A stretch of DNA of 63,999 nt, counting the filler, from Planctomycetota bacterium (lineage in GTDB: Bacteria > Planctomycetota > Planctomycetia > JALXBF01): the NCBI GenBank assembly GCA_026991575.1. It is 5 parts of 5 records of this genome, joined end to end, with 100 filler letters (N's around TTAATTAATTAA, not from the genome) between each part and the next. Parts side by side here need not be neighbours in the genome. Positions count along the whole stretch, not along the records: positions 55,854 to 62,222 come from JALXBF010000067.1; 4 more parts are not named here. One strand, written 5' to 3'. Below the pieces are notes generated by a model that worked only from the letters and a program-made list of their open reading frames with translations, had not been told where the DNA came from and made no database searches. This document shows positions 1-63,999 of the stretch, in pieces. The position numbers were made by a program, and so were the translations under genes. Numbering within the stretch: position 1 is the first letter of the stretch; each line of letters starts with the position of its first letter.

Positions 1-40
1 TCACCCCACCGCCCGAGTCCGCCAAAGAAGCAGTCAACCC

Positions 41-76
41 AAAAGCCACGTGGCACCACAACGCCACGTGGCTTTT
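41..76. terminator. Perfect 14-bp inverted repeat, intrinsic-terminator-like on both strands
   Basis: AAAAGCCACGTGGC (41-54) and GCCACGTGGCTTTT (63-76) are exact reverse complements with an 8-nt loop; A-tract on one side and T-tract on the other. Confidence 0.6.
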
Positions 77-262
77 CTGCTGCGCAAAAACCCCCCACCA
101 CCACTCAGCCAACCACCCACCCACACGCCACCACAACGACCACACCCGCAACCTCGTCGCCCAATCGCCCTGGCAGCAGCCACCTTCGGACACGCCGCAT
201 GCAGCGCACGTGCCAACACATCAGTGCCAAAGGTTCAATGGTGCCCGGTGCACGAAATGCAC

Positions 263-290
263 TTGACAGCCGGTGCCGGCTGTGGACAAT
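263..290 (+). promoter_or_regulatory. Candidate sigma70-type promoter for the C26-family gene
   Basis: TTGACA (263-268), 16-nt spacer, GACAAT (285-290), about 130 nt upstream of ATG 421. Confidence 0.4.
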
Positions 291-420
291 AGGGCGCGTC
301 ATGGACGAGTGTGATGGCCAGGGAGGGTCCTCACCCCCTGGCACCTCCGAGCACACGTCCGTGACTGCTGTCTTGTGCCATTCGCTCCGGCGAGAGTGCT
401 GTGGATTCATGGAGGTGGCG

Positions 421-1167
421 ATGTCGCAACGGCCTTTTATCGGCATCACGGGCGACTTGCGTCAGGGCAACAGCACGGGCGCCTTGTACACGGTGGTGCA
501 CACCGGCTACGTCGACCGCGTGCTGGCGGCCGGTGGCCAGCCGGTTATCCTGCCGCCAATAGTCAAAGAAGAGGAGATCCTGCCGCTGGTCGAGATCCTC
601 GACGGCATCATCCTGGGCGGCTCCAGCGGCGACGTGCACCCGAGGAGGATCGGTCAGTCGATCCGGCCGTCGGTTAAGCCAGCGGTGCCGCGGCTGGAAG
701 ACAGCATGACAACGTTGTGCAAACTTGTCGTTCAGCGTCGCATTCCCGTGCTGGCGATCGGCTACGGCATGCAGCTGCTGAACGTGCTCATGGGCGGTAA
801 CCTCTACCTTCATCTCCCGGAGGACCTTCCCCGGGCTCTCCCGCACTTCGATCGCATGGGCGGGGCGCACCGCCATCTGGTCGAACTCACACCAGCCACC
901 CGACTGGACGAGATCTACTGCTGCAGTGAGATCCTGGTCAACAGCAATCACCACCAGGCGGTGCGACGGATTGCGCCGGGACTGAAAGCCGCGGCAGTTG
1001 CGCCGGACGGTGTTGTTGAGGCAATCGAAAGCCAGGACCCGGACTGGTTCTGCATCGGGGTGCAATGGCATCCTGAGTCGGAGACCGCCTCGGCGCTGGA
1101 TCGGCAGTTGTTTGAGGCGCTGGTATCGGCTTCGCGGAGCAAGGTCACGCTGCGGTTCGCCGCCTAG
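421..1167 (+). CDS. Gamma-glutamyl-gamma-aminobutyrate hydrolase family protein (peptidase C26, PuuD-like class I glutamine amidotransferase); nucleophile Cys replaced by Gly
   Basis: RPFIGITG N-terminus, LDGIILGG, PVLAIGYGMQLLNV, VNSNHHQAV, GVQWHPE; GGAGGT RBS before ATG 421. Confidence 0.85.
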   Translation: MSQRPFIGITGDLRQGNSTGALYTVVHTGYVDRVLAAGGQPVILPPIVKEEEILPLVEILDGIILGGSSGDVHPRRIGQSIRPSVKPAVPRLEDSMTTLCKLVVQRRIPVLAIGYGMQLLNVLMGGNLYLHLPEDLPRALPHFDRMGGAHRHLVELTPATRLDEIYCCSEILVNSNHHQAVRRIAPGLKAAAVAPDGVVEAIESQDPDWFCIGVQWHPESETASALDRQLFEALVSASRSKVTLRFAA

Positions 1168-1646
1168 TCCGTGCGCCGCGGAGACGGGCAGTGCCTGCCT
1201 GGCGTGCACCAGCGCAGGCAAGTGCTGGCTCGGTCGCTCTGGCCTGGCACGACCGTTGCGCTCTAGGCGACGCGAGCATCACGCTCGCCAACAGAGCTGC
1301 TGTGCGGTCAGCTTGGCTTACGCGGTCACGACGCCGCAGGCGGTCGCCGGCCCGGGCTAGCCGGTCCTGGTTGGTCGGCATATAGAATGAGCGAATCACC
1401 GCCGGCGCCGACCTACGCTTCGGCGCAGCCAGAGGCAGCTTCGTTAAGGGACCAACGTCGGTTTCCCTGACGCGCTGGGGAAAGGGCTTACCTGCACAGC
1501 AGCTGAGTCCGCGACGGTGGTGAAGAAGCCGCCTCTGGCTCGCTTTTTCTCCCGCCAGCGTTGCCCATCTTGCGGTAGTCTTGATCCACTGGCCAGCATC
1601 ACGCAACAATGCACCGGTCGCTGCCACACGTGCGCCAGAGGACTGA

Positions 1647-2771
<1,125 letters not shown>

Positions 2772-2840
2772 CAAGCCTCATCCGAACAGGCACCAGGGGT
2801 AAGCCTCTGCCACCCTCGCGCCACCTGCTCCGCGCGCCGC

Positions 2841-4241
2841 TCAACTCCCCAACCGCTTCCTCAGCACCTCGCGCCGCTTCGCTACTTCGAACACTTTCGC
2901 GACGTTGTCACGCAAGAATAGCCGCGCCGCCCGCACGGCATCGTCCAACCCAAGCAGCCCTTCTTCGTAAGCCTGCGTCAGCGCCACCCCCACCACATGC
3001 TTCGTAATCCACAAGTGTCCGTACACGGGATCGACGGACCGGTAATCGCCGCCAAAGGCGAAAAGCTTCGTCATCGGGCACGACGAGACGAACTGCTTGA
3101 TGAACTGGATTGTGCCGGCCGGGTTCACGATCGGTGCCCACGTCAGATCGACGTAAGCATTGGCATACTGCTTCACCATCGCGCACACTTCGTGTTGAAA
3201 CGGATAGCCCATGTGGAACAGGTCGAACTTCACGTTGGGAAACCGACGCAACAGCGTCGTCAGCTGAGCCGGGCGAATCCGGGCAAATTCCAGGGAGTTG
3301 TTCCCTGCCAGGTAGCCGGTGTGGATCTTCACCACCAGCCCGTGCTCACCCGCCACGCGCACAATGTAGTTCCAGCTGTAGTCGCCGAGGGCCTTCAGTT
3401 CGGAGTGCGCCAGTGACCGGCGATCGCGCCGCCAGCGAGCATAGAGCCGTTCGGCCACGTCCCGAGGCACGTCGTCAAAGCTCAGGCTCCGCAGGTAGGC
3501 ACACTGGTTCTTGACCGCGGATGCTTCACCAGCGTAGCGCTCGAAGTACCAGTTGACAGCCCGCTCGTAGCTTGCCAGGTCCCCCAGCTCTTCGCCACTC
3601 TCCTCTTGCGCCGTCTGCACGGCGAGGTAGGGCAGCATGAGACGCAAGCCGCTGATGTCCTGCAGGAACAGGTTCGGGTCGGTCTGGGCACGGTAAATCG
3701 TGTTCGGCTCCAACGCGTTTACCTGACCGACTTCGATCCGACAGATCTCGGCGTAGACGCGCCTCACATAGCCGGGGCGGTTGTTCTTTTGAAGCTCTTC
3801 GCTGATCTGCCCCACCGTGCTGGGGCCGATGTCGGGCACGCCATGGATCCGACGCACGGCAATGCGTGCAGCCCGCACGTAGCCGGTGTTCTTGACCGCG
3901 TCCCAGTACGGTGCCAGCAGGCGCCACTTGTCTTCCGGGGCAAGGTTCGGGTCGTTGAGCATCGCGACGTGGCTCGACGGCAGGCCGGCCGTGATAAAGT
4001 CGCTCAGGGCGTAGTGTCTCAGGTATTCCATGAAATCAACGGGCCGCTTCAGCCGGGTGCTCTCTTCTTCCTGGTGCTCATGTGAGTCCATCACCGTCAG
4101 GTCAGAAAGCACGGACCATATGTCCGGATGAACCCCCCTGGCCTTGGAGTCCTCACCATCGAAAACGCCTGCCCGCTCAAGCAGGGCCCACCCGGCGGCC
4201 GCGGCCGCAGTTGTCAGTTGCAGAAAACGCCTCCGGTCCAT
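2841..4241 (-). CDS. Tat-exported amidohydrolase superfamily protein (uronate isomerase-like)
   Basis: MDRRRFLQ twin-arginine signal at ATG 4241; metal-binding motifs DSHEH, KIHTG, LFHMGYP, FGGDY. Confidence 0.75.
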   Translation of the reverse strand: MDRRRFLQLTTAAAAAGWALLERAGVFDGEDSKARGVHPDIWSVLSDLTVMDSHEHQEEESTRLKRPVDFMEYLRHYALSDFITAGLPSSHVAMLNDPNLAPEDKWRLLAPYWDAVKNTGYVRAARIAVRRIHGVPDIGPSTVGQISEELQKNNRPGYVRRVYAEICRIEVGQVNALEPNTIYRAQTDPNLFLQDISGLRLMLPYLAVQTAQEESGEELGDLASYERAVNWYFERYAGEASAVKNQCAYLRSLSFDDVPRDVAERLYARWRRDRRSLAHSELKALGDYSWNYIVRVAGEHGLVVKIHTGYLAGNNSLEFARIRPAQLTTLLRRFPNVKFDLFHMGYPFQHEVCAMVKQYANAYVDLTWAPIVNPAGTIQFIKQFVSSCPMTKLFAFGGDYRSVDPVYGHLWITKHVVGVALTQAYEEGLLGLDDAVRAARLFLRDNVAKVFEVAKRREVLRKRLGS

Positions 4242-4387
4242 CTCGAACGCCTCGCTGCTGCAGACCCACGTCTCATAGCTTACATCAGTCGTTCCAGTCG
4301 CGCTTGCCGCGGCGGCCGATGCACACGTGGCCGCTTGCGGCACGTGGGCAAAAGGAGTCGGCCGCAGCATGGCGTCGCCGGCCGCGA

Positions 4388-6397
4388 TCAGGGCAATTCG
4401 AACACGTAAATCGAGTACCCGATCCGGGCCACCGGGCGGTAGCCGAGCAAGTAGGAGTACGGGTCACCCCGGCGACCGTCAGGGTGGCGTGCGAAGTCCC
4501 AGATATTGCGCTGCTGATCGCGCAGCCTGAAGGGCAGTCCGCGAAGAAAGTTGACGCTGACGGCGTACAACCCCGGACTGGCCGGTTCAGGAACGCCAAG
4601 GTGGCCGAACACGGCAGCCTTCAACGCGGGCATTTCCAACGGAGTGCGTCCCGGATTCGCGGCCAACCACTGCTGGAGCTCCGTGCCGTGCGCTGCGGAC
4701 CAGCGGATCAGAAACTGCCGCAGCGGACTGTTCCGATCCACGACCAACAGCGTCAGGTCATCGGGCGATCTGGGAGGGGCAAGCACATATCGGAATCCCA
4801 GTCCGAGCTCATCGAGGATCGCCGGGTCCACGTTTCCGAAGTAGGCCAGTCGGACGGTTTGGCCCGGACGGTGTTGCTTGAGCCACTCGGCCAGCTCGTA
4901 AAGGTCTTGCCCCCAGTCGATGTTCGAGTCGATCAGGATCGCATGTCCGTGGGCCGGACCGCCGGCCAGTTCGTTGAAGTAGGCCAGGTGGTGTGGGTGA
5001 ATCCGGGCTACGGCGCCGGCATTCCACAGCAGGCACGCTGCCACGAGCCACCGCACCGGCCTGATGCCTGCCTCGGCTGCTTCTGCCGCGATCGCCAGCA
5101 GGAACGGCAAACCCGGCAGCACGTAGCGGACGCCGAGGTTAATGTCCGTAGCCAGGCTCATGACCAGGATGAAACAGCCGGCGGCAAGTAGCACGACGGT
5201 GCGGGCTGGCGACCACCGACCGCTTAGCCGCCAGGTCACTGCGGCCAGGACGAGCAGAGCAAGCGTCCCAAGGGGCAGCTTGACCGCCAGCGCCACGAAG
5301 TAGTAGTACCACCAGCCCCGGTCTCGAAGCTGGCCGAACAGGTACACGTAGTAACCGTGGCGTTGGCCATCCGGTCCAGGCAGCCCCTCTGCTTCGAGAC
5401 GTTGCTCGTCGAAGCCAAGCACGTAGTGCTCCGGAAGCGGCACGGGCAACCTACCGAGCCAGCTGTCCCGGAAGCGGTTCTCGCGGATCTCGATGATGTA
5501 AGCCCACGGATGATCAGGGGGTACCTGGCCAGGTTCTGGCGGCGTGGCGCGTGGACGGGTCAACAGGGCGGAAAGGAACCGATACTGGTCCAGGCGTTTG
5601 CCCGTGCCTTCGAAGAAATAGCCGGCATTGATCACCACGATGCTGAGCACGACGGCCAGAAGGTACGTCATGGCATGGCGGACCACGGTCGCCGGCAGCC
5701 GTTGGCCGGCGATGTGTGCCCAGGCGATCAGCGGAAGTAGGGGGTAGAGCAGCAGTAGCGTGAACTTGGTCAACTGCGCCAGTCCGAGCACCAGGCCAAG
5801 CACAATGGTAGGCCACCAGTGGGGCCGCTCGCTCCAGAGCAGCGTCACGTAGACGGCGATGACGGCCATCGTCGCAGCCGGCACGTCGGTCGTGACCAGT
5901 GCGCCGTGGGCCAGGAGGTTTGGTGCCGTGCACCAGAGTGCGGCGGCCATTGCGGCGGCTCGCGGCCCGAAGAGTTTGTGAACAAGCAGGGCACAGGCCA
6001 GCAAGCCGGCGCACGAGAAAGCGATCGGCACGAGCCGCCCGACGAAGTACAGCAGGCGGTATCGGGCCGCGTTGCGTTCCATGAACTCCCAGCCGAAGTT
6101 CCACTGGCTCACCGGCAGCCCGCGGGCGACGTTGCGGGCCCAGCTCCGGCTGTAGTCGACCTCCGCTCCGGCGGCCAGCACGGGAAGGGCTGCAAGCAAT
6201 TTCACGAGCGGTGGGTTGTGGTGGTACAGCGCGAACGTACGTTTTTGCCAGTACGTGATCCCGGCCGGTAGGTGGGCCACTTCGTCCACTGTGGGGCTCT
6301 TGCGCCAGGCCACGTGGCACAGGAGCGCCGCGTGCACGACGGCGCACGCAATGGCCAGGACCAGCCAACTTCGTGCCCAACGGTCCGATGGTGGCAT
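4388..6397 (-). CDS. ArnT/PMT-type (GT39/GT83-like) integral membrane glycosyltransferase
   Basis: SPTVDEVAHL after first TM helix, HNPPLVK, LVTTD, KFT, RYVLP, LAYFNEL, DSNIDWGQD; many TM segments; start taken at MPPSDRW. Confidence 0.85.
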   Translation of the reverse strand: MPPSDRWARSWLVLAIACAVVHAALLCHVAWRKSPTVDEVAHLPAGITYWQKRTFALYHHNPPLVKLLAALPVLAAGAEVDYSRSWARNVARGLPVSQWNFGWEFMERNAARYRLLYFVGRLVPIAFSCAGLLACALLVHKLFGPRAAAMAAALWCTAPNLLAHGALVTTDVPAATMAVIAVYVTLLWSERPHWWPTIVLGLVLGLAQLTKFTLLLLYPLLPLIAWAHIAGQRLPATVVRHAMTYLLAVVLSIVVINAGYFFEGTGKRLDQYRFLSALLTRPRATPPEPGQVPPDHPWAYIIEIRENRFRDSWLGRLPVPLPEHYVLGFDEQRLEAEGLPGPDGQRHGYYVYLFGQLRDRGWWYYYFVALAVKLPLGTLALLVLAAVTWRLSGRWSPARTVVLLAAGCFILVMSLATDINLGVRYVLPGLPFLLAIAAEAAEAGIRPVRWLVAACLLWNAGAVARIHPHHLAYFNELAGGPAHGHAILIDSNIDWGQDLYELAEWLKQHRPGQTVRLAYFGNVDPAILDELGLGFRYVLAPPRSPDDLTLLVVDRNSPLRQFLIRWSAAHGTELQQWLAANPGRTPLEMPALKAAVFGHLGVPEPASPGLYAVSVNFLRGLPFRLRDQQRNIWDFARHPDGRRGDPYSYLLGYRPVARIGYSIYVFELP

Positions 6398-6411
6398 AAG
6401 GGCACAGGTGT

Positions 6412-7347
6412 TCAGTAGGTCAGCGTTGGCAGGATCTTCTGGAGCACCACGTGGGTGGCGGCCAGGTCTTCGAGCCCGATGCCGAGCGATTCGAACAGCG
6501 TGATCTGCTTCTCGTCCTGGCGGCCGGGCACTTGGCCGGTGACGATCTTTTCCAGTGGGATCAGGTCTTGCCACTTGAGCTTGCCGCTGCCGATCGGCTC
6601 GGCCAGATCGCCAGCTTCGCTGCGCGCCTGCTCGACGCTGTCCACGGCAATGATGTCGGCCCGGAGCACAAGCCGTTCGTCGATTTCGCACCGCTGCAGT
6701 GAATTCGAGCCGGCGGCGCAGACGTGGGTGCCGGGCCGAATCCAGTCGCCCTGTACTACGGGCCGGCTGGCATTGGTGATCGTCACGACGATGTCGGCGT
6801 CAGCCACGGCCGCCTGGGCAGTCGGTGCCGGTTGGACCGGAAGCTGGAATTCGTTGGCCATGTAGTGCGCGAAGCGCTCACGCCGCTCGGGCGTACGGCA
6901 GTAGACGTAGATTGCATCGAGTTGACGGACGCACGCAATCGCCCGTATCTGAGTCTCGGCTTGCCGGCCGCAGCCGATGACCGCCAGGACCCGGGCGTCC
7001 GGTCGGGCCATGTGGCGGACCGACACGGCGGACGCAGCGCCAGTGCGGAAGCGGCCGAGCCAGTCGGCCTCCAGCCGGGCCAGTGGTAGGCCGTCGCTGC
7101 CCCGGTACGCCTGAACCTGGAACCATGCTCCGGTGGCGCTGGTGCTGTAGGCCTTGTACACGAGCAGGTTCATCGCACGGGAGGCTGCCCCCATGAGATG
7201 GAGCATCGCGGAGGTGGTCCGCACCCGGCGGCGAGGCAAGTTGCTGGCCTGGCCCTCGGCCAGGTCCCGAAAGGCCGTCTCCACGGCCGCGATGATCGGC
7301 TCCATCTCCAACAGCCGAAGTACCTGGGTTTCGCTCAGCTCGAGCAC
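6412..7347 (-). CDS. Ornithine cyclodeaminase / mu-crystallin family protein
   Basis: RTGAASA, GCGRQA NAD-binding motif, [33 protein letters not shown] before GTG 7347. Confidence 0.9.
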
Positions 7348-7555
7348 GGCGCAATCTCCTGGAGGCCCGGCTGTTGTCGGCTGTGCGCAGGTACGGTTCG
7401 AGCTGCTGGCGCAGGCAGCTGTGACGGTGGGGCACTGCGGGCGGTGCAGCTGCCTCGTACGCCAACGGCAAGCAGCCCGTTCCCGGCAACTTAGAATGAT
7501 ATGGTTTGGCTGTGGTTGGTCTCGTTGTGTCCCAGCATCACCTTGGACCGGAACC

Positions 7556-8350
7556 GTGCTGGCGAAGCGGATCATTCCATGTCTAGACGTGGATCGTGGC
7601 CGCGTGGTAAAGGGGGTTCATTTTGTGAATCTGCGTGACGCGGGTGATCCCGTTGAAGTAGCTGCTCGGTATGAGCGGGACGGGGCGGATGAGCTGGTTT
7701 TCCTGGATATCACGGCGACGCACGAGAGCCGGGGCATCATGATCGATGTCGTGCGGCGGACCGCCGAGGTGGTGTTCATGCCGCTGTGTGTCGGCGGTGG
7801 CATTCGCACGCTGGACGACATCCGTGAACTGCTGAATGCCGGTGCGGACAAGGTTTCGATCAACTCGGCTGCTGTACGTGATCCGGAGTTTGTCCGGGCG
7901 GCGGCACGTCGCTTTGGTAGCCAGTGCATTGTGGTCAACATCGATCCGAAGCGGGTCCGGCGGGACGGTCGCGAGTTCTGGGAGGTGCACATTGCGGGCG
8001 GCCGCGTGCCGACCGGGCTGGAGGCGGTTCAGTGGGCCCGGACCGTGGAACGGCTGGGTGCTGGTGAGATTGTGCTAACGAGCATGGACCGGGATGGAAC
8101 GCAGGCCGGTTATGATATACCGATGACGCGCGCCGTCGCTGAGGCGGTGAGCATTCCCGTAGTGGCTAGCGGCGGAGCCGGTGCCCCGGAGCACCTGTAC
8201 GAGGCGCTCACGGACGGCAAAGCGGACGCAGTTCTCGCGGCCAGCATCTTCCACTACGGGAAACATCCGATACCCGAGGTGAAGGCATACCTGGCGAAGC
8301 GAGGCGTACCGGTGCGGCTGAGCCCCTGTGGCGACGCCGCGTGCCAGTGA
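7556..8350 (+). CDS. hisF: Imidazole glycerol phosphate synthase cyclase subunit
   Basis: [53 protein letters not shown]. Confidence 0.97.
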
Positions 8351-8362
8351 GAGGACTGCTCT

Positions 8363-9565
8363 ATGGCAACTACCCAACCCGAACAACGCAGTCATACAAC
8401 TCTGCAAGATAACCGGGCTGCACGCGCCCGCCAGCCAAAGGAACACGAGGTCGATCGGTTGTTCCGGCTGGTGATCAAGCACAAAGGCTCGGACTTGCAC
8501 CTGAAAGTCGGCTTGCCCCCCATGATCCGCATCGCCGGAACCTTGCGGGCGGTCGACCTGCCCCCGATCACCGACGAGGACATGTACCGGTGGATTCTGG
8601 ACGAGCAGACGGGGATCCTGACCAGCCCGCGACACCGGAGGATTCTGGAGGAAGACGGCGGCGTCGATTTTGCGCACATCGTCATGCACGAGGGGGAGGA
8701 GAACCGATTTCGTGTGAATCTCTTCTACCAGCGCAGCCGGCTGTCGCTTGTGGCCCGCCGCGTCAACACGCGGATCCCGAATTTCAAGGAACTCAACCTG
8801 CCCGACTCGATCGAGAAACTCTGCCATTACTATCAGGGCCTGATCATCTTGGCCGGCGTCACCGGTAGCGGCAAGAGCACGACGATCGCGTCGATGCTCG
8901 AGTACATCAACCAGCGCGAGCGGGTGCACATTCTGACGATTGAGGACCCGATCGAATACCTGTTCAAGGACAAGAAGGCAGTGATCAACCAGCGTGAGGT
9001 TGGCATGGACGTCCGGGACTGGCATGTTGCCCTGAAGCATGCTGTCCGTGAGGATCCGGACATCATCCTGGTCGGTGAGATGCGCGACCGGGAGACGTTC
9101 GAAGCGGCGCTGCAGGCAGCCGAGACCGGGCACCTGGTCTTCGGCACGATCCACGCCTCTTCGGCAGCAAGCACCATTCAGCGTATCCTGGACCTGTTCC
9201 CACCCGAGCAGCACGCCGGTATCCGCCAGAACCTCGCCTTCAACCTGCGAGCCGTTATCTGCCAGATGCTGTTACCCACGACGGAAGAATGGCAGAAGAA
9301 GGGCGTGACGCGGGTACCGGTGTGCGAGATCATGATCCAGAACCCGACCATCCGCAAGCTGATCTCCGAAGGTGAAGATGACAAGCTCGAGGATGCGATC
9401 CGGATGTTTTTCCACGAGGGGATGCTCGACTTTACGGAGAGCCTGCGGCAGTTGATCGAGAAGGAGCTGATTGATCGTGCGACCGCCTTTGAGGCGGCGC
9501 CGAACAAAGAGGCGCTGAAGATGGCGCTGAAGGGCATCCGCGTCATGACGCCGGGCATCCTGTAA
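8363..9565 (+). CDS. pilT: Type IV pilus retraction ATPase, PilT/PilU family
   Basis: SDLHL, Walker A GVTGSGKST, TIEDPIEY, NQREVG, REDPDIILVGEMRD, His box ETGHLVFGTIH. Confidence 0.9.
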   Translation: MATTQPEQRSHTTLQDNRAARARQPKEHEVDRLFRLVIKHKGSDLHLKVGLPPMIRIAGTLRAVDLPPITDEDMYRWILDEQTGILTSPRHRRILEEDGGVDFAHIVMHEGEENRFRVNLFYQRSRLSLVARRVNTRIPNFKELNLPDSIEKLCHYYQGLIILAGVTGSGKSTTIASMLEYINQRERVHILTIEDPIEYLFKDKKAVINQREVGMDVRDWHVALKHAVREDPDIILVGEMRDRETFEAALQAAETGHLVFGTIHASSAASTIQRILDLFPPEQHAGIRQNLAFNLRAVICQMLLPTTEEWQKKGVTRVPVCEIMIQNPTIRKLISEGEDDKLEDAIRMFFHEGMLDFTESLRQLIEKELIDRATAFEAAPNKEALKMALKGIRVMTPGIL

Positions 9566-9597
9566 CACGTGACGACAGACCTGGAGTAGGCCGACGG

Positions 9598-11358
9598 ATG
9601 AACCAGTTCGACGTCTGGTTCCTGGTGCTGGCTCAGGCCAACCAGCCCGCTCCCCTGCACCTGAACCTGATTAAGCTGATTCCGGTGATCCTGATCTACA
9701 TCCTCTGGGTCTTTACGGTTGCCTGGGCGGATCAGGAAAACAGAGAACATCGGCTGCTCTATCTGCAGCGTCGGTTCTGGAACAGCGTGCTGTTCTGGTC
9801 CGGGATCGCCGGTTTGTCCTTGATGTTCCTGATTCCAGAACCGACCGGCCTGGACCCGCTTGTCCGCTGGGTGATCTGGGGGGCAAAGCTGCTGCTGCTA
9901 ATCACCGCCTACCTGATCCCTACCTGGCTGTACATCGTAACTCGCAACCGCAATGTGCCCATCGACGATGCGATCACGCTGGCGACCATCTACGCAGACA
10001 CGATGGCACTGTTGGGGATCAGGGTCCGGGTGCGGCGTAAGAAGAGGTCCATGGGGCCGCCGATCCGTTTTGTGTCCGCCAGCGGTCAGCAGGCCCGGAT
10101 GCAGGAGCCTCAGACCGATGATCCCGAGGAGGCCACGGCACTGGCGGAAGCGTGGATTGCGACCAAGGAGCTGGTTTACGACGCGATTCGGCGGCGCGCG
10201 ACGGACGTGCTCATGGAACCGCGCGGGCAGGCTTGGGCCGTCGTTTACAAGATCGACGGTGTGCTGTTGCCAACCGAGCCGATCGAACCGGACATCGGCC
10301 TTGGCATCCTGACAAACCTCAAGAGCTTCGGCGGTCTGGACCCGAATGAGCGGCGCAAGCCTCAGACCGGCGAGTTCAAGGCGGTGGTCAAATCGGAGGA
10401 GATTCCGATTCGCATCCGTACGCTCGGCACCCGCGCGGGTGAGCGGATGCATCTGCAGATCTTCCAGGAGCAGGTGCATCCGGAGAACCTGGAAGATCTC
10501 GGCATGCGCGAATCGGCCGTTGAGCAACTGCGTCAGGTGCTTGCCCAGCCGGCAGGCATCGTGCTCGTGGCCGGACCGAAGGAGAGTGGCAAGACGACCA
10601 CGGTGCATGCCATGATTCGCGCGGTGGATCGGTTCGTGCGGAACGTGGCCACGCTGGAGGATGACTTCACCTACAAGCTCGATACGGTGACGCGGAACAA
10701 GGTCGACCCGGCGGCGGGCGAGACGCCGTTCACGAAGCTACGCAGCGTTGTCCGAACCGAGCCGGATGTGGTGATGATCGACGAACTGCGCGACGTGGAG
10801 GCCGCGCAGCTTGTGGTGAAGGCCGCCTCGGACCGGCTCTTTGTCATAACGCTGCAAGCAATGGACGTGCCGTCAGCCATAGAGCGGTTCCGTGAGCTAG
10901 TCGGGAACTCGCAGGCGATTGCAGCTCATCTGTTGGCTGTCGTCGCGACCCGCTTGGTCCGGCGGCTGTGCGATGAGTGCAAGGAGGCGTATCAACCAAA
11001 TCCCCAGGCTCTCCAGCGGCTCAACCTGGCTTCCGCGGGCATCAAGGTCTTCTACCGGCCGCCCCCGCCTCCTGAGAAGGAGGAAGAGATCTGCCCGAAA
11101 TGCTCGGGGCTGGGTTACCATGGCCGGATCGGGATCTTTGAGGTGCTCATCGTCAACGATCCGATCCGCCAGGCCATCGCCTCGGGCGCCAACCCGCGGC
11201 AGATCCGCGCCATGGCGCGCACGGCCGGCATGGTGTCACTATTCGAAGATGGCCTTCGCCAGGTGGTTCGCGGTGTGACGTCCCTGCAGGAGATCACACG
11301 CGTCCTGAACCCGACTGGCGCCGCACCTCAGCGGCGTGCCCCCACTCGACAGGCATGA
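9598..11358 (+). CDS. GspE/PilB-family secretion ATPase homologue with N-terminal TM helices and degenerate catalytic boxes
   Basis: About three hydrophobic N-terminal segments; GPKESGKTTT; PDVVMIDELRD; RLVRRLCDEC...CPKCSGLGYHGRIGIFEVL; C-terminal GVTSLQEI. Confidence 0.8.
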   Translation: MNQFDVWFLVLAQANQPAPLHLNLIKLIPVILIYILWVFTVAWADQENREHRLLYLQRRFWNSVLFWSGIAGLSLMFLIPEPTGLDPLVRWVIWGAKLLLLITAYLIPTWLYIVTRNRNVPIDDAITLATIYADTMALLGIRVRVRRKKRSMGPPIRFVSASGQQARMQEPQTDDPEEATALAEAWIATKELVYDAIRRRATDVLMEPRGQAWAVVYKIDGVLLPTEPIEPDIGLGILTNLKSFGGLDPNERRKPQTGEFKAVVKSEEIPIRIRTLGTRAGERMHLQIFQEQVHPENLEDLGMRESAVEQLRQVLAQPAGIVLVAGPKESGKTTTVHAMIRAVDRFVRNVATLEDDFTYKLDTVTRNKVDPAAGETPFTKLRSVVRTEPDVVMIDELRDVEAAQLVVKAASDRLFVITLQAMDVPSAIERFRELVGNSQAIAAHLLAVVATRLVRRLCDECKEAYQPNPQALQRLNLASAGIKVFYRPPPPPEKEEEICPKCSGLGYHGRIGIFEVLIVNDPIRQAIASGANPRQIRAMARTAGMVSLFEDGLRQVVRGVTSLQEITRVLNPTGAAPQRRAPTRQA

Positions 11359-11367
11359 GGTGCTGAG

Positions 11368-11937
11368 ATGGTCACGCTAATCGACGTTGCGCTCGCTGGT
11401 CTGGTGCTGGGCCTGACGTACCTGCTGTCCAAAGAAGGACTGTGGGGGGCTGCTCTGGCGTTCTTCGACACACTGTTCGCCGGACTGATCGCGTTCGGCA
11501 CCTTCGAGTTTCTGGGCAGCCGCATGGAAGCAAACATCGGCTTCTGGGGAGGGTTCCCTCGGTTCATCTGCCTGGTGGGCGTGTTCTGCATCACGGTGAG
11601 CATCCTGCGGGTGATCACCGACAAACTTGGCCCACGGCGGGTGAAGTTCCCGGATCTGGCCGAACAGACGCTCAAGTTTGTCTTCGCCGGCCTGACCGCC
11701 TGGATCGCCACCGGAATGGTCATCTGCATGTACCAGGTTGCCCCGGTCTCGAAGGCACCGTTCCAGTACCCCTTCGGCAAGGCGCTGTTCGGTATTGGGA
11801 TCGACCGCCACTGGCTGATGATCGTTCACTACAGCACCCGCTACACGTTCGGCTGGGACGAGCAGAGCGCGTTCCCACCACCATCGCAGTTCATCCAGGA
11901 GTACGAAGAGTTCCGGCCGTTCGGCAAGAGATTCTAG
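11368..11937 (+). CDS. CvpA-like (colicin V production family) membrane protein
   Basis: Four hydrophobic segments, EGLWGA motif after first helix; follows the ATPase gene by 9 nt. Confidence 0.6.
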   Translation: MVTLIDVALAGLVLGLTYLLSKEGLWGAALAFFDTLFAGLIAFGTFEFLGSRMEANIGFWGGFPRFICLVGVFCITVSILRVITDKLGPRRVKFPDLAEQTLKFVFAGLTAWIATGMVICMYQVAPVSKAPFQYPFGKALFGIGIDRHWLMIVHYSTRYTFGWDEQSAFPPPSQFIQEYEEFRPFGKRF

Positions 11938-12055
11938 ACGCGCGAGGCTGCAGGAGGCTGCCAGCCGGGCGACACCGGGCCTATCATGAGGTGGACGGTG
12001 CCGGTCAACGGGATCGGCTACCGTATGGACTCTCTGGTCAGTAGGAGCTAGCCCG

Positions 12056-12283
12056 GTGCGTCCAAAGCCGAAATTCACGCCGGGAGGCCTGCGCTGCCTC
12101 TACTGCGAAAAGCCACTGAGCTGTGCCATTTGCGGTAAGCTTGTCGCGTTCCGCACCCAACAGGAGCACGACGCGTTCTTTGAGCCGGAATCGGTGGTCC
12201 GCTGCCCGTACTGCAATCACACGCTTCGCTGTCGGTACTGCGGTGCCGTTTACGCTGGCACGGACGAAGAGTACGAGGCATAA
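12056..12283 (+). CDS. Small double zinc-ribbon protein (four CxxC motifs)
   Basis: CLYC, CAIC, CPYC and CRYC in 75 aa; AGGAG RBS upstream of GTG 12056. Confidence 0.7.
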   Translation: MRPKPKFTPGGLRCLYCEKPLSCAICGKLVAFRTQQEHDAFFEPESVVRCPYCNHTLRCRYCGAVYAGTDEEYEA

Positions 12284-12334
12284 TGGCCGCCAAGAGTACG
12301 CCGCGCAGCTTGTCGTGCCACTGGAGGTGCTGAC

Positions 12335-12919
12335 ATGTCCAATGGCAACCGTCGTGTGGGCAAGGCCCAGCAGATCGCCGTTGCCCTCGCAGCCGCCCTG
12401 GCTACTTCGGTAGCCAGCTCTGACAGTGAGGCCGCTCAGCTGAACGACGCGATCCGCAGGGTCGAGCGGTACTGTGCCGCTAGCTGGCGAGCAGCTGGCA
12501 TTCCGCAGCAGGAATGGGCCGATTGCACGCAGGAGGTGCTGACCAGGCTGCTGGAGCGGCTGGGGCAGCCCCGGAGCGACTGCTCCGCACAGGCTTATCG
12601 CGAACTGAAGCGGGCCGTCTGGTCCACGGCGAAGGCGTATCAGAGGCGACCGCGCGGTGCCGGCCTGCTGCATGAAGGGCTGACGCGCAACACGGCCACG
12701 CCCGATGAGACGCTCGCCCGAACAGAGTGGTTCGATCGGCTGTTGCAGCAGGTTACGCCGCGGCAACGTCGCATCCTGGAACTGTGGCTTGCCGGCGCCT
12801 CGATCGGTGAGATCGCACGGGACCTGGGTCTGCCAGCCGAGCGGGTTAGCGACGAGAAGTACAAAGCGCTGCGGCGGATCAAGCAGATCATCGCAGCCGA
12901 GGCAGACAGCAGCAGCTGA
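12335..12919 (+). CDS. ECF-like RNA polymerase sigma factor (sigma70 family)
   Basis: DCTQEV region-2-like motif; region 4 HTH RQRRILELW..GASIGEIARDLGLPAERVSDEKYKALRRI; GGAGGT RBS. Confidence 0.75.
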   Translation: MSNGNRRVGKAQQIAVALAAALATSVASSDSEAAQLNDAIRRVERYCAASWRAAGIPQQEWADCTQEVLTRLLERLGQPRSDCSAQAYRELKRAVWSTAKAYQRRPRGAGLLHEGLTRNTATPDETLARTEWFDRLLQQVTPRQRRILELWLAGASIGEIARDLGLPAERVSDEKYKALRRIKQIIAAEADSSS

Positions 12920-12975
12920 TCGTCAACGGTACCGGTCCCGGCGGCAGGACGACGCCGGGACCGGTTGGCTGACGG

Positions 12976-13827
12976 CTAACCCCAGTATTTCTGCACCATT
13001 TGCTTCATGAAGCGTAGCCCTTCGCGGGCCACGTGCTCCTCGCTCGGAAACATCTTCCGCCAGATGCAAGTCGCGGCGGCTAGATCAGGCAAGGCCTGGC
13101 CGAAGGCCTCAATCACCAGCCAACCGTCGTAGCCGATTTCTTTGAGCGTAGCGAACGTCTCCTCCCAGTGCACATGGCCCTCGCCAGGTGTGGAGCGGTC
13201 GTTTTCCGAGATATGCACGTGGATGATCCGCTTGCCGCCTGTGCGGATCGCCTCGGCTATGCTCTTCTCTTCGATGTTCGCGTGGAACGTGTCGTACATC
13301 ATGCGGAAGCCGGCATGGTTCACTTCGTCGACCAGCCGTGCGGTGTCCTCGGCGCAGTTGACGAAGTAGGTTTCGAACCGATTGAGGTACTCCAGCGCAA
13401 GCGGCACGCCCGCCGCCTGGGCGTAGGGGGCCAGCTGGCGGAACGCCTCCACCGCCCACTTCCATTCCTCTTCCGTGCGACCGCGTCCGACGAGCCTACC
13501 GACTGGTGAGACGTACGGGCCGCAGAGCACTTCGGCGCCGAGCACGTGGCAGATATCGACAGCCCGCTTCAGGTGCTCCAGTGCCCGCTCGCGGACGACT
13601 CGATCGTCGCTGATCGGATTGGCGTCCTCCGGAACGACCGTCACGACGGTACAAGCGAGACCGAGCTCCTCGAGCTTGCGGCGAGTGTCCCGAGCTTTCG
13701 CTTCGTCGAACGCAAACACGGGCAACTCAACGCCGTCAAACCCCCACTGCTTGATCTGCTCTAGCAGTCGGTAATGCTCCGGACCCACGTCGGTGGTCCA
13801 GAGCAGAAGGTTCATGCCGTACTTCAT
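12976..13827 (-). CDS. Sugar phosphate isomerase/epimerase, D-tagatose/D-psicose 3-epimerase-like
   Basis: GFDGVELP, LEYLNRFE, YDTFHANIEE, HVHISENDR, WLVIEAF. Confidence 0.9.
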   Translation of the reverse strand: MKYGMNLLLWTTDVGPEHYRLLEQIKQWGFDGVELPVFAFDEAKARDTRRKLEELGLACTVVTVVPEDANPISDDRVVRERALEHLKRAVDICHVLGAEVLCGPYVSPVGRLVGRGRTEEEWKWAVEAFRQLAPYAQAAGVPLALEYLNRFETYFVNCAEDTARLVDEVNHAGFRMMYDTFHANIEEKSIAEAIRTGGKRIIHVHISENDRSTPGEGHVHWEETFATLKEIGYDGWLVIEAFGQALPDLAAATCIWRKMFPSEEHVAREGLRFMKQMVQKYWG

Positions 13828-13839
13828 GGCAGCTCTCCG

Positions 13840-14982
13840 TCAGATCCGGGTCACTTCCTGCCAGGTGCCGGTCTGCGCCGACTTGGCCACCGCATCGCAG
13901 ACGTACTGGGTAGCCAGGGCGGTGCGGAACGTCGGTTCAGCAGGGGTACCGGTCTGGAGCCCTTTGAGGAAGTCGGCCAGGGCGTTGATGAACGTGTGCT
14001 CGTAGCCGATGGTCGTACCGGGCACCCACCAGTTCTTGTGGTACGGGTGCTCGAAACCGGTCACGTGGATGCTGCGCCAGCCGCGTAGCCGTGGGTCGTC
14101 GGAGTGCTCGAAGTACTCGAGACGGTGAGGATCCTCCAGATCGAAGTAGATCGAAGCGTGTTCGCCGTTGATCTCGAAGGCGTTCTTGTTCTTGCGGCCA
14201 CGGGCATAACGGGTTGATTCGAATGTGCCGACCGAACCGTTCTCGAACCGAGCGAGGAACAACGTGGCGTCGTCGATCTTGACCGGTTCCGGAGCCCCTT
14301 TCTCCTGATGGACCCGCTCCTTGACGAACGTCTCCATCAGGGCATTGACCGCGACGATCGGACCGTTCAGCCACATGGCTGTGTCGATCGAGTGGGACAG
14401 CAGGTCGCCCAGAACGCCGGATCCGGCCACGTTCGCGTCCAACCGCCAGAAGGTATGCCCTCCCTGCGGTACGCTCGGATCGATGGTCCAGTCCTGCAGG
14501 TAGACGGCGCGGTAGTGGAAGACTCGGCCGAGCTTCCCTTCCTGCACCACTTCGTGTGCCAGCGTGATCGCGGGCACTCGTCGGTAGTTGAACCAGACGA
14601 AGTTTGGCACGCCGGCTTCCTCGACCGCCTCGACCATCTCGCGTGCCTCGGCGCCCGTGCGGGCAAGTGGCTTTTCGCACAGCACCATCTTGCCCTTTTC
14701 GGCTGCGGCGATCGCGATGTCGTGGTGCGTGTCGTTGGGAGTGCAGATATCGATGGCATCGATGTCGTCCCGCTCAACCAGCTTGCGCCAGTCGGTTTCC
14801 CAGGACGCGTAGCCCCAGCGGTCAGCAAACGCTTTGACCTTCTCTTCGTTCCGCCCACAGATCGCCTGCAACACCGGCTCGTACTCAAGGTCGAAGAACT
14901 TGTTGACCTTGTAGTACGCGTTCGAATGGGCCCGCCCCATGAAGCCGTAGCCGATAACGCCCACGCGCAGTTTCTTGCCCAT
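13840..14982 (-). CDS. Gfo/Idh/MocA family oxidoreductase
   Basis: GYGFMGRAH Rossmann motif, [18 protein letters not shown]. Confidence 0.92.
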
Positions 14983-15031
14983 GGTCTTGCTCCTTTCTGT
15001 GCCTGAATCGCTCTGGCTGGTGTTCGCTCGG

Positions 15032-15952
15032 CTAGAAATCGGGCGTGTACTTCTTGCGGTACTCGTCCAGGAAGCGGATCGACTGTTCGGTCACCTCCCA
15101 GGCGTTCGGCCAGAAGCACAGGTCGATCGTCCACCAGTCGCTCGGACAGCCGCAGGTGAGCAGCTCGGGGATGATGGCGTCGAAATCAAGCAGTCCTTCA
15201 CCGAAGGGCCGGTGTGTTGAGGTCTCGTCGTCGTGAAGCGTCCCGTCGGAATCGATCAGGTGGATGTGGCCGATGCGGCCACGGAGCAAGCGAAGCAGGC
15301 CAAGTGCCCCATCCGCCAGCGTCTCCTTCTCGCCAGGCTGTCGGGCACCTTCCGCAGCCACCATGTGCGCATGGCAGGTGTCGAAGAGGATGCCAAAGTT
15401 CCACGCGCCGTGCGACCGCACCTCATCGACGATCTCCACAATTTCGCTGGGCTTATTGAACGCAAACCCAGGCTCGAACTCCCAGACCACTCGGATGCCG
15501 TGATCCGCCGCGATCCGGGCGCACTTGACCCAGGCTTTCACGACGCGCTCGCGGCCCAGCTTCGGGTCGACGCCAGTCTTCTCAAAACAGTCGGGCGGTT
15601 CAACCGTGTCCACGCGGATGACGTCGATGCCCATGTCTTCGGCAAACAGCACGTTCTTGGCAAATTCGGCAATGTACGGTCCGGAGTCCTCGACCGTGGG
15701 AAGTTTGTGCATCCAGAGGTTAGCGGCCAGCCCGCTGAACGCCAGGCCTTTGTCCTCCACGTAGCGCCGCAGATAGAGCCGACTCTCACGCGTACGTAAT
15801 GAGTCGGGGTTCGGGTGAGGCGGGAAGGCGCCGAACTCAACACCGTCCATGCCCAACTGGGCCAACTTGTCCACGACCGTGTAGAAATCGACCGGGTTCT
15901 TCTCATACGGTCCGAAACAGTACGCCCAACTCCCAATAGACAGTTTTGGCAT
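15032..15952 (-). CDS. Xylose isomerase-like TIM-barrel sugar isomerase/epimerase
   Basis: [38 protein letters not shown] before ATG 15952. Confidence 0.85.
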
Positions 15953-15994
15953 GACTACCTCCGCGTCTGCCGGACTGCTGTGCGTCAAAGCATC

Positions 15995-16972
15995 TTAACC
16001 CACCTCGACGATCCGCCCCTCCTCGATCGAACGCTCCATGGCCTCGATCATCTTCTGGGCCACGATGGCATCGTCTAGCGTGGACAACGGCTCCAGACCA
16101 CGCCGCAAACAGCCATCGATAAAGTGACGCACCTCATTGGTGATCGAACCCTGGTAGGCGGTGTACGTTTGAGAATGGACCAGGCCTGGCTTCAGCTCCA
16201 CCCAGTCCCGGTAGCTGTACCGTGTGCCGCCCGCCGTGCCGATCACCTTCACCAGTACGGTCCACGGATCAGCCGTGTGGTCGTCGGCCGCGAAGCTGGC
16301 GCAGAAGTGGGCAAGCGAACCGTCTTCCATTTCCAGCTGCACCATCGCCAGATCCTCCTGCGTGATCCGTTCATAGTGCAACGTCGCCTTCATGGCTACC
16401 AGCCGCTTCGGCCGACCAACCAGATACAGCAAGATGTACGAATGGTGCGTCATGATCTGGCGGATCACCCCCGGGTATCGCGCAGCAACTTCTTCAGGAT
16501 GGTGGATGTTGTAGAGCACGTAGCAGGAGACGATCCGGCCAAGTTCGCCTTCGGTTACGAGCTGCTTGGTCCGCTCCATCCCCGCTTCATAGATGTAGTT
16601 GTGGCCCGGCATGCAGACCCGGCCCGCCCTGGCAGCGGCCGCCTTCATCTGCTCGATCTCGCCAACATCGCACCCCACCGGCTTCTCCACCAACACGTGC
16701 TTACCGGCCTCCAGGGCAAGCAACGTGTACTTCAGGTGCGTCTCCAGATTGGTTAACACGAAGACCGCGTCGATGGCCGGATCGTTGACCAGGGCCTCCG
16801 GCGTCTCGTACCGCTTGCAACCGAACTGCTCGGCCCGCTGGATGGCACGCTGCTCGGTCCGGTTCCACAGCCCCACCAGCTTGGCACCGGGACAGCGCCG
16901 CACCGCCTCCGCATGGAGCACGGACACGTCGCCGGCGCCGATGAAGCCTACGCCAATGGTGTCGTCAGGCAT
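15995..16972 (-). CDS. Gfo/Idh/MocA family oxidoreductase
   Basis: GFIGAG, GKHVLVEKP, GHNY; GGAGGT RBS upstream. Confidence 0.9.
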   Translation of the reverse strand: MPDDTIGVGFIGAGDVSVLHAEAVRRCPGAKLVGLWNRTEQRAIQRAEQFGCKRYETPEALVNDPAIDAVFVLTNLETHLKYTLLALEAGKHVLVEKPVGCDVGEIEQMKAAAARAGRVCMPGHNYIYEAGMERTKQLVTEGELGRIVSCYVLYNIHHPEEVAARYPGVIRQIMTHHSYILLYLVGRPKRLVAMKATLHYERITQEDLAMVQLEMEDGSLAHFCASFAADDHTADPWTVLVKVIGTAGGTRYSYRDWVELKPGLVHSQTYTAYQGSITNEVRHFIDGCLRRGLEPLSTLDDAIVAQKMIEAMERSIEEGRIVEVG

Positions 16973-17483
16973 GCCGGTCACCTCCGAATGAACCCCCTAA
17001 GCAGAGACACGATCGCGATGAAGACGATGGCAAGTTTTACCTGAATCGACGGCGCTTGACAAGGCTGTCGCGCCTACCGGGTCCAATTGGGCTTTCGCGC
17101 ACGCGGTACCGGGACGGGTTGCCGCGCAGCCGGGTGGCGAGCCGGTGGTTGGTTTCTTCCCCCGGCCGACGCGGCGGGACCGACACCCGCGCACGACACC
17201 GGCCACATCGTCCCTCGGCTGTGGTCCCCCTGCCAGGCCTGCAAGGGCCCAATCGGCCCCTCCGATGCGCGCTGGCTTGACGAGGCGGCCCGGCTTGGGC
17301 GAAACTAAATGTGTCCTGTCCGGTCACCGTCGCGGCTGCGCGGTGGCCGCCTGTCCCACGGGGTGCCAACTCGGCGTTGCTGACCGATCGGCGCGCCGTC
17401 ACGGCATGTGGTGCGGCGCAGACTTCAACCAGTGGCAAGTGTCGCCGCTGCCCGACGCGACACGTTCCTCAAAAGGACCGCCA

Positions 17484-18581
17484 ATGATGTACTGCCAGAA
17501 GCAACGCAGAGACGCCTTCACGCTGATCGAACTCCTCGTGGTCATCGCGATCATTGGGATCCTGATGGCCCTGCTGTTGCCTGCCGTGCAGCGTGCCCGG
17601 GAGCGAGCTCGTCAGAACCAGTGCGCGAACAATCTGAAGCAGATCGGCATCGCGCTGCAAGCGTACGCCAGCACACACCGGGTGTTCCCGCCCGGCGCGA
17701 TCATGCCGGACGATTTCGGCCCAGGCTACTCGTGCGACACCCCGTACTGCACGATCAATCGTGGCCGAGCCGGCAACATGGGAGCCTCCTGGCTCGTCCA
17801 GCTCCTCCCGATGCTCGACCAGGAAAATGTCTACAACGCTTGGAACGCCTCCCTGCCGATTCGGTCGCCTCAGAACGCAACCGTCATCACGCAGCACATC
17901 CAGGTCTTCCTGTGCCCGTCGGACACAGGCAGCTACGAGCTCTTCGTGGCGCCATTTGAGGACACAAACGACCGTACTCCGATGGCCAAAGGCAACTACG
18001 CTGCGAACTTCGGGGCAACCGGCTGGAACTTCGACATCCTCTTCGTCCAACGGCGGCCATACACGTATGGGCCGTTCGGCCAGAATTTCGGAGCGTCGCC
18101 CGATCTGATCAGCCGCAACGACGGCACAACCAACACGATTGCGGCGGCTGAGATCCGCCGAGCGTTCAGCGGCTTCGGCTCTGCCGACGTGCGCGGCGTC
18201 TGGTCAATCGGCGTCATGGGCGCATCGGCGTTCGCGGGTCGGATGGACGAGCCAAACGACCCGGACAACGCCTCAACGCCCGGACAACTGAAGCCCAACG
18301 ACCCCAGCCCGGACCTCATCCCCTACTGTGCCGCAGGTGACCGCCGGGGACTTCCCTGCCTGGAAGTTCCTAACGAGAATCCGCTCAAGTTCCCACACCC
18401 GCGCAGCATGGATCAGATCGCCAAGAGCCGTCAGGGAGCAGCGCCGCGGTCGATGCACAGCAATGGCGTCAATGTGCTTATGTGCGATGGATCAGTTCGT
18501 TTCATGTCAGACCAGATCAACATCGGTCTCTACCACGCCCTGCTGACCATTAAGAACAAGGAGCCAGTGGACGACTTCTAG
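17484..18581 (+). CDS. DUF1559 prepilin-type N-terminal cleavage/methylation domain protein
   Basis: AFTLIELLVVIAIIGILMALLLPAVQRARE..R..QCANNLKQIG, FLCPSD, C-terminal H-X9-DG (HSNGVNVLMCDGSVRF); AAGGA RBS. Confidence 0.95.
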   Translation: MMYCQKQRRDAFTLIELLVVIAIIGILMALLLPAVQRARERARQNQCANNLKQIGIALQAYASTHRVFPPGAIMPDDFGPGYSCDTPYCTINRGRAGNMGASWLVQLLPMLDQENVYNAWNASLPIRSPQNATVITQHIQVFLCPSDTGSYELFVAPFEDTNDRTPMAKGNYAANFGATGWNFDILFVQRRPYTYGPFGQNFGASPDLISRNDGTTNTIAAAEIRRAFSGFGSADVRGVWSIGVMGASAFAGRMDEPNDPDNASTPGQLKPNDPSPDLIPYCAAGDRRGLPCLEVPNENPLKFPHPRSMDQIAKSRQGAAPRSMHSNGVNVLMCDGSVRFMSDQINIGLYHALLTIKNKEPVDDF

Positions 18582-18606
18582 TGGTGGAGCCATGCGCGGG
18601 TAGTGG

Positions 18607-20022
18607 CTAGCGTGGCCGCTGCCAGGCAGGCCAAGTCGGCGTCTCCCGCTGGATTTCTTCATAGAGCGCGACCAGCTGCGCACGTAGCTCGGCGAGCTTC
18701 TCCGGGTGCTTGCCAGCCAGGTCCCGTTGCTCACCTACGTCTTCCCTCAGGTTGTACAGCTCAAACTTCACAAGCCTGGCGTGCTTGATGGCATCTTGGT
18801 CTTCGGGCCGGATGTCGCCACGCAGCGTCGCGGCCGGCCGATCAAGGTGGCCGAGGATCTTCCAATCACCGACTCGCATCGCAACCTTTGGCGCGCTTCG
18901 GGCCGAGTTCAGTTGCCAGTACAGCGGCACGGAGCGACGCAGTTTCTTGCCTTCGAGCACCGGCAGAAAACTGGTGCCGTCCAGCTTTCGGTCCGTCGGC
19001 ACATCAATACCGGCCATCGCACAAATCGTGGGCAACAGGTCAACGACGCCGATCGGCTCATCGCACACGGTTCCCGGCTTGGCCTTACCGGGCCAGCGTA
19101 GGATACCCGGCACGCGGATGCCGCCCTCGTACAGATGGGCCTTCTTAGCACGAAGCGGACCGGCTGAGCCGTACGGATGCGCCCGCGTGATGGCTGGGCC
19201 GTTGTCGCTGCTGAAGTAAACGAATGTGGTATCCCTCAGGCCCAGTTCGTCGAGTGCCTTCAAGATACGGCCGACGGCGTAGTCCAATTGCGATATGTTG
19301 CCGTGGTGCCGCCGCTGGCGAGGATCCGCGAACTGACGATAGAACGCCTGAAAGTGGGGCGCGGTGGCAATCGGCTCGTGTGGCTCATGGAAGCAAACAT
19401 ACAGGAAGAATGGCCGTGTGCGGTCCCGATGTTCCTTCAGCCACCGGATCGTTTCTTCGGCAACGATCAGGCCCGAGAACCCTTCGATGCGACCGACCGG
19501 CACCCCGTTGCGCACGAAGTTCACCGGGTTCCGGTGGCTGGGCAACGCGTTGTTCTGGGTGGCAAACCAGTAGTCGAAACCGTGGTCGTACGGGTCCGGT
19601 TGGGCATCGGAAACGAGGCTACCGTTGAGGTGCCACTTCCCGACCTGGCACGTCTGATAACCTGCCTGCTTCAGCAGCTCGGCAATGGTCACTTCGCTGG
19701 TTGGCAGGTGCATGGGCGAGCCAAACGCAATCCAGTTGTGGATACCCACGCGCTGGGGGGTGCGACCGGTCAGCAGCGCTGCACGGGAAGGCGAACAGAC
19801 GGGCGAACCGGCGTACGCGGCCGTGAACCGAACGCCTTCCTGAGCAAGCCGGTCGATATTCGGTGTGCGGAGCACGCGGTTGCCGTAACAGCCCAGGTCA
19901 CCGTAGCCGAGGTCGTCCGCAAAAAGGATCAAGACATTCGGACGATCGGCACCGACTCCCTTGCGTTGGCCGGGCACCAACAGAACAGCTGCCAGGACAA
20001 GCGGCCACCAGACGCTGCGCAT
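18607..20022 (-). CDS. Secreted type I (formylglycine) sulfatase, Cys-type
   Basis: Signal peptide, RPNVLILFADDLG, CSPSRAALLTGR, GKWHL, SSDNG, YEGGIRVP. Confidence 0.95.
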   Translation of the reverse strand: MRSVWWPLVLAAVLLVPGQRKGVGADRPNVLILFADDLGYGDLGCYGNRVLRTPNIDRLAQEGVRFTAAYAGSPVCSPSRAALLTGRTPQRVGIHNWIAFGSPMHLPTSEVTIAELLKQAGYQTCQVGKWHLNGSLVSDAQPDPYDHGFDYWFATQNNALPSHRNPVNFVRNGVPVGRIEGFSGLIVAEETIRWLKEHRDRTRPFFLYVCFHEPHEPIATAPHFQAFYRQFADPRQRRHHGNISQLDYAVGRILKALDELGLRDTTFVYFSSDNGPAITRAHPYGSAGPLRAKKAHLYEGGIRVPGILRWPGKAKPGTVCDEPIGVVDLLPTICAMAGIDVPTDRKLDGTSFLPVLEGKKLRRSVPLYWQLNSARSAPKVAMRVGDWKILGHLDRPAATLRGDIRPEDQDAIKHARLVKFELYNLREDVGEQRDLAGKHPEKLAELRAQLVALYEEIQRETPTWPAWQRPR

Positions 20023-20103
20023 CGAGCCACCTCCAGCGGGTCGCCTTCACGCACTTTCTGCAGTATAGCGGCGGTGCGAGCCCTGAGCTGGTCGACGGCG
20101 CTG

Positions 20104-20811
20104 CTAGGGGGAGTGCTGGCGAGGTGACGGGGCAGGTGCTCGAGCCTGTTCCGGGTCGGGCAGGTGCTTAATGGACGGCAGCCCGAAGACCTGCAAGAAG
20201 TACCGCGTGGTGCCGTACAAAGCGGGGCGGCCGAGCGAATCGTGGTGGCCGACGATGCGCACCAGCCCCTTCTCGACCAATTGCCGGATGACGTCACCGC
20301 AGCTGACGCCGCGGATCGCTTCGATATCGGCACGCATGATCGGCTGACGGTAGGCGATGATGGCAAGCGTTTCCCACGCGGCCGGGGACAGTTTCAGTGT
20401 GTGCCGCGGCGGGCAGAACCGGGCCAACCACGGTGCCAGGCTCCGCCGGGTGACCAGCTGCCAGCCGCCTGCAATGGGCCGGACGTGAAAGGCGGACCGG
20501 TCAGCATCGTAGAGGCGATTCAGTTCGCGCAGCAAGGGACGGACCAGGTGCACGGGCAGGCGAGCCTGCCGGGCAAGCTGGGCAGTGGTGAGTGGCTCGG
20601 TAGCGGCGAAAAGGGCCGCTTCCAACCGGGCCAGCTCCTCGGTGCGCCGGCCCGGCATCGGTGCAGCTCGCCAGGCAAACCGGCGGGCGATTGACCGCCG
20701 CCCCGAACGGCCAGCACCGGGTCGCTGGCGGGGCCGAAAGGCAAGTTGAGGATAGTTCGGCCGCAGACGAACGTGCATGGCTGTAGCCGGTGCCGTGCGC
20801 GTGTGATCCAT
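20104..20811 (-). CDS. scpB: SMC-ScpAB complex subunit ScpB (start may be ATG 20658)
   Basis: LEAALFAA.EPL, GGWQL, LSPAAWETLAIIAYRQPIMRADIEAIRGV, GRPALYGTT..FL..FGL. Confidence 0.92.
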   Translation of the reverse strand: MDHTRTAPATAMHVRLRPNYPQLAFRPRQRPGAGRSGRRSIARRFAWRAAPMPGRRTEELARLEAALFAATEPLTTAQLARQARLPVHLVRPLLRELNRLYDADRSAFHVRPIAGGWQLVTRRSLAPWLARFCPPRHTLKLSPAAWETLAIIAYRQPIMRADIEAIRGVSCGDVIRQLVEKGLVRIVGHHDSLGRPALYGTTRYFLQVFGLPSIKHLPDPEQARAPAPSPRQHSP

Positions 20812-20849
20812 GGCATCCTACGCGCCAGCCCGGCAGGTCGAAGTCATCG

Positions 20850-21299
20850 CTAGGGGGTGGTGATGCCGGCACCGTGTGCCTCTTGCCGAAACCGCTCCGC
20901 CCGATCGAGGATCGCTTCGGTGGTATGCGGCCGGCGCGGTTCAAGCACGTAATGGAATTCGCGCTCGTCGCGCAGCGTGAACGGCCAGAGATTCTCCGTG
21001 AAGAACTCCGTCAGCCAGTTGTCCCACCAGGGCGGCGGCACCTCCTGGATGACGGTCAAGGTCTCGTAATCGTCGTGCGTGATCTTAATCTTTCTCGGCG
21101 CGTAATACGCAAAAGACATCGAGACGGGCGAGAAGCCGACGACTTCGCCGTCGATTTCCACAAGTGCCCCGGGCGGATCGGTGCGCACGGTCATCCGCCG
21201 CTCAACGCAGCTGGATGCGCCGAGCAGCGTCAGCGCCGTAGCAACCCGGAGCCAGCCGTGGTAACCGCGCTGCTTTCGGTCCACGATCGAGTTCCTCAT
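20850..21299 (-). CDS. PEGA-domain lipoprotein
   Basis: Lipobox-like LLGASSC followed by VERRMTVRTDPPGALVEIDG. Confidence 0.75.
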   Translation of the reverse strand: MRNSIVDRKQRGYHGWLRVATALTLLGASSCVERRMTVRTDPPGALVEIDGEVVGFSPVSMSFAYYAPRKIKITHDDYETLTVIQEVPPPWWDNWLTEFFTENLWPFTLRDEREFHYVLEPRRPHTTEAILDRAERFRQEAHGAGITTP

Positions 21300-21403
21300 T
21301 CGGACAGACGCTTCCCGTCGCCCCGCTCCACTCAGTAGCATGACGGCCCAACGGCGTGAAGGGCAGTTTCGGGCCGGCAGCCGGACGACGAGCCGCCGCC
21401 AGG

Positions 21404-21994
21404 TCAGAACAGGCACTCGTCGTCGCTGAGCATCCGCTCGTCGCGTAGCGCCGCAATCGGCTTCGGTTGCTGCGGCTCGGCGGTACCCGCCACAACCGGC
21501 TCGGCGGAGGCCTGTGCGGAACCGGTCCTCAGCGGACTGCGGTAGCAGACGAGCGAGATGATGTAGAGAGCAGCGGCTGTGGCGAAGCCGGCGCGCGCCA
21601 CAACCTGATCCGTGGCGAACAACCGGATGAGCCGATCGAGCAGCGGGCTGTGCTGGCGCGGTCGCCGGTGTACCGACCGGGAGGCATCACTCAGTAGCGC
21701 CGGCATCCCATCCTCCGGCCGCCCCTCAAGCTCCCACTGCGCCAGCTGCTGCTGCAGCTCCGGATCATGCCGCAGCGCCTGCAGCAAGCGTGCGAGCTTC
21801 TCGTTCTGGCGATCGAGCGCAACGCACCGCTCTGTCAGCGCCGCCACAGTCTCTTCCAGCGCTCGGATGTGCTGCAGTCGCGGGGCAAGAACCAGGGCTG
21901 CCACGATGGCCGTGGCGCAGAACGCGGTGAGCCAGAAGCCGACCGCAGGCCAGATCGTCTCTTCGGCAACAGGCAACGTTGGGCTGGTGGACAT
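21404..21994 (-). CDS. Hypothetical membrane protein with TM helix and coiled coil (septum-formation-initiator-like architecture)
   Basis: N-terminal TM, heptad coiled coil ending ALRHDPEL, second hydrophobic segment near the C-terminus. Confidence 0.55.
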   Translation of the reverse strand: MSTSPTLPVAEETIWPAVGFWLTAFCATAIVAALVLAPRLQHIRALEETVAALTERCVALDRQNEKLARLLQALRHDPELQQQLAQWELEGRPEDGMPALLSDASRSVHRRPRQHSPLLDRLIRLFATDQVVARAGFATAAALYIISLVCYRSPLRTGSAQASAEPVVAGTAEPQQPKPIAALRDERMLSDDECLF

Positions 21995-22153
21995 CGTCGC
22001 GCGGCAAGCCTTGGGGATCGGCAGCTCGGCAGCTTTCCTGCTACAGCATCGGCGAAGTTGCGCAGAAGGGTTTGCGAAAACCCAGATTACGTAGCTTGCT
22101 CATTTAGCCAAAGCGGAACAATTGCACCGCCCCCCTCGCACACCACCGGCTAC

Positions 22154-22825
22154 TCATTCCACGCCCAGCCGGATGCGGAGCTGGTCAAATTCGTCCCGAT
22201 ACTTGTTGTCCGACAGGTGCAAGTGTTCACCCTCGCTGATCAGCTGCAGGTTCGGATCACACGGTAGGCCGTACTGCTCAACGATGGCCACGTAGGGATT
22301 GATGTCGGGGGCGTACACGAAGATCAGTTTGTGCTCGTCGAGCTGGACTTCCGTGGGCCCATCCGGGTTCAGGACCGCAATACCGGTGTACCCATCGTTC
22401 AGCAGGAGCTCCTCGTAGTCGCACAGGATGCTGCGCAAAATGACGTTCTCGATCTCGTCCCGTACCAGGTCGACGTGCCCTTCCACGGTCGGATCATGGC
22501 TGGATTCCAGCACGACCGCCACCTCATCACCGACCTCGGCCACCAGATCACAAAACAGATCGAACAGATACTCGGCCGATGCAGCGATCGACAGCGTGGC
22601 CAGTGTCTCACCGGCCAGCTCGTCATGGTACCGCCCGATCCGGTAGCCGGCGCGGGGGATGATTGCCAGGTCGAAGGCCGGTCGGATTGCCCCCGTTAAA
22701 AGGAAGTCCCCGTAGCGGACCCGTTCCAGATGCGCACGCAGCGCTTCGGACGAGGCCGTCGCGAAGCTGCTCGCATCCCAGGTCGCCTTTTGTCCCCGAA
22801 GGATGGTTGGTCGCACCGGTTTCAT
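22154..22825 (-). CDS. Conserved-looking hypothetical protein
   Basis: GAGGTG RBS before ATG 22825; globular acidic sequence (VVLESSH, LLLNDG.TGIAV, EVQLDEHKL). Confidence 0.7.
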   Translation of the reverse strand: MKPVRPTILRGQKATWDASSFATASSEALRAHLERVRYGDFLLTGAIRPAFDLAIIPRAGYRIGRYHDELAGETLATLSIAASAEYLFDLFCDLVAEVGDEVAVVLESSHDPTVEGHVDLVRDEIENVILRSILCDYEELLLNDGYTGIAVLNPDGPTEVQLDEHKLIFVYAPDINPYVAIVEQYGLPCDPNLQLISEGEHLHLSDNKYRDEFDQLRIRLGVE

Positions 22826-22987
22826 GGCATCACCTCTGTTCGAATATACTCTACGAAACGGTTGCAGGCGACGCTTCCGCACGACTCGCCAGGACACGAT
22901 CCGGCACGGTCGCGCAAGCTTGCCGAGGTTGCCACACCGTTGCACGAGCCAGGGAGCGAACGACCCGTCATCCTTGGAGCACAAACC

Positions 22988-24335
22988 ATGAGCGCGTTGG
23001 CAGGACATCGGCCACGATCATCGCCGCGGATCCGTCTGGCTCTACTGCTTGCCGTGCAGCTGCTGTGCTGGCCCGCCGCTGTGGCGGCCGTCGCGGCATC
23101 CGAGCAAGAAGCCCCCTCGGGCAAGGTACTGGAAGAAAGTTGGGAAGCGATCTATATCGGGGGTAAGAAAGCTGGCTACGTGCACACGGTGGCCGTGGCC
23201 CGCAAGCTGGACGACGGACGCGAAGTCATCGAAGTCCGCACCAAGTCGTTCATGCGGCTGCGCCGCTTCGGCCAGCCGATCGAGATGGAAGTGCACACGC
23301 GCTCGGTGGAACTTGCCGAAACGGGAGATCTGCTCGAGACCGAATTGGTCACTCGTTCCGGCCAGATCGAAGCCATGCGGGTCAAGGCCAGGGTCGAGGA
23401 CAATGAACTGGCCATCAGCATAGCCACGCTGGGAAAGGAGACAACGCAGCGCATCCCCTGGAAGCCGATGCCGGGACCGTACGCGATCGACAAGCGGATC
23501 GGAAATGTGGCTAAGCTGGCCAAAGGAGAAACGGTACAGTTCCGGTTCTTCGACGGCTCGTTTCAGGCCGTGGTCACCGGAAAACTAACTGCGGCCGGCC
23601 ACGAGGAAGTGCAGCTCCTTGACCGAACGGCCAAACTGCGCCGGGTGCGCTTCGACCTGTTCCTGTCCGGCCGGGACCAACCGTTGTTGACAACGCACGT
23701 CTGGGTGGACGAGCAGGGAGAAGCGCTCAAGTCGCGCATCGCTATGCTCGGCGGCATGGAAACGTACAAGGTATCGAAAGAGGTCGCCCTGGCCGAACCC
23801 GAGGAACTGAGCGAGGATGTTGCCCTCCGGTCCCTCGTGCCCATCCGCGGACGACTAGACCGGCCATTCGAGACAGTCCGCGCCGTCTACCGGTTGCATC
23901 TAGAAGAATCCGTTGACCCGGCCGATGTGCCCCTGGACGACGGCCCGACGCAGGACGTGACCATCCGTCCGGACGGTACGATCCTGCTGACCGTCTATGC
24001 GGAACCGCAGGGTGATGCCGAACCGGAACCGGGACCGCAGTATCGGCAGCCGAACAGCTACCTTCAGTCGGATAACCCGAAGATCCGGCAGATCGCGGAG
24101 CAGGCAGTGGGCGACGCGGACGATCCACTGGAGAAGGCAAGACGCATGGAACGCTGGGTATTCGAGAACCTGACCAACAAGAACTTCGGCGTCGCATTCG
24201 CCTCAGCAGCGGCGGTCGCTGAGTCGATGGAGGGAGATTGCACGGAACATGCGGTCTTGCTTGCTGCCATGGCGCGAGCGCAGGGACTGCCGGCCCGCGT
24301 CGCCGTGGGCTTCGTCTACGCACCGTCGGTAGGTA
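22988..24335 (+). CDS. Secreted transglutaminase-like domain protein (3' truncated at contig end)
   Basis: Signal peptide; GDCTEHAVLLAAMARAQGLPARVAVG transglutaminase core; runs into the N spacer. Confidence 0.88.
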
Positions 24336-24435
24336 NNNNNNNNNNNNNNNNNNNNNNNNNNNNNNNNNNNNNNNNNNNNTTAATTAATTAANNNNNNNNN
24401 NNNNNNNNNNNNNNNNNNNNNNNNNNNNNNNNNNN
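24336..24435. other. Artificial contig-joining spacer
   Basis: 44 N + TTAATTAATTAA (stops in all frames) + 44 N. Confidence 0.99.
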
Positions 24436-24480
24436 CCCCCGGAGCGCCCCGGCTCGGTCGAGCCGGCCAAGCCCGCCGCG

Positions 24481-25830
24481 TCACCCACCCCCCATGCATT
24501 TCTGACAGCCCAGATGCTGGCGGAGGTCGGCAAGCCTGCTGAGCAGATCGTCGGCAAGCTGCTGGAGCGCGGCATCGTCGGCGAGTTGTTCGAGCTGAGC
24601 GGCCAGTTGGTCAAGCTGCCGCGCAAGTTGCTCAGCAGCCTTGCCCCCCTGGCCGCCGGCAGCCCTGGCCGCCTGAGCAAGCGACTGAGCCAGCTTAGCG
24701 AGCTGCTCTGGGCTGCCGAGCTGCTTGCGCAGGGCATCCAAGGCTTTCTCGAGCTGCTCGCCTTTCAGCCCAGAGCGTGCCAACCGCCGACGGGCCTGTT
24801 CCAGTGAACGAAGTTTCTGAAGCTCCCGATGCAGCCGCTGCAGCTGATTCTGTAGGACACGCTTCTGCTCGGCAGGAAGATCGCTCTTGCGCAGCTGCTC
24901 GGCCAGCTTCTTCAGCGCCCTTGCGGCCCGCTCCAGGTCACCCCTCTGCAGCGCTTGCTGGAACTGTCGGATCGGATCGTTGGTAGCAGTAGCTACCTGA
25001 CTAGCCCGCCGTGCCAGCTCCTGGAGCGTGTTGCGTACCTTGGCCTGCTCGGCTAAGCGGTCTCGTTGTTCCTGGAGACGCTTTTCAATGTCACCAAGCT
25101 GCTGGAGCGTCTTTTCCGGATCGGGGAGCGAGCGGCGGTCCGTACCGGCATCCCGCGCAAGGCGTTCCAATTCTGCAAGCAACTCACGCAGCTCGGCCAG
25201 CTGGCCTTCTTCGGCGACCTGGGGCAGTAGCGTGGCTAAGTCCTGCTCAAGACGATTCATCGCACGCTGAACACGCTCGGCCAACTCCTGGCGTTCAGCC
25301 AGGGAATCCTCCGCGACGGCCGCCCTGTCGACAGCCTGGCTTTCCCGTTGCCACGTCGGCAACAGCAGCCAGGAGATCATGCCCAGCAGCAGCGGCAGCA
25401 GGGGGGCAACGGCGGCCCTCGGTACCCGCCAGCTGAACGTGGCGGCCGGGTCGATGCTGTCAAGCCACCGGCTCAGGTCACGCAGCAGTGCTTGGGCAGC
25501 CGGTTGCTGACGGAGGTCGTCGGTCAGCGAGATTGCCGAGGTGACACGGTCCTGCAGGTCGAAAGCGCGATCAAGCTCGACGGCCGCACGCAGCGGGCGC
25601 ACGCGGCGGATCCAGGCGACGATTAGCCCAACCACGGTAGCCGCAACGAACACGACAGCACTGATAGCCAGGATCCGGCTCAGTGACCAGCCAAGCAGCT
25701 TCCCGCCGGCTGCGGCTGCCGCGGCACCAAACGCAGCGACTGTCCACGCCCACAACAGAATCTCCAACGCTCGCTGCGCGGTAAGCCGAAGGGCCACCCT
25801 TTGGACGAGCTTTTCGACCGGTTCCATCAC
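24481..25830 (-). CDS. Membrane-anchored long coiled-coil protein
   Basis: Three N-terminal TM segments around LDRAFDLQDRVTSA, then a Q/E/L/A-rich coiled coil ending CQKCMGGG-TGA. Confidence 0.75.
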   Translation of the reverse strand: MMEPVEKLVQRVALRLTAQRALEILLWAWTVAAFGAAAAAAGGKLLGWSLSRILAISAVVFVAATVVGLIVAWIRRVRPLRAAVELDRAFDLQDRVTSAISLTDDLRQQPAAQALLRDLSRWLDSIDPAATFSWRVPRAAVAPLLPLLLGMISWLLLPTWQRESQAVDRAAVAEDSLAERQELAERVQRAMNRLEQDLATLLPQVAEEGQLAELRELLAELERLARDAGTDRRSLPDPEKTLQQLGDIEKRLQEQRDRLAEQAKVRNTLQELARRASQVATATNDPIRQFQQALQRGDLERAARALKKLAEQLRKSDLPAEQKRVLQNQLQRLHRELQKLRSLEQARRRLARSGLKGEQLEKALDALRKQLGSPEQLAKLAQSLAQAARAAGGQGGKAAEQLARQLDQLAAQLEQLADDAALQQLADDLLSRLADLRQHLGCQKCMGGG

Positions 25831-25992
25831 AGACCTCCCCGATCAAGCTCTGACCGGTACCACGCTTCAAATGATAGCAGTCCTGCTACCCACACCGCAA
25901 CCTCTTGTGCGGCCAGGAGAATCGCACGCACTCCCGGCCGCGTGCGGAACCACACTGTGCCCACGACGATTCAGCGAGGCAGCCCCCGGCAA

Positions 25993-27258
25993 TCAGAAGA
26001 TCGGCTTGCCATCGTCGACGAGCTTGATGGGTTGCCCAAGCGGGGAGCGGTACTCTTCGTCCGGGTCGATACCGAACACCTTGCACACAGTGGCGAACAG
26101 GTCGGGGATTGATACCGGTCGGTCCACGACCTCACTGCCATCGTCGCTTGTGCGGCCGATCACTGCACCCTCTGGAGCCCCACCACCGGCCAGCACGGCA
26201 CAGAACGCCTGTGGCCAGTGGTCGCGACCGCCGCGTGGATTGATCCGGGGCGTTCGACCGAACTCACCGATCCAGATCACCAACGTTTGCTGCCACAGGT
26301 CCCGTTCACGCAAATCCTGCAACAGCGCCGCGAATGCCGGATCTGTCAGCGCCGCCAGCTTCGGAGTGATCGTGAAGTTGTCGCGATGCGTGTCCCACCC
26401 GGTTGTCCGTACCTCAACGAATGTCACCCCGGCCTCGACCAGTCGCCGTGCCAGCAAGCAGCCCAGGCCGAATCGGCTCCTGCCATACCGCTCGCGCACC
26501 GCCTCCGGCTCCTGTTCGATATCGAACGCCGACACGCGCGGGCTGGCAAGCAGCTTCAGCGCCCGATCCTGAACGGCGGCATGATCCTCAAACGCAATGT
26601 CCGCGTTGGACTGTTCCCGTGCAGCCCGGTATCCGCGCAACAGCGCCAGTCGTCGGCGCATCCGCGCGGTGGGCACCGCAGGCCGAATGTTCGCCGGTTT
26701 CTTCGTGGCGTCCGGGATTACGAACGGATCGTACTCGGCGCCAAAGAGACCTGCTCCGTGGGTTGGACCACCAATGCTGACAAACTGAGGTAAGTCGGCG
26801 TTTTCTGGAGCAGCGCGGCTGATGACGATCGAACCGAGCGAGGGATGGGTCACGCCACTTGCCGGCAGATGTCCGGTGTGCATGTGGTACGTCGCCCGCT
26901 GGTGGTTGGCTTCCCGCGCTACCATGGAGCGGACCAACGTCACACGATCCAGCCACTGCGCCATCCGTGGCCAGTATTCGGCAACGTGCACCCCAGGGAT
27001 TGCCGTGGCAATCGTGCGGGTGCCACCGCCGGTTTCCGCGTGGGGTTTCGGATCAAACGACTCGAACTGACTCGGTCCGCCACCCATCCAGAGCAGAATG
27101 CAGCTTCGGCCGGTGCGGCGCATCCGCTCACTACCGGCCATCAAGAGATTGACCAGGCCCATGGCCCCGGCGGTCGCGGCAGTTAGGCGGCAGAGAAAGC
27201 AGCGGCGCGTGAGCCTGCCGCCGCGACCAATTTGTACCGTTGTCCAACAGTGGATCAT
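25993..27258 (-). CDS. DUF1501 domain protein
   Basis: TRRCFL Tat-like signal, ILLWMGGGPSQFESFDPK, LLARRLVEAGV.FVEV, WDTH, GEFGRTP, GRDHW. Confidence 0.95.
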   Translation of the reverse strand: MIHCWTTVQIGRGGRLTRRCFLCRLTAATAGAMGLVNLLMAGSERMRRTGRSCILLWMGGGPSQFESFDPKPHAETGGGTRTIATAIPGVHVAEYWPRMAQWLDRVTLVRSMVAREANHQRATYHMHTGHLPASGVTHPSLGSIVISRAAPENADLPQFVSIGGPTHGAGLFGAEYDPFVIPDATKKPANIRPAVPTARMRRRLALLRGYRAAREQSNADIAFEDHAAVQDRALKLLASPRVSAFDIEQEPEAVRERYGRSRFGLGCLLARRLVEAGVTFVEVRTTGWDTHRDNFTITPKLAALTDPAFAALLQDLRERDLWQQTLVIWIGEFGRTPRINPRGGRDHWPQAFCAVLAGGGAPEGAVIGRTSDDGSEVVDRPVSIPDLFATVCKVFGIDPDEEYRSPLGQPIKLVDDGKPIF

Positions 27259-27387
27259 CGGCCAACTCCGCTATCCTTTCTAGTCTACAGAACCAGACCC
27301 GGGCTTCCCGGCTGCCGGAGCAGCCGAGTGTGCAGCCCACCTACAGCAGGCGGCAACCGTACTGAGCGCGCCAGAATTGAGGACCGC

Positions 27388-29052
27388 ATGGCGCAGAGCG
27401 GTGACGACAGATCGGTCAGAAAGCGGACGGTAGCGATCGCGACGCTGGCTGCCGTCGTCCTGGCTAGTCTACTTATTGACCCCCGAGAACTTACGCGCCC
27501 GCTTGTGCTTGATGAGCGGGTCACGTACTGGGTCATTAGTCCGACGAGCCCGGGTACGTTCTGGCAAAGGGCTACCGTTTACTCCGCTACCCCGCCGGGT
27601 TACATGGCGCTGGTCCGCCTCCTCGGCCCAACGCTGAGCGTCTTGCCGGACGCTCCCTGGGGCATGCGACTGGTCTCCGTATTCTGCTACATCTGGTTGG
27701 GGGGGGCCTTGGCTGCTTGGCTCGTTCGGCGTGCTGGCGTCCTGCCCGCCGCGATCGGAACGGCTCTGGTTCTTGCTCATCCACTGGTCCTTGAGCAGGC
27801 CCACTTGGCCCGGCCCTACGTGGTGGGGACGCTTGCTGCGTGGTACGCGATGACGTGGACGGCTGAGCTGGTGGCGGGACGAGCGCGTCGGCCAGTGGTG
27901 GTTGGGTGGCTTGTTGCCAACTTCTTCGTTCTCTGGAGTCACTACTTGTTTGGTCTGCTATGGGCGGTTCAGTCGGCTCTGCTGCTGCACGCGGTGCTCA
28001 GAGGACGGCTCCGCTTCGTGCACGTCCTCGGGCTACACGTTGCGCTGGTGCTGATCGCCGTGCCGCTGCTGCCTGGGTTGATGTGGCTGTGGGTAAAGCG
28101 GCAGTACCTGAACTGGTCGGTGGTCCCGGCGCGCTGGTCCGCGCTGGCGGAGCTTGTGGGCGGGGCTGCACTGGCAAGCTGGCGGTTTCCCTCCTGGTGG
28201 GCGAAGGCTCCGGCGGCTGTTGTCGCACTGGCTATCGGCGTCGGTGTGCTCCTGGGAGTGGCCGACCGCAGGCGCGCCGCAAAGCGTGCCGCCGCCGCGA
28301 GTGCGTTCGGCTGGTCGGCAGCCGGCTTGCTGCCGGTTCTGGCGCTCTGGCTAGCGGGTCATGCAGGGATGCCGTCGCTGGCAACACCGCGATATGCGGT
28401 GCCGTTTCTGGTTGTGCTGTTGGGCGGGTTGGCTGCAGGCGCGGGTGTACTCCTGCCTCGAGCCTGGCAGGTTCTGCTGTTGATCGGCTTGTTGACTGTG
28501 CAGCCTTCGGTGCAGCGGTACGGGCGGTCGTTGCCTGCTCGGCTGCTAGCGGAGCTGGCGGGGCTACAGCCGAAGAACGTTCTGTATGAGCCGGTGGGGG
28601 CGGCGTGGGATGAAGCAACACGGTATGTCATGGGCCATGCCCGCGACGGTGACTACTTGCTGGTCAGTTCCGGGCTGGCGGAGATGTCCTTGTTGATGGT
28701 CTTTGCTGAAGATGCCCTGCTCCAGGACTACGTGGCCTGTCGAGTGATGCGTTTGCCGGGGCAGCGGGTTCGGTGCCACCGGCTTGGGGTGCCGTTGCAG
28801 TGGACGCCGGCCGTCAGTGGCTACTATGAGCGTCGTTTTCGTGGTGCGGTGGCTGCTTGGCGGCAGAGCGGTGCGCGGCCGGAACGCTACCCGCGGATCC
28901 TCTTCGTTGCCGCCACAGACACGGACCGGTTACGGCGCCTGGCGGCGATAACCGATGAGCTCATCCGCCGCTGGGGCTGGCACCCGGTGGACGCCTGGCA
29001 GGGCACCGGTGTGAAGGCAACCGTGTACGCCGCTGCCTCAGGGTTGCGGTAA
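27388..29052 (+). CDS. GT-C fold (GT39-like) polytopic membrane glycosyltransferase
   Basis: LVLDE after first TM, TPPGY, MRLVS, ARPY, WSHY, PRY; many TM segments. Confidence 0.75.
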   Translation: MAQSGDDRSVRKRTVAIATLAAVVLASLLIDPRELTRPLVLDERVTYWVISPTSPGTFWQRATVYSATPPGYMALVRLLGPTLSVLPDAPWGMRLVSVFCYIWLGGALAAWLVRRAGVLPAAIGTALVLAHPLVLEQAHLARPYVVGTLAAWYAMTWTAELVAGRARRPVVVGWLVANFFVLWSHYLFGLLWAVQSALLLHAVLRGRLRFVHVLGLHVALVLIAVPLLPGLMWLWVKRQYLNWSVVPARWSALAELVGGAALASWRFPSWWAKAPAAVVALAIGVGVLLGVADRRRAAKRAAAASAFGWSAAGLLPVLALWLAGHAGMPSLATPRYAVPFLVVLLGGLAAGAGVLLPRAWQVLLLIGLLTVQPSVQRYGRSLPARLLAELAGLQPKNVLYEPVGAAWDEATRYVMGHARDGDYLLVSSGLAEMSLLMVFAEDALLQDYVACRVMRLPGQRVRCHRLGVPLQWTPAVSGYYERRFRGAVAAWRQSGARPERYPRILFVAATDTDRLRRLAAITDELIRRWGWHPVDAWQGTGVKATVYAAASGLR

Positions 29053-29821
29053 GTCGCACCAGGGAGCGATTCGGCGACGCGGCTGGCGGGCCGAGCCGGA
29101 TCGAGCGCAGCACGGCGCTGGCAGGGTGGTCGATGCTGTCAGGGCGGACGGCTGCAGGATGCGGGCCGGGTTCGACGCACGAGCATGCGGCGCCTGACCC
29201 GGGATGGGCACGCAGTGCCGGTTGCCGTGTCACGCATGCCGGCGGAACGGCCTGCTCCGTGACGGGCCACCGCCGGTGGTTCGCTGCCCGGCGGTCCGCG
29301 TCAGCCGTGCCGGGATCAAGCGCTGGGACCCAGGACCAGCCACTGGCCAACTCAGCGCGGTGGGTGCCGAGGTGGCGGGGAAAGAAGGAGACGGCACCTG
29401 TCGTGTTGGTGCCCCCGGCTGGGACCGAGGCGGAAGCGTGGTTGACGCGAAGCGTGACAACGGCCACTTCAGGACGCGCCGGCTCATCTGGACAGCATCG
29501 ATGAGGGCAAGGCACAATCTTCCACGTCGTCAGGCATGCGATCGGGCTGTAAGCGCCAGACTCATTGGTTGACCAGATCGCGCAAAGTCCCTGGTTCCAT
29601 GAGTTCGCAGTCGCGTTGCTCAGCCTCGCCGTCCGTGCGACGAACGTCGGCCGCACTGTTCGTGGTGAGCCAATCACTGCCCGGCATGGGCGGTGTCGGA
29701 AGCAGAGACGAGCAACTCGAGACAAGCGAGCAAAATCGGATGCTCTAACGAAGAAACACCACACTCTGCCGCCTGCCCATCACGCACTGGACAACCGTCT
29801 GGTCTTCTTGCCGGTCGATCA

Positions 29822-30973
29822 CTACTGCAACACGAGCTGTTCCAGAGCCGCAGTGGCCCGTTCCAACTCCCCCCGCTTGGCGCAAGCGGCAGCCTCGCGC
29901 ACCAGCCGGACCTGACGCTGCGTCACCGCGCACGGGATGCGATCGGCTAGCGGATCATGCTTGCCGATCAGTCGCTCCAGCGTGCGGCAAAGCAGTGCCC
30001 GGACACCCTGGCCCGATCGGGCAGACACACGCAGCGGCCTTAACGTGGCCGGTAATGCCTCTGGCTGCCAGGCTGGCGGCAGATCGACCTTGTTGACCAC
30101 AACCACCGCTTCAGGCAGCTTCGCGATCAGGGCCTGATCGGCTTCGGTCAGCGGCTGTGAGCCATCCAGGACCAGCCACACCAGATCTGCTTGGGCAAGG
30201 AGTTGCTCTGCGCGGCGTACCCCTTCGCGTTCCACCGGATGGTCGCTTGTCCTCAGCCCTGCCGTGTCGTGGACGATCAGCGGCCAGCCTTGAAAGATGA
30301 CCTCCTCGCGCACGATGTCCCGCGTCGTGCCTGCTTGCTCGTGCACCACGGCCCGGGCATAGCCAACGACCGCATTCAACAGGCTGCTCTTGCCCACATT
30401 CGGCCTGCCGGCCAGCACGATGCGCCACGGCTCCAGCAGCCGCAAGCCCACGTGCGCCCGCTCGGCCACACGCTGCAGCAGTTCCACGGCCTTGGCGCGA
30501 CCATTTGGCGTGCGCAGGGCGTCGATCAGGCTGAGCCAGCGCTCCTTCAGCGATGTCAGCATGAACGCGGCCCGGCTGCTGGGCGCATGTGCCAGGCACG
30601 CGGCCAGCTCCCGATCAAATACCGATTCACCGCCGAGCAACTCCTCGGCCGCCGCGGGGGCCGCGCCGGCCCGCTCCAGATCCGCCAGCAGCCGCTTGAC
30701 TGCCGCTTGTCCGCCATGGCAACTGATTTCAAACTGCTCTGACCCGAAGGCCCGCACCACAACCGTTTCACCATCATGCCACCGAGCCACAGCAAGCCCA
30801 CGCCGAACAGCCCGCTCGATGGGCTGGGAATCTGCCAGGCAACGGCCGAGCACTCTAGATGCCTCCGGACCGGCAAGCCGTACGACGGCCAGTGCGGCTG
30901 CCACCGGGGCCGTCAGCAGGGCAGCCCGCGCCGGGGGGGCATGCTGTTGTTTCGAGCGTTCGTGTGCAGGCAT
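29822..30973 (-). CDS. MnmE/TrmE-like GTPase lacking the C-terminal CxGK motif
   Basis: N-terminal AVVRLAG and FEISCHGG; G1 GRPNVGKSSLLN, G2 GTTRD, G3 DTAGLR, G4 NKVD, G5 VSA. Confidence 0.85.
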   Translation of the reverse strand: MPAHERSKQQHAPPARAALLTAPVAAALAVVRLAGPEASRVLGRCLADSQPIERAVRRGLAVARWHDGETVVVRAFGSEQFEISCHGGQAAVKRLLADLERAGAAPAAAEELLGGESVFDRELAACLAHAPSSRAAFMLTSLKERWLSLIDALRTPNGRAKAVELLQRVAERAHVGLRLLEPWRIVLAGRPNVGKSSLLNAVVGYARAVVHEQAGTTRDIVREEVIFQGWPLIVHDTAGLRTSDHPVEREGVRRAEQLLAQADLVWLVLDGSQPLTEADQALIAKLPEAVVVVNKVDLPPAWQPEALPATLRPLRVSARSGQGVRALLCRTLERLIGKHDPLADRIPCAVTQRQVRLVREAAACAKRGELERATAALEQLVLQ

Positions 30974-31045
30974 CGCCGTCGGAACGGCCCACGGAGTGAC
31001 TTGCGATCCGGCCTGCCTGCCCGGGCGTCCTATCCACGGTTGCAG

Positions 31046-31831
31046 TCAGCTGGCCTGTTGCCCGGAGAGGACATGTTCAGCCGTTGCATGGATTCCGTGC
31101 AGGGTCAGATCGGCGATCAGGACGGCCGGCTGTTCCATCCGCCCGCTTAACAGCGCGGCGTCACCGCCAGTGATGTACACCACGGGTTGGTCACCGAGTT
31201 CTTCGGACAAACGCCGCACCAGCTCATTCAGGGCGCCGACGGTTCCCCAGTACAGGCCGCTGCGCAGCGCTTGCTCGGTGTTCTTGCCCAATGGCTCCGG
31301 CGGCTGGTTCACGTCAACCCGCGGTAACCAGTAGGTGAACTCCGCCAGGGCTCGCGCCGCGAGCGTCAGACCAGGCAGGATGGCACCGCCGACGAATGCC
31401 CCGGACGCATCTACCGCATCGACCGTTATGGCCGAGCCGCAGTCGATGACCAGGGCGGGCCTCTGAGTCGGCCGCCTGGCGTTCACGGCCACGGCGTTCA
31501 ACAGCCGGTCGATGCCGACTGCCGTCGGGTTATCCACCAGCACCTGGATCGGCAACAGGCTGGCGTCGGTGATCCTTAGCAGACGTGCACCCAGCGGCGA
31601 GGCTTCCTGCAGATCGCGGATCAGTTGGTTGGATGCCTCGGGGTTGACGCTGGCTACGGCGAAGAAGCCTTCCCTGAGATCTTCCGGTTCGAGCCATTCG
31701 TTGATGATCTCTCGAACCGCCTCGCGGCGGCTGACAGGGTGGGAGGCGGTGGAGATGAGCGCTCCACTGTGGAAGCGGCCCCACTTGATGCGGCTGTTAC
31801 CTACGTCGATTGCAATTAATCGTGTCGGCAT
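31046..31831 (-). CDS. coaX: Type III pantothenate kinase
   Basis: IDVGNSRIKWG, GIDRL, VIDCGSAITVD, GGAILPG, ITGGD. Confidence 0.95.
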   Translation of the reverse strand: MPTRLIAIDVGNSRIKWGRFHSGALISTASHPVSRREAVREIINEWLEPEDLREGFFAVASVNPEASNQLIRDLQEASPLGARLLRITDASLLPIQVLVDNPTAVGIDRLLNAVAVNARRPTQRPALVIDCGSAITVDAVDASGAFVGGAILPGLTLAARALAEFTYWLPRVDVNQPPEPLGKNTEQALRSGLYWGTVGALNELVRRLSEELGDQPVVYITGGDAALLSGRMEQPAVLIADLTLHGIHATAEHVLSGQQAS

Positions 31832-31886
31832 GGCGGTCCGTCCTCCGGCTGCGGCGCACGGTTCTGGCTACGCTGCGTCCGCGGGC

Positions 31887-32900
31887 TCAAGAGCCTGGCA
31901 GAGCTGCTTCTGCTTGCTGCTGCAGTATGGCGTGCGCCTCTTGAAGGAGCTCCTTGATGCCCTGGCCGGTGACTGCCGAGACGGCAATCACGGGTTTGCC
32001 GATCCGTGCGGCCAGGCGTTCGGCTTGCTGTGCTGCATCGGGGACCGTGTCCACCTTGGTCAGCGCGACCAACTCGGGACGCTCGGCGAGCTCTGGATTG
32101 AACAGCTCCAGTTCCTTCCGGATACGCCAATAGTTCTGTTCCGGGCTGGACCCGTCAAGCGGCTGCACCTCGACGAGGTGGATCAGCACCTTGGTCCGTT
32201 CGATATGCCGCAGGAAGTCGTGGCCGAGGCCGGCTCCGGCATGGGCTCCCTCGATCAAACCGGGGATGTCGGCGACGACGAACGAGGCGTCATCGAGCGT
32301 GACCACGCCGAGCACCGGGTACTTGGTGGTGAACGGGTAGTCAGCGATTGCTGGTCGGGCGCGCGAGATGCGGCTGAGCAACGTCGACTTGCCCGCATTC
32401 GGTTTGCCGACCAGGCCCACGTCGGCGATGAGCTTCAGTTCCAGCACGATCCACCGCCGCTCGCCCGGCTTGCCTCGCTCCCACGTCCGCGGTGCACGAT
32501 TCGTGGCGGTCGCGAACGCCTTGTTCCCACGGCCACCCTTGCCGCCCCGGGCCACGACCACGCTGTCACCGTGCTCTTTGAGGTCCTTCAGGACGTGCCC
32601 GCGGTCGCGATCGCGAACGATGGTACCCGGCGGCACTTCGATCACCAGGTCTTCGCCACAGCGGCCATGGCAGTTGCTGCCCGAGCCGTGCCGCCCACTC
32701 TCGGCTTTCCAGAACTTCCGGTTCGCCAGGTGGGCAAGGTTGCTGAGGTTCTCGTTGGCGCGCACGATGACCGAGCCGCCGTCGCCCCCGTCGCCGCCGT
32801 CCGGCCCCCCGAACGGCACGTACTTTTCACGGCGGAAACTCATGCAACCGTGGCCACCGCGGCCACCTTCGACATAAAGCTCCAGACGATCCAGGAACAT
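31887..32900 (-). CDS. obgE: GTPase ObgE/CgtA
   Basis: GGRGGHG..SFRREKYVPFGGPDGGDGG, ADVGLVGKPNAGKST, YPFTT, DIPGLIEGA, FLRHIER. Confidence 0.97.
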   Translation of the reverse strand: MFLDRLELYVEGGRGGHGCMSFRREKYVPFGGPDGGDGGDGGSVIVRANENLSNLAHLANRKFWKAESGRHGSGSNCHGRCGEDLVIEVPPGTIVRDRDRGHVLKDLKEHGDSVVVARGGKGGRGNKAFATATNRAPRTWERGKPGERRWIVLELKLIADVGLVGKPNAGKSTLLSRISRARPAIADYPFTTKYPVLGVVTLDDASFVVADIPGLIEGAHAGAGLGHDFLRHIERTKVLIHLVEVQPLDGSSPEQNYWRIRKELELFNPELAERPELVALTKVDTVPDAAQQAERLAARIGKPVIAVSAVTGQGIKELLQEAHAILQQQAEAALPGS

Positions 32901-32920
32901 CGTTCTCGGCTACGCAGCCG

Positions 32921-33808
32921 CTACGGTGCTTGTTTCCGGCGGCTGGCACCACGCTTGACCACGCGGTTCTTCAGCACACCAACGCCTTCAAGCTCAACTT
33001 CGAGCACATCCCCAGGTTTGATCGCCTCAGTCTGGCCCGGTGTTCCCGTGAAGATCACGTCGCCGGGCTTCAGCGTGATGTGGCGGCTGATCCAGCTGAC
33101 AATCTCATACACGTTGTGCACCATGTTCTTGGTGCTCTCCTTTTGTTTCACCACGCCGTTGTGCCGTAGCTGGAGCGTTAGGTTCATGTAATCCAGACCG
33201 CTGACCACAAACGGGCCGATCGGGCCGAACGTGTCTGAGCCTTTGGCCCGCCACCATTGGATGTCGTTTTCCTGCCAGTCGCGGGCGGAAATGTCGTTGC
33301 CGCAGGTCACGCCCAGGATGACGTCACGAGCCTGTTCGGGCGTTACGTTCTTGGCACGTTTCTTGATCACAATCACCAGCTCCGCTTCGAAGTGGACCTC
33401 CTTTGTCCCCGGCGGGATGACCACGGCTGCCCCGGTCGGGATCAGGCACGTCGGCGACTTGAAGAAGATCTCAGGGTGCTTTGCAGGCGGACGCTCACCT
33501 GCCAGATGGCTGACATAGTTGCCTGCCACGGCGAGGACCTTCACGCGCCGCCGCGTGGGTACGAGCAGCGTGACGTCGCTGAGGCGATGAGTGCGGTCCG
33601 TCAATGTGTACGATCCGAACGGTGCGTTCGATATTTCCCGAACGTGGTCGCCTTCGACCACACCCCATGCGATCCGGTTCCCCACGCGGAACTTCGCGTA
33701 CTTGACCACCTTCTGGCCCTGCTCATCGGCTGCCGCGGCCGGGATGCGCGGTAAGCCGAGCAGGATGGCGGCTAAGAGCGTCGCCAGCTGGAGAATCTGA
33801 CCCTTCAT
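32921..33808 (-). CDS. Fumarylacetoacetate hydrolase family protein with N-terminal signal peptide
   Basis: GNY..H, PEIFFK, HFEAEL, NDISARDWQ, AKGSDTFGPIGP, GDVIFTGTP; leader MKGQILQLATLLAAILLGLPRIPAAAA. Confidence 0.9.
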   Translation of the reverse strand: MKGQILQLATLLAAILLGLPRIPAAAADEQGQKVVKYAKFRVGNRIAWGVVEGDHVREISNAPFGSYTLTDRTHRLSDVTLLVPTRRRVKVLAVAGNYVSHLAGERPPAKHPEIFFKSPTCLIPTGAAVVIPPGTKEVHFEAELVIVIKKRAKNVTPEQARDVILGVTCGNDISARDWQENDIQWWRAKGSDTFGPIGPFVVSGLDYMNLTLQLRHNGVVKQKESTKNMVHNVYEIVSWISRHITLKPGDVIFTGTPGQTEAIKPGDVLEVELEGVGVLKNRVVKRGASRRKQAP

Positions 33809-33911
33809 GATGCAACTCCCGTTGTGTCTGGTCCGATACTCAGCGACACACACACGCCCTTATTGTGCCACAGCCGCGCCGTGCGTGCAGGCAGTCGGGT
33901 CGGCGTCCGGC

Positions 33912-35498
33912 CTACTCCCACTCAATCGTGGACGGCGGTTTCGTGCTGATGTCGTAGACCACTCGGTTGACGCCCCGCACCCTGTTGATGATCTGCGTGG
34001 AGACGCGAGCGAGAAGTTCGTAGGGCAGTCGAACCCAGTCGGCTGTCATGAAATCGTCGGTGACCACGGCGCGTAGACCGACGACGTTGGCATAGGTCCG
34101 GTAATCGCCCATGACACCGACGGTCTGGACCGGGAGCAACACGGCAAACGCTTGGGAGATGGACCGGTACAGGCCGGCGCGTTTGATTTCCTCGATGAAA
34201 ATCGCATCTGCTTCGCGCAGCGTTTCCAGCCGTTCTTCCGTTACCTCACCCAGGCACCTAACGGCAAGCCCGGGACCGGGGAAGGGGTGCCGCCAGACGA
34301 TCTCCTCAGGCAACCCGAGTTTCTCGCCGATGCGTCGCACCTCGTCCTTGAACAGGTCGCGCAACGGCTCGATCAGCTCAAACTGAAGTTCTTCCGGCAA
34401 GGCACCTACGTTGTGATGAGTCTTGATCGTCACGGCGGGGCCATCGACCGCTCCGCCGCTTTCGATCACGTCCGGGTAGAGCGTGCCCTGGGCAAGGAAA
34501 CGGGCATCAGGGATCGACTCGGCCTCGCGGCTGAAGACCTCGATGAACTTGTGGCCGATGATGTGCCGTTTCTGTTGGGGGTCGGTGACGCCGCGGAGCG
34601 CATCGAGAAACACGCGGCGGGCATCAACCACGCGAAGCTCAATGTGAAAGTGTTCCCGGAACGTAGCTTCCACCGTTTCCCGCTCTCCCTTGCGCAGCAG
34701 GCCGTTGTCCACGAAGATGCACACCAGCCGGTCACCGATCGCCTTGTGTACCAGCGCGGCGGTGACGGCCGAATCGACTCCGCCGGACAGCCCGCAGATG
34801 ACGCGGGCACGACCGACGCGGCGGCGGATCTGCTCGACTGCCTGCTCAATGAACGACTCAGCCTGCCACAGCCCGTGGCAGCCGCAGATGCGGTACAGGA
34901 AATTGCGGAGGATCTGCGCGCCATGCTCCGTATGGTTCACCTCGGGATGAAACTGCAGGCCCCAGACCGGCAACTTCCGGTGCCGCACTGCCGCCACCGG
35001 GCAGTGCTCCGTGCTGGCCAGCGGCTGCCAGTCGTCCGGCAAGCGGACGACCTGGTCGCCGTGGCTCATCCAGACGACGAACTCCCGGGGCAGGTCAGCA
35101 AAGAGCGGATCGTCGCGGTCGACATGCAGACGCGTGCGACCGTACTCGTGGGCGTCGCCTGGGTGGACGTCGGCGCCGAGTAGGTAGCAGGCCAGCTGCA
35201 TCCCGTAACAAATGCCGAGCACGGGAATCCCCAGCCGGAGCAGTTCGGCAGCACAGCGCGGGCTCGTCGGTTCGTAGACCGAAGCGGGCCCACCTGAGAG
35301 GATGAGGCCTCGCGGCGCCAGTGCCCTCACCCGCTCGACCGGCAGGTCATGGCGGACAATCTCGCAGTAAACCTGCTGCTCGCGCACGCGGCGCGCAATG
35401 AGCTGCGAGTACTGCGAGCCAAAGTCAACGACCAGGACACGCTCGGCTTTGGGATCCGGCTGGACTGGAGCCACCAACGAGTTCCCCGCGTCGTGCAC
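33912..35498 (-). CDS. guaA: GMP synthase (glutamine-hydrolysing); start approximate
   Basis: [65 protein letters not shown]. Confidence 0.97.
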
Positions 35499-35704
35499 CA
35501 AACCCTCACCTTGCCAACAGGAACGCTCAATTGTGGTGGTCAGAGCGGTACCGAGCAAGTGGCCGACAAAGCCGTGGCGGGAAACCCAGACGCCGATAGC
35601 CTCGTCCAAGCAACGCAATCGGCCTCCGGGGAACGAGGGCCGAGGCCTGATCGGCGCAGGGTTAGGGACCGGCCCCACACGGACGGAAGCGCCCCGGACG
35701 GTGC

Positions 35705-36187
35705 TCAAAGCCGCGCCACGATCAGGCGGGCACGGGTACGCTGACCGCGTTTGACCCAGAAATAGGCGTGGTACACGTTCACAAGGGGCACGATGCGGAC
35801 ATCGCCCGGTTTGACTTTAGCCAGGGACACGGGCTGGCCGCTGTCCACCTCAAGCCCACCCAGGAATAGCACGCCTGGTCCGTAACACTCGGCCGCGACG
35901 AGGAAATCACTGAGGGCTTGCTTGGTAGGATGGCGCAGGAACGTGCTGCGGCGATCCTCGTCAGGGGCCCCGGTCCAGGAGCGAACGATCTCGAATGCGA
36001 CACCGGAGCCGACGAAACGGAGCCCCTCGGGAGGCTCAGCGGCTGCCTGTGGCGAGACCACGAAGGCGGCGTTGCAGAACCGGCACTGAACTTCTTGTCC
36101 GACAAACTGTAGCGGAATGCGCAGCTCCCGACCGCATGCCGGACAGATTCTCAGGATGCGATCGGGCCGGTTCGTCGTCACTGTCAT
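35705..36187 (-). CDS. Hypothetical protein with N-terminal zinc ribbon
   Basis: CPACG...VQCRFC motif; GGAG RBS before ATG 36187. Confidence 0.6.
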
Positions 36188-36296
36188 GGATGGCTCCAAC
36201 CGACTGGTGGCTGCTCGAGCAAGGGACATCCGCCACGTGTTCCCTACCACTATAGCTGCTCGCGTCCCGGCGCACAGCAGCACTGCCGCTCTAGCT

Positions 36297-36340
36297 TTCC
36301 GATCGCTCTTGACACGCCGGTAAAATTCCGTGCAAAGAAT
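36297..36340 (+). promoter_or_regulatory. AT-rich promoter region of tRNA-Asp
   Basis: Contains TTGACA (36309), TAAAAT (36321) and AAGAAT (36335), but no single canonically spaced consensus pair. Confidence 0.35.
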
Positions 36341-36360
36341 AGGCGTCGCACCTGTGACGC

Positions 36361-36434
36361 GGGGCCGTAGCTCAATTGGTCAGAGCACCGGACTGTCGAT
36401 CCGGAGGTTGCGGGTTCGAGTCCCGTCGGCCTCG
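36361..36434 (+). tRNA. tRNA-Asp (GTC), CCA not encoded
   Basis: Acceptor GGGGCCG/CGGCCTC with G discriminator, D-arm GCTC..GAGC, anticodon stem CCGGA/TCCGG with loop CTGTCGA, T-loop GGTTCGAGTCC; followed by CTTTTTT. Confidence 0.97.
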
Positions 36435-36819
36435 CTTTTTTCATGCGCCTCGGACAGACGCTAGGCGGCTGTTGCCGCCAGCACTGCCTGTGCCCGGGCC
36501 TTCGCGACGACCCGGCCAGCAGACATGCCGGTGCAGCCGAGTGGGAGACAGCGCTGGCTGGCGGTCCGAAGGCGGCAGCGTGCCCGGGACAGTTCCGGCC
36601 GGTTCTCGATCCGGCGCCAGGCGGTATGATGTGGTGGCTCGAGGAGGGTTCATGTCGGCCGGGAGGGAGCGGGTGGTCTGCGGGCTCGATGTAGAGCTAC
36701 GGCTTCCCTGCAGCTTCGACGAGGCGAACCGACCGACGCACGCGGACCGCTGGGACAACTGCTGACGCGGGCTGCTACGATAGGAAGCGAGCCAGGGGAA
36801 CGTTCCGAGAGGCATTCCG

Positions 36820-38268
36820 GTGGACGGCTCTTCGCAGTATCGAGTGCTCATCGTTGACGACGAGCCGACGATCTGCTGGGCGCTGGAGCGCATCCTGCGC
36901 AGGGAAGGCTACCGGACCGAGGTGGCTGCCAATGCGCGCAGTGCGCTGGAGAAGGCTGCTGCGCGCGCTCCGGACGTCGTCATCATGGACGTTCGGCTGC
37001 CGGACGGGGACGGTATCGAAGTGCTCGATCGGATTCGTCAGGCCACCGGCTCGGAATTGCCCGCAGTGGTCGTCACCGCCTTCGGCGATATGGAAACGGC
37101 CGTGCGAGCGGTCGATCGTGGGGCACTGGAGTATTTGTGCAAACCGTTCGAGCCGGAACAGATCGTTGAAGCGGTCGCGCGCGCGGTACGGAGCCGGCCC
37201 GAGGTGTCGGCTATCTCCGACGCCGGTCCGCCGGAGCTGGCCGACTCCGAGCAAGAAATGCCACTGCTGGGCAGGTCGGCGGCCATGCAGCGGGTCTTCA
37301 AGAAGATCGCACTGGCTGCCACCTGCGACCTGCCCGTGTTGATCACGGGCGAGAGTGGCACGGGCAAAGAGCTGGCGGCTCGAGCGATTCATCGCTACGG
37401 CAAGCGGCGGGGGCCGTTCGTGCCGGTTTGTCTGCCGGCTCTGAATCCGTCGCTGGTTGAGAGCGAGTTATTCGGGCATGTCAAAGGGGCGTTCACGGGT
37501 GCCATCAGCGACAAACCCGGGCTGTTCGAACTGGCCGACGGTGGCACGCTGTTCCTGGATGAGATTGCCGACATCCCAACCGGCATCCAGGCCAAGCTGC
37601 TCCGTGTGCTGGAAACCCAGCAGGTGTATCGCGTTGGTGCCGTGACGCCGCGGACCGTTCGGACCAGGATCATCGCAGCTACGAATCGCCGGCTTACGCG
37701 CATGGTTCGCCGGAAGCAATTCCGGCTTGATCTTTACTATCGGCTCTCGGCTCTGCACATCGCGATGCCTCCGCTGCGCAAGCGGGTCGAGGATATCCCG
37801 CTGCTTGCGGAGTACTTTCTGGCTCGGTACCAGCAGGCCAGCGGTGGCAGGTTGTACTGGGCCGAAGAGACGATGGCGGCGTTGAGGGCACGGTCCTGGC
37901 CTGGCAACGTGCGTGAGCTTCGGCATGCTGTGGAGTATGCTGCGGTGCAGGCCCGTGGGGGGCCGATCCTGCCACGCCACTTGCCTCCGGAGCGGACCGG
38001 CGGCAGCGCCGGGCAGCGGCGGCCCAAGCGGAGCCTGTGTGACCAGCTCTACGACTGGGGGCGTCAGGTGGCCGAGCAGGCGTTGCAGCAGATGGCCGAC
38101 GGTGGTTCGGGGCCGGAGCCGCCGCTGTATGAGCTGTTCGTGGCCGGGTACGAACGGGCGTTTCTGCGGGGGGTGGTTGACGCCTGCGGGGGGAACCTGA
38201 CGCAGGCGGCCCGGTTGCTGGGAATGCACCGCGCGACGCTGCGCAGCAGGTTGAAGAGGGCACGGTAG
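36820..38268 (+). CDS. Sigma54-dependent NtrC-family response regulator (REC-AAA-Fis HTH)
   Basis: VLIVDDE, DVRLPD, KPF; GESGTGKE, ESELFGHVKGAFTGA, LFLDEI, RIIAATN, WPGNVREL; GNLTQAARLLG. Confidence 0.95.
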   Translation: MDGSSQYRVLIVDDEPTICWALERILRREGYRTEVAANARSALEKAAARAPDVVIMDVRLPDGDGIEVLDRIRQATGSELPAVVVTAFGDMETAVRAVDRGALEYLCKPFEPEQIVEAVARAVRSRPEVSAISDAGPPELADSEQEMPLLGRSAAMQRVFKKIALAATCDLPVLITGESGTGKELAARAIHRYGKRRGPFVPVCLPALNPSLVESELFGHVKGAFTGAISDKPGLFELADGGTLFLDEIADIPTGIQAKLLRVLETQQVYRVGAVTPRTVRTRIIAATNRRLTRMVRRKQFRLDLYYRLSALHIAMPPLRKRVEDIPLLAEYFLARYQQASGGRLYWAEETMAALRARSWPGNVRELRHAVEYAAVQARGGPILPRHLPPERTGGSAGQRRPKRSLCDQLYDWGRQVAEQALQQMADGGSGPEPPLYELFVAGYERAFLRGVVDACGGNLTQAARLLGMHRATLRSRLKRAR

Positions 38269-38269
38269 C

Positions 38270-39637
38270 TCAAGTGCCGGTGGCCAGCAGCACCAGGTGG
38301 GCAACCGTGATCAGCACGACGGTGGAGACCACGTCCATGATACTGGCCACGAACGGGCTAGATGCAATGCCCGGGTCGAGTTTCAGGGAACTGAGCACCA
38401 GGGGCATCAGCGAACCGATGAGCGTGCCGCAGAGCACGACGGCGGCAAGCGTGGAGGCAACCACCGGGACCAGCTCAAGTGCCGTGTCTGTCTCAAATAG
38501 CGCTTCGGCCACGGCAAGCGCGCCGAGAAGCAAGCCGAGCAGGATGCCCATCAGCGACTCGCGCCACAGCACGCGCCACCAGTCGCGCGGGCCGATTTCA
38601 CCCAGGGCCAGCGCGCGCGTGATCAGCGTCGCTGACTGACTGCCCGAATTCCCCCCGCTGGACATGATCAACGGCAAGAACGCGTACAGCAGAAACAGTT
38701 GTCGAAACACTTCGCTGCCCCAGGCCAGAATGTGCCGCGTGCCGAGTTCGGCGACGAACAGGATCGTCAGCCACACGCCGCGCTTCCAGGCAATATGCAC
38801 CAGGCTTGAGTCCATGTAGCTTTCCGTCAGCGGTTCCACGCCACCTAGCCGGTGCACGTCCTCAGTGGCCGCTTCCACCAGCACGTCCATCACGTCGTCG
38901 TGCGTGACGATGCCCACGAGTCGTCCGTCGGCATCGACCACAGGCAGGGCGATGAAGTCGTACCGCGCCAGCGTCCGTGCGGCAACTTCCTTGTCCTCGT
39001 CCACGCGGACGCTGATGACGTCACGTGTCATCAGATCACGCAGACGCGTCTGAGGGCGTGCCAGGATGAGCTGCCGGAGGCTGACCACGCCGCGCAGCCT
39101 GCGGTCCTGATCGACGACGTAGATGTAATAGATCGTCTCGCGGTCCGGCGCCAGCAGGCGCAGCCGCGCCAGCGCCTCGCCCGCCGTCGTCTCCTCGGGC
39201 AAGGCGACGTAATCGGTGGTCATGACCGCACCGACCGAGTCCTCCGGGTACTGCAGCAGGCGGCGGATGTCTTCTCGCTCAGCCCGAGCGACCAGGGGCA
39301 GAATCGCCTCCCGCAGCTCGCTGTCCAGACTCTTCAACAGATCGACCCGGTCGTCCGGGTCCATGGCCTCAATGATCGCTGCCATTCGTTCCCGCGGAGC
39401 GACCTCGATCATGCGGTGCTGGTATGCTTCGGGCAGGTACTGGAAGATCTCGGCCTGGCGTTGAGGACTGGCGTGAGCAAGCACTTGCCAGGCCTGCTCC
39501 GGACGAAGCGTCACCAGGATGTCGGCGACCGTCGCCGGGTGCAACGCCTCGCAAAACTCGCGCAGCCCGACCGTGTCGCCAGCTTCCAGCATTTCGCGCA
39601 GATCAGGAGCCAGGAGGTTCTGTACGTCGATAGCCAT
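38270..39637 (-). CDS. mgtE: Magnesium transporter MgtE
   Basis: MgtE N domain, CBS pair (YYIYVVD, LPVVD..GRLVGIVTHDD), GGNSGSQS, LDPGIASSPF. Confidence 0.95.
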   Translation of the reverse strand: MAIDVQNLLAPDLREMLEAGDTVGLREFCEALHPATVADILVTLRPEQAWQVLAHASPQRQAEIFQYLPEAYQHRMIEVAPRERMAAIIEAMDPDDRVDLLKSLDSELREAILPLVARAEREDIRRLLQYPEDSVGAVMTTDYVALPEETTAGEALARLRLLAPDRETIYYIYVVDQDRRLRGVVSLRQLILARPQTRLRDLMTRDVISVRVDEDKEVAARTLARYDFIALPVVDADGRLVGIVTHDDVMDVLVEAATEDVHRLGGVEPLTESYMDSSLVHIAWKRGVWLTILFVAELGTRHILAWGSEVFRQLFLLYAFLPLIMSSGGNSGSQSATLITRALALGEIGPRDWWRVLWRESLMGILLGLLLGALAVAEALFETDTALELVPVVASTLAAVVLCGTLIGSLMPLVLSSLKLDPGIASSPFVASIMDVVSTVVLITVAHLVLLATGT

Positions 39638-39812
39638 GTTCTCGATCCCGCATCAAGGTCGGGCCTACAAGTCGGCGAAGAGTTGCTCCGGCGACAGTGC
39701 TCAGTACCACCGGTTCGCGAATACCTGGACCAACACCACGCCGGGGGTGCCGACCGAATGGCTAGCCGGTGCAAGGCACACAGTCCGGTCGGTTAGCAGC
39801 CGGCACGGTGGA

Positions 39813-41786
39813 TCAGTCCCCCAGAGCGTCGTCCGGGTTGAGATAAGTGTAGGCTTGACCCAGTTCGTCGTACTCGTCCACGATGCGCTTTGCCTGGCCG
39901 TCCTGCAGTTTGCCCATGGCACGCTGTTCGGCCACGGTTGCCAGCAGTCGCTTGCGCAGCTGGTCCGGGTCATAACCTGCCTCCTGCAGCACGTCACGCA
40001 CCGTCTCGCCGCCACGAAGGTGGCTGATCCTGAAACCGTCCTCCTCAATCCAGACTTCCGCCTCGTTGACCCTGCCCAGCAGATTGTGCCGGCTGCCCAT
40101 GACCTCCTGGTACGCTCCCACCAGCAGCACGGCGATATAGTACGGTTCGCCCTTGCGCAGCGGGTGGACCTCCAGGATCTCCTTGACGTCGTGCAGGTCG
40201 ACGAAGCGATCGATCACGCCATCGGAGTCGCAGGTCAGATCGCAGAAGGTGGCGTACTCGGAGGGGCGTTCCAGGAGCCGATGGATCGGCATGACCGGGA
40301 AGAGGTGGTCAATGGCCCAGCTGTCGGGCACGGAGCTGAACACCGAGAAGTTAGCCAGGTAGCGGGCTGCCAACAGCTTCCGAAGCCGCAGGAACTCCTC
40401 CGGCACATGCTTCCGCCGCCGAGCCAACAGCTCCGCCTTCTCACACACGTCCCAGAAGAACACTTCGCCTTTAGCACGCTGTTCGAGCGTGATGAGGCCG
40501 AGGTCAAAGAGCGTGAAAAGCTCCTCACGCAGCTCGATCGCATCGTGGAAGTATTCGACGTAGTTTTTTAGCGAGATATGCCGGTTCAGGTCGGCCAGCT
40601 CCTCGATCACCTGCGGGTCTTCCTTCGTCAGTGCAAGGGGGGTGACCTCTTCGACGACCGTTTCGATCTCGTCCTGGATGTTCGTCACGAGCAAGGCGTG
40701 GTGTGCGGTAAGCACCCGGCCACTTTCTGTGACGATGTCCGGATGCGGCACCCCTTCGTCATCGCAGACGAGCTGCGTGTGGTACACGATCGCGTTGGCG
40801 TACTCCTGCATGCTGTAGTTTGCCGAGGAAGCGAACGACGTGCGTGAGCCGTCATAATCGACCGCCAGGCCACCACCTACGTCGATGTAACGGATCGGCA
40901 CCCCCATCTTGTACAGCTTCGCATACACGCGAGCCGCTTCCTTCACGGCCGCCTTGATCCGCTTGATGTCCGTTAGCTGCGATCCGATGTGAAAGTGCAG
41001 CAGACGGAGATTGTCCAGCAGGCCGGCTTCGCGGCAGCGACGGACGACCTCAAGTACTTCGGTTGTCGTCAGCCCGAATTTGGCCCCCTCGCCCCCCGAA
41101 TGCTCCCAGCGACCCGAGCCGCGCGCGTGCAGCTTGACACGCATGCCCAGCATCGGCGCTGCGGCATCGGCCCGGGCTCGGCAGCGGCAGTAGTGGGCCA
41201 GCTCGCTGAGCTTCTCGATGACGACCACCACATTCTTGCCCAGTCGTGCCGCCAGGAACGCCAGACGCATGAAGTCCTGGTCCTTGAACCCGTTCAGCAC
41301 AAGCAGCGACCGGGGAGTCTGAGGCAGCGTCAGCGCCGCGTACAGCTCGGCCTTGGAACCGGCCTCTAGGCCCCAGCCATAGCCGGCGGCCGCTTCCAGG
41401 TACGCGCATACCACGCGCCGCCGCTGGTTAACCTTCATCGGATAAACCGCGACGTGCTCCCCCTTGTAGCCGAACTCACCGATCGCTTCAGCGAACGCAG
41501 CCTGGAGCAGGTGCACCTGGCTGTGGATGATCTGGGGGAAACGGAGCAGAACCGGCAGGCTCACGCCTCGAGCGGCGAGCTCCTCGACCACCTCGACCAC
41601 ACTTACCCGCCAGGCGTCGTACGGGGCGGGCCGGACGATAAGCCGGCCCGAGCGGTCGATGTCGAAGTAGCCTGCGCCCCAGGCGTCGACGCCGTAGAGC
41701 TCGGCCACTTCGCGCAGCGTCTCGGCAAGCGTCGCCACGCCGTTTTCGCGTACCGTCGCGGCCAGCCGGTACGTCTCCGAAGCCAT
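39813..41786 (-). CDS. speA: Biosynthetic arginine decarboxylase
   Basis: WGAGYF, VYPMKVNQ (PLP lysine), GLEAGSK, HFHIGSQ, DVGGGLAVDYDG, ESGR, DLTCDSDG, GAYQE. Confidence 0.96.
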   Translation of the reverse strand: MASETYRLAATVRENGVATLAETLREVAELYGVDAWGAGYFDIDRSGRLIVRPAPYDAWRVSVVEVVEELAARGVSLPVLLRFPQIIHSQVHLLQAAFAEAIGEFGYKGEHVAVYPMKVNQRRRVVCAYLEAAAGYGWGLEAGSKAELYAALTLPQTPRSLLVLNGFKDQDFMRLAFLAARLGKNVVVVIEKLSELAHYCRCRARADAAAPMLGMRVKLHARGSGRWEHSGGEGAKFGLTTTEVLEVVRRCREAGLLDNLRLLHFHIGSQLTDIKRIKAAVKEAARVYAKLYKMGVPIRYIDVGGGLAVDYDGSRTSFASSANYSMQEYANAIVYHTQLVCDDEGVPHPDIVTESGRVLTAHHALLVTNIQDEIETVVEEVTPLALTKEDPQVIEELADLNRHISLKNYVEYFHDAIELREELFTLFDLGLITLEQRAKGEVFFWDVCEKAELLARRRKHVPEEFLRLRKLLAARYLANFSVFSSVPDSWAIDHLFPVMPIHRLLERPSEYATFCDLTCDSDGVIDRFVDLHDVKEILEVHPLRKGEPYYIAVLLVGAYQEVMGSRHNLLGRVNEAEVWIEEDGFRISHLRGGETVRDVLQEAGYDPDQLRKRLLATVAEQRAMGKLQDGQAKRIVDEYDELGQAYTYLNPDDALGD

Positions 41787-42003
41787 CAGCTCACCTCGCC
41801 TCGGTCACCACTGCTGCCAACCTCCGCCAGCCCGCGAACTCCCAATTCTACCGGGCCAGTCAGCGCACCGCCCCGAGCGCCGTCGAACGGCCAGACAGCA
41901 TAATTGTGCTATCATGACCGCCCCCAACCGGACCACCTGCGACGCTGCGGCCGGTGCGACTCCAGCCCGAACCCGGTCGCGATGAACCGAACCACGAAAG
42001 GAG

Positions 42004-43056
42004 GTGAGCACCGTGGTAGGTGTTGGCATCGTCGGTATCGGCTTCATGGGCATGACCCACTTTCGAGCGTACCAGAAGGTGCGGGGCGCACGCGTCGTCG
42101 CAATCTGCACACGCAATCCCCGCAAGCTTCAGGGCGACTGGAGCATGATCCGCGGCAACTTCGGTGAGCCGGGTCGGAAGCGCGAGGACCTGACCGGTAT
42201 CAACAAGTACGCCTCCTATGACGAACTGCTGGCAGATCCGAACGTCGACGTCGTGGATATCTGCACCGGCAGCTACCTGCACGCGGACATGGCACTCCAG
42301 GCGCTGCGGGCCGGCAAGCATGTGATCGTCGAAAAGCCGATTGCACTGCGTGTAGAGGATGCCCGCAAGATGGTCCGGCTGGCGGAGAAGCTGGGACGCA
42401 AGCTGCTGGTGGCTCAGGTCCTGCCGTACATTCCCGAGTTTGGCTATGTGCTTGACCTGGTGCGCACCGGCAAGTACGGCAAGCTGCTTGCGGGCCACTT
42501 CCGCCGCGTCATCTCACGGCCCGACTGGTCAGCGGACATCGCCGACCCGGCCAAGAGTGGTGGGCCGGTCGTTGACCTGCACATCCACGACAACCACTTT
42601 ATTGTGCTGCTGTGCGGCCTGCCGCAAGCGGTCTACTCGGTGGGGACGGTCGAAGACGGCGTGATCACGCACGTGGAGACGGCCTATCGCTACGGTGACG
42701 GCGGACCGGCGATCAGCGCAACAAGTGGCTTCCTCGCGCAGAAGGCGTGGGAATTCTCCAGTGGGTTTGAGCTGTACTTCGAGAAGGCGTCCGTCTACTT
42801 CGAAGGTCCACCGCTCAAAGGGGCATGTATGCCACTGACGATCACGGTCAACGGCTCGGTCAAACGACCGAAGCTGAAGGCCACCGGTCCGGAGGATTGG
42901 TTCGCTGCTGAGCTAACCCAGGCGATCCGGGCAATCACGCGGGACGAGGATCCAGGGCCGCTTGATCCCAGGGCGGCCTGCACGGCGCTGGAGATCTGCC
43001 TGCGTGAGCAGGACTCGGTGCGAACCGGCCGTGTCATCCGCATCCGCGGCGTTTGA
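42004..43056 (+). CDS. Gfo/Idh/MocA family oxidoreductase
   Basis: [33 protein letters not shown]. Confidence 0.92.
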
Positions 43057-43137
43057 GCATCCGGCCGCGACGCACGCCCCACGCCGCTGCGTCGGCCATC
43101 GCGTCTGGGCCCACCGCGTCTGCCACCGACGTCTTGC

Positions 43138-43167
43138 TTGACCCCCTGTGCGCCCGGGCGCTAAAAT
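43138..43167 (+). promoter_or_regulatory. Candidate sigma70 promoter of sucCD
   Basis: TTGACC (43138-43143), 18-nt spacer, TAAAAT (43162-43167), 38 nt upstream of the sucC ATG. Confidence 0.55.
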
Positions 43168-43205
43168 CGCGGTGCTTTTCGGAAAGCCAGACCGAGGTTG
43201 CCACG

Positions 43206-44378
<1,173 letters not shown>

Positions 44379-44442
44379 CCGCGCTTGCTGCCAAGCTGCA
44401 GAACGCGTTGCTGAGCGTCGCGCAAGCGGAGCGACTGCGAAG

Positions 44443-45336
44443 ATGGCAATCCTGGTCAACAGCGAAACTCGGGTCATCTGCCAGGGCATTACTGGCAAGG
44501 CTGGCCTGTTCCACTCGGAACAGTGCCTGGCGTACGGCACCAAGCTTGTGGGCGGGGTCACGCCCGGCCGCGGCGGACAGAAGGTCCTGGACGATCGTGT
44601 GCCCGTGTTCAATACGGTGGCCGAGGCGGTGGCCGCCACCGGAGCCGACGCCACCATGATCTTCGTCCCCCCACCCTTTGCAGCCGATGCCATCATCGAA
44701 GCTGCCGAAGCGGGCATCCGGCTTATCGTTGCCATCACCGAAGGCATCCCGGTGCTGGACATGGTGCGCGTCAAGCATGTGCTTGCCCAGTACCCGCAGA
44801 CGCGGCTGATCGGTCCGAACGGCCCCGGCATCATCACGCCGGGACAGTGCAAGATCGGCATCATGCCGGGCTACATCCACCAGCCCGGCTGTGTCGGTGT
44901 CGTCAGCCGCTCCGGGACGCTCACCTACGAGGCCGTCTGGCAGCTTACTAACCTCGGCCTCGGCCAGTCCACCTGCCTGGGACTGGGCGGCGACCCCATC
45001 GTGGGCACGTCGTTTATCGACGCTTTACAGCTGTTCCAGGAGGACCCTCAGACCGAGGCGATCCTGATGATCGGTGAGATCGGGGGCACGGCCGAGGAAC
45101 AGGCTGCAGAGTTCATCAAGGAACACGTCACCAAGCCCGTGGCCGCGTTCATCGCCGGTCGCACCGCGCCGCCCGGCAAGCGCATGGGCCACGCGGGGGC
45201 AATCATCGCAGGCGGCAAAGGGACGGCCGCTGAGAAGATCGCCGCGCTACGCGCGGCAGGCATTGCCGTGGCCGAGAGCCCGGCGGAGATCGGCATTACC
45301 GTCAAGCAAGCACTCGAGGGAGCCGCCAACCGCTAA
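44443..45336 (+). CDS. sucD: Succinyl-CoA synthetase alpha subunit
   Basis: [39 protein letters not shown] (phospho-His). Confidence 0.97.
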
Positions 45337-47456
45337 CCGGCCCCCTGCGGCCCTGCATCGTCCAAGCAGCTGGCACTGGTGTCTCCTGCCCGATCGCCTT
45401 CCGCCGCATCGGCAGACGCCCCAGCAGCCGACACGCCCAACGCTTGAGCCAGCAGCCGCAGCGCCGGATCGGCTTCCTCGAAACGGTGATAGACGGTGCG
45501 GTGTGGGAACGGAATCTCGATTCCCAGCTCGTCAAAGCGACGCTTGATGCGTCGGTTCAGCTCCCGCTTGACTGCCCATTGCCGCAAAGGCTTCGTCTTG
45601 ATGTAGAACTTGATGCTGATCCCCGACGCGCGGAACTCGTCCACGCCAAGCATCTCCGGATCGTCCAGAATCAGCGGTCCGTAAACCGGATCGTCACGTA
45701 GCTCGCGTGCCAGGTCCATCAGGACTGCCATCACTCGGTCCAGATCCTCGTTGTAAGACACCTCAATGTCAAACAGGGCCCGCGACCAACCATGCGTCAT
45801 GTTGCTGACCGTGGCGATCTGACCGTTGGGCACGAAGTGCACCGTGCCGTCCAGACCACGGAGGATGGTCAAGCGGAGCGTCACCTTCTCGACGATACCG
45901 GCAATGTCACCGATCTTCACGACATCGTTAATGCCGTACTGGTTCTCCAACAGGATCACGAAACCAGAGAAGTAATCGCGCAGCAGGTTCTGAGCGGCAA
46001 ACGCAGCGGCCAGACCGGTGATTGCCGCACCGCCGAGCATCAACCGCAGGTTGACGCCCAACTCGGCAAGAATCAGCGCGACTGTCCCACCAAGGATGAT
46101 CAAGCCCGCCGCATGGCGGAAGAACCCTGTCAACGTCCGCGCCCGGTTCAGCCGTTCCTCCTCGTCTTCTTCCTCGCCCCGCGACGCCCGCAGGATCACG
46201 GCCGTCATCCGCCGCTCCGCCACCCGCACCAACCACCACAACAACAACGCACCGATCAGAATGCCCAGGATCCGCGGGCCATGTTCCCACAGCCAGTCCT
46301 TCAGACCCACCAACTGGACCAGTTTCGTGAACCAATATGCTTTCAGTTCCTGCTCCCGTAATCGAGCCTGTGCTTCCTCCAGTTCCTGCTGGAGCGCAAC
46401 CTCTTGCTGCTCCAGCTGAGCGACGACGTCGCGCAACTGCTGGATGCGATTTTCCTGTTCGCCGATGGCTTCCGATGCTTCCTTGACCTTAGCCTCGGCG
46501 GCGGAGAGTTGCTGAAGCTGGCGGTCGAGCTGCTGAAGGCGGGCCGGGTCCGTTTCGCCTGCGCGTTCGCCGATGCGTTTACGGAGCTCGGCCTGCAGCG
46601 CGATCAACGTGTCCAGTGCCGTGCGATGGCTCGTGCGCGCGACCTTCAGAGCTTGTTCTTCTTGACGCAGAGTGCGACGTGTCACGGCTAGGCGGCTGCG
46701 AACAAGTTTGAGCTGCTGCTTCAGGTCGTTGACACGCGCACGGAGCTCATCGACCGTTTCGGCCAGCTGGGCGGCAACTTGCTCTGTGGTGCCCAGCGTC
46801 GGCGAAGCTGCCGCTTCGCCTGACGCATCACCCTGCTGCTCAGCCGCACCCTGCTGCTGCGGTTCGCCGACCGTCTCGTCGGGTTCTGCCGCCTGAGAGC
46901 TGCTTGGTTCTGCTCGCTGAGCGGCTGCATCGTCCGACGCCGCAGGCGACGTCTTGCGGACGCCCTCTTGCTCGGGCAGCGCTTCGCCGGTCAGTTTCGC
47001 CAGGGCCGCCCGGTCCGCGGCGATCTTCTTCTTCAGGTTGGCAATACGTTCCTGCAGCAGCTTCCGGTTGCGGATCTCGGCATCGAAGCTGTCCTTGGCT
47101 AGCTGCCATTGTTTCTGGAGCTTTTCGAGCTGGGCGCGAAGTTTGGCTGCGTGGTCGCGATCGCCGGCTTCTTGGGCTGCCTCCAGTTGGCGTTGGAGCT
47201 CGGCGCGCTGCTCGTCAAGCTGCTGGAACAGCCGACTGGCTTTGTGGTAGCTGCTGTCAGGGTCCTGGAGCTGTTGTTGGAGCCGCGCCAGTAGAGCCTC
47301 GTCGTCGCGGATCGAACGGCGCAGCTGAGCGATCTGTTCCGCGATCGATTTCTGCCCGCCGGTGTCGGACTGTTGAGCCGTGCTGGGCACAGTCGGCCAC
47401 AGCACCCCGATGGATAGAGCCAAGGCGAGTGTTGGTAAGCAACGTGCGGCAGACAC
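45333..47456 (-). CDS. MscS-family mechanosensitive channel with long N-terminal exported coiled coil
   Basis: Signal peptide after GTG 47456 (GGAGGAGG RBS), long coiled coil, then [43 protein letters not shown]. Confidence 0.9.
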
Positions 47457-47822
47457 GCCCGCACCTCCTCCCTTGCTGCCATTACCGCGCGCGGTCCGTG
47501 TGGCACGCAGCCGATGATAGCGAACTGACCGAAGAAGCGAAGACCATTCGCCAAGGACGATGCTATCCCTCCTGGTGGCTACCGCCACCGTAGCCGCGAT
47601 CGAGTTGCTCGCGCGGATTGGCCACTGGAAAGGATCCAGCCTGCGGTGCTCCCGGCGGAGCATCGGTTGGTGGAGGGATTGGTTGGCGAGCTGGCAGGCG
47701 GCAGCCGTAAGACCAGACCGACCGGAGGGCCCGCCGGCGCGCGGCCCCGGAGCTCACCCAGCCGCCTGCTACCCGCCTACCCTATGGCAGAAGGCCGCCG
47801 ATGGCCCGCACCAAATGGGGCC

Positions 47823-48164
47823 TCACTGAGCTGATCGCTTGCCGGCTTCCACCGCTTCGATGGCCTCCACAGCAAGCTCTAGCAGCGATTCCATCGGGCA
47901 CGGGCACTCGGCGTACGTTTCACGGTTCGGGCAGAACGTACACACCTCTCGATGGAGCGTTTCGCCGTAGGGCTCAAGCTGCTCGCTGTGGACCCGACGG
48001 ACAATTTCGACGATCTTGTCCAGGTGAAGCTCAATGCCGCAGTGCTTGCCGAGTGGCAGGCACGGTGGCCCACCTGGCGGCCTCTCCGAGCAAACGCTGC
48101 AAACCTTTTCACGCACCGCCCGCAGGTACTCTTGAAGCTCATCCCTCAGGTATGCCGCTTGCAT
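47823..48164 (-). CDS. Small Cys-rich protein with an internal repeat
   Basis: GGAGGA RBS; eight Cys (VCSVC, PC..HC, VCTFC, CPC). Confidence 0.75.
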   Translation of the reverse strand: MQAAYLRDELQEYLRAVREKVCSVCSERPPGGPPCLPLGKHCGIELHLDKIVEIVRRVHSEQLEPYGETLHREVCTFCPNRETYAECPCPMESLLELAVEAIEAVEAGKRSAQ

Positions 48165-48462
48165 GACTTGTCCTCCACCACATTGCGCGTTCCCGCTTTC
48201 CCGTCTACCCCTCCGGAGCTGCAAACGAGGTGCCGACCGTTATCACCGCCTGATACGTGGGCGAGCCCCTGGCAGCTGCTTGAGCCGCCGATCGAACGGC
48301 ACAGCCGGTCAGGACCGTGCGGCTGGGCACACCCCGCGCGGTACCGCGCGACGGTGCGGCTGCAGTGGGGCAGTACTCCGCGGCCGGCGGTGCCTACGGG
48401 CGTGTTCGCCGGCGCGGCCAACCTGCGTGGGCTCAGCTGAGCGGGAGTTCAGCGGCAGTGCG

Positions 48463-48729
48463 CTACAGCACGTCGGTGAAGCCTGGCACCGCATGTGGGT
48501 AACTGCCATCGGGCCGTGGCTTGACGGGTGGATCGGCATCCCAGGCGTACCGCTCCGGCGCGAGTTTGCGGTCCGAGCGAATGGCGTCCTCCCAGCGAAT
48601 CAGCTTTCCGCTGTGCGTTGCCATGCGGCCAAGGATCGCCGCCATGGTGCTGAGCGCAAACAAGCGCCCGTGATTGATGCTGGTGCCGCCACGGACGGCC
48701 GCGAACATCTCGCGGAACGTGATCAGCTC
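48463..48729 (-). CDS. C-terminal fragment of a probable Gfo/Idh/MocA oxidoreductase (5' cut by contig end)
   Basis: Open from the contig edge; STMAAILGRMATHSGK..W..A..S...LAP..Y.WDA.PPV.P..DG.Y..AVPG resembles, from memory, planctomycete Gfo C-termini. Confidence 0.6.
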   Translation of the reverse strand, partial: ELITFREMFAAVRGGTSINHGRLFALSTMAAILGRMATHSGKLIRWEDAIRSDRKLAPERYAWDADPPVKPRPDGSYPHAVPGFTDVL

Positions 48730-48829
48730 NNNNNNNNNNNNNNNNNNNNNNNNNNNNNNNNNNNNNNNNNNNNTTAATTAATTAANNNNNNNNNNNNNNN
48801 NNNNNNNNNNNNNNNNNNNNNNNNNNNNN
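48730..48829. other. Artificial contig-joining spacer
   Basis: 44 N + TTAATTAATTAA + 44 N. Confidence 0.99.
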
Positions 48830-49268
48830 GGGGGTGCCCCCGCCGGCCCCGGTATACGGGCACTGTCAGGTCGCTGCCGAGCTGGCGGTAGGCATTGATC
48901 AGGTTAAGCACGTTTGCGCGGCGAATGCCTGCGCAATCGCCCGGGGCGATCACCAGCGCATCGTGCGACACCAGGGTGCGGTGCTGTTCCAGGAAGCGGA
49001 CACCGCACTCGACGGTCGCGCGCATGTCCCGTGTGCCAACGGTGCGCACGATCGTCACTGGCCTGTCGGCGAGAACGTCGGCAACGTCGCTGGCATCTCG
49101 GCGGATGACAACCAACGTCTCACTCACGTCAGCGAGCGACGTCAGGCAGTCGATGACGTGGCAGATCAGCGGCTTGCCCCACAACGGCAGAACCAGCTTG
49201 TTTGTCCCCATGCGGCGGGACAAGCCGGCGGCGGGAACCAGGCCAACGAAGCGAACCGCGTCGGTCAT
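48830..49268 (-). CDS. MobA/MocA-like nucleotidyltransferase (3' truncated)
   Basis: PAAGLSRRMGTNKLVL, PGD, PVYRGRRGHP; ATGA overlap with the xdhC stop suggests a MocA role. Confidence 0.85.
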
Positions 49269-50359
49269 CGCACGACAGCCTTGGCAGGGGAACGCTGGGG
49301 AGCGTCCGCGGCGCGCCGCAGATGTTTGTTCCGGCACGCGACCAGTTCGGCTACGATCGACAGGGCAATCTCCGGCACGGTCTGCGAACCGATGTCCAGG
49401 CCAATCGGGGCATGGACGCGGCTCAGTGCCTCTGGATCGACACCGGCGGCGATCAGGTCTTCGAAGATGAGCCGCACCTTGCGCTTCGAACCGATCATCC
49501 CAATGTAGCCGGCCGGTCGTCCGACGACCGCGTGCAGAGCGGCCTCGTCGTGCGTGTGGCCGCGGGTGACGATCACCACGTACGTGTGCTCGTCCAGCTC
49601 GATCTCACGCAGGCTGCTGGCAATGTCGCCGACGATGATCCGAGTGGCCGTGGGGAACCGGTCAGGACTAGCGTAATCCGCGCGATCATCGATGACCCAG
49701 ACCTCAAAGTCCACCTCTGCTGCCAATCGAGCGACCGCCTTGCCCACGTGACCGGCACCGGCAATGACCAGCCTGCACCGCGGCGGATGGGGCAGATAGG
49801 AGACTCCCGCCACCGTGTACGGCTTGGGGCGCTGGTGTAGTGGTCTTACGGCCTCAGCCACCTTTGCCACGTCACCCCGAAAACGCAGTGCGGTCACAAA
49901 GGTCCCGGATGCGTCGAACAGCAAACGGCTGCCGACCGAACCGCCGTCGATCGCTTCGTCGGCCAGTACCACCGCCTCGGTCAGTCCCGTGCCCGCTTCG
50001 TGCCGTTGAAGCAGGGCGGAGAAATAGCGTAGCTGCTCATCCGACCCGATCCGCTCGGCTAGGATTCGCATGCGACCGCCGCAGATTAGACCGTCGTCCC
50101 AGCCGTAGTCGTCGTCGAGATGAAACTGGAACAGCTGCACGGCAGGGCCGGTTCCGGCAAGCATGGCCAGTGATTGCCGCCTTACCTCCGCCTCGACGCA
50201 ACCTCCGCCAAGCGTGCCGATCTGGCCGCCAGCTGGCAGCACAAGCAAAGCCGCGCCTGGCTTCTGAGGTGTCGAACCTCGCGTCTCGACAACCGAGCAG
50301 TAGACGACGGGTGTACCTTGGTGGGCCAACTCGATCAGGCGGCGAAGCACCTCAACCAT
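49265..50359 (-). CDS. xdhC: XdhC/CoxI family molybdoenzyme maturation factor
   Basis: GSTPQKPGA, GTLGGGCVE, GLICGG, GAGHV, TRGHTHD, YIGMIGS, PIGLDIGSQTVPEIALSI. Confidence 0.92.
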   Translation of the reverse strand: MVEVLRRLIELAHQGTPVVYCSVVETRGSTPQKPGAALLVLPAGGQIGTLGGGCVEAEVRRQSLAMLAGTGPAVQLFQFHLDDDYGWDDGLICGGRMRILAERIGSDEQLRYFSALLQRHEAGTGLTEAVVLADEAIDGGSVGSRLLFDASGTFVTALRFRGDVAKVAEAVRPLHQRPKPYTVAGVSYLPHPPRCRLVIAGAGHVGKAVARLAAEVDFEVWVIDDRADYASPDRFPTATRIIVGDIASSLREIELDEHTYVVIVTRGHTHDEAALHAVVGRPAGYIGMIGSKRKVRLIFEDLIAAGVDPEALSRVHAPIGLDIGSQTVPEIALSIVAELVACRNKHLRRAADAPQRSPAKAVVR

Positions 50360-50609
50360 ACTACCCTCCACGGCAAGCACGGCGGGCTAGCCCATTGTAA
50401 CCGGCCGCTCTCTTGCCAGAGACTCGTTCCGGGGCTTCTCCGGTCAGCGCTGCCACGGGGTTCCGACTCTGACAGTGGCCTGGAGCAGGTACCACCGTTA
50501 ACGCAATGCAGGCTCTGCGCAAGATGCAACGATAGGTCGCTCAATTGAAAAGTGGCCCGAACACGACTATGCTATCCTCTCGAAGCCCGTCTGGAACGGA
50601 GGGTAGTCG

Positions 50610-52760
50610 TTGGGGAGCCAGACACGGCAATCAATACCGCTTCGACTTGCCGCCCGTCGGCACTATGTTGCAGTCGCCGTTGGTGCCATTCTCCTGTCTG
50701 TGGCCGTCCTGGTACCCGGTCTGACGGTGCGGACCGCGGCAGCATCCGAGAGGGTCCAGATCGAAGCGGTCGCGCTGGCACCATCGGAGACCGTACCAGT
50801 CGGCGTCCCCGGCCACTGGTGGGAGGTCCGCGTGTTGTACGGAGCGGTTACGGGCGACGTGGACGGGCAGCTGCAAATCGCGGTGCACCGCTCAGGAAGA
50901 GCCCCGCTGTTGGTAAGCCGGCCGGTGAGCCTGTTGCGCAGGCAGACCGGAACCCTGCGCAGCCCGGTCTTCTACCCAGCGGCGCGCGGGCTGGGTAGGG
51001 TGCTGACCGTCTCCATCCGGGATCACCACGACCGGCTTGTTGCCCAAGACCATGCGATCGTCACAGGAGAAGGCACCTCGGTCATTGCCCTGGTTGGTAG
51101 TCGAGCGTTTCCGTTCGACTCGTTAGGTAAGGCCCGGGCGCACGCGGCTGCTCTGAGAACGTTCTCGCTCGGATTGCAAACCCGATCCACACCGCTTCCC
51201 AGTGGCAGCATGCAGACGCTGGCCGCCAGGACGGTGCGCAGGAGCCAAGTGTCGGCCGTGCCGCTGCCTCACCATCCGGGCTGCTGGTCTGGCATCAGTC
51301 ACGTCGTGATCGAGCCACACCTGCTTGATTCACTCGGACCCGACCAGACGGATGGGCTGCTGATGTGGCTTCACTGGGGGGGCACATTGATCCTCTCGGG
51401 CGGTCCCGAGGTGACACCTCAGTTGTCGCAGCTGCTCGACCGTTACCGCCCCGCCGCCTCGCGAAAGCTGGCGAAGTTTACGCTATCCGTGGGCCAGCCG
51501 TCAGCGGACGCCGACGGTCGACCGAAAGTGGTGTTGCTGGGACGAGTGCTCGAACCGGGCGCTCTGGCGACCGTTCTGCTTCGCGATGCTAGCGGTCAAC
51601 CGATTGCGGTGCAGCGCCGTGTGGGCAGAGGCAGGCTCGTAGAGGTTGCTTTCGACCTGTCCGATCCGGCGTTACGTGATTACAGCGGGATTGCGGAGTT
51701 GTGGGTTCGCTTGCTTCTTGGGCCGGGGGTCAGCCCGGATGAACAGGTCTCGGTCGAGCGAGCTTCCCGGGTTCGCTACGTCGGACGGGATCCTGGCAGC
51801 GGGGGCCGCCGCAGTTCACCGGCGGCGCTGGCTCCGGGCGGTCCGCTCGACGAGCTGATCCGCAGGACGCTCTATCAGGCCGTTGCTGGACGCGGCGCGG
51901 TAGTCCGCACGCTCGTGGCCGCAGTGCTCGGTCTGTACGTCGGCTTGACGGTGCTGGTCCATGTTCTGGCACAGACTCGTCGGCGGCTGTGGAACTGGGG
52001 CCTGATTCCGGTACTAAGCTTGGTGACGGCAGCCGGACTCGTTGCCGCTGGTCTTGGTGTCGGTGGAGCCCGGGGTGAGCTCGTGGTTGTGGAAACGTTT
52101 CCGGATCTGCCTGCGGTCCAGCTGACCCGGCACATCCAGCTGCTAACGGCTCGCCGTACCGAAGTCGACATCACGTTCCGCAACCGCTGGGCTCTGCCCC
52201 TGGCGTGGGACGTGGAGCGGGAGCCAGGTGTGGTCCAGGCTTTACCGGGGTTGGCTGCCGCACGGATCAGGTTTCGGCCTACTCGACTGGACGGGGTCGT
52301 GTGTTATCCGCGGGCACCGAGGCACCTGAGAGTAGAGGAGTACGCGTTTCCGGCAGCCCCGTATTTCGTCTTCTCTCAGGAGCGTGGGCTACGAGCGAGC
52401 GGGGGCTTGGTCAACCAGTCTCCCTGGGATCTGCGGGACGTCGTCCTGCGTGAGCCCAATCGGGTGTGCTGGCTGACGGAGCGCTGGAAACGGGGGGAAA
52501 TCTTAGAGCTGGAGTGCCAACAACCAGGATGGCCGAACGAGGAAAGAGCGCTCGCCGGACTGGCGGCGCGCGTGGGCGATACCCGCATCGGACCGTTTTA
52601 CCAGTTGCTTCTGGCAAGTGACCGAGCTGGCGATCGCTTCCTGGTGGCATGGGCCGAAGGGACGCCCGAGGGGGTGCAGTACTCGGTCGCGCTGTCTGAG
52701 CGGTTTGCGCGGACCATCGTCGTACTACCCCTGGCCGAACGGAAACAGAAGCGACCATGA
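50610..52760 (+). CDS. Large membrane-anchored protein associated with the ABC-2 exporter
   Basis: GGAGGGT RBS, N-terminal hydrophobic segment, WLHWGGTLILSGG and GRGR motifs, two internal TM helices; ATGA overlap with the ATPase gene. Confidence 0.7.
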   Translation: MGSQTRQSIPLRLAARRHYVAVAVGAILLSVAVLVPGLTVRTAAASERVQIEAVALAPSETVPVGVPGHWWEVRVLYGAVTGDVDGQLQIAVHRSGRAPLLVSRPVSLLRRQTGTLRSPVFYPAARGLGRVLTVSIRDHHDRLVAQDHAIVTGEGTSVIALVGSRAFPFDSLGKARAHAAALRTFSLGLQTRSTPLPSGSMQTLAARTVRRSQVSAVPLPHHPGCWSGISHVVIEPHLLDSLGPDQTDGLLMWLHWGGTLILSGGPEVTPQLSQLLDRYRPAASRKLAKFTLSVGQPSADADGRPKVVLLGRVLEPGALATVLLRDASGQPIAVQRRVGRGRLVEVAFDLSDPALRDYSGIAELWVRLLLGPGVSPDEQVSVERASRVRYVGRDPGSGGRRSSPAALAPGGPLDELIRRTLYQAVAGRGAVVRTLVAAVLGLYVGLTVLVHVLAQTRRRLWNWGLIPVLSLVTAAGLVAAGLGVGGARGELVVVETFPDLPAVQLTRHIQLLTARRTEVDITFRNRWALPLAWDVEREPGVVQALPGLAAARIRFRPTRLDGVVCYPRAPRHLRVEEYAFPAAPYFVFSQERGLRASGGLVNQSPWDLRDVVLREPNRVCWLTERWKRGEILELECQQPGWPNEERALAGLAARVGDTRIGPFYQLLLASDRAGDRFLVAWAEGTPEGVQYSVALSERFARTIVVLPLAERKQKRP

Positions 52761-53776
52761 ATGAGCTGGCGCGTGGTTCATTGTCTGCGGCGGAGCCTGG
52801 AGCGACCCTCGAGGCGACGGCCGGGCATGCGGCTGGTCAGTGCGCGGTCGCGGTCGAGGGGCTGGTCAAGGAGTTCGGGAAGTTGCGCGCGGTGGACAAT
52901 CTGACGCTGCACGTGCCGCCGGGCCTGATCTACGGCGTGATCGGACCGAACGGTGCCGGAAAGACGACCACGTTTCGGTTCCTGGCGACGTTGCTGCGGC
53001 CCACGGCAGGACGTGGTTATGTCCACGGGGTGAGTATTGTGGCTGAGCCGCTGGAAGTGCGCCGCCTGGTCGGTTACATGCCCGAAGACTTCGGGCTGTA
53101 TGACGGGATGAAGGTGTGGGAGTTTCTGGACTTCTTCGCCGCAGCGTACGGAGTGCCACGGAAGGTGCGGCAGCGGGTGATCGAAGACGTAGTTGAGCTG
53201 CTGGATCTGACGGGCAAGTGGAACGACTTCGTTAACGGCCTATCACGGGGGATGCGGCAACGCCTGGCATTGGCCCGCGCACTGCTGCACGATCCGCGCG
53301 TTCTGGTCCTGGATGAGCCGGCCTCAGGACTGGACCCGCGTGCCCGGCTGGAGATCAAGGAGTTGATCCGTGAGCTCAAGCGGATGGGAAAGACCGTGGT
53401 GATTTCCAGCCACATTCTGGCCGAGCTCGCGGACCTGTGTGACATGGTGGCGGTGCTGGAGCGCGGTCGGTTGGTGATCGCCGGGACTTTGGACGAGCTC
53501 CGCAGGCAATTGCAGAAGCACCGGCTTGTGGACGTTGTTCTGATCGATGACCAGGACGCGGAGCGTGCCGAGCGGTGCTTGCGCGGCCATGGGGCGGTGC
53601 TGCAGGTGACCCGCAGCGGTCGCTCGCTGCTGTTGGAGGCTGCAGGGGACGATGCCGTACTGGCTGAGCTGCTCCACCGGCTGATTGCAGACGGCGTAAC
53701 TGTCGTCCGGTTTGCCGAGCGGGAGTTGACGCTGGAGGAGATCTTCATGCGGGTAACGCAGGGAATTGTGGCGTGA
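52757..53776 (+). CDS. ABC-2 type transporter ATP-binding protein
   Basis: GPNGAGKTT, LSRGMRQR, LVLDEPASGLDP, SSHIL. Confidence 0.95.
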   Translation: MNELARGSLSAAEPGATLEATAGHAAGQCAVAVEGLVKEFGKLRAVDNLTLHVPPGLIYGVIGPNGAGKTTTFRFLATLLRPTAGRGYVHGVSIVAEPLEVRRLVGYMPEDFGLYDGMKVWEFLDFFAAAYGVPRKVRQRVIEDVVELLDLTGKWNDFVNGLSRGMRQRLALARALLHDPRVLVLDEPASGLDPRARLEIKELIRELKRMGKTVVISSHILAELADLCDMVAVLERGRLVIAGTLDELRRQLQKHRLVDVVLIDDQDAERAERCLRGHGAVLQVTRSGRSLLLEAAGDDAVLAELLHRLIADGVTVVRFAERELTLEEIFMRVTQGIVA

Positions 53777-53785
53777 GCGGAGCCG

Positions 53786-55408
53786 ATGGCACGGCGTTGG
53801 CCCTGGCAGGACAACCCGATTCTCAAGCACGAGCTCATCGTGCGGCTCCGCGCGTGGGACGCGGTGTGCTTGCACGGGCTGTTCGTGATCGTCTGCGCGG
53901 GGGTCGTGCTCTATCTGTGGCCGCCCACGACGGTCTCCCCGCTCCGTGCCGCCGCGCGGGCCCAGGCTCTACGGGCTGTGCTTGTGGTCACCCAGTTCTT
54001 GCTCGCTGCGATCGTCGCAAGCGTCATTGCCGCCCCGCTGATTGCTCGCGAGAAGGAGCAACGCACATACGTGCTGCTACTGTCCACGCCACTGGAACCC
54101 GCCACGCTCATCTTTGGCAAACTGGCCGTCGCGCTGGCCTATGTGCTGCTGCTTCAGCTTTCGGTGTTGCCAGTGCTGGTGACACTGAGCTACCTGGGGG
54201 GCGTAGACTGGCAGCAGCTGGTGGGCGACGTTCTTCTGCTGATGTCCGCGTCGATTGTGTTCGCAACGCTGCAGTTTGCCGCAAGCATGCGCCAGCGGCG
54301 CGTGCTGGCCGCTCAGGTGTTCGGCGCCGGGGTGGTGCTGGCCGTCAGCGCCTTGCTCGTGCTGCCGCTGCTATGGCGGTTCGATCGGCTCGGCGCCGCA
54401 TACTATCCCGCTATGCGCCGGATCGGGCAATGGACCGTGCCAGCGTTCGGTCTGCTGGCGCTGATCTGCGTTGCTGCGATCTATGTGGCGTATCGGCAGC
54501 GTCTCCTGCACCCGCCTGACGAGGACGTGACCGCACCGCTAGCCGATGGAACGCGCCCGAAGAAACGCCCCGTGGGGCTCGTGCTCGATCAGCGCCGATG
54601 GCCCGATCGCTGGCTGGTGCCGCCGCGGCGGCAGAGCTATCTTCCCGATGGGGTGAACCCGGTGCTTGATCGGGAGCTGAGGGCAGAACTGTTTTCGCAA
54701 GGCACTTCCATGCTGCGCGCCCTGATCCAGGTCAGTGCTGCGGTCTCCGTTGTGCTCATGGGAGTGTGCCTGGAGCTCGTTCCGAAGCTAGCGTACGTCT
54801 ACTGCTGGTTTCTGCTGTCATTCGCCGTTCTCATCACGCCGGCATTTGCCGGCGGCGCGATAGCCGGCGAGCGAGAACGGGGCACATTCGACCTGTTGCG
54901 GTGCACGTTGCTGAAGCCGCATCATGTGCTGTTCGGCAAAATGTACGTGGCCGTGCGAACGGTGCTTGCTTTGATGCTGCTGGTAAGCGTCGTGCAGGTT
55001 GCCTTGCCCACCGTTCTTGTGGCCCTGCCGCTTAAGTTGAACTACGGTGGGTTCTTGGTCGCGTTGCTGGTCGTCTACATCCAGGTGCCGGTTATCGTCA
55101 GCGTGGCGTTCCTGTGGTCGGTGCTCCTGCCCAGGGCTGCCTGGGCCACGCTGGCGACGTACCTGACCGTGGTCGTCGCGTACGCGGGCATCGAGTGGGC
55201 AGCGCAGGGACTACCGCCCGACGCACTGCCGTCCCGGATCGCCCCGTTCCGCGTTGCTTACGCGCTGATCCTCGGCGGAGGGGGTGTCGAGTTGTCGGAG
55301 CTGGCACGATATGCCCTGACGAATCTCGCTGCATGGGGGACGCTCGGTGCGCTAAGCACAGGCTGTGCGTACGCGCTATTTGGACGGCACTGGTACGACG
55401 GCTGGTAA
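53786..55408 (+). CDS. ABC-2 type permease with two tandem permease domains
   Basis: Duplicated NP.L..EL and IA.E(K/R)E..T..LL..T.L.P...(I/L)FGK motifs. Confidence 0.88.
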   Translation: MARRWPWQDNPILKHELIVRLRAWDAVCLHGLFVIVCAGVVLYLWPPTTVSPLRAAARAQALRAVLVVTQFLLAAIVASVIAAPLIAREKEQRTYVLLLSTPLEPATLIFGKLAVALAYVLLLQLSVLPVLVTLSYLGGVDWQQLVGDVLLLMSASIVFATLQFAASMRQRRVLAAQVFGAGVVLAVSALLVLPLLWRFDRLGAAYYPAMRRIGQWTVPAFGLLALICVAAIYVAYRQRLLHPPDEDVTAPLADGTRPKKRPVGLVLDQRRWPDRWLVPPRRQSYLPDGVNPVLDRELRAELFSQGTSMLRALIQVSAAVSVVLMGVCLELVPKLAYVYCWFLLSFAVLITPAFAGGAIAGERERGTFDLLRCTLLKPHHVLFGKMYVAVRTVLALMLLVSVVQVALPTVLVALPLKLNYGGFLVALLVVYIQVPVIVSVAFLWSVLLPRAAWATLATYLTVVVAYAGIEWAAQGLPPDALPSRIAPFRVAYALILGGGGVELSELARYALTNLAAWGTLGALSTGCAYALFGRHWYDGW

Positions 55409-55425
55409 GCAGGAGAGGGTGTCTC

Positions 55426-55753
55426 TCAGAGCGACAGCAGCACGTCGCGCGCCAGGGCGCGTAGGCGGGGATTGTCGGTGGAGCGGGCGAGCCGTTCGAT
55501 GGCCGTGCGCAGCTGCGGATCGTCGGGCTTGGCCTTCTTGAGCCCTACCTTCACAGCGTTCAGGGCTTGCTCAGTGATGTACTGTTTCGTCGCTTCGCCA
55601 TCCGATCGCGCAGGAGCGACCGGCTCGGTCAACATTTCCACCAGCACGGCGATCCCGGTGAAGTCGCCGTTGCGCGCCAGACCGGCCGCGGCGTTGTACC
55701 GCGTCTCACGGTCGCTGTCACGAAGCAGGGTCCGCAGCTTCTCGAGAGCCTTC
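55426..55753 (-). CDS. HEAT-repeat protein, C-terminal fragment (5' cut by contig end)
   Basis: KALEKLRTLLRDSDRETRYNAAAGLARNGD HEAT-like repeat, open from the contig edge. Confidence 0.7.
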
Positions 55754-55853
55754 NNNNNNNNNNNNNNNNNNNNNNNNNNNNNNNNNNNNNNNNNNNNTTA
55801 ATTAATTAANNNNNNNNNNNNNNNNNNNNNNNNNNNNNNNNNNNNNNNNNNNN
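55754..55853. other. Artificial contig-joining spacer
   Basis: 44 N + TTAATTAATTAA + 44 N. Confidence 0.99.
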
Positions 55854-55959
55854 CAGGGGCGTCGCATCGAGCGCAACAATGGCACAGGGGCCGCGTTGAG
55901 CTGATCGGGAAACAAACAGGGCAACGGTAGCTGGATGCAAGGTGCAGAGGGCGCTAACG

Positions 55960-56643
55960 ATGGTACAGTTCGAGCGTGCGTTCCGCGCGTTGACCGGCTT
56001 TGAGCCGTTTCGGTGGCAGCAGCGGCTGTACGAACGGTTCTTGGCGGGGGACATTCCCGATGCCTGCAACCTCCCCACGGGCAGTGGCAAGACGGCCGTC
56101 ATCCCGATCTGGCTGATCGCCCTTGTCAACGGCGTGGAAAACGGGGTGCGATTGCCGCGTCGGTTGGTCTATGTCGTACATCGCCGCACCGTGGTGGACC
56201 AGGCCACCGATGTGGTTCTTTAGCTCCGAGCCCGACTGATCGACCCGGCGACGGTCCAAGAACCAGCGCTGCGCGGCGAGCTGGAGAAGTTGCGACGCGC
56301 ACTGGCTGCACGGAGCGTGATCGGAAACGATGTGCCGCTGGCAGTCAGTACGCTCCGTGGCGAGCTGGCCGACAACGAGGAGTGGGAGCTGGACCCATCG
56401 CGTCCGGCAGTGATTGTCGGGACCGTCGATATGGTGGGCAGCAGACTGCTCTTTTCCGGTTACGGGGACGGTCGGCGCAGCCGAGCGCACCATGCCGGAC
56501 TTCTCGGATTCGACTGTTTGTTTGTCCACGATGAGGCCCATCTAACACCTGCTTTCAGCGATCTGTTACGTCAGGTGCGTGACCTGATGGTTCAGGAATA
56601 CTCGCGCATGCCCGCCGAGTGGCAACACTATGCAAGACCGTAG
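55960..56643 (+). pseudogene. cas3: Type I-G (I-U) Cas3 helicase, 5' fragment with internal TAG, truncated after the DEAH motif
   Basis: FEPFRWQ, LPTGSGKT, PRRLVYVVHRRTVVDQ, in-frame TAG at 56221-56223, then in the same frame STLRGELADN, GTVDMVGSRLLFSGYG, HAGLLG, HDEAHL; no N-terminal HD domain, as expected for I-G. Confidence 0.9.
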
Positions 56644-57452
56644 TGTATCTTCCCGAGAGCCTGTTGCCGTATCGGCCGTACGTGGCGTTCGAGCTGCGTG
56701 ATGCTCAGGATCGTCTTCGCGCCGTGCCGCCGCAACGTGCGGTCGCGATCGCGGCTCATTTGCGTTCCGCTGCCTGTGAGAAAGCCAAGGCCGAGTCCGG
56801 CCATCAGTTTCCCGGAGGGGCGGGGCGCTACGTGGCCGGACACGCTCAGAATTCGCGGGATGCGTTCGAACGGTTCAGTTACCTGCCATTGCCAACGGTC
56901 CGCATGGGTGGCTACGCCGACGGTAAGATCCGTCGCGTGCTGATTGCAGAGCCCTTCGGATCGACCGGTGAACACGTGCGATGGGCGGCGCGCGTGCTCC
57001 GCGACGTGCCGCTGACGGACCGTTCCGGCACAACTGTGGCCTGGCTCGTTCCCGCTCGCCGCCGCGATCACGTGGTGCGGTGCTACGTCGGGCCCGGACG
57101 GGAGTGGTTCACGGTCACGCCCGTCGTGCTGCCCGGGCATGACGATCACAAGCCTGCCAAGCGGCGCAAGCTGCTGGCGAAAGCGATTAGGCAAGCGGGA
57201 ATCCCACTGGCCGCAATCGAAGATCTCATCGCGCGCAACGCGCCGTTCTGGCCAGGCGGACTTCATCCCACATGCTATCACCGACCGGACTACCTGCAGC
57301 ACTACCCACTGTGTCACGTTTATGTACGCTTTCGCGAAGAAGTCCGAGGCCCGATCGCCGTGGGCGCCGGGCGGCACTGTGGGCTTGGCGTGTTCGCAAC
57401 CGGCCTGGAGCGAGCGCTACGTGACGAGGCGGTGGAACAGAGGGGGGACTGA
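56619..57452 (+). CDS. csb2: Type I-G Csb2 (Cas5/Cas6 fusion), C-terminal Cas6-like half only
   Basis: VAGH, FSYLPLPT, DGKIRRVLIAEP, W.TVTPVVLPGHDD, RAMP G-loop VRGPIAVGAGRHCGLGVF; only about 270 aa, with an in-frame stop at 56580 upstream. Confidence 0.85.
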   Translation: MATLCKTVVYLPESLLPYRPYVAFELRDAQDRLRAVPPQRAVAIAAHLRSAACEKAKAESGHQFPGGAGRYVAGHAQNSRDAFERFSYLPLPTVRMGGYADGKIRRVLIAEPFGSTGEHVRWAARVLRDVPLTDRSGTTVAWLVPARRRDHVVRCYVGPGREWFTVTPVVLPGHDDHKPAKRRKLLAKAIRQAGIPLAAIEDLIARNAPFWPGGLHPTCYHRPDYLQHYPLCHVYVRFREEVRGPIAVGAGRHCGLGVFATGLERALRDEAVEQRGD

Positions 57453-57463
57453 ACCGTGCCGTT

Positions 57464-57546
57464 GCTGGCCGGTGAGGCCGCAGCGGTGCTGTACCGCTTG
57501 ACTGGACCAGGGGGGCGAGCAAGTGTCTGCGACGCGTCCGGCCAGC
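57464..57546. terminator. Inverted repeats between convergent csb2 and cas4-cas1
   Basis: GCTGGCCGG (57464) / CCGGCCAGC (57538) with an inner AGCGGT/ACCGCT hairpin; no U-tract. Confidence 0.3.
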
Positions 57547-57553
57547 GTTCTGC

Positions 57554-59392
57554 TCAGCGTACCCGGAACACCGGATAGCGGCCAAGCTCACCGCGGATCA
57601 GGCGCGCCAGCAGTCGAGCTTGCAGCTCCAACAGGCCGCGGTAGGTGACCTGATAGCCAAATAGCGGATGGGTCACCAGCTGGTTCATCCGCTGCTCGTA
57701 CGCCCGGAAGAATGCTGAACGGCCGGCCTGGTTCAGATTCACGCCGGAGCCAGCACGCACAAAGTGCGTCGGCTTGACCATCCCCCGATTGATCGCCGTA
57801 TACACGACCGCGTCGGCAATCACCGGCCGAAACGGCTCCATCAGGTCCAGAGCCAGCGCGGGACGACGCGGCCGCATCTGGTGATAGAAGCCGAGATATG
57901 GGTCCAGCCCAACGAGCTGACAGACGATCGTCAGGTCTTTACACAACACCGAGTATGCCAGCGAAAGCAGCGCATTGACCGGGTCGCGTGGCGGCCTGCG
58001 GTTCCGCTTGGCAAAATCGAACCGCCACACGTCCTGTGTGTCACCGTTGCCACCGCTGCCCTGTTCTTCCTCGTCGAGTGGTTCCTTGCCCCGCTTGATC
58101 AGCCCATCGAACGCTTGGAAGTAAAAGCGCCCCGCAGCTCCCTCGATGCCCCTCAGCGTGTCAATGTCCCTGGCAGCCCTCGCATCGCGAGCCAGTTGCT
58201 TCAGGCTTGCCAGCACCTGCTGAGGCGGCTCGATATGGTTGCGCTGCAGAATCACCCGCTGATTCTCGATCTTGCCGGCAACGATCTCCCGCGCAAACTC
58301 CAGGCAGAACCAGCCGCGCTCTGCCATCACGTGCTGCTCATGGCGTAAGAGAGCGTTCGTGGCGTCGAGGCCGTGTAGTAGACCACAGAACCAGCCGCCG
58401 TACGTGAAGAAGGCCACCGGAATCTGCTCGTTGACCAGCGTCCGTAGCGCCTGGGTCGTGCACTGCACATTGCCAAAAATCGCCACGTGCGACAGGTCCT
58501 TGCACAGGAACTCTTGCCTGTCGCCTTCCGGAAGCTGCACGATGAGTCGCCGGCCGCTAACGCGAACGTAGGCCCCCTGGGTGTTCAAGTACAGCGGCTT
58601 GCCGCGTGTGTCCCGGATCGACAGCGTCCGCACCGGGACGTTATCCGGCAGACGACCATCGTACTGCTGTTGCTCCAGTTCCGCAAACAGCATGCGTTGC
58701 CGTGTCGTTCCCGGCCGGGTCTTCACCGCGGCCGCCCAGGTTTCGTCCGGCAGGCAGACCGGCGCCAGCGAGCAGCCGTCGCACTTGGGACTGTTGAAAA
58801 GCGGCGGCGGAATGCGGCGCGCCTCGGCCAGCTCCTTAGCCTTGGCCAGCTCTGCCAGAAACCAGCGCTCCTGCTCCGGCCCCACACGCACGCGCACACG
58901 CTGCTTGCTGGCACAGTAGTAGACGATCGCCTCGTCGCACTCGTAGCCGTTGTCTCTCAGAATCAGCACCTGGCCGATCGCCTGCACCAGCTCTGGCGGC
59001 CACGGTTCGAGCCGCCCATCCTCCAGCTCCCGCGGCCTGCCCCTCTTGTAGTCGACCGGCACGACCTTACCGTTCTCTGCCTCGACCAGATCCAGCACCG
59101 CTACCACCCCGAGGCGGTCACTGCCCAGGTGGACCGAACGCGCTTTCACCGGCAGACCGCCTGAGATCTGTTCCGGATCGGGCAGCTCTTGGTGGTCCAC
59201 ATGCACGCGGCGATGCTTGCTTTCACCGTCCACAGTGTACTGGTTCGGGATGAATGCCTGGTCGACGTGCTCCAGGTAAAACAGCCGCGGACAGTAAACG
59301 AACTTCCGCAGCATGCTTAACGGCAGATAGTCCTCTGGCGTAGCGGTCTGCTCAGGAGTCGGACGATCTGCTGGGTGCACGTCGTTGGCCAT
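57554..59392 (-). CDS. cas1: Cas4-Cas1 fusion, type I-G style, apparently intact
   Basis: Cas4: YCPRLFY, DLVE, VDYKRG, KCDGCSLAPVC (four Fe-S Cys). Cas1: IFGNVQ.TTQA, GIEG.A.R.YF, NRRPPRDPVNALLSLAYS, GFYH, ALDLMEPFRP. Confidence 0.96.
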   Translation of the reverse strand: MANDVHPADRPTPEQTATPEDYLPLSMLRKFVYCPRLFYLEHVDQAFIPNQYTVDGESKHRRVHVDHQELPDPEQISGGLPVKARSVHLGSDRLGVVAVLDLVEAENGKVVPVDYKRGRPRELEDGRLEPWPPELVQAIGQVLILRDNGYECDEAIVYYCASKQRVRVRVGPEQERWFLAELAKAKELAEARRIPPPLFNSPKCDGCSLAPVCLPDETWAAAVKTRPGTTRQRMLFAELEQQQYDGRLPDNVPVRTLSIRDTRGKPLYLNTQGAYVRVSGRRLIVQLPEGDRQEFLCKDLSHVAIFGNVQCTTQALRTLVNEQIPVAFFTYGGWFCGLLHGLDATNALLRHEQHVMAERGWFCLEFAREIVAGKIENQRVILQRNHIEPPQQVLASLKQLARDARAARDIDTLRGIEGAAGRFYFQAFDGLIKRGKEPLDEEEQGSGGNGDTQDVWRFDFAKRNRRPPRDPVNALLSLAYSVLCKDLTIVCQLVGLDPYLGFYHQMRPRRPALALDLMEPFRPVIADAVVYTAINRGMVKPTHFVRAGSGVNLNQAGRSAFFRAYEQRMNQLVTHPLFGYQVTYRGLLELQARLLARLIRGELGRYPVFRVR

Positions 59393-59410
59393 AGTGCTAC
59401 TCCGCGAACC

Positions 59411-59704
59411 TCACACCACATAACTCGGCGGGTCGATCTTGTGAAACGGACGCCCGACCGTGCGGATGTCACGCTCAGCCAGTGAGCTGCTCGGACCGAA
59501 GTTGAGGAAAAGAACCTGATCCTCGTCGTGCTTGATGACCGCGGCCAGCTCAGTCATGCAGGCGATGAGTTCGCATTCGTCGAGGTGGCATTCGAAGACG
59601 GAGTATTGGATGCGGCGCCCGAAGTTCTCCATGATGCGGGCGACCTTACGGAGCCGTTTGTCGTTGCAGATGTCGTAGGCTACGATCCAGACGGTTCTCC
59701 CCAT
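59411..59704 (-). CDS. cas2: CRISPR-associated Cas2
   Basis: IVAYDICNDKRLRKV, FGRRIQYSVFEC, IKHDEDQV; GAGGTG RBS before ATG 59704. Confidence 0.96.
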   Translation of the reverse strand: MGRTVWIVAYDICNDKRLRKVARIMENFGRRIQYSVFECHLDECELIACMTELAAVIKHDEDQVLFLNFGPSSSLAERDIRTVGRPFHKIDPPSYVV

Positions 59705-59889
59705 GCCGGTCACCTCACTTGGTAGCGACCGACCCGCCGCAACACCAGCATAACAAAATAGGCAATCTGGGTGGAATAGCAAATCTTGGGTCCTGTGAGG
59801 GATGGGTGCTCCGCCTGGCCCTTGTACAATTGGTCACGCGGCGGCATGTTCACCGTTGCCTTGTCGGGTGCCAGTCCAGGGGGTGGTCG

Positions 59890-61251
59890 ATGACAGGTGA
59901 GACCGCAGCCGGTTCCGAGGCGCTGGCGTACACGCCGGCGCAGATTGTGGAGTACTTGGATCGGTACATCGTTGGGCAGGAGCAAGCGAAGCGCGCCGTC
60001 GCGCTTGCGATTCGCAACCGCTGGCGCCGACTCCAGCTCGACGAGCGCCAGCGCCAGGAGATTACCCCGAAGAACATCTTGCTCATCGGGCCCACCGGCG
60101 TGGGCAAGACGGAGATCGCTCGCCGGCTGGCACAGCTGCTGCGGGCCCCGTTCGTCAAGGTGGAAGCTACCAAGTTCACCGAAGTCGGCTACGTAGGCCG
60201 GGACGTGGAGAGCATGGTACGTGACCTGGTCAAGGTTGCGATCGCGCTGGTGCGGGAGGAGCAGGAGGCGATCGTGCGGGCGGAGGCTGAAGCCAGGGCG
60301 GAGGCACGGCTAGTGGACGTGCTGCTGAGCTCCGGGGCAGTGTCTGAGCTGACGGCCACCGACCCGGCCGCCAGAGGCGGCGCCCGGGAGCGGCTTCGCG
60401 ACATGCTCCGCCGCGGCGTCCTCGACAACCGCCGGATCACGCTAGAGTTGCCGGGCCGCAAGGTGGGGGTCCGCGTCGTGCCGCTGCCGGGCATGGAGCA
60501 ACTGGAGCAGGATCTGGAGCGGATGTTCCGTGATCTGTTGCCGAAGCCACCTCAGACGCGAGAGATGACGGTGGCCGAGGCGAGAAAGATCTTCATCGAC
60601 CAGGAGCTGGAGAAGCTGCTCGACGAAGACAAGATCACTCAGGAAGCGCTGCGCAGGGCCGAGGAATCGGGCATCATCTTCGTGGACGAGCTTGACAAGA
60701 TCTGTGCCACGGGCACCCGCGTCGGGGGCGACGTGTCGCGCGAGGGGGTACAACGGGATCTGCTGCCGATTATTGAGGGGACGACCGTCTCGACCCGCTA
60801 CGGCTCCATCCGCACGGACTTCATCCTCTTCATCGGCGCAGGCGCCTTCCACATGGCCCGCCCCTCGGACCTGATGCCCGAACTGCAGGGGCGGTTCCCA
60901 ATTCGCGTCGAGCTTCATCCGCTGAAGAAGGAGGATTTCCTGCGTATCTTGAAGGAGCCGGAAAGCTCGATCATCCGCCAGTATCAGGCACTGCTTCGCA
61001 CCGAGGGGGTCGAGCTTACGTTCCGCGACGATGCCCTCGAAGCGATTGCAGACATTGCTTATCGCGTAAACCGGCAGACACAGGACATCGGAGCACGGCG
61101 GCTTCATACGATTGTTGAGCGGGTGTTGGAGGACGTTAGCTTTGATGCGCCGGCACTGAGCGGTCAGACCATTGTGGTCGACCGGGACTATGTGCTCGAG
61201 CGGCTGAAAGACGTCGTCACCGACGAGGATCTTGCACGCTATGTCCTTTAG
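59890..61251 (+). CDS. hslU: ATP-dependent protease ATPase subunit HslU (ClpY)
   Basis: [35 protein letters not shown] pore loop, [34 protein letters not shown]-terminus. Confidence 0.97.
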
Positions 61252-61813
61252 GTCCGGTTCAACGGCGGCATTCTATGGCGGCAGCCGGCACGGTACGACC
61301 GTCTTGTCCGTTCGCCGTGGTTCGAAGGTGGCCATTGGAGCGGACGGCCAGGTTACCTATGGCGATACCGTACTGAAGGCGAACGCTACCAAGATCCGCC
61401 GCCTCGCCGACGGCGAAGTGCTGGTCGGCTTTGCCGGTGCGACCGCAGACGCGTTTGCGTTGTTGGAACGGTTCGAGGCCAAACTGCGCGCTCATCCGGG
61501 CAATATCGTGCGCGCTGCCGTCGAGCTGGCCAAGGACTGGCGCACGGACCGGGCGTTGCGGCAGTTGCAAGCGATCCTGGCGGTGGTCGACGCACGGACC
61601 AGCCTGCTGGTCACGGGCGTGGGCGACGTGCTGGAGCCTAGTGACGGTATCATCGGCATCGGTTCAGGGGGACCGGCCGCGACAGCGGCCGCCCGAGCCC
61701 TGTTACGGCACACGGATCTGGACGCGGCCACCATCGTGCGCGAGGCACTCCGAATTGCGGCCGAGATCGACGTCTACACCAACGATGCCATCACAGTCGA
61801 AGAGCTGCCGTGA
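61241..61813 (+). CDS. hslV: ATP-dependent protease peptidase subunit HslV (ClpQ) with short propeptide
   Basis: [51 protein letters not shown] overlaps the hslU 3' end. Confidence 0.96.
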
Positions 61814-62222
61814 GCACCAGCGACCGAGGCCACCGTCTACCGCTGAACACCACGCTGTGGTCAGTTACCGGCGCTGCCTGCACGCTGGGTGAGCTGCTGG
61901 CGCACGATCGAACGCTGATCGTCTTGCTCCGCCACTTGAACTGAATTGCTTGCCAGGATCACCTGGTTCAGGTGAACGAGGCGTACGGCGAATTCGCCAG
62001 ACGCCGTGCCGGTGTGCTGGCGGTGGGCTTCGAACCTCCCGAACATCTTGCTGCGTGGCAGCCGATCAGGCCGTTGGACTTTCCCGTAGTGGTCGATCCG
62101 GACAGAGCGCTCTACCGCTCGGTCGGCGCTGGCCGTGTCCCACTGCGGCGGCTCCTGACGCCACGGGTGATCCGATACTACTGGCGGCTGTATCGGCGCT
62201 GGGGCATGCCGCGCAAGCCGCG
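61810..62222 (+). CDS. Probable selenoprotein: AhpC/TSA-like (SelL/PRXL2-related) redoxin with UxxC motif (3' truncated)
   Basis: GTG overlaps the hslV TGA; frame reads ...[13 protein letters not shown](61942)[10 protein letters not shown]...VLAVGFE...[21 protein letters not shown]-like hairpin follows. Confidence 0.82.
61959..61975 (+). promoter_or_regulatory. Candidate bacterial SECIS hairpin
   Basis: TCACCTG-GTT-CAGGTGA: 7-bp stem, loop starting GU, 21 nt after the UGA. Confidence 0.65.
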
Positions 62223-62322
62223 NNNNNNNNNNNNNNNNNNNNNNNNNNNNNNNNNNNNNNNNNNNNTTAATTAATTAANNNNNNNNNNNNNNNNNNNNNN
62301 NNNNNNNNNNNNNNNNNNNNNN
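62223..62322. other. Artificial contig-joining spacer
   Basis: 44 N + TTAATTAATTAA + 44 N. Confidence 0.99.
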
Positions 62323-62323
62323 G

Positions 62324-62461
62324 AGCTGGACGGGCTGGTACCTGGAACCGCGTTTCCACCTCCCTTCCGGTGTGAGAGTTGTGGCTCGTGCGGGTGGTGG
62401 CGAGGGACAGTACGAATTTGGCTTCGGGTTTGCGTTGCCGGTCGGGAGGAAGAGCCGGTGA
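62324..62461 (+). CDS. C-terminal fragment of an unknown protein (5' cut by contig start)
   Basis: Open frame SWTGWYLEPRFHLPSGVRVVARAGGGEGQYEFGFGFALPVGRKSR ending in a TGA that overlaps the next GTG start. Confidence 0.45.
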   Translation, partial: SWTGWYLEPRFHLPSGVRVVARAGGGEGQYEFGFGFALPVGRKSR

Positions 62462-63514
62462 ACGCGCGAGAAACAGTGGCGCACGTCTTCGTGCTCCTTG
62501 CGGTACCGCTGACCCTTGCGGCTCAGGAAGGTGACTTCCGCATTCCGCATCCCGTGCCGGACCGGTTTCCTTTGAACGGTGCTTACCTGTACGCAGAGAC
62601 CAACTTCGGCTACCCTCACGGTGGCGTGGACATCCTGGTGAACACCGGCGACTCGGTGTACTCGGTGTGCGACGGGGTCGTGGATGGCAAAGGATACGAG
62701 CCGGAGGGCTTTGGTAAGTACGTGCGCCTGCGCTGGCGCTGGAACGGCCACTGGGTCTGGTTCTACTACGCGCACCTCTCACGGCACGATTTCCTCAACG
62801 TCGGCGACAGTGTGAGGGTTGGGCAGCTCGTGGGCCTGGCCGGGAGTACCGGCAACAGCACAGGACCGCACCTCCATTTCGAGATTCGTGAGAACACGCC
62901 GGATCCGGGGCGGCACCGGAATCGTCGCAACCCGGAGCTGTGGTTTGCCATGCGCGGGATGGGCGCGATCTACGGACGCGTGCCGGATGACCCCGGCGGC
63001 ACGCGTCTGGACGTGACGCCGGATCCGAAACCGCGTCCGCCCTACGTGAACTACGGATGGACTCTGACGTACACNNNNNNNNNNCGAGAACTGGGCCGTG
63101 GGGGACGTGGTCCCGGGCACGTACGTGATCACTTCGCAGGACGGGCGCTACCGTCGGGTCGTCACGGTGCACGCGGGCGAAGTGGTGAACGCGGATCTGG
63201 CTGCGGGAGTGACGCAGTCCGGCGCAGAGCCAAAACCGACCCGTTACGGGCTTGTGCGGGCCTGGCCCAATCCCTTCCACGGGTGGCTTCACGTGCGGTG
63301 TTTGCTCAGCACCGGCGAACCGGTGGAAGTGGAAATCCTGGACCTGCTCGGGCGCAATCTGTACCGCGAGACCCTGCCGGGCGGACCGGTGGGGCTGGGG
63401 GAGTGGATCTGGGACGGACGGGACCGGCGCGGGGTTCAGGTGCCCCGGGGCCGCTACGTGGTTCGGGTCAGAACGCCTTCGACCGCTGTGACGGCGAAGG
63501 TGGTGCGCTGGTAG
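62458..63514 (+). CDS. Secreted M23 family metallopeptidase with C-terminal FlgD-Ig / T9SS type A-like domain; spans a 10-N scaffold gap
   Basis: Signal peptide, HGGVD (HxxxD), YAHL, STGPHLHFEIR; after the gap (63075-63084, frame change) AWPNPF..ILDLLGR..WDGRDRRG..VPRGRYVVRV. Confidence 0.82.
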
Positions 63515-63608
63515 GGTACCTGCGCTGACTTCGCCTGGGGCGGTGTCCCACGATGCGCCTGCCGCAACGGACTGACGCAGGTGAATTTGCTGTTCTCGAG
63601 GAGTGGCA

Positions 63609-63999
63609 GTGGCAGCCGTCTGGACGTGGACAACCACGTTGCTGAAAATCACGGATCGGTCGGCGCTGCAGGCCGCGCTGGCCGAACTGGGGCCATGGGC
63701 CATTGTGATGCTCGGGCTCAGCGCCGGTGTGTACCAGCCCCTGGGACCGGACGTGTTCGTGATTTCGTCGTCGCTGATCGGCATTCCGTCCGGTCAGGCG
63801 GCAGTTCTCGCGGCTCTTGCGACTGCGGCTGGAGCCTCTTTTGGGTACGCGCTTGGTGCAGGGCTTCTGGGCCCTGTCCTGGGCAGCCTGTTGCGCCGGA
63901 GGGCGGCCGCTGTGGCGAAAGTGCGGACCTGGCTCGCAAGGCGCGGCCTCTGGGTGGTTGCTCTGGCAGGCTTCAGCCCTGTCCCCCTCACTCAGGTTA
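63609..63999 (+). CDS. YqaA/DedA family (VTT domain) membrane protein, runs off the window; absent from the ORF track
   Basis: GAGGAG RBS, GTG 63609; QPLGPDVF, ATAAGASFGYALG, GLWVVALAGFSPVP. Confidence 0.8.
   Translation, partial: MAAVWTWTTTLLKITDRSALQAALAELGPWAIVMLGLSAGVYQPLGPDVFVISSSLIGIPSGQAAVLAALATAAGASFGYALGAGLLGPVLGSLLRRRAAAVAKVRTWLARRGLWVVALAGFSPVPLTQV

What the first reader, a model, noticed from the sequence alone, without database searches (positions are those of the whole stretch)
55960..57452. Collapsed type I-G interference operon: cas3 5' stub joined to the Cas6-like half of csb2
Seen: Cas3 motifs run from the Q-motif and Walker A to DEAH and stop at ...HYARP-TAG (56643), before helicase motif III. 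Csb2-like sequence (VVY..P.RP..AF.L through the G-loop) begins at the same point in another frame. The rest of the helicase, the HD nuclease, cas8g, cas7 and the Cas5-like half of csb2 are all absent. Inference: one multi-kb deletion with its junction near 56636-56643 removed the Cascade core. The surviving piece matches the Csb2 C-terminal domain that processes pre-crRNA, its frame is uninterrupted, and an in-frame GTG (56643) overlaps the cas3 TAG (TAGTG). It could be expressed as a stand-alone Cas6-like RNase. This is either decay (for example escape from self-targeting) or repurposing into a processing-plus-adaptation module without interference.
Basis: partly seen in the sequence, partly recalled or inferred. 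Interest (0 to 1): 0.7.

Follow-up and report, generated by a model that had tools for sequence, protein, structure and literature searches.

The report
Deletion scar in type I-G CRISPR operon
This is a broken copy of a CRISPR immune operon in which about 4.7 kb were cut out, joining the start of the cas3 gene to the back half of the csb2 gene; it is an ordinary kind of gene decay, made a little more interesting because an uncut version seems to survive in the same sample.

Summary
On a 6.4-kb contig (window 55854-62222), a Cas3g N-terminal stub (profile positions 1-196 of 854) ends at TAG 56641-56643. The C-terminal Cas6-like half of Csb2 (profile 216-490 of 492) starts at the same point in another frame.

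Alignments place the break at 56637/56638. In 68 of 80 intact type I-G loci the equivalent points lie a median 4.7 kb apart, spanning the rest of cas3, cas8g2, cas7g and the Cas5-like half of csb2.

An independent assembly of the likely source run bridges the junction at high depth. It also shows two low-depth branches exactly at the junction that read on into cas3 and csb2. An undeleted allele therefore seems to co-occur, and the deletion looks recent.

The "adaptation plus processing without interference" idea is not supported. The same genome has an intact, divergent I-G interference module (contig C60) beside an I-G-type array. Contig-end overlaps place that array about 8 kb from this locus.

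The remnant does contain a complete, confidently folding Cas6 domain. Use as a stand-alone RNase is therefore possible but unsupported (about 0.1).

Verdict: real, ordinary decay.

The parts
55960..56643 (+). cas3g 5' stub (227 codons plus TAG): Q motif, Walker A and DEAH are present. Motif III onward and the HD domain are missing.
   Evidence: TIGR02621 positions 1-196 of 854, 248.5 bits against a cut-off of 400. Alignment with 8 Cas3g proteins. 57-64% identity to ~900-aa Cas3g.
56221..56223 (+). In-frame TAG at codon 88 of the cas3 stub.
   Evidence: Translation. '1 TAG' inside the match. The likely source run's contig shows no other letter here.
56637..56645 (.). Deletion junction. cas3-derived sequence ends at 56637. 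csb2-derived sequence is certain from 56645 and probably starts at 56638.
   Evidence: Protein alignments. In run X1 the long contigs end at 56637 and start at 56645, a 67-nt contig bridges them, and two low-depth contigs branch off exactly here.
56619..57452 (+). csb2 3' half: open frame of 277 codons from GTG 56619, or 269 from GTG 56643. It holds the complete Cas6-like domain.
57453..57553 (.). 101-nt convergent spacer between the csb2 remnant and cas4/cas1, with an imperfect inverted repeat (57464-57483 / 57527-57546).
   Evidence: the repeat finder pair I12, 75% complementary. No terminator-like site was called here.
57554..59392 (-). Intact cas4g/cas1g fusion gene (612 codons).
   Evidence: NF049935, 666.5 bits against a cut-off of 560, profile positions 1-546 of 546. 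It is the only match over the cut-off in the genome.
59411..59782 (-). cas2, upstream of cas4/cas1 on the minus strand. The 5' end of the ORF is probably over-extended.
   Evidence: TIGR01573, 42 bits against a cut-off of 24.5. PF09827, 69.7 bits, residues 31-95.

Best explanation
A canonical type I-G CRISPR-Cas locus (cas3g, cas8g2, cas7g, csb2, then cas2 and cas4/cas1) lost about 4.7 kb in one deletion. The cut runs from cas3 codon 227 to the linker just upstream of the Cas6-like domain of csb2. The two ends were joined out of frame, so the cas3 frame stops at once. The stub also carries a nonsense codon at codon 88.

The locus can no longer make a Cascade or a Cas3, so its left part is a pseudogene scar. 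The cas2 and cas4/cas1 genes next to it are intact. They lie inverted relative to the order seen in the nearest relatives.

Inferred steps:
- These genes serve as the adaptation module for the genome's other, intact but divergent, type I-G interference module.
- That module sits on the far side of an I-G-type array about 8 kb away.
- The canonical effector genes had become redundant.
- The deletion is recent, because an undeleted form appears to co-occur at about one sixth to one ninth of the depth in the same sample.
For: Shown:
- Family matches and coverage of both pieces.
- Sharp, frame-shifted junction.
- The best relatives of both pieces come from the same canonical loci. Nine contig-length pairs are shared between the lists.
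- 68 of 80 related loci have cas3 followed by csb2 on one strand. The equivalent points lie 4468-7103 bp apart (median 4736). The interval was annotated in two of them as the rest of cas3, cas8g2, cas7g and the csb2 N-half; in L036 the cas7g stretch between cas8g2 and csb2 was not scanned.
- In run X1 a 67-nt contig at depth 55.9 bridges 56608-56674, between contigs of depth 38.4 and 42.1.
- A 1128-nt contig (depth 7.15) shares only 56608-56637 and runs on. A 224-nt contig (depth 4.4) comes in at 56637-56674.
- Translated by hand in the cas3 and csb2 frames, their loose ends match the conserved blocks that follow or precede the junction in homologues. These are F-Q-V-L-D-L-T-A against (I/V)-R-V-(I/L)-(E/D)-L-S-A, and P-P-x-R-x3-Y against P-P-x-K-x3-F.
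- No cas8g2 was found in the MAG, and cas7g was found only on C60. Completeness is 97.8%.
- Intact I-G effector genes on C60.
- 127-nt contig-end overlaps link C119, C67 and C35. C35 ends, and C60 starts, in arrays of one and the same 36-nt repeat.
- That repeat has the same 5' hexamer, stem-loop layout and 3' nonamer as most arrays beside canonical I-G loci. I counted 35 of 38 by eye.
- Both pieces deviate only mildly at conserved columns. csb2 deviates at 4 of 59, against a mean of 1.4 and a maximum of 7 in 81 homologues. cas3 deviates at 5 of 83, against a mean of 1.1 and a maximum of 5 in 111. This fits recent loss.
Against: - The run laid is probably the one the genome was assembled from. 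It is kept as contigs, so it is a second assembler and not independent reads.
- The bridging contig is deeper (55.9) than either flank. That is not what a simple major/minor split predicts.
- Contigs drop rare variants. I cannot show that the low-depth branches belong to the same strain, nor that they carry the TAG at 56221.
- Only 30 letters of each loose end were seen, and I translated them by hand.
- The link from C35 to C60 rests on a shared repeat, not on an overlap.
- That cas2 and cas4/cas1 serve the C60 module is inference.
- Three of the 80 related loci had enough flank but no cas3 hit upstream (L058, L072, L082).
Confidence: 0.8

Rival explanations
1. Repurposing. The deletion left a free-standing Cas6-type RNase of 269-277 aa. 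It is expressed and processes pre-crRNA from the nearby I-G-type array (or other arrays), working with the adaptation genes and with effectors encoded elsewhere.
For: - All three His that are at least 95% conserved are kept.
- Deviation at conserved columns is within the range of full-length homologues, 4 of 59.
- In-frame GTG codons lie at 56619 and 56643.
- Isolated Csb2 C-domains fold, bind the hairpin more tightly and cleave repeats in vitro (PMC9638904 passages; bioRxiv 10.1101/2022.08.19.504415 section 7).
- Free-standing Csb2-C-like ORFs of about 288 aa occur naturally after csb2 in 5 of 80 related loci.
- An array of the canonical I-G repeat type lies about 8 kb away.
Against: - If the deletion is recent, an open frame and kept residues say nothing about selection.
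- One of the 4 deviations is W to C right before the invariant His.
- No Shine-Dalgarno-like sequence lies before either GTG (read), and no promoter-like site was found in 55854-59900.
- The upstream stub is interrupted by a stop 420 nt before the junction, so translational coupling is unlikely.
- The genome already has a full Csb2 next to that array and a separate Cas6.
- No family of C-half proteins resembling this remnant turned up. Its own 269-aa cluster sits on a single contig, and the short hits start at scattered positions and mostly lie on short contigs.
Confidence: 0.1
2. Assembly artefact. The cas3 stub and the csb2 half were joined by a chimeric assembly of two loci or two strains.
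For: - The contig is short (6369 bp) and comes from a 191-contig metagenome bin.
- The assembly graph forks exactly at the junction.
Against: - A second assembler gives a contig that bridges 56608-56674, with zero differences and the highest depth of the region.
- The flanks have equal depth, 38.4 and 42.1.
- There is no nucleotide similarity between C67 and the genome's other I-G locus that could mislead an assembler.
- The alternative branches are 5-9 times shallower.
Confidence: 0.03
3. Escape from autoimmunity. A self-targeting spacer made the canonical I-G effector toxic, and cells that deleted the Cascade core survived.
For: - The deletion removes exactly the genes needed for interference and spares the adaptation genes.
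- Loss of cas genes as an outcome of self-targeting is a known pattern (recalled, not read here).
Against: - None of 47 assembled spacers has a convincing match elsewhere in the genome. There is one 22-nt match with 1 mismatch, E 0.002, from the other repeat class.
- Only 2 whole spacers and 1 partial spacer of the I-G-type array are assembled, so the test is weak.
- The second I-G effector next to the same array is intact. It would also have to be spared or be incompatible.
- The nonsense codon at cas3 codon 88 would already have disarmed the locus if it came first.
Confidence: 0.1
4. Old, fixed scar. The deletion is fixed in this lineage, and the low-depth branches come from a different co-occurring strain or species that still has the intact locus.
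For: - Only 30 shared letters link each branch to the locus, and contigs hide rare variants.
- A second sample of the same study holds a variant of the stub. One contig has 6 differences in 371 nt.
- The stub has a stop and sits at the top of the homologues' range for changes at conserved columns.
Against: - Both pieces are far from heavily decayed. There is one stop in 504 codons and there are no frameshifts.
- The branches attach at exactly the two sides of the junction. That needs near-identical flanks.
Confidence: 0.2

Closest known systems
Canonical type I-G (formerly I-U) CRISPR-Cas loci of the GSU0051-GSU0054 type, studied in Thioalkalivibrio sulfidiphilus (PMC9638904)
   Same: Both remnants are 50-64% identical to the Cas3g and Csb2 proteins of such loci. 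The locus has a Cas4/Cas1 fusion and Cas2. An array of the same repeat type is nearby.
   Different: About 4.7 kb are missing: the cas3 helicase C-part and HD domain, cas8g2, cas7g and the Cas5-like half of csb2. The stub has a stop codon. cas2 and cas4/cas1 are inverted. The array is not adjacent.
Decayed type I-E operons of Escherichia coli, in which a cas3 5' part is joined to the 3' part of a Cascade gene
   Same: The anatomy is the same: a break inside cas3, a break inside a downstream Cascade gene, several kb lost, an out-of-frame joint, and adaptation genes or the array left behind.
   Different: A different subtype (I-G) and an uncultured vent bacterium. Here the break falls at a domain linker and leaves a whole Cas6 domain. 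An undeleted form seems to co-occur.
Isolated Csb2 C-terminal (Cas6) domain made in the laboratory (PMC9638904, cut at R260/R262; bioRxiv 10.1101/2022.08.19.504415, delta-N construct)
   Same: The remnant corresponds to that construct. It begins in the linker and spans the whole Cas6 fold.
   Different: Those are engineered proteins with shown activity. Here neither expression nor activity is known. According to PMC9638904 the C-domain alone does not support effector assembly.
Natural free-standing Csb2-C-like ORFs (about 288 aa) directly after csb2 in Pyrinomonas-type loci (L036:10831-11694, also L037, L040, L042, L072)
   Same: They match only the C-terminal half of the Csb2 profile (positions 229-492, E 6e-26) and are of similar length.
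   Different: They form a separate paralogue, about 27% identical to the remnant over 108 residues. They sit beside a full csb2, and in L036 beside cas10. They are not products of a deletion.

Membership tests
Cas3g (NCBIfam TIGR02621) | Full-length match over the curated cut-off (400 bits), covering helicase motifs I-VI and the C-terminal HD nuclease | tested here: not met
   248.5 bits, profile positions 1-196 of 854, one TAG inside. The alignment ends just before the S-A-T block.
Cas3g (NCBIfam TIGR02621) | N-terminal helicase motifs (Q, Walker A, DEAH) homologous to Cas3g | tested here: met
   57-64% identity to ~900-aa Cas3g proteins. The motifs are aligned. 5 of 83 near-invariant columns are changed.
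Csb2 / Cas5-Cas6 fusion (NCBIfam TIGR02165, Pfam PF09609) | Score over the family cut-off | tested here: met
   110.6 bits against a cut-off of 45, and PF09609 at 58.1 bits against 21.
Csb2 / Cas5-Cas6 fusion (NCBIfam TIGR02165, Pfam PF09609) | N-terminal Cas5-like domain, needed for effector assembly according to PMC9638904 | tested here: not met
   Only profile positions 216-490 of 492 are present. The alignment starts at about column 222 of 503.
Cas6-type endoribonuclease | Complete double-RRM Cas6 fold | tested here: met
Cas6-type endoribonuclease | Catalytic histidine (H503 in T. sulfidiphilus Csb2; H520 in B. animalis Csb2) | tested here: inconclusive
   All 3 His that are at least 95% conserved among 81 homologues are kept. 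I could not align the two studied proteins, so the mapping is not made. W to C lies next to the invariant His.
Cas6-type endoribonuclease | Cleavage of the cognate CRISPR repeat | not testable with these tools
   Needs the purified product and repeat RNA.
[quoted passage not shown] | cas8g and cas7g present in the locus | tested here: not met
   None on C67. cas8g2 was not found in the MAG, and cas7g only on C60. Completeness is 97.8%.
[quoted passage not shown] | Cas4/Cas1 fusion and Cas2 | tested here: met
   NF049935 at 666.5 bits against a cut-off of 560. Cas2 at 42 bits against 24.5.
[quoted passage not shown] | Adjacent CRISPR array | tested here: not met
   No array on C67. An I-G-type array begins at C35:7551. 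By a 127-nt overlap that is about 7.4 kb beyond the end of C67, and about 8 kb beyond the end of cas2.

The most novel reading that the evidence does not exclude
The deletion was not neutral. By cutting at the Csb2 interdomain linker it created a free-standing Cas6-type RNase. This enzyme is kept, together with cas2 and cas4/cas1, as a processing-plus-adaptation unit. It would feed crRNAs from the neighbouring canonical-type array to a divergent I-G effector whose own Csb2 is only 28% identical in this domain. That would be a natural replay of the split between Cas5 and Cas6.
Probability: 0.1. Interest if true: 0.5.

Novelty: new member of a known kind. Interest (0 to 1): 0.3.

Why it matters
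Loss of interference genes with retention of adaptation genes is a common fate of CRISPR-Cas loci, so the main finding is ordinary.

Three points give it some value:
- The deleted and undeleted forms seem to co-exist in one natural sample. That would let the age and fitness effect of such a deletion be measured directly.
- The genome carries two unlike type I-G effector sets around one array and only one I-G adaptation module. This is a natural case of effector redundancy and replacement.
- The break leaves exactly the domain that two laboratories showed to be an active RNase on its own. A cheap in vitro test could say whether such scars can create new stand-alone Cas6 enzymes.

Tried and rejected
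- Expression: no RNA holder was listed for the stretch, so nothing can be said about expression.
- Search for the undeleted allele: a scan of metagenome contigs with the 30 window bases left of the junction found nothing.
- Close relatives of Cas4/Cas1 in genome contigs: only 2 loci, at 45% and 41% identity. No sister genome is available. With nearest homologues at 50-64% identity, dN/dS was not attempted.
- Withdrawn figure: the first constraint count for the cas3 stub (14 of 92) was an alignment artefact at the stub's end. It is replaced by 5 of 83 over residues 1-212.
- PDB sequence search with a Csb2 profile: 0 hits.
- Promoter and terminator scan of 55854-59900: 0 promoter-like sites, and 2 terminator-like sites against 2.4 expected.
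- Repeats: no array or meaningful repeat on C67.
- Taxonomy: HslU relatives are all 48-57% identical and mostly proteobacterial MAGs, which is uninformative.
- Self-targeting: of 47 spacers, one weak 22-nt match.
- Earlier-findings look-ups by place and by sequence: nothing.
- Paper search for truncated or pseudogenised csb2 (listing only): nothing relevant seen.
I counted by eye from the output instead.
- Run X3 laid no contigs.
Full report
WHAT THE WINDOW IS

The 63,999-base window is not one molecule. It consists of five contigs of a 191-contig draft genome (4.96 Mb, 97.8% complete), joined by artificial linkers of N runs around a 12-base all-frame stop sequence. The finding lies on contig C67, which is window 55854-62222 (6369 bp). 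Statements about what is "absent" therefore first apply to this contig only.

THE OBSERVATION

Window 55960-56640 (+) matches the type I-G Cas3 family (TIGR02621) over profile positions 1-196 of 854. It does so in two pieces, because of an in-frame TAG at 56221-56223.

Read through with X at that stop, the 227-residue stub is 57-64% identical to the N-termini of ~900-residue Cas3g proteins. An alignment with eight of them shows the Q motif, Walker A and DEAH. Homology runs to the very last residues, A-R-P. In the homologues these sit just before the conserved block ending in E-L-S-A-T, which is helicase motif III. The next codon is TAG (56641-56643).

In another frame, an ORF runs from GTG 56619 to TGA 57452 (277 codons). 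A second in-frame GTG at 56643 overlaps the TAG and gives 269 codons. This ORF matches Csb2 (TIGR02165) positions 216-490 of 492 and Pfam PF09609. It aligns at 50-55% identity with the C-terminal halves of ~480-residue Csb2 proteins, starting at V-V-Y-L (56640).

ONE DELETION OF ABOUT 4.7 KB

Both pieces have their best relatives in the same kind of locus. Nine pairs of hits share a contig length.

A scan of species-representative genomes gave 80 loci with a Csb2 relative.
- In 68 of the 80, a relative of the stub lies upstream on the same strand.
- The distance between the points equivalent to the two sides of the junction is 4468-7103 bp (median 4736; 5th-95th percentile 4585-5120).
- Of the other 12 loci, 9 have too little upstream flank, and 3 (L058, L072, L082) have flank but no hit.
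- In L071 the interval holds the rest of cas3g, cas8g2, cas7g and the N-half of csb2. In L036 the rest of cas3g, cas8g2 and csb2 were found, and the stretch between cas8g2 and csb2 was not scanned.

The five loci with the highest full-length Cas4/Cas1 identity (46-49%: L049, L071, L077, L104, L109) have csb2, cas2 and cas4/cas1 on one strand. C67 has exactly that order with the cas2-cas4/cas1 segment inverted. The adaptation genes therefore plausibly belong to the same ancestral locus as the two remnants. This step is inferred.

IS THE JOINT REAL, AND HOW OLD IS IT?

One public run (X1, a hydrothermal vent metagenome) holds all sampled words of the stretch. It may be the source of the genome. 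It is kept as contigs from another assembler. Laid on 55854-58200, they show the following.
- A 7071-nt contig (depth 38.4) ends at 56637 and reaches 6287 nt beyond the start of C67.
- A 4894-nt contig (depth 42.1) starts at 56645.
- A 67-nt contig (depth 55.9) covers 56608-56674 without a difference. The joined form is thus assembled independently and at the highest depth of the region.
- A 1128-nt contig (depth 7.15) shares only 56608-56637 and then runs on to the right.
- A 224-nt contig (depth 4.4) comes from the left and joins at 56637-56674, with two other letters.

I translated the 30-letter loose ends in table 7 by hand. In the cas3 frame, the right-running branch continues after A-R with ten residues. 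The last eight of these (F-Q-V-L-D-L-T-A) fit the block (I/V)-R-V-(I/L)-(E/D)-L-S-A that follows in all eight aligned Cas3g proteins. In the csb2 frame, the left branch ends with P-P-x-R-x3-Y two residues before the join. This fits the consensus P-P-x-K-x3-F-x2-V-x-Y-L of 60 Csb2 proteins.

The simplest reading is a deletion bubble: a major deleted allele and a minor undeleted one in the same sample.

Caveats:
- The run is probably not independent of the genome.
- Contigs hide rare variants, so I cannot say that the minor form is the same strain, or that it carries the TAG at 56221.
- The bridging contig is deeper than its flanks, which a simple split does not predict.
- A second sample of the same study holds a variant of the stub. 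One contig has 6 differences in 371 nt.

DEGREE OF DECAY

No close relative exists. The best are 55% (Csb2), 64% (Cas3) and 45% (Cas4/Cas1) identical. dN/dS is therefore out of reach.

Instead I counted changes at columns that are at least 95% conserved.
- The csb2 remnant differs at 4 of 59 such columns. The 81 full-length homologues, each scored the same way, have a mean of 1.4 and a maximum of 7.
- The cas3 stub differs at 5 of 83 over residues 1-212. The 111 homologues have a mean of 1.1 and a maximum of 5, and 4 of them tie with the stub.
- An earlier figure of 14 of 92 was an alignment artefact and is withdrawn.

Both pieces are thus at the upper edge of the normal range. There is one nonsense codon and no frameshift. 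This fits recent loss. It also means the open csb2 frame cannot be taken as a sign of selection.

THE REST OF THE GENOME

Contig C60 carries, on one strand:
- an 895-residue protein with a Cas7g domain (residues 474-660);
- a full Csb2 (564 aa);
- a full Cas3g (1010 aa, 731.8 bits);
- a "Cas3-extension" protein.

These are only 28% (Csb2, over 211 residues) and 46% (Cas3, over 84 residues) identical to the remnants. There is no nucleotide similarity between the contigs. This is a second, divergent I-G effector set and not a source of misassembly.

No cas8g2 was found anywhere in the genome, and cas7g was found only on C60. The only I-G-type Cas4/Cas1 fusion is the one on C67.

Contig ends overlap by 127 bases in the order C119 (reversed), C67, C35. 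C35 carries housekeeping genes. It ends with a G/T-rich leader-like stretch, one 36-nt repeat (C35:7551-7586) and 23 bases of spacer. C60 begins inside an array of the identical repeat (C60:46-81 and 118-153), and no other contig has this repeat.

This repeat has the 5' hexamer, stem-loop layout and 3' nonamer seen beside canonical I-G loci. That holds for 35 of 38 arrays found in the related loci, counted by eye. Two of the other three were caught only in part.

The likely map is therefore, in order:
- the scar;
- cas4/cas1 and cas2 (inverted);
- hslU and hslV;
- about 7.4 kb of housekeeping genes;
- the leader and array;
- the divergent I-G effector genes.

The C35-to-C60 step of this map is inferred.

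Elsewhere in the genome there are four arrays of a different 37-nt repeat, a reverse transcriptase next to a Cas1, and a Cas1b-Cas2-Cas4 set with a separate Cas6.

COULD THE REMNANT WORK ON ITS OWN?

Biochemically it could. For T. sulfidiphilus Csb2, the passages I read in PMC9638904 report four things:
- there is a linker at R260;
- the isolated C-terminal domain folds, cleaves the repeat and binds the hairpin more tightly than the whole protein;
- H503 is catalytic;
- the C-domain alone does not support effector assembly.

Section 7 of bioRxiv 10.1101/2022.08.19.504415 reports the same for a delta-N form of the B. animalis protein.

Free-standing Csb2-C-like ORFs also occur naturally after csb2 in 5 of the 80 related loci.

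Several points argue against function here:
- The deletion seems recent.
- One of the four deviations is W to C next to the invariant His.
- There is no Shine-Dalgarno-like sequence before either GTG, and no promoter-like site was found.
- The stub upstream is broken 420 nt before the joint.
- A full Csb2 sits by the array, and a Cas6 exists elsewhere in the genome.
- No RNA data could be found.

I put the stand-alone RNase reading at about 0.1.

CAUSE OF THE DELETION

For self-targeting, 47 assembled spacers were compared with the genome. Only one weak 22-nt match appeared, from the other repeat class. Only three spacers of the I-G-type array are assembled, so this is a weak test. Redundancy with the second effector set, followed by neutral loss, is the more economical reading. 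It remains an inference.

COMPARISON AND VERDICT

The anatomy is a cas3 5' part joined out of frame to the 3' part of a downstream Cascade gene, with several kb lost. Earlier notes of this scan describe the same anatomy for type I-E operons of E. coli (e1-099007, e1-095113; AI notes that I did not check).

This is the same kind of scar in a type I-G locus of an uncultured vent bacterium. It is a real feature and an ordinary process. Its modest points of interest are the apparent polymorphism, the two unlike I-G effector sets around one array, and the domain-exact cut.

Noticed in passing
window 24336-24435, 48730-48829, 55754-55853, 62223-62322: Artificial linkers (44 N, a 12-base all-frame stop sequence, 44 N) join five separate contigs (C41, C42, C53, C67, C83). 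Neighbourhood across them is not real. A separate run of 10 N lies at 63075-63084.
   Followed up: yes
G000 contig C60 (locus L011) 479-8819, minus strand: A second, divergent type I-G interference module. It holds an 895-aa protein with a Cas7g domain at residues 474-660 and an unassigned ~470-aa N-terminal part, then Csb2 (564 aa), Cas3g (1010 aa) and a 'Cas3-extension' protein (365 aa). No separate large subunit was recognised.
   Followed up: partly
G000 C35:7400-7609 and C60:1-160: A G/T-rich leader-like stretch and the first repeat sit at the end of C35. C60 starts inside an array of the identical 36-nt repeat. The two contigs probably flank one array that broke the assembly.
   Followed up: partly
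G000 contigs C47, C96, C182, C187 (loci L031, L033-L035): Four arrays (7, 8, 15 and 19 repeats) share a different 37-nt repeat. On C96 the array lies next to a Cas1 preceded by a group-II-intron-like reverse transcriptase and unassigned ORFs. An IS1634-type transposase fragment lies beside the C182 array.
   Followed up: partly
G000 contig C164 (locus L032) 10022-15511: Cas1b, Cas2, Cas4 and a separate 342-aa Cas6. No recognised effector genes lie in the 20 kb read.
   Followed up: no
L036:10831-11694 (Pyrinomonas methylaliphatogenes K22), also L037, L040, L042, L072: A free-standing ~288-aa ORF matches only the C-terminal half of the Csb2 profile. It lies directly after the full csb2, and in L036 directly before a Cas10/Csm1 gene. 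It may be a Csb2-derived Cas6 that serves a type III system.
   Followed up: partly
window 59719-61813: hslU precedes hslV and the two ORFs overlap by 20 bases. This is the reverse of the usual hslV-hslU order (recalled). The long 5' extensions of the hslU and cas2 ORFs overlap and are probably not real.
   Followed up: no
window 57833-58008 (inside cas4/cas1): In run X1, short low-depth contigs (90-95% alike) and one 'skips 115' joint lie here. They are most likely conserved cas1 sequence from other organisms in the metagenome.
   Followed up: no
G000 contig C19:4622-6382: A 744-aa open frame gives partial matches to the Cas3g profile (positions 35-417 and 665-727, 131 bits). This is another Cas3-like helicase and was not examined.
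   Followed up: no
L032:11993-13411 (G000 C164): A prepilin with an H-X9-DG C-terminal domain. As far as I recall, this domain is typical of Planctomycetota and their relatives. It is the only hint to the organism's phylum that I saw.
   Followed up: no

Follow-up and report, generated by a model that had tools for sequence, protein, structure and literature searches.

A predicted SelL-related UxxC selenoprotein redoxin encoded behind hslU and hslV in a Planctomycetota genome

The window, i.e. the whole stretch of 63,999 nucleotides that was analysed, consists of contigs of one metagenome-assembled Planctomycetota genome (G000; 191 contigs, 97.8% complete) chained via runs of N and the TTAATTAATTAA spacer. 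The locus described here occupies the 3'-terminal part of contig C67, where window position 61810 corresponds to C67:5957. It includes the following features, all on the plus strand.

59890..61251, plus strand: hslU, the AAA+ ATPase of the HslUV protease and the first gene of the unit (sequence; Pfam)
61241..61813, plus strand: hslV, the proteasome-like peptidase (Pfam Proteasome, 2e-21), from ATG 61241 to the stop TGA 61811-61813
61810..61813, plus strand: GTGA overlap, in which the GTG start of the redoxin gene and the TGA stop of hslV have two bases in common (sequence)
61810..62222, plus strand: predicted SelL-related UxxC selenoprotein redoxin, residues 1-137 of 186 (translation, Pfam, NF040769, overlap of C67 with contig C35)
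61942..61944, plus strand: predicted Sec codon UGA, residue 45, the first position of the U-x-x-C motif (alignment with Cys homologues; TGA orthologs)
61959..61975, plus strand: bacterial SECIS hairpin with a 7-bp stem, 61959-61965/61969-61975 (RNAalifold, covariation, folding energy)

The hslU product matches the Pfam families AAA_2 (1.3e-32), AAA (2.7e-17) and ClpB_D2-small, and the gene ends with TAG 61249-61251, overlapping the start of hslV by 11 nt. In HslV the catalytic TT is preceded by an 18-residue leader (N-terminal context); the gene is 55-79% identical to its counterparts in the relatives. An earlier, sequence-only reading of this DNA had proposed that a third gene opens on the hslV stop and runs through a single TGA in the context LLRHLN-U-IAC. 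Both observations hold: the GTG occupies 61810-61812 and the hslV stop 61811-61813, and translation of the frame gives exactly one TGA, at 61942-61944. Within the open frame no start codon precedes GTG 61810, and the one that follows it is a TTG at codon 39, six codons 5' of the Sec codon; GTG 61810 is the only plausible start of the redoxin gene. The GTGA overlap could possibly couple translation of the redoxin to that of hslV.

The ORF listing splits the gene and reports only 61810-61944 (44 aa) and 61972-62274. The end of the gene, which had been set at position 62222, has to be moved, as this position is a contig boundary. The final 127 nt of C67 recur unchanged as the opening 127 nt of C35, and the redoxin frame continues on C35:128-275 with its stop at C35:273-275, yielding a full-length protein of 186 aa. 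The joined protein has the same C-terminus as the database protein P0002, which covers the part after the TGA, and the gene order past the join agrees with that in the sister genus G001.

Around the in-frame TGA the protein reads LLRHLN-U-IACQDHL, followed by VLAVGF, and the partner residue Cys48 is encoded by TGC 61951-61953. Alignment with full-length Cys homologues places residue 45 on a Cys that is invariant in 27/27 sequences; R41, C45, C48 and D96 are all invariant. These homologues were drawn from the first 39 matches of an exhaustive search, omitting eight short sequences (118-154 aa), three long ones (356-396 aa) and P0039. The TGA thus aligns to Cys in every Cys homologue used, and not to a non-Cys column.

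The TGA itself is conserved in related genomes. A search of 41 of them (E ≤ 1e-5) identified 17 matching places in 16 genomes other than G000. At 13 of the 17 places, in 12 of these genomes, the frame contains exactly one TGA, always in the form RHLx-TGA-xxC. Protein identity at these 13 loci is 32-54%, with conservation on both the 5' and the 3' side of the TGA. The remaining four places include three proteins with RH(L/S)GCxFC and one distant 635-aa protein. In an evenly taken sample of the phylum (251 genomes), five genomes matched, and two further TGA forms were found there (G096 and G178). The second position of the motif is Cys in all 14 Sec forms.

We considered whether the TGA could be a true stop codon, so that the locus would be a pseudogene or would encode two separate products, a peptide of 44 residues and a shortened protein with its start at GTG 61972. 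Standard ORF calling yields exactly these two pieces, and the database entries P0002 and P0003 begin after the TGA. A true stop is hard to reconcile with a TGA kept at one column at 13 loci in 12 other genomes at such low identity, with both flanks conserved, and with the Cys found in that column in all 27 Cys forms. A product starting at 61972 would moreover lack the entire redox motif and strand 1, and its GTG sits within the 3' arm of the SECIS stem. A second strain, represented by a contig from sequencing run X2, differs from the window 5' of the TGA by changes that are synonymous in six of seven cases, which also argues against a true stop. Taken with these points, a true stop is barely credible. 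An alternative code in which TGA is a sense codon genome-wide was ruled out, since hslV itself ends in TGA.

The same X2 contig bears on the quality of the assembly. It comes from another study (192 nt, depth 4.3), covers 61788-61979 and shows eight differences, none of them at the TGA; of the seven listed differences, six are synonymous in the redoxin frame (codons read by eye). A Logan contig of 14,963 nt from run X1, which is possibly the source sample, covers 61516-62222 with 0 differences. The X4 contig does not cover the redoxin region. As X1, X2 and X4 are assembled contigs and not raw reads, minor variants at the TGA would not show in them. A TGC or TGT at this position, which the sequence-only reading had named as evidence of an assembly error or a simple nonsense mutation, is seen in neither X1 nor X2, and both contigs keep the TGA. 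Judging from these two contigs, the TGA does not appear to be an assembly error.

The proposed 7-bp hairpin with a loop starting GU, 21 nt downstream of the UGA, was confirmed at 61959-61975. Its apical loop is GUU (61966-61968), and the hairpin alone folds at -8.3 kcal/mol. According to the legend of Fig. 2 in PMC13188914, bSECIS elements have a loop of 3-9 nt that carries a G at one of its first two positions, a stem of 4-16 bp, a UGA-to-loop distance of 16-37 nt and an MFE ≤ -7.5 kcal/mol; the values found here (GUU, 7 bp, 21 nt, -8.3 kcal/mol) agree with all of these published figures. For a 49-nt stretch the folding energy is -18.8 kcal/mol (z = -2.80), a value matched by one of 200 shuffles. 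The MFE fold of the 63 nt 3' of the TGA in the G000 copy is another structure; the conserved helix is found in the 49-nt fold and in the alignment folds.

RNAalifold applied to the 14 Sec forms predicted the same helix independently. In these sequences 92.9% of the cells are paired, compared with 37-50% in controls with slid partners. Two of the seven pairs covary: the pair 24-40 is CG in seven sequences, GC in three, UA in one and UG in one, and the pair 30-34 is CG in seven and GC in five. The covariation score was equalled in 0/500 shuffles. Three of the 14 Sec forms depart from this helix; G002 has a 4-bp version, and in G033a and G007 the helix is shifted by 4 nt and has an AGUU loop.

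Since the hairpin lies in the conserved codons of the stretch HL[VG][QE]V, part of its conservation could be driven by the protein. Covariation at two pairs speaks against the view that the conservation is wholly of this origin. At the protein level the covarying changes are not silent (they affect Q/E and the residue that follows V), and the stretch is absent from the three Cys forms with RH(L/S)GCxFC. A constraint of the RNA on these codons would fit both observations, and the redoxin would offer a clean example of a SECIS element constraining its host codons.

The genome encodes the machinery for selenocysteine insertion. All four components that had been suggested for a search (selA, selB, selD and tRNA-Sec) are present in G000, clustered at C184:25019-29790 in the order selD, selB, selA and tRNA-Sec and all over their cut-offs. 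The tRNA-Sec is an ARAGORN call with the anticodon tca (73.3 bits), and selD has one in-frame TGA of its own. Among the 41 relatives, selA is over the cut-off in 20, including all 13 genomes with a TGA form, and the TGA form occurs in 0/21 genomes without selA. As the genomes are kin and not independent, this co-occurrence is a check of a necessary condition and not a statistic.

The Sec/Cys pair at residue 45, the TGA orthologs, the covarying SECIS hairpin and the Sec machinery together sustain the proposal of a UxxC selenoprotein. We predict that UGA 61942-61944 is very probably read as selenocysteine in a UxxC redoxin.

The protein had been assigned to the AhpC/TSA_2 proteins of the PRXL2/SelL-related kind, and this assignment is borne out by Pfam AhpC-TSA_2, by NF040769 and by a fold match to PRXL2B. 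The best Pfam family of the redoxin fragment is AhpC-TSA (1.7e-9), with further matches to AhpC-TSA_2 and Redoxin; AhpC-TSA_2 (PF13911) scores 27.2 bits on the contig-end fragment, with a gathering score of 27. Among the NCBIfam models, NF040769 (SelL-related redox protein) is the best family of 14/14 Sec forms. Residues 1-137 match profile positions 9-126 of 173 of this model (3e-23, 82.3 bits), and P0002, the C-terminal 132 aa, matches positions 50-172 with 86.3 bits. Since a contig boundary divides the G000 redoxin, each of its two pieces stays below the cut-off of 120 bits. The same cut-off is exceeded by the G001 ortholog (54% identity, 159.2 bits), and the full-length relatives score 155-163 bits. 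The sequence RHLNUIAC fits the motif R-H/Y-x-x-[C/U]-x-x-C at the start of helix 1.

An AF2 model was obtained for the G001 ortholog (pLDDT 93.8, pTM 0.90). Its best match in the PDB is the human prostamide/PGF synthase PRXL2B (TM 0.74/0.81), followed by BcpB, PrxQ, ResA and AhpE. In a profile alignment to the Aeropyrum BCP, Sec45 falls on the Thr/Ser of PxxxTxxC, Cys48 on the peroxidatic Cys, Arg41 on the Pro, and the DPxR Arg on the Arg that is conserved in Prx proteins. This alignment indicates a thioredoxin-type U-x-x-C site on a peroxiredoxin scaffold.

It also raises the question whether the redoxin could be a peroxiredoxin-type peroxidase, i.e. a thiol peroxidase with a Sec helper, and not a thioredoxin-like oxidoreductase. 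The placement of Cys48 and of the DPxR Arg would suit such an enzyme, as would AhpC-TSA as the best Pfam family and the presence of BcpB and PrxQ among the top fold matches. However, PxxxTxxC is altered here, with Arg41 in place of the Pro and Sec45 in place of the Thr, the structure closest over the full length is that of PRXL2B, a CxxC enzyme and not a Prx, and Sec sits where a thioredoxin-type CxxC has its N-terminal attacking Cys. In thioredoxin-type CxxC motifs, the N-terminal Cys is the attacking one. We regard a peroxidase as rather unlikely here.

The oxidoreductase reading is preferred, and we propose the following function. From 61810 onward the locus would be one gene encoding a cytoplasmic 186-residue thioredoxin-fold oxidoreductase of the SelL-related/PRXL2 (AhpC-TSA_2) family, whose active site is most likely the selenol/thiol redox pair Sec45-x-x-Cys48. 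The SECIS element at 61959-61975, inside the coding sequence, would bring SelB with its Sec-tRNA(Sec) to ribosomes that pause at the UGA. Sec45, as a selenolate at the N-terminal end of helix 1, could then attack an oxidised substrate, which may be a disulfide, a peroxide or endoperoxide, or a sulfenic acid. The adduct would be resolved by Cys48, giving a selenenylsulfide that a reductant of the thioredoxin type would reduce. To our knowledge, no bacterial member of the family has been assigned a substrate or a reductant. No signal peptide was seen in the redoxin by eye. The neighbouring DUF1573 protein was considered as a redox partner and is an unlikely one, as it has an N-terminal signal-like segment (by eye) and the redoxin is without one.

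The association with HslUV was analysed in the related genomes. Within the order of G000 (G000-G003), three arrangements were found:

G000: hslU, hslV and redoxin forward, DUF1573 reverse, Rrf2 and RluA forward
G001 (sister genus): hslU, hslV, DUF1573, redoxin, Rrf2 and RluA, one strand throughout
G002 and G003 (sister family): PAPS-reductase reverse, redoxin forward, DUF1573 reverse, hslV and hslU forward

The redoxin gene overlaps hslV directly in G000 only. It lies 1.6-2.2 kb from hslV in G001, G002 and G003, as found by an hslV search and by tblastn on longer stretches. Proximity of the two genes was thus observed in 4/16 genomes that have both, all of one order. In the genomes outside the order it was observed in 0/12: the distance is 19 kb in G004 and ~2 Mb in G016 and G028, and the genes are on separate contigs in nine genomes. 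A tblastn search for hslV and hslU within the 1.5-kb flanks of 18 redoxin loci gave matches at the G000 locus only, these flanks being too short to reach hslV in G001, G002 and G003.

These data allow one to ask whether the redoxin serves HslUV as a dedicated partner, the redox arm of protein quality control, that for example reduces oxidised substrates before their degradation or keeps HslU/HslV reduced. In G000 the three genes overlap start on stop on one strand, and a convergent DUF1573 gene, with a site resembling a terminator, follows them; this arrangement speaks for such a partnership. The nearness of redoxin and hslV in all four genomes of the order (1.6-2.2 kb where they do not overlap) also speaks for it; as the arrangement differs among G000-G003 and the genes stay near, the proximity has survived rearrangement. 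However, DUF1573 stands between hslV and the redoxin in G001, the redoxin of G002 and G003 lies upstream, convergent with DUF1573 and outside the hslVU transcription unit, and none of the 12 genomes outside the order has the genes near each other. The four genomes are close kin, so a shared neighbourhood is expected by descent. A dedicated partner, in either of the example roles, seems improbable. We also regard as very unlikely a functional tie, in this order, between HslUV and a SelL-related selenoredoxin, which would rest on proximity kept through at least two rearrangements in 4/4 genomes and on a translationally coupled third cistron in G000. If real, it would amount to a redox accessory that depends on selenium and serves an ATP-dependent protease, of which no description was found in the literature search. 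A published link of hslV to selenocysteine or peroxiredoxin-like proteins was likewise absent among the matches listed in that search.

The position of the redoxin behind the HslUV genes is most simply read as a local accident of gene order that was inherited. The combined redox and proteolysis unit suggested by the sequence-only reading is not upheld as a system, given that the overlap with hslV is confined to G000 and that proximity is absent from the 12 genomes outside the order; nor does the hslU-hslV-redoxin synteny recur in relatives beyond one order, within which the arrangements differ. The G000 redoxin would be the last cistron of an hslU-hslV-redoxin unit, co-expressed through a lineage-specific accident of gene order. 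The hslUV linkage is a small lead and not a system.

The main value of the locus is for annotation, as a selenoprotein redoxin gene that standard gene callers either overlook or cut in half. A search for homologous proteins in the database gave two matches only, both of them 5'-truncated calls, and a search for related loci with P0002 in genome and metagenome contigs found nothing. Of the 150 representatives listed, at least 19 have a length of 103-148 aa and align with their first residues to query residues 46-69. This pattern is as would be expected for unrecognised Sec forms. The locus adds to the SelL-related/PRXL2 family a well-supported Sec form together with a covarying SECIS element.

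Among known systems, the redoxin can be compared first with the NF040769 family, with which it has in common the motif R-H-x-x-C/U-x-x-C and the length of ~180 aa. The model is named after SelL. The phrase 'SelL-related redox protein' had no occurrence in the literature search, and NF040769 is not named in the main text of the 2026 review PMC13188914. SelL, known from fish, invertebrates and marine bacteria, resembles the redoxin in its Prx-like thioredoxin fold and in having Sec in a motif with xx spacing (PMC2398784, PMC2397514); it is termed a Prx-like protein in the GOS survey (PMC2398784). SelL proper, as described in PMC2397514, has UxxU and forms a diselenide, whereas the redoxin has UxxC and could form a selenenylsulfide at most, so that the motif of SelL proper is absent here.

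PRXL2B (PDB 9us9, 9usa) is the best full-length match both by sequence profile (positions 16-177) and by fold, the likeness in fold being established via the model of the G001 ortholog and not via the contig-split G000 copy. Its active site is CxxC, Cys44/Cys47 by the entry title, and it is a eukaryotic Cys form with 22-24% identity to the redoxin. The endoperoxide substrate of PRXL2B is unlikely in a vent bacterium. The BCP/PrxQ peroxiredoxins resemble the redoxin in fold, in having Cys at the peroxidatic position and in the conserved Arg, but their PxxxTxxC is changed in it from Pro to Arg41 and from Thr to Sec45, and the typical Prx motif is therefore not present.

The closest known counterparts in kind are the Prx-like UxxC selenoproteins. 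Table 2 of the GOS survey (PMC2398784) gives 225 Sec forms and 2,740 Cys forms for 'Prx-like 1' (pfam00578, UxxC), and Table 1 of PMC13188914 includes a 'Prx-like thiol:disulfide oxidoreductase' (PF00578; UxxC, UxxU) that is 'predicted with high confidence'. The latter source also lists DUF1573 (UGC) and the cd02970 'peroxiredoxin-like family protein', which has UxxS in contrast to the UxxC of the redoxin. The Prx-like UxxC selenoproteins and the redoxin have the Pfam family and the UxxC motif in common, and are likened here by these two features and not by alignment. Going by these sources, selenoproteins of the Prx-like UxxC kind have been catalogued since the 2000s, and the redoxin adds a member to them.

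In the genome of origin, G000, and in its sister genus G001, hslU precedes hslV (59890-61813 of the window in G000). The comparison covered loci L035-L059; besides G000 and G001 it took in 23 related loci, of which 22 have hslV ahead of hslU and one showed no hslU. This looks like a swapped order within the two-gene hslUV operon, inside one family. The HslV protein carries 18 residues ahead of its catalytic Thr-Thr, and no start codon adjoins this pair at window 61241-61300. As the HslV proteins of relatives also have a few to a dozen residues ahead of TT (e.g. ...KWRSTTIL), a propeptide seems to be the rule for HslV of this class. Directly upstream of hslU, on the opposite strand, lie cas genes:

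57554-59782 of the window, (-), Cas4-Cas1 fusion (611 aa) and Cas2

The window contains the following runs of N:

24336-24435, 48730-48829, 55754-55853 and 62223-62322, contig-join spacers (N runs around TTAATTAATTAA)
63075-63084, 10-N run inside contig C83

Since the four spacers mark contig joins, the window is made up of separate pieces of DNA. Contigs C67 and C35 share an overlap of 127 nt, though they are not neighbours in the window.

A compact selD-selB-selA-tRNA-Sec cluster is located at 25019-29790 of G000 contig C184. The selD gene of this cluster has one in-frame TGA, which makes SelD of G000 another selenoprotein.

In the sister family (G002 and G003), the redoxin gene is accompanied by a divergently transcribed gene with a PAPS-reductase domain; none was seen next to redoxin in G000 or G001.

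L061:6677-7381, PAPS-reductase-domain gene of G002, divergent from redoxin
L062:1632-2405, PAPS-reductase-domain gene of G003, divergent from redoxin

Because PAPS reductases are thioredoxin-dependent, the redoxin could serve as the reductant of the neighbouring PAPS reductase in these two genomes.

Each of the order's four genomes has an orthologous DUF1573 gene adjoining redoxin, and in three of the four the two genes are convergent:

contig C35:532-1590, (-), DUF1573 gene of G000, outside the window
L060:4090-5136, orthologue in G001
L061:4783-6060, orthologue in G002
L062:3109-4191, orthologue in G003

In both genomes of the family (G000 and G001), the redoxin/DUF1573 pair is followed by two further genes:

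contig C35:1996-3158, Rrf2-family regulator and RluA-type pseudouridine synthase, G000
L060:1366-2581, Rrf2-family regulator and RluA-type pseudouridine synthase, G001

The DUF1573 protein has a CGC motif and, as judged by eye, a signal-peptide-like N-terminus. DUF1573 selenoproteins with UGC are listed in a 2026 review (PMC13188914). The DUF1573 protein encoded beside redoxin in this order is a Cys form.
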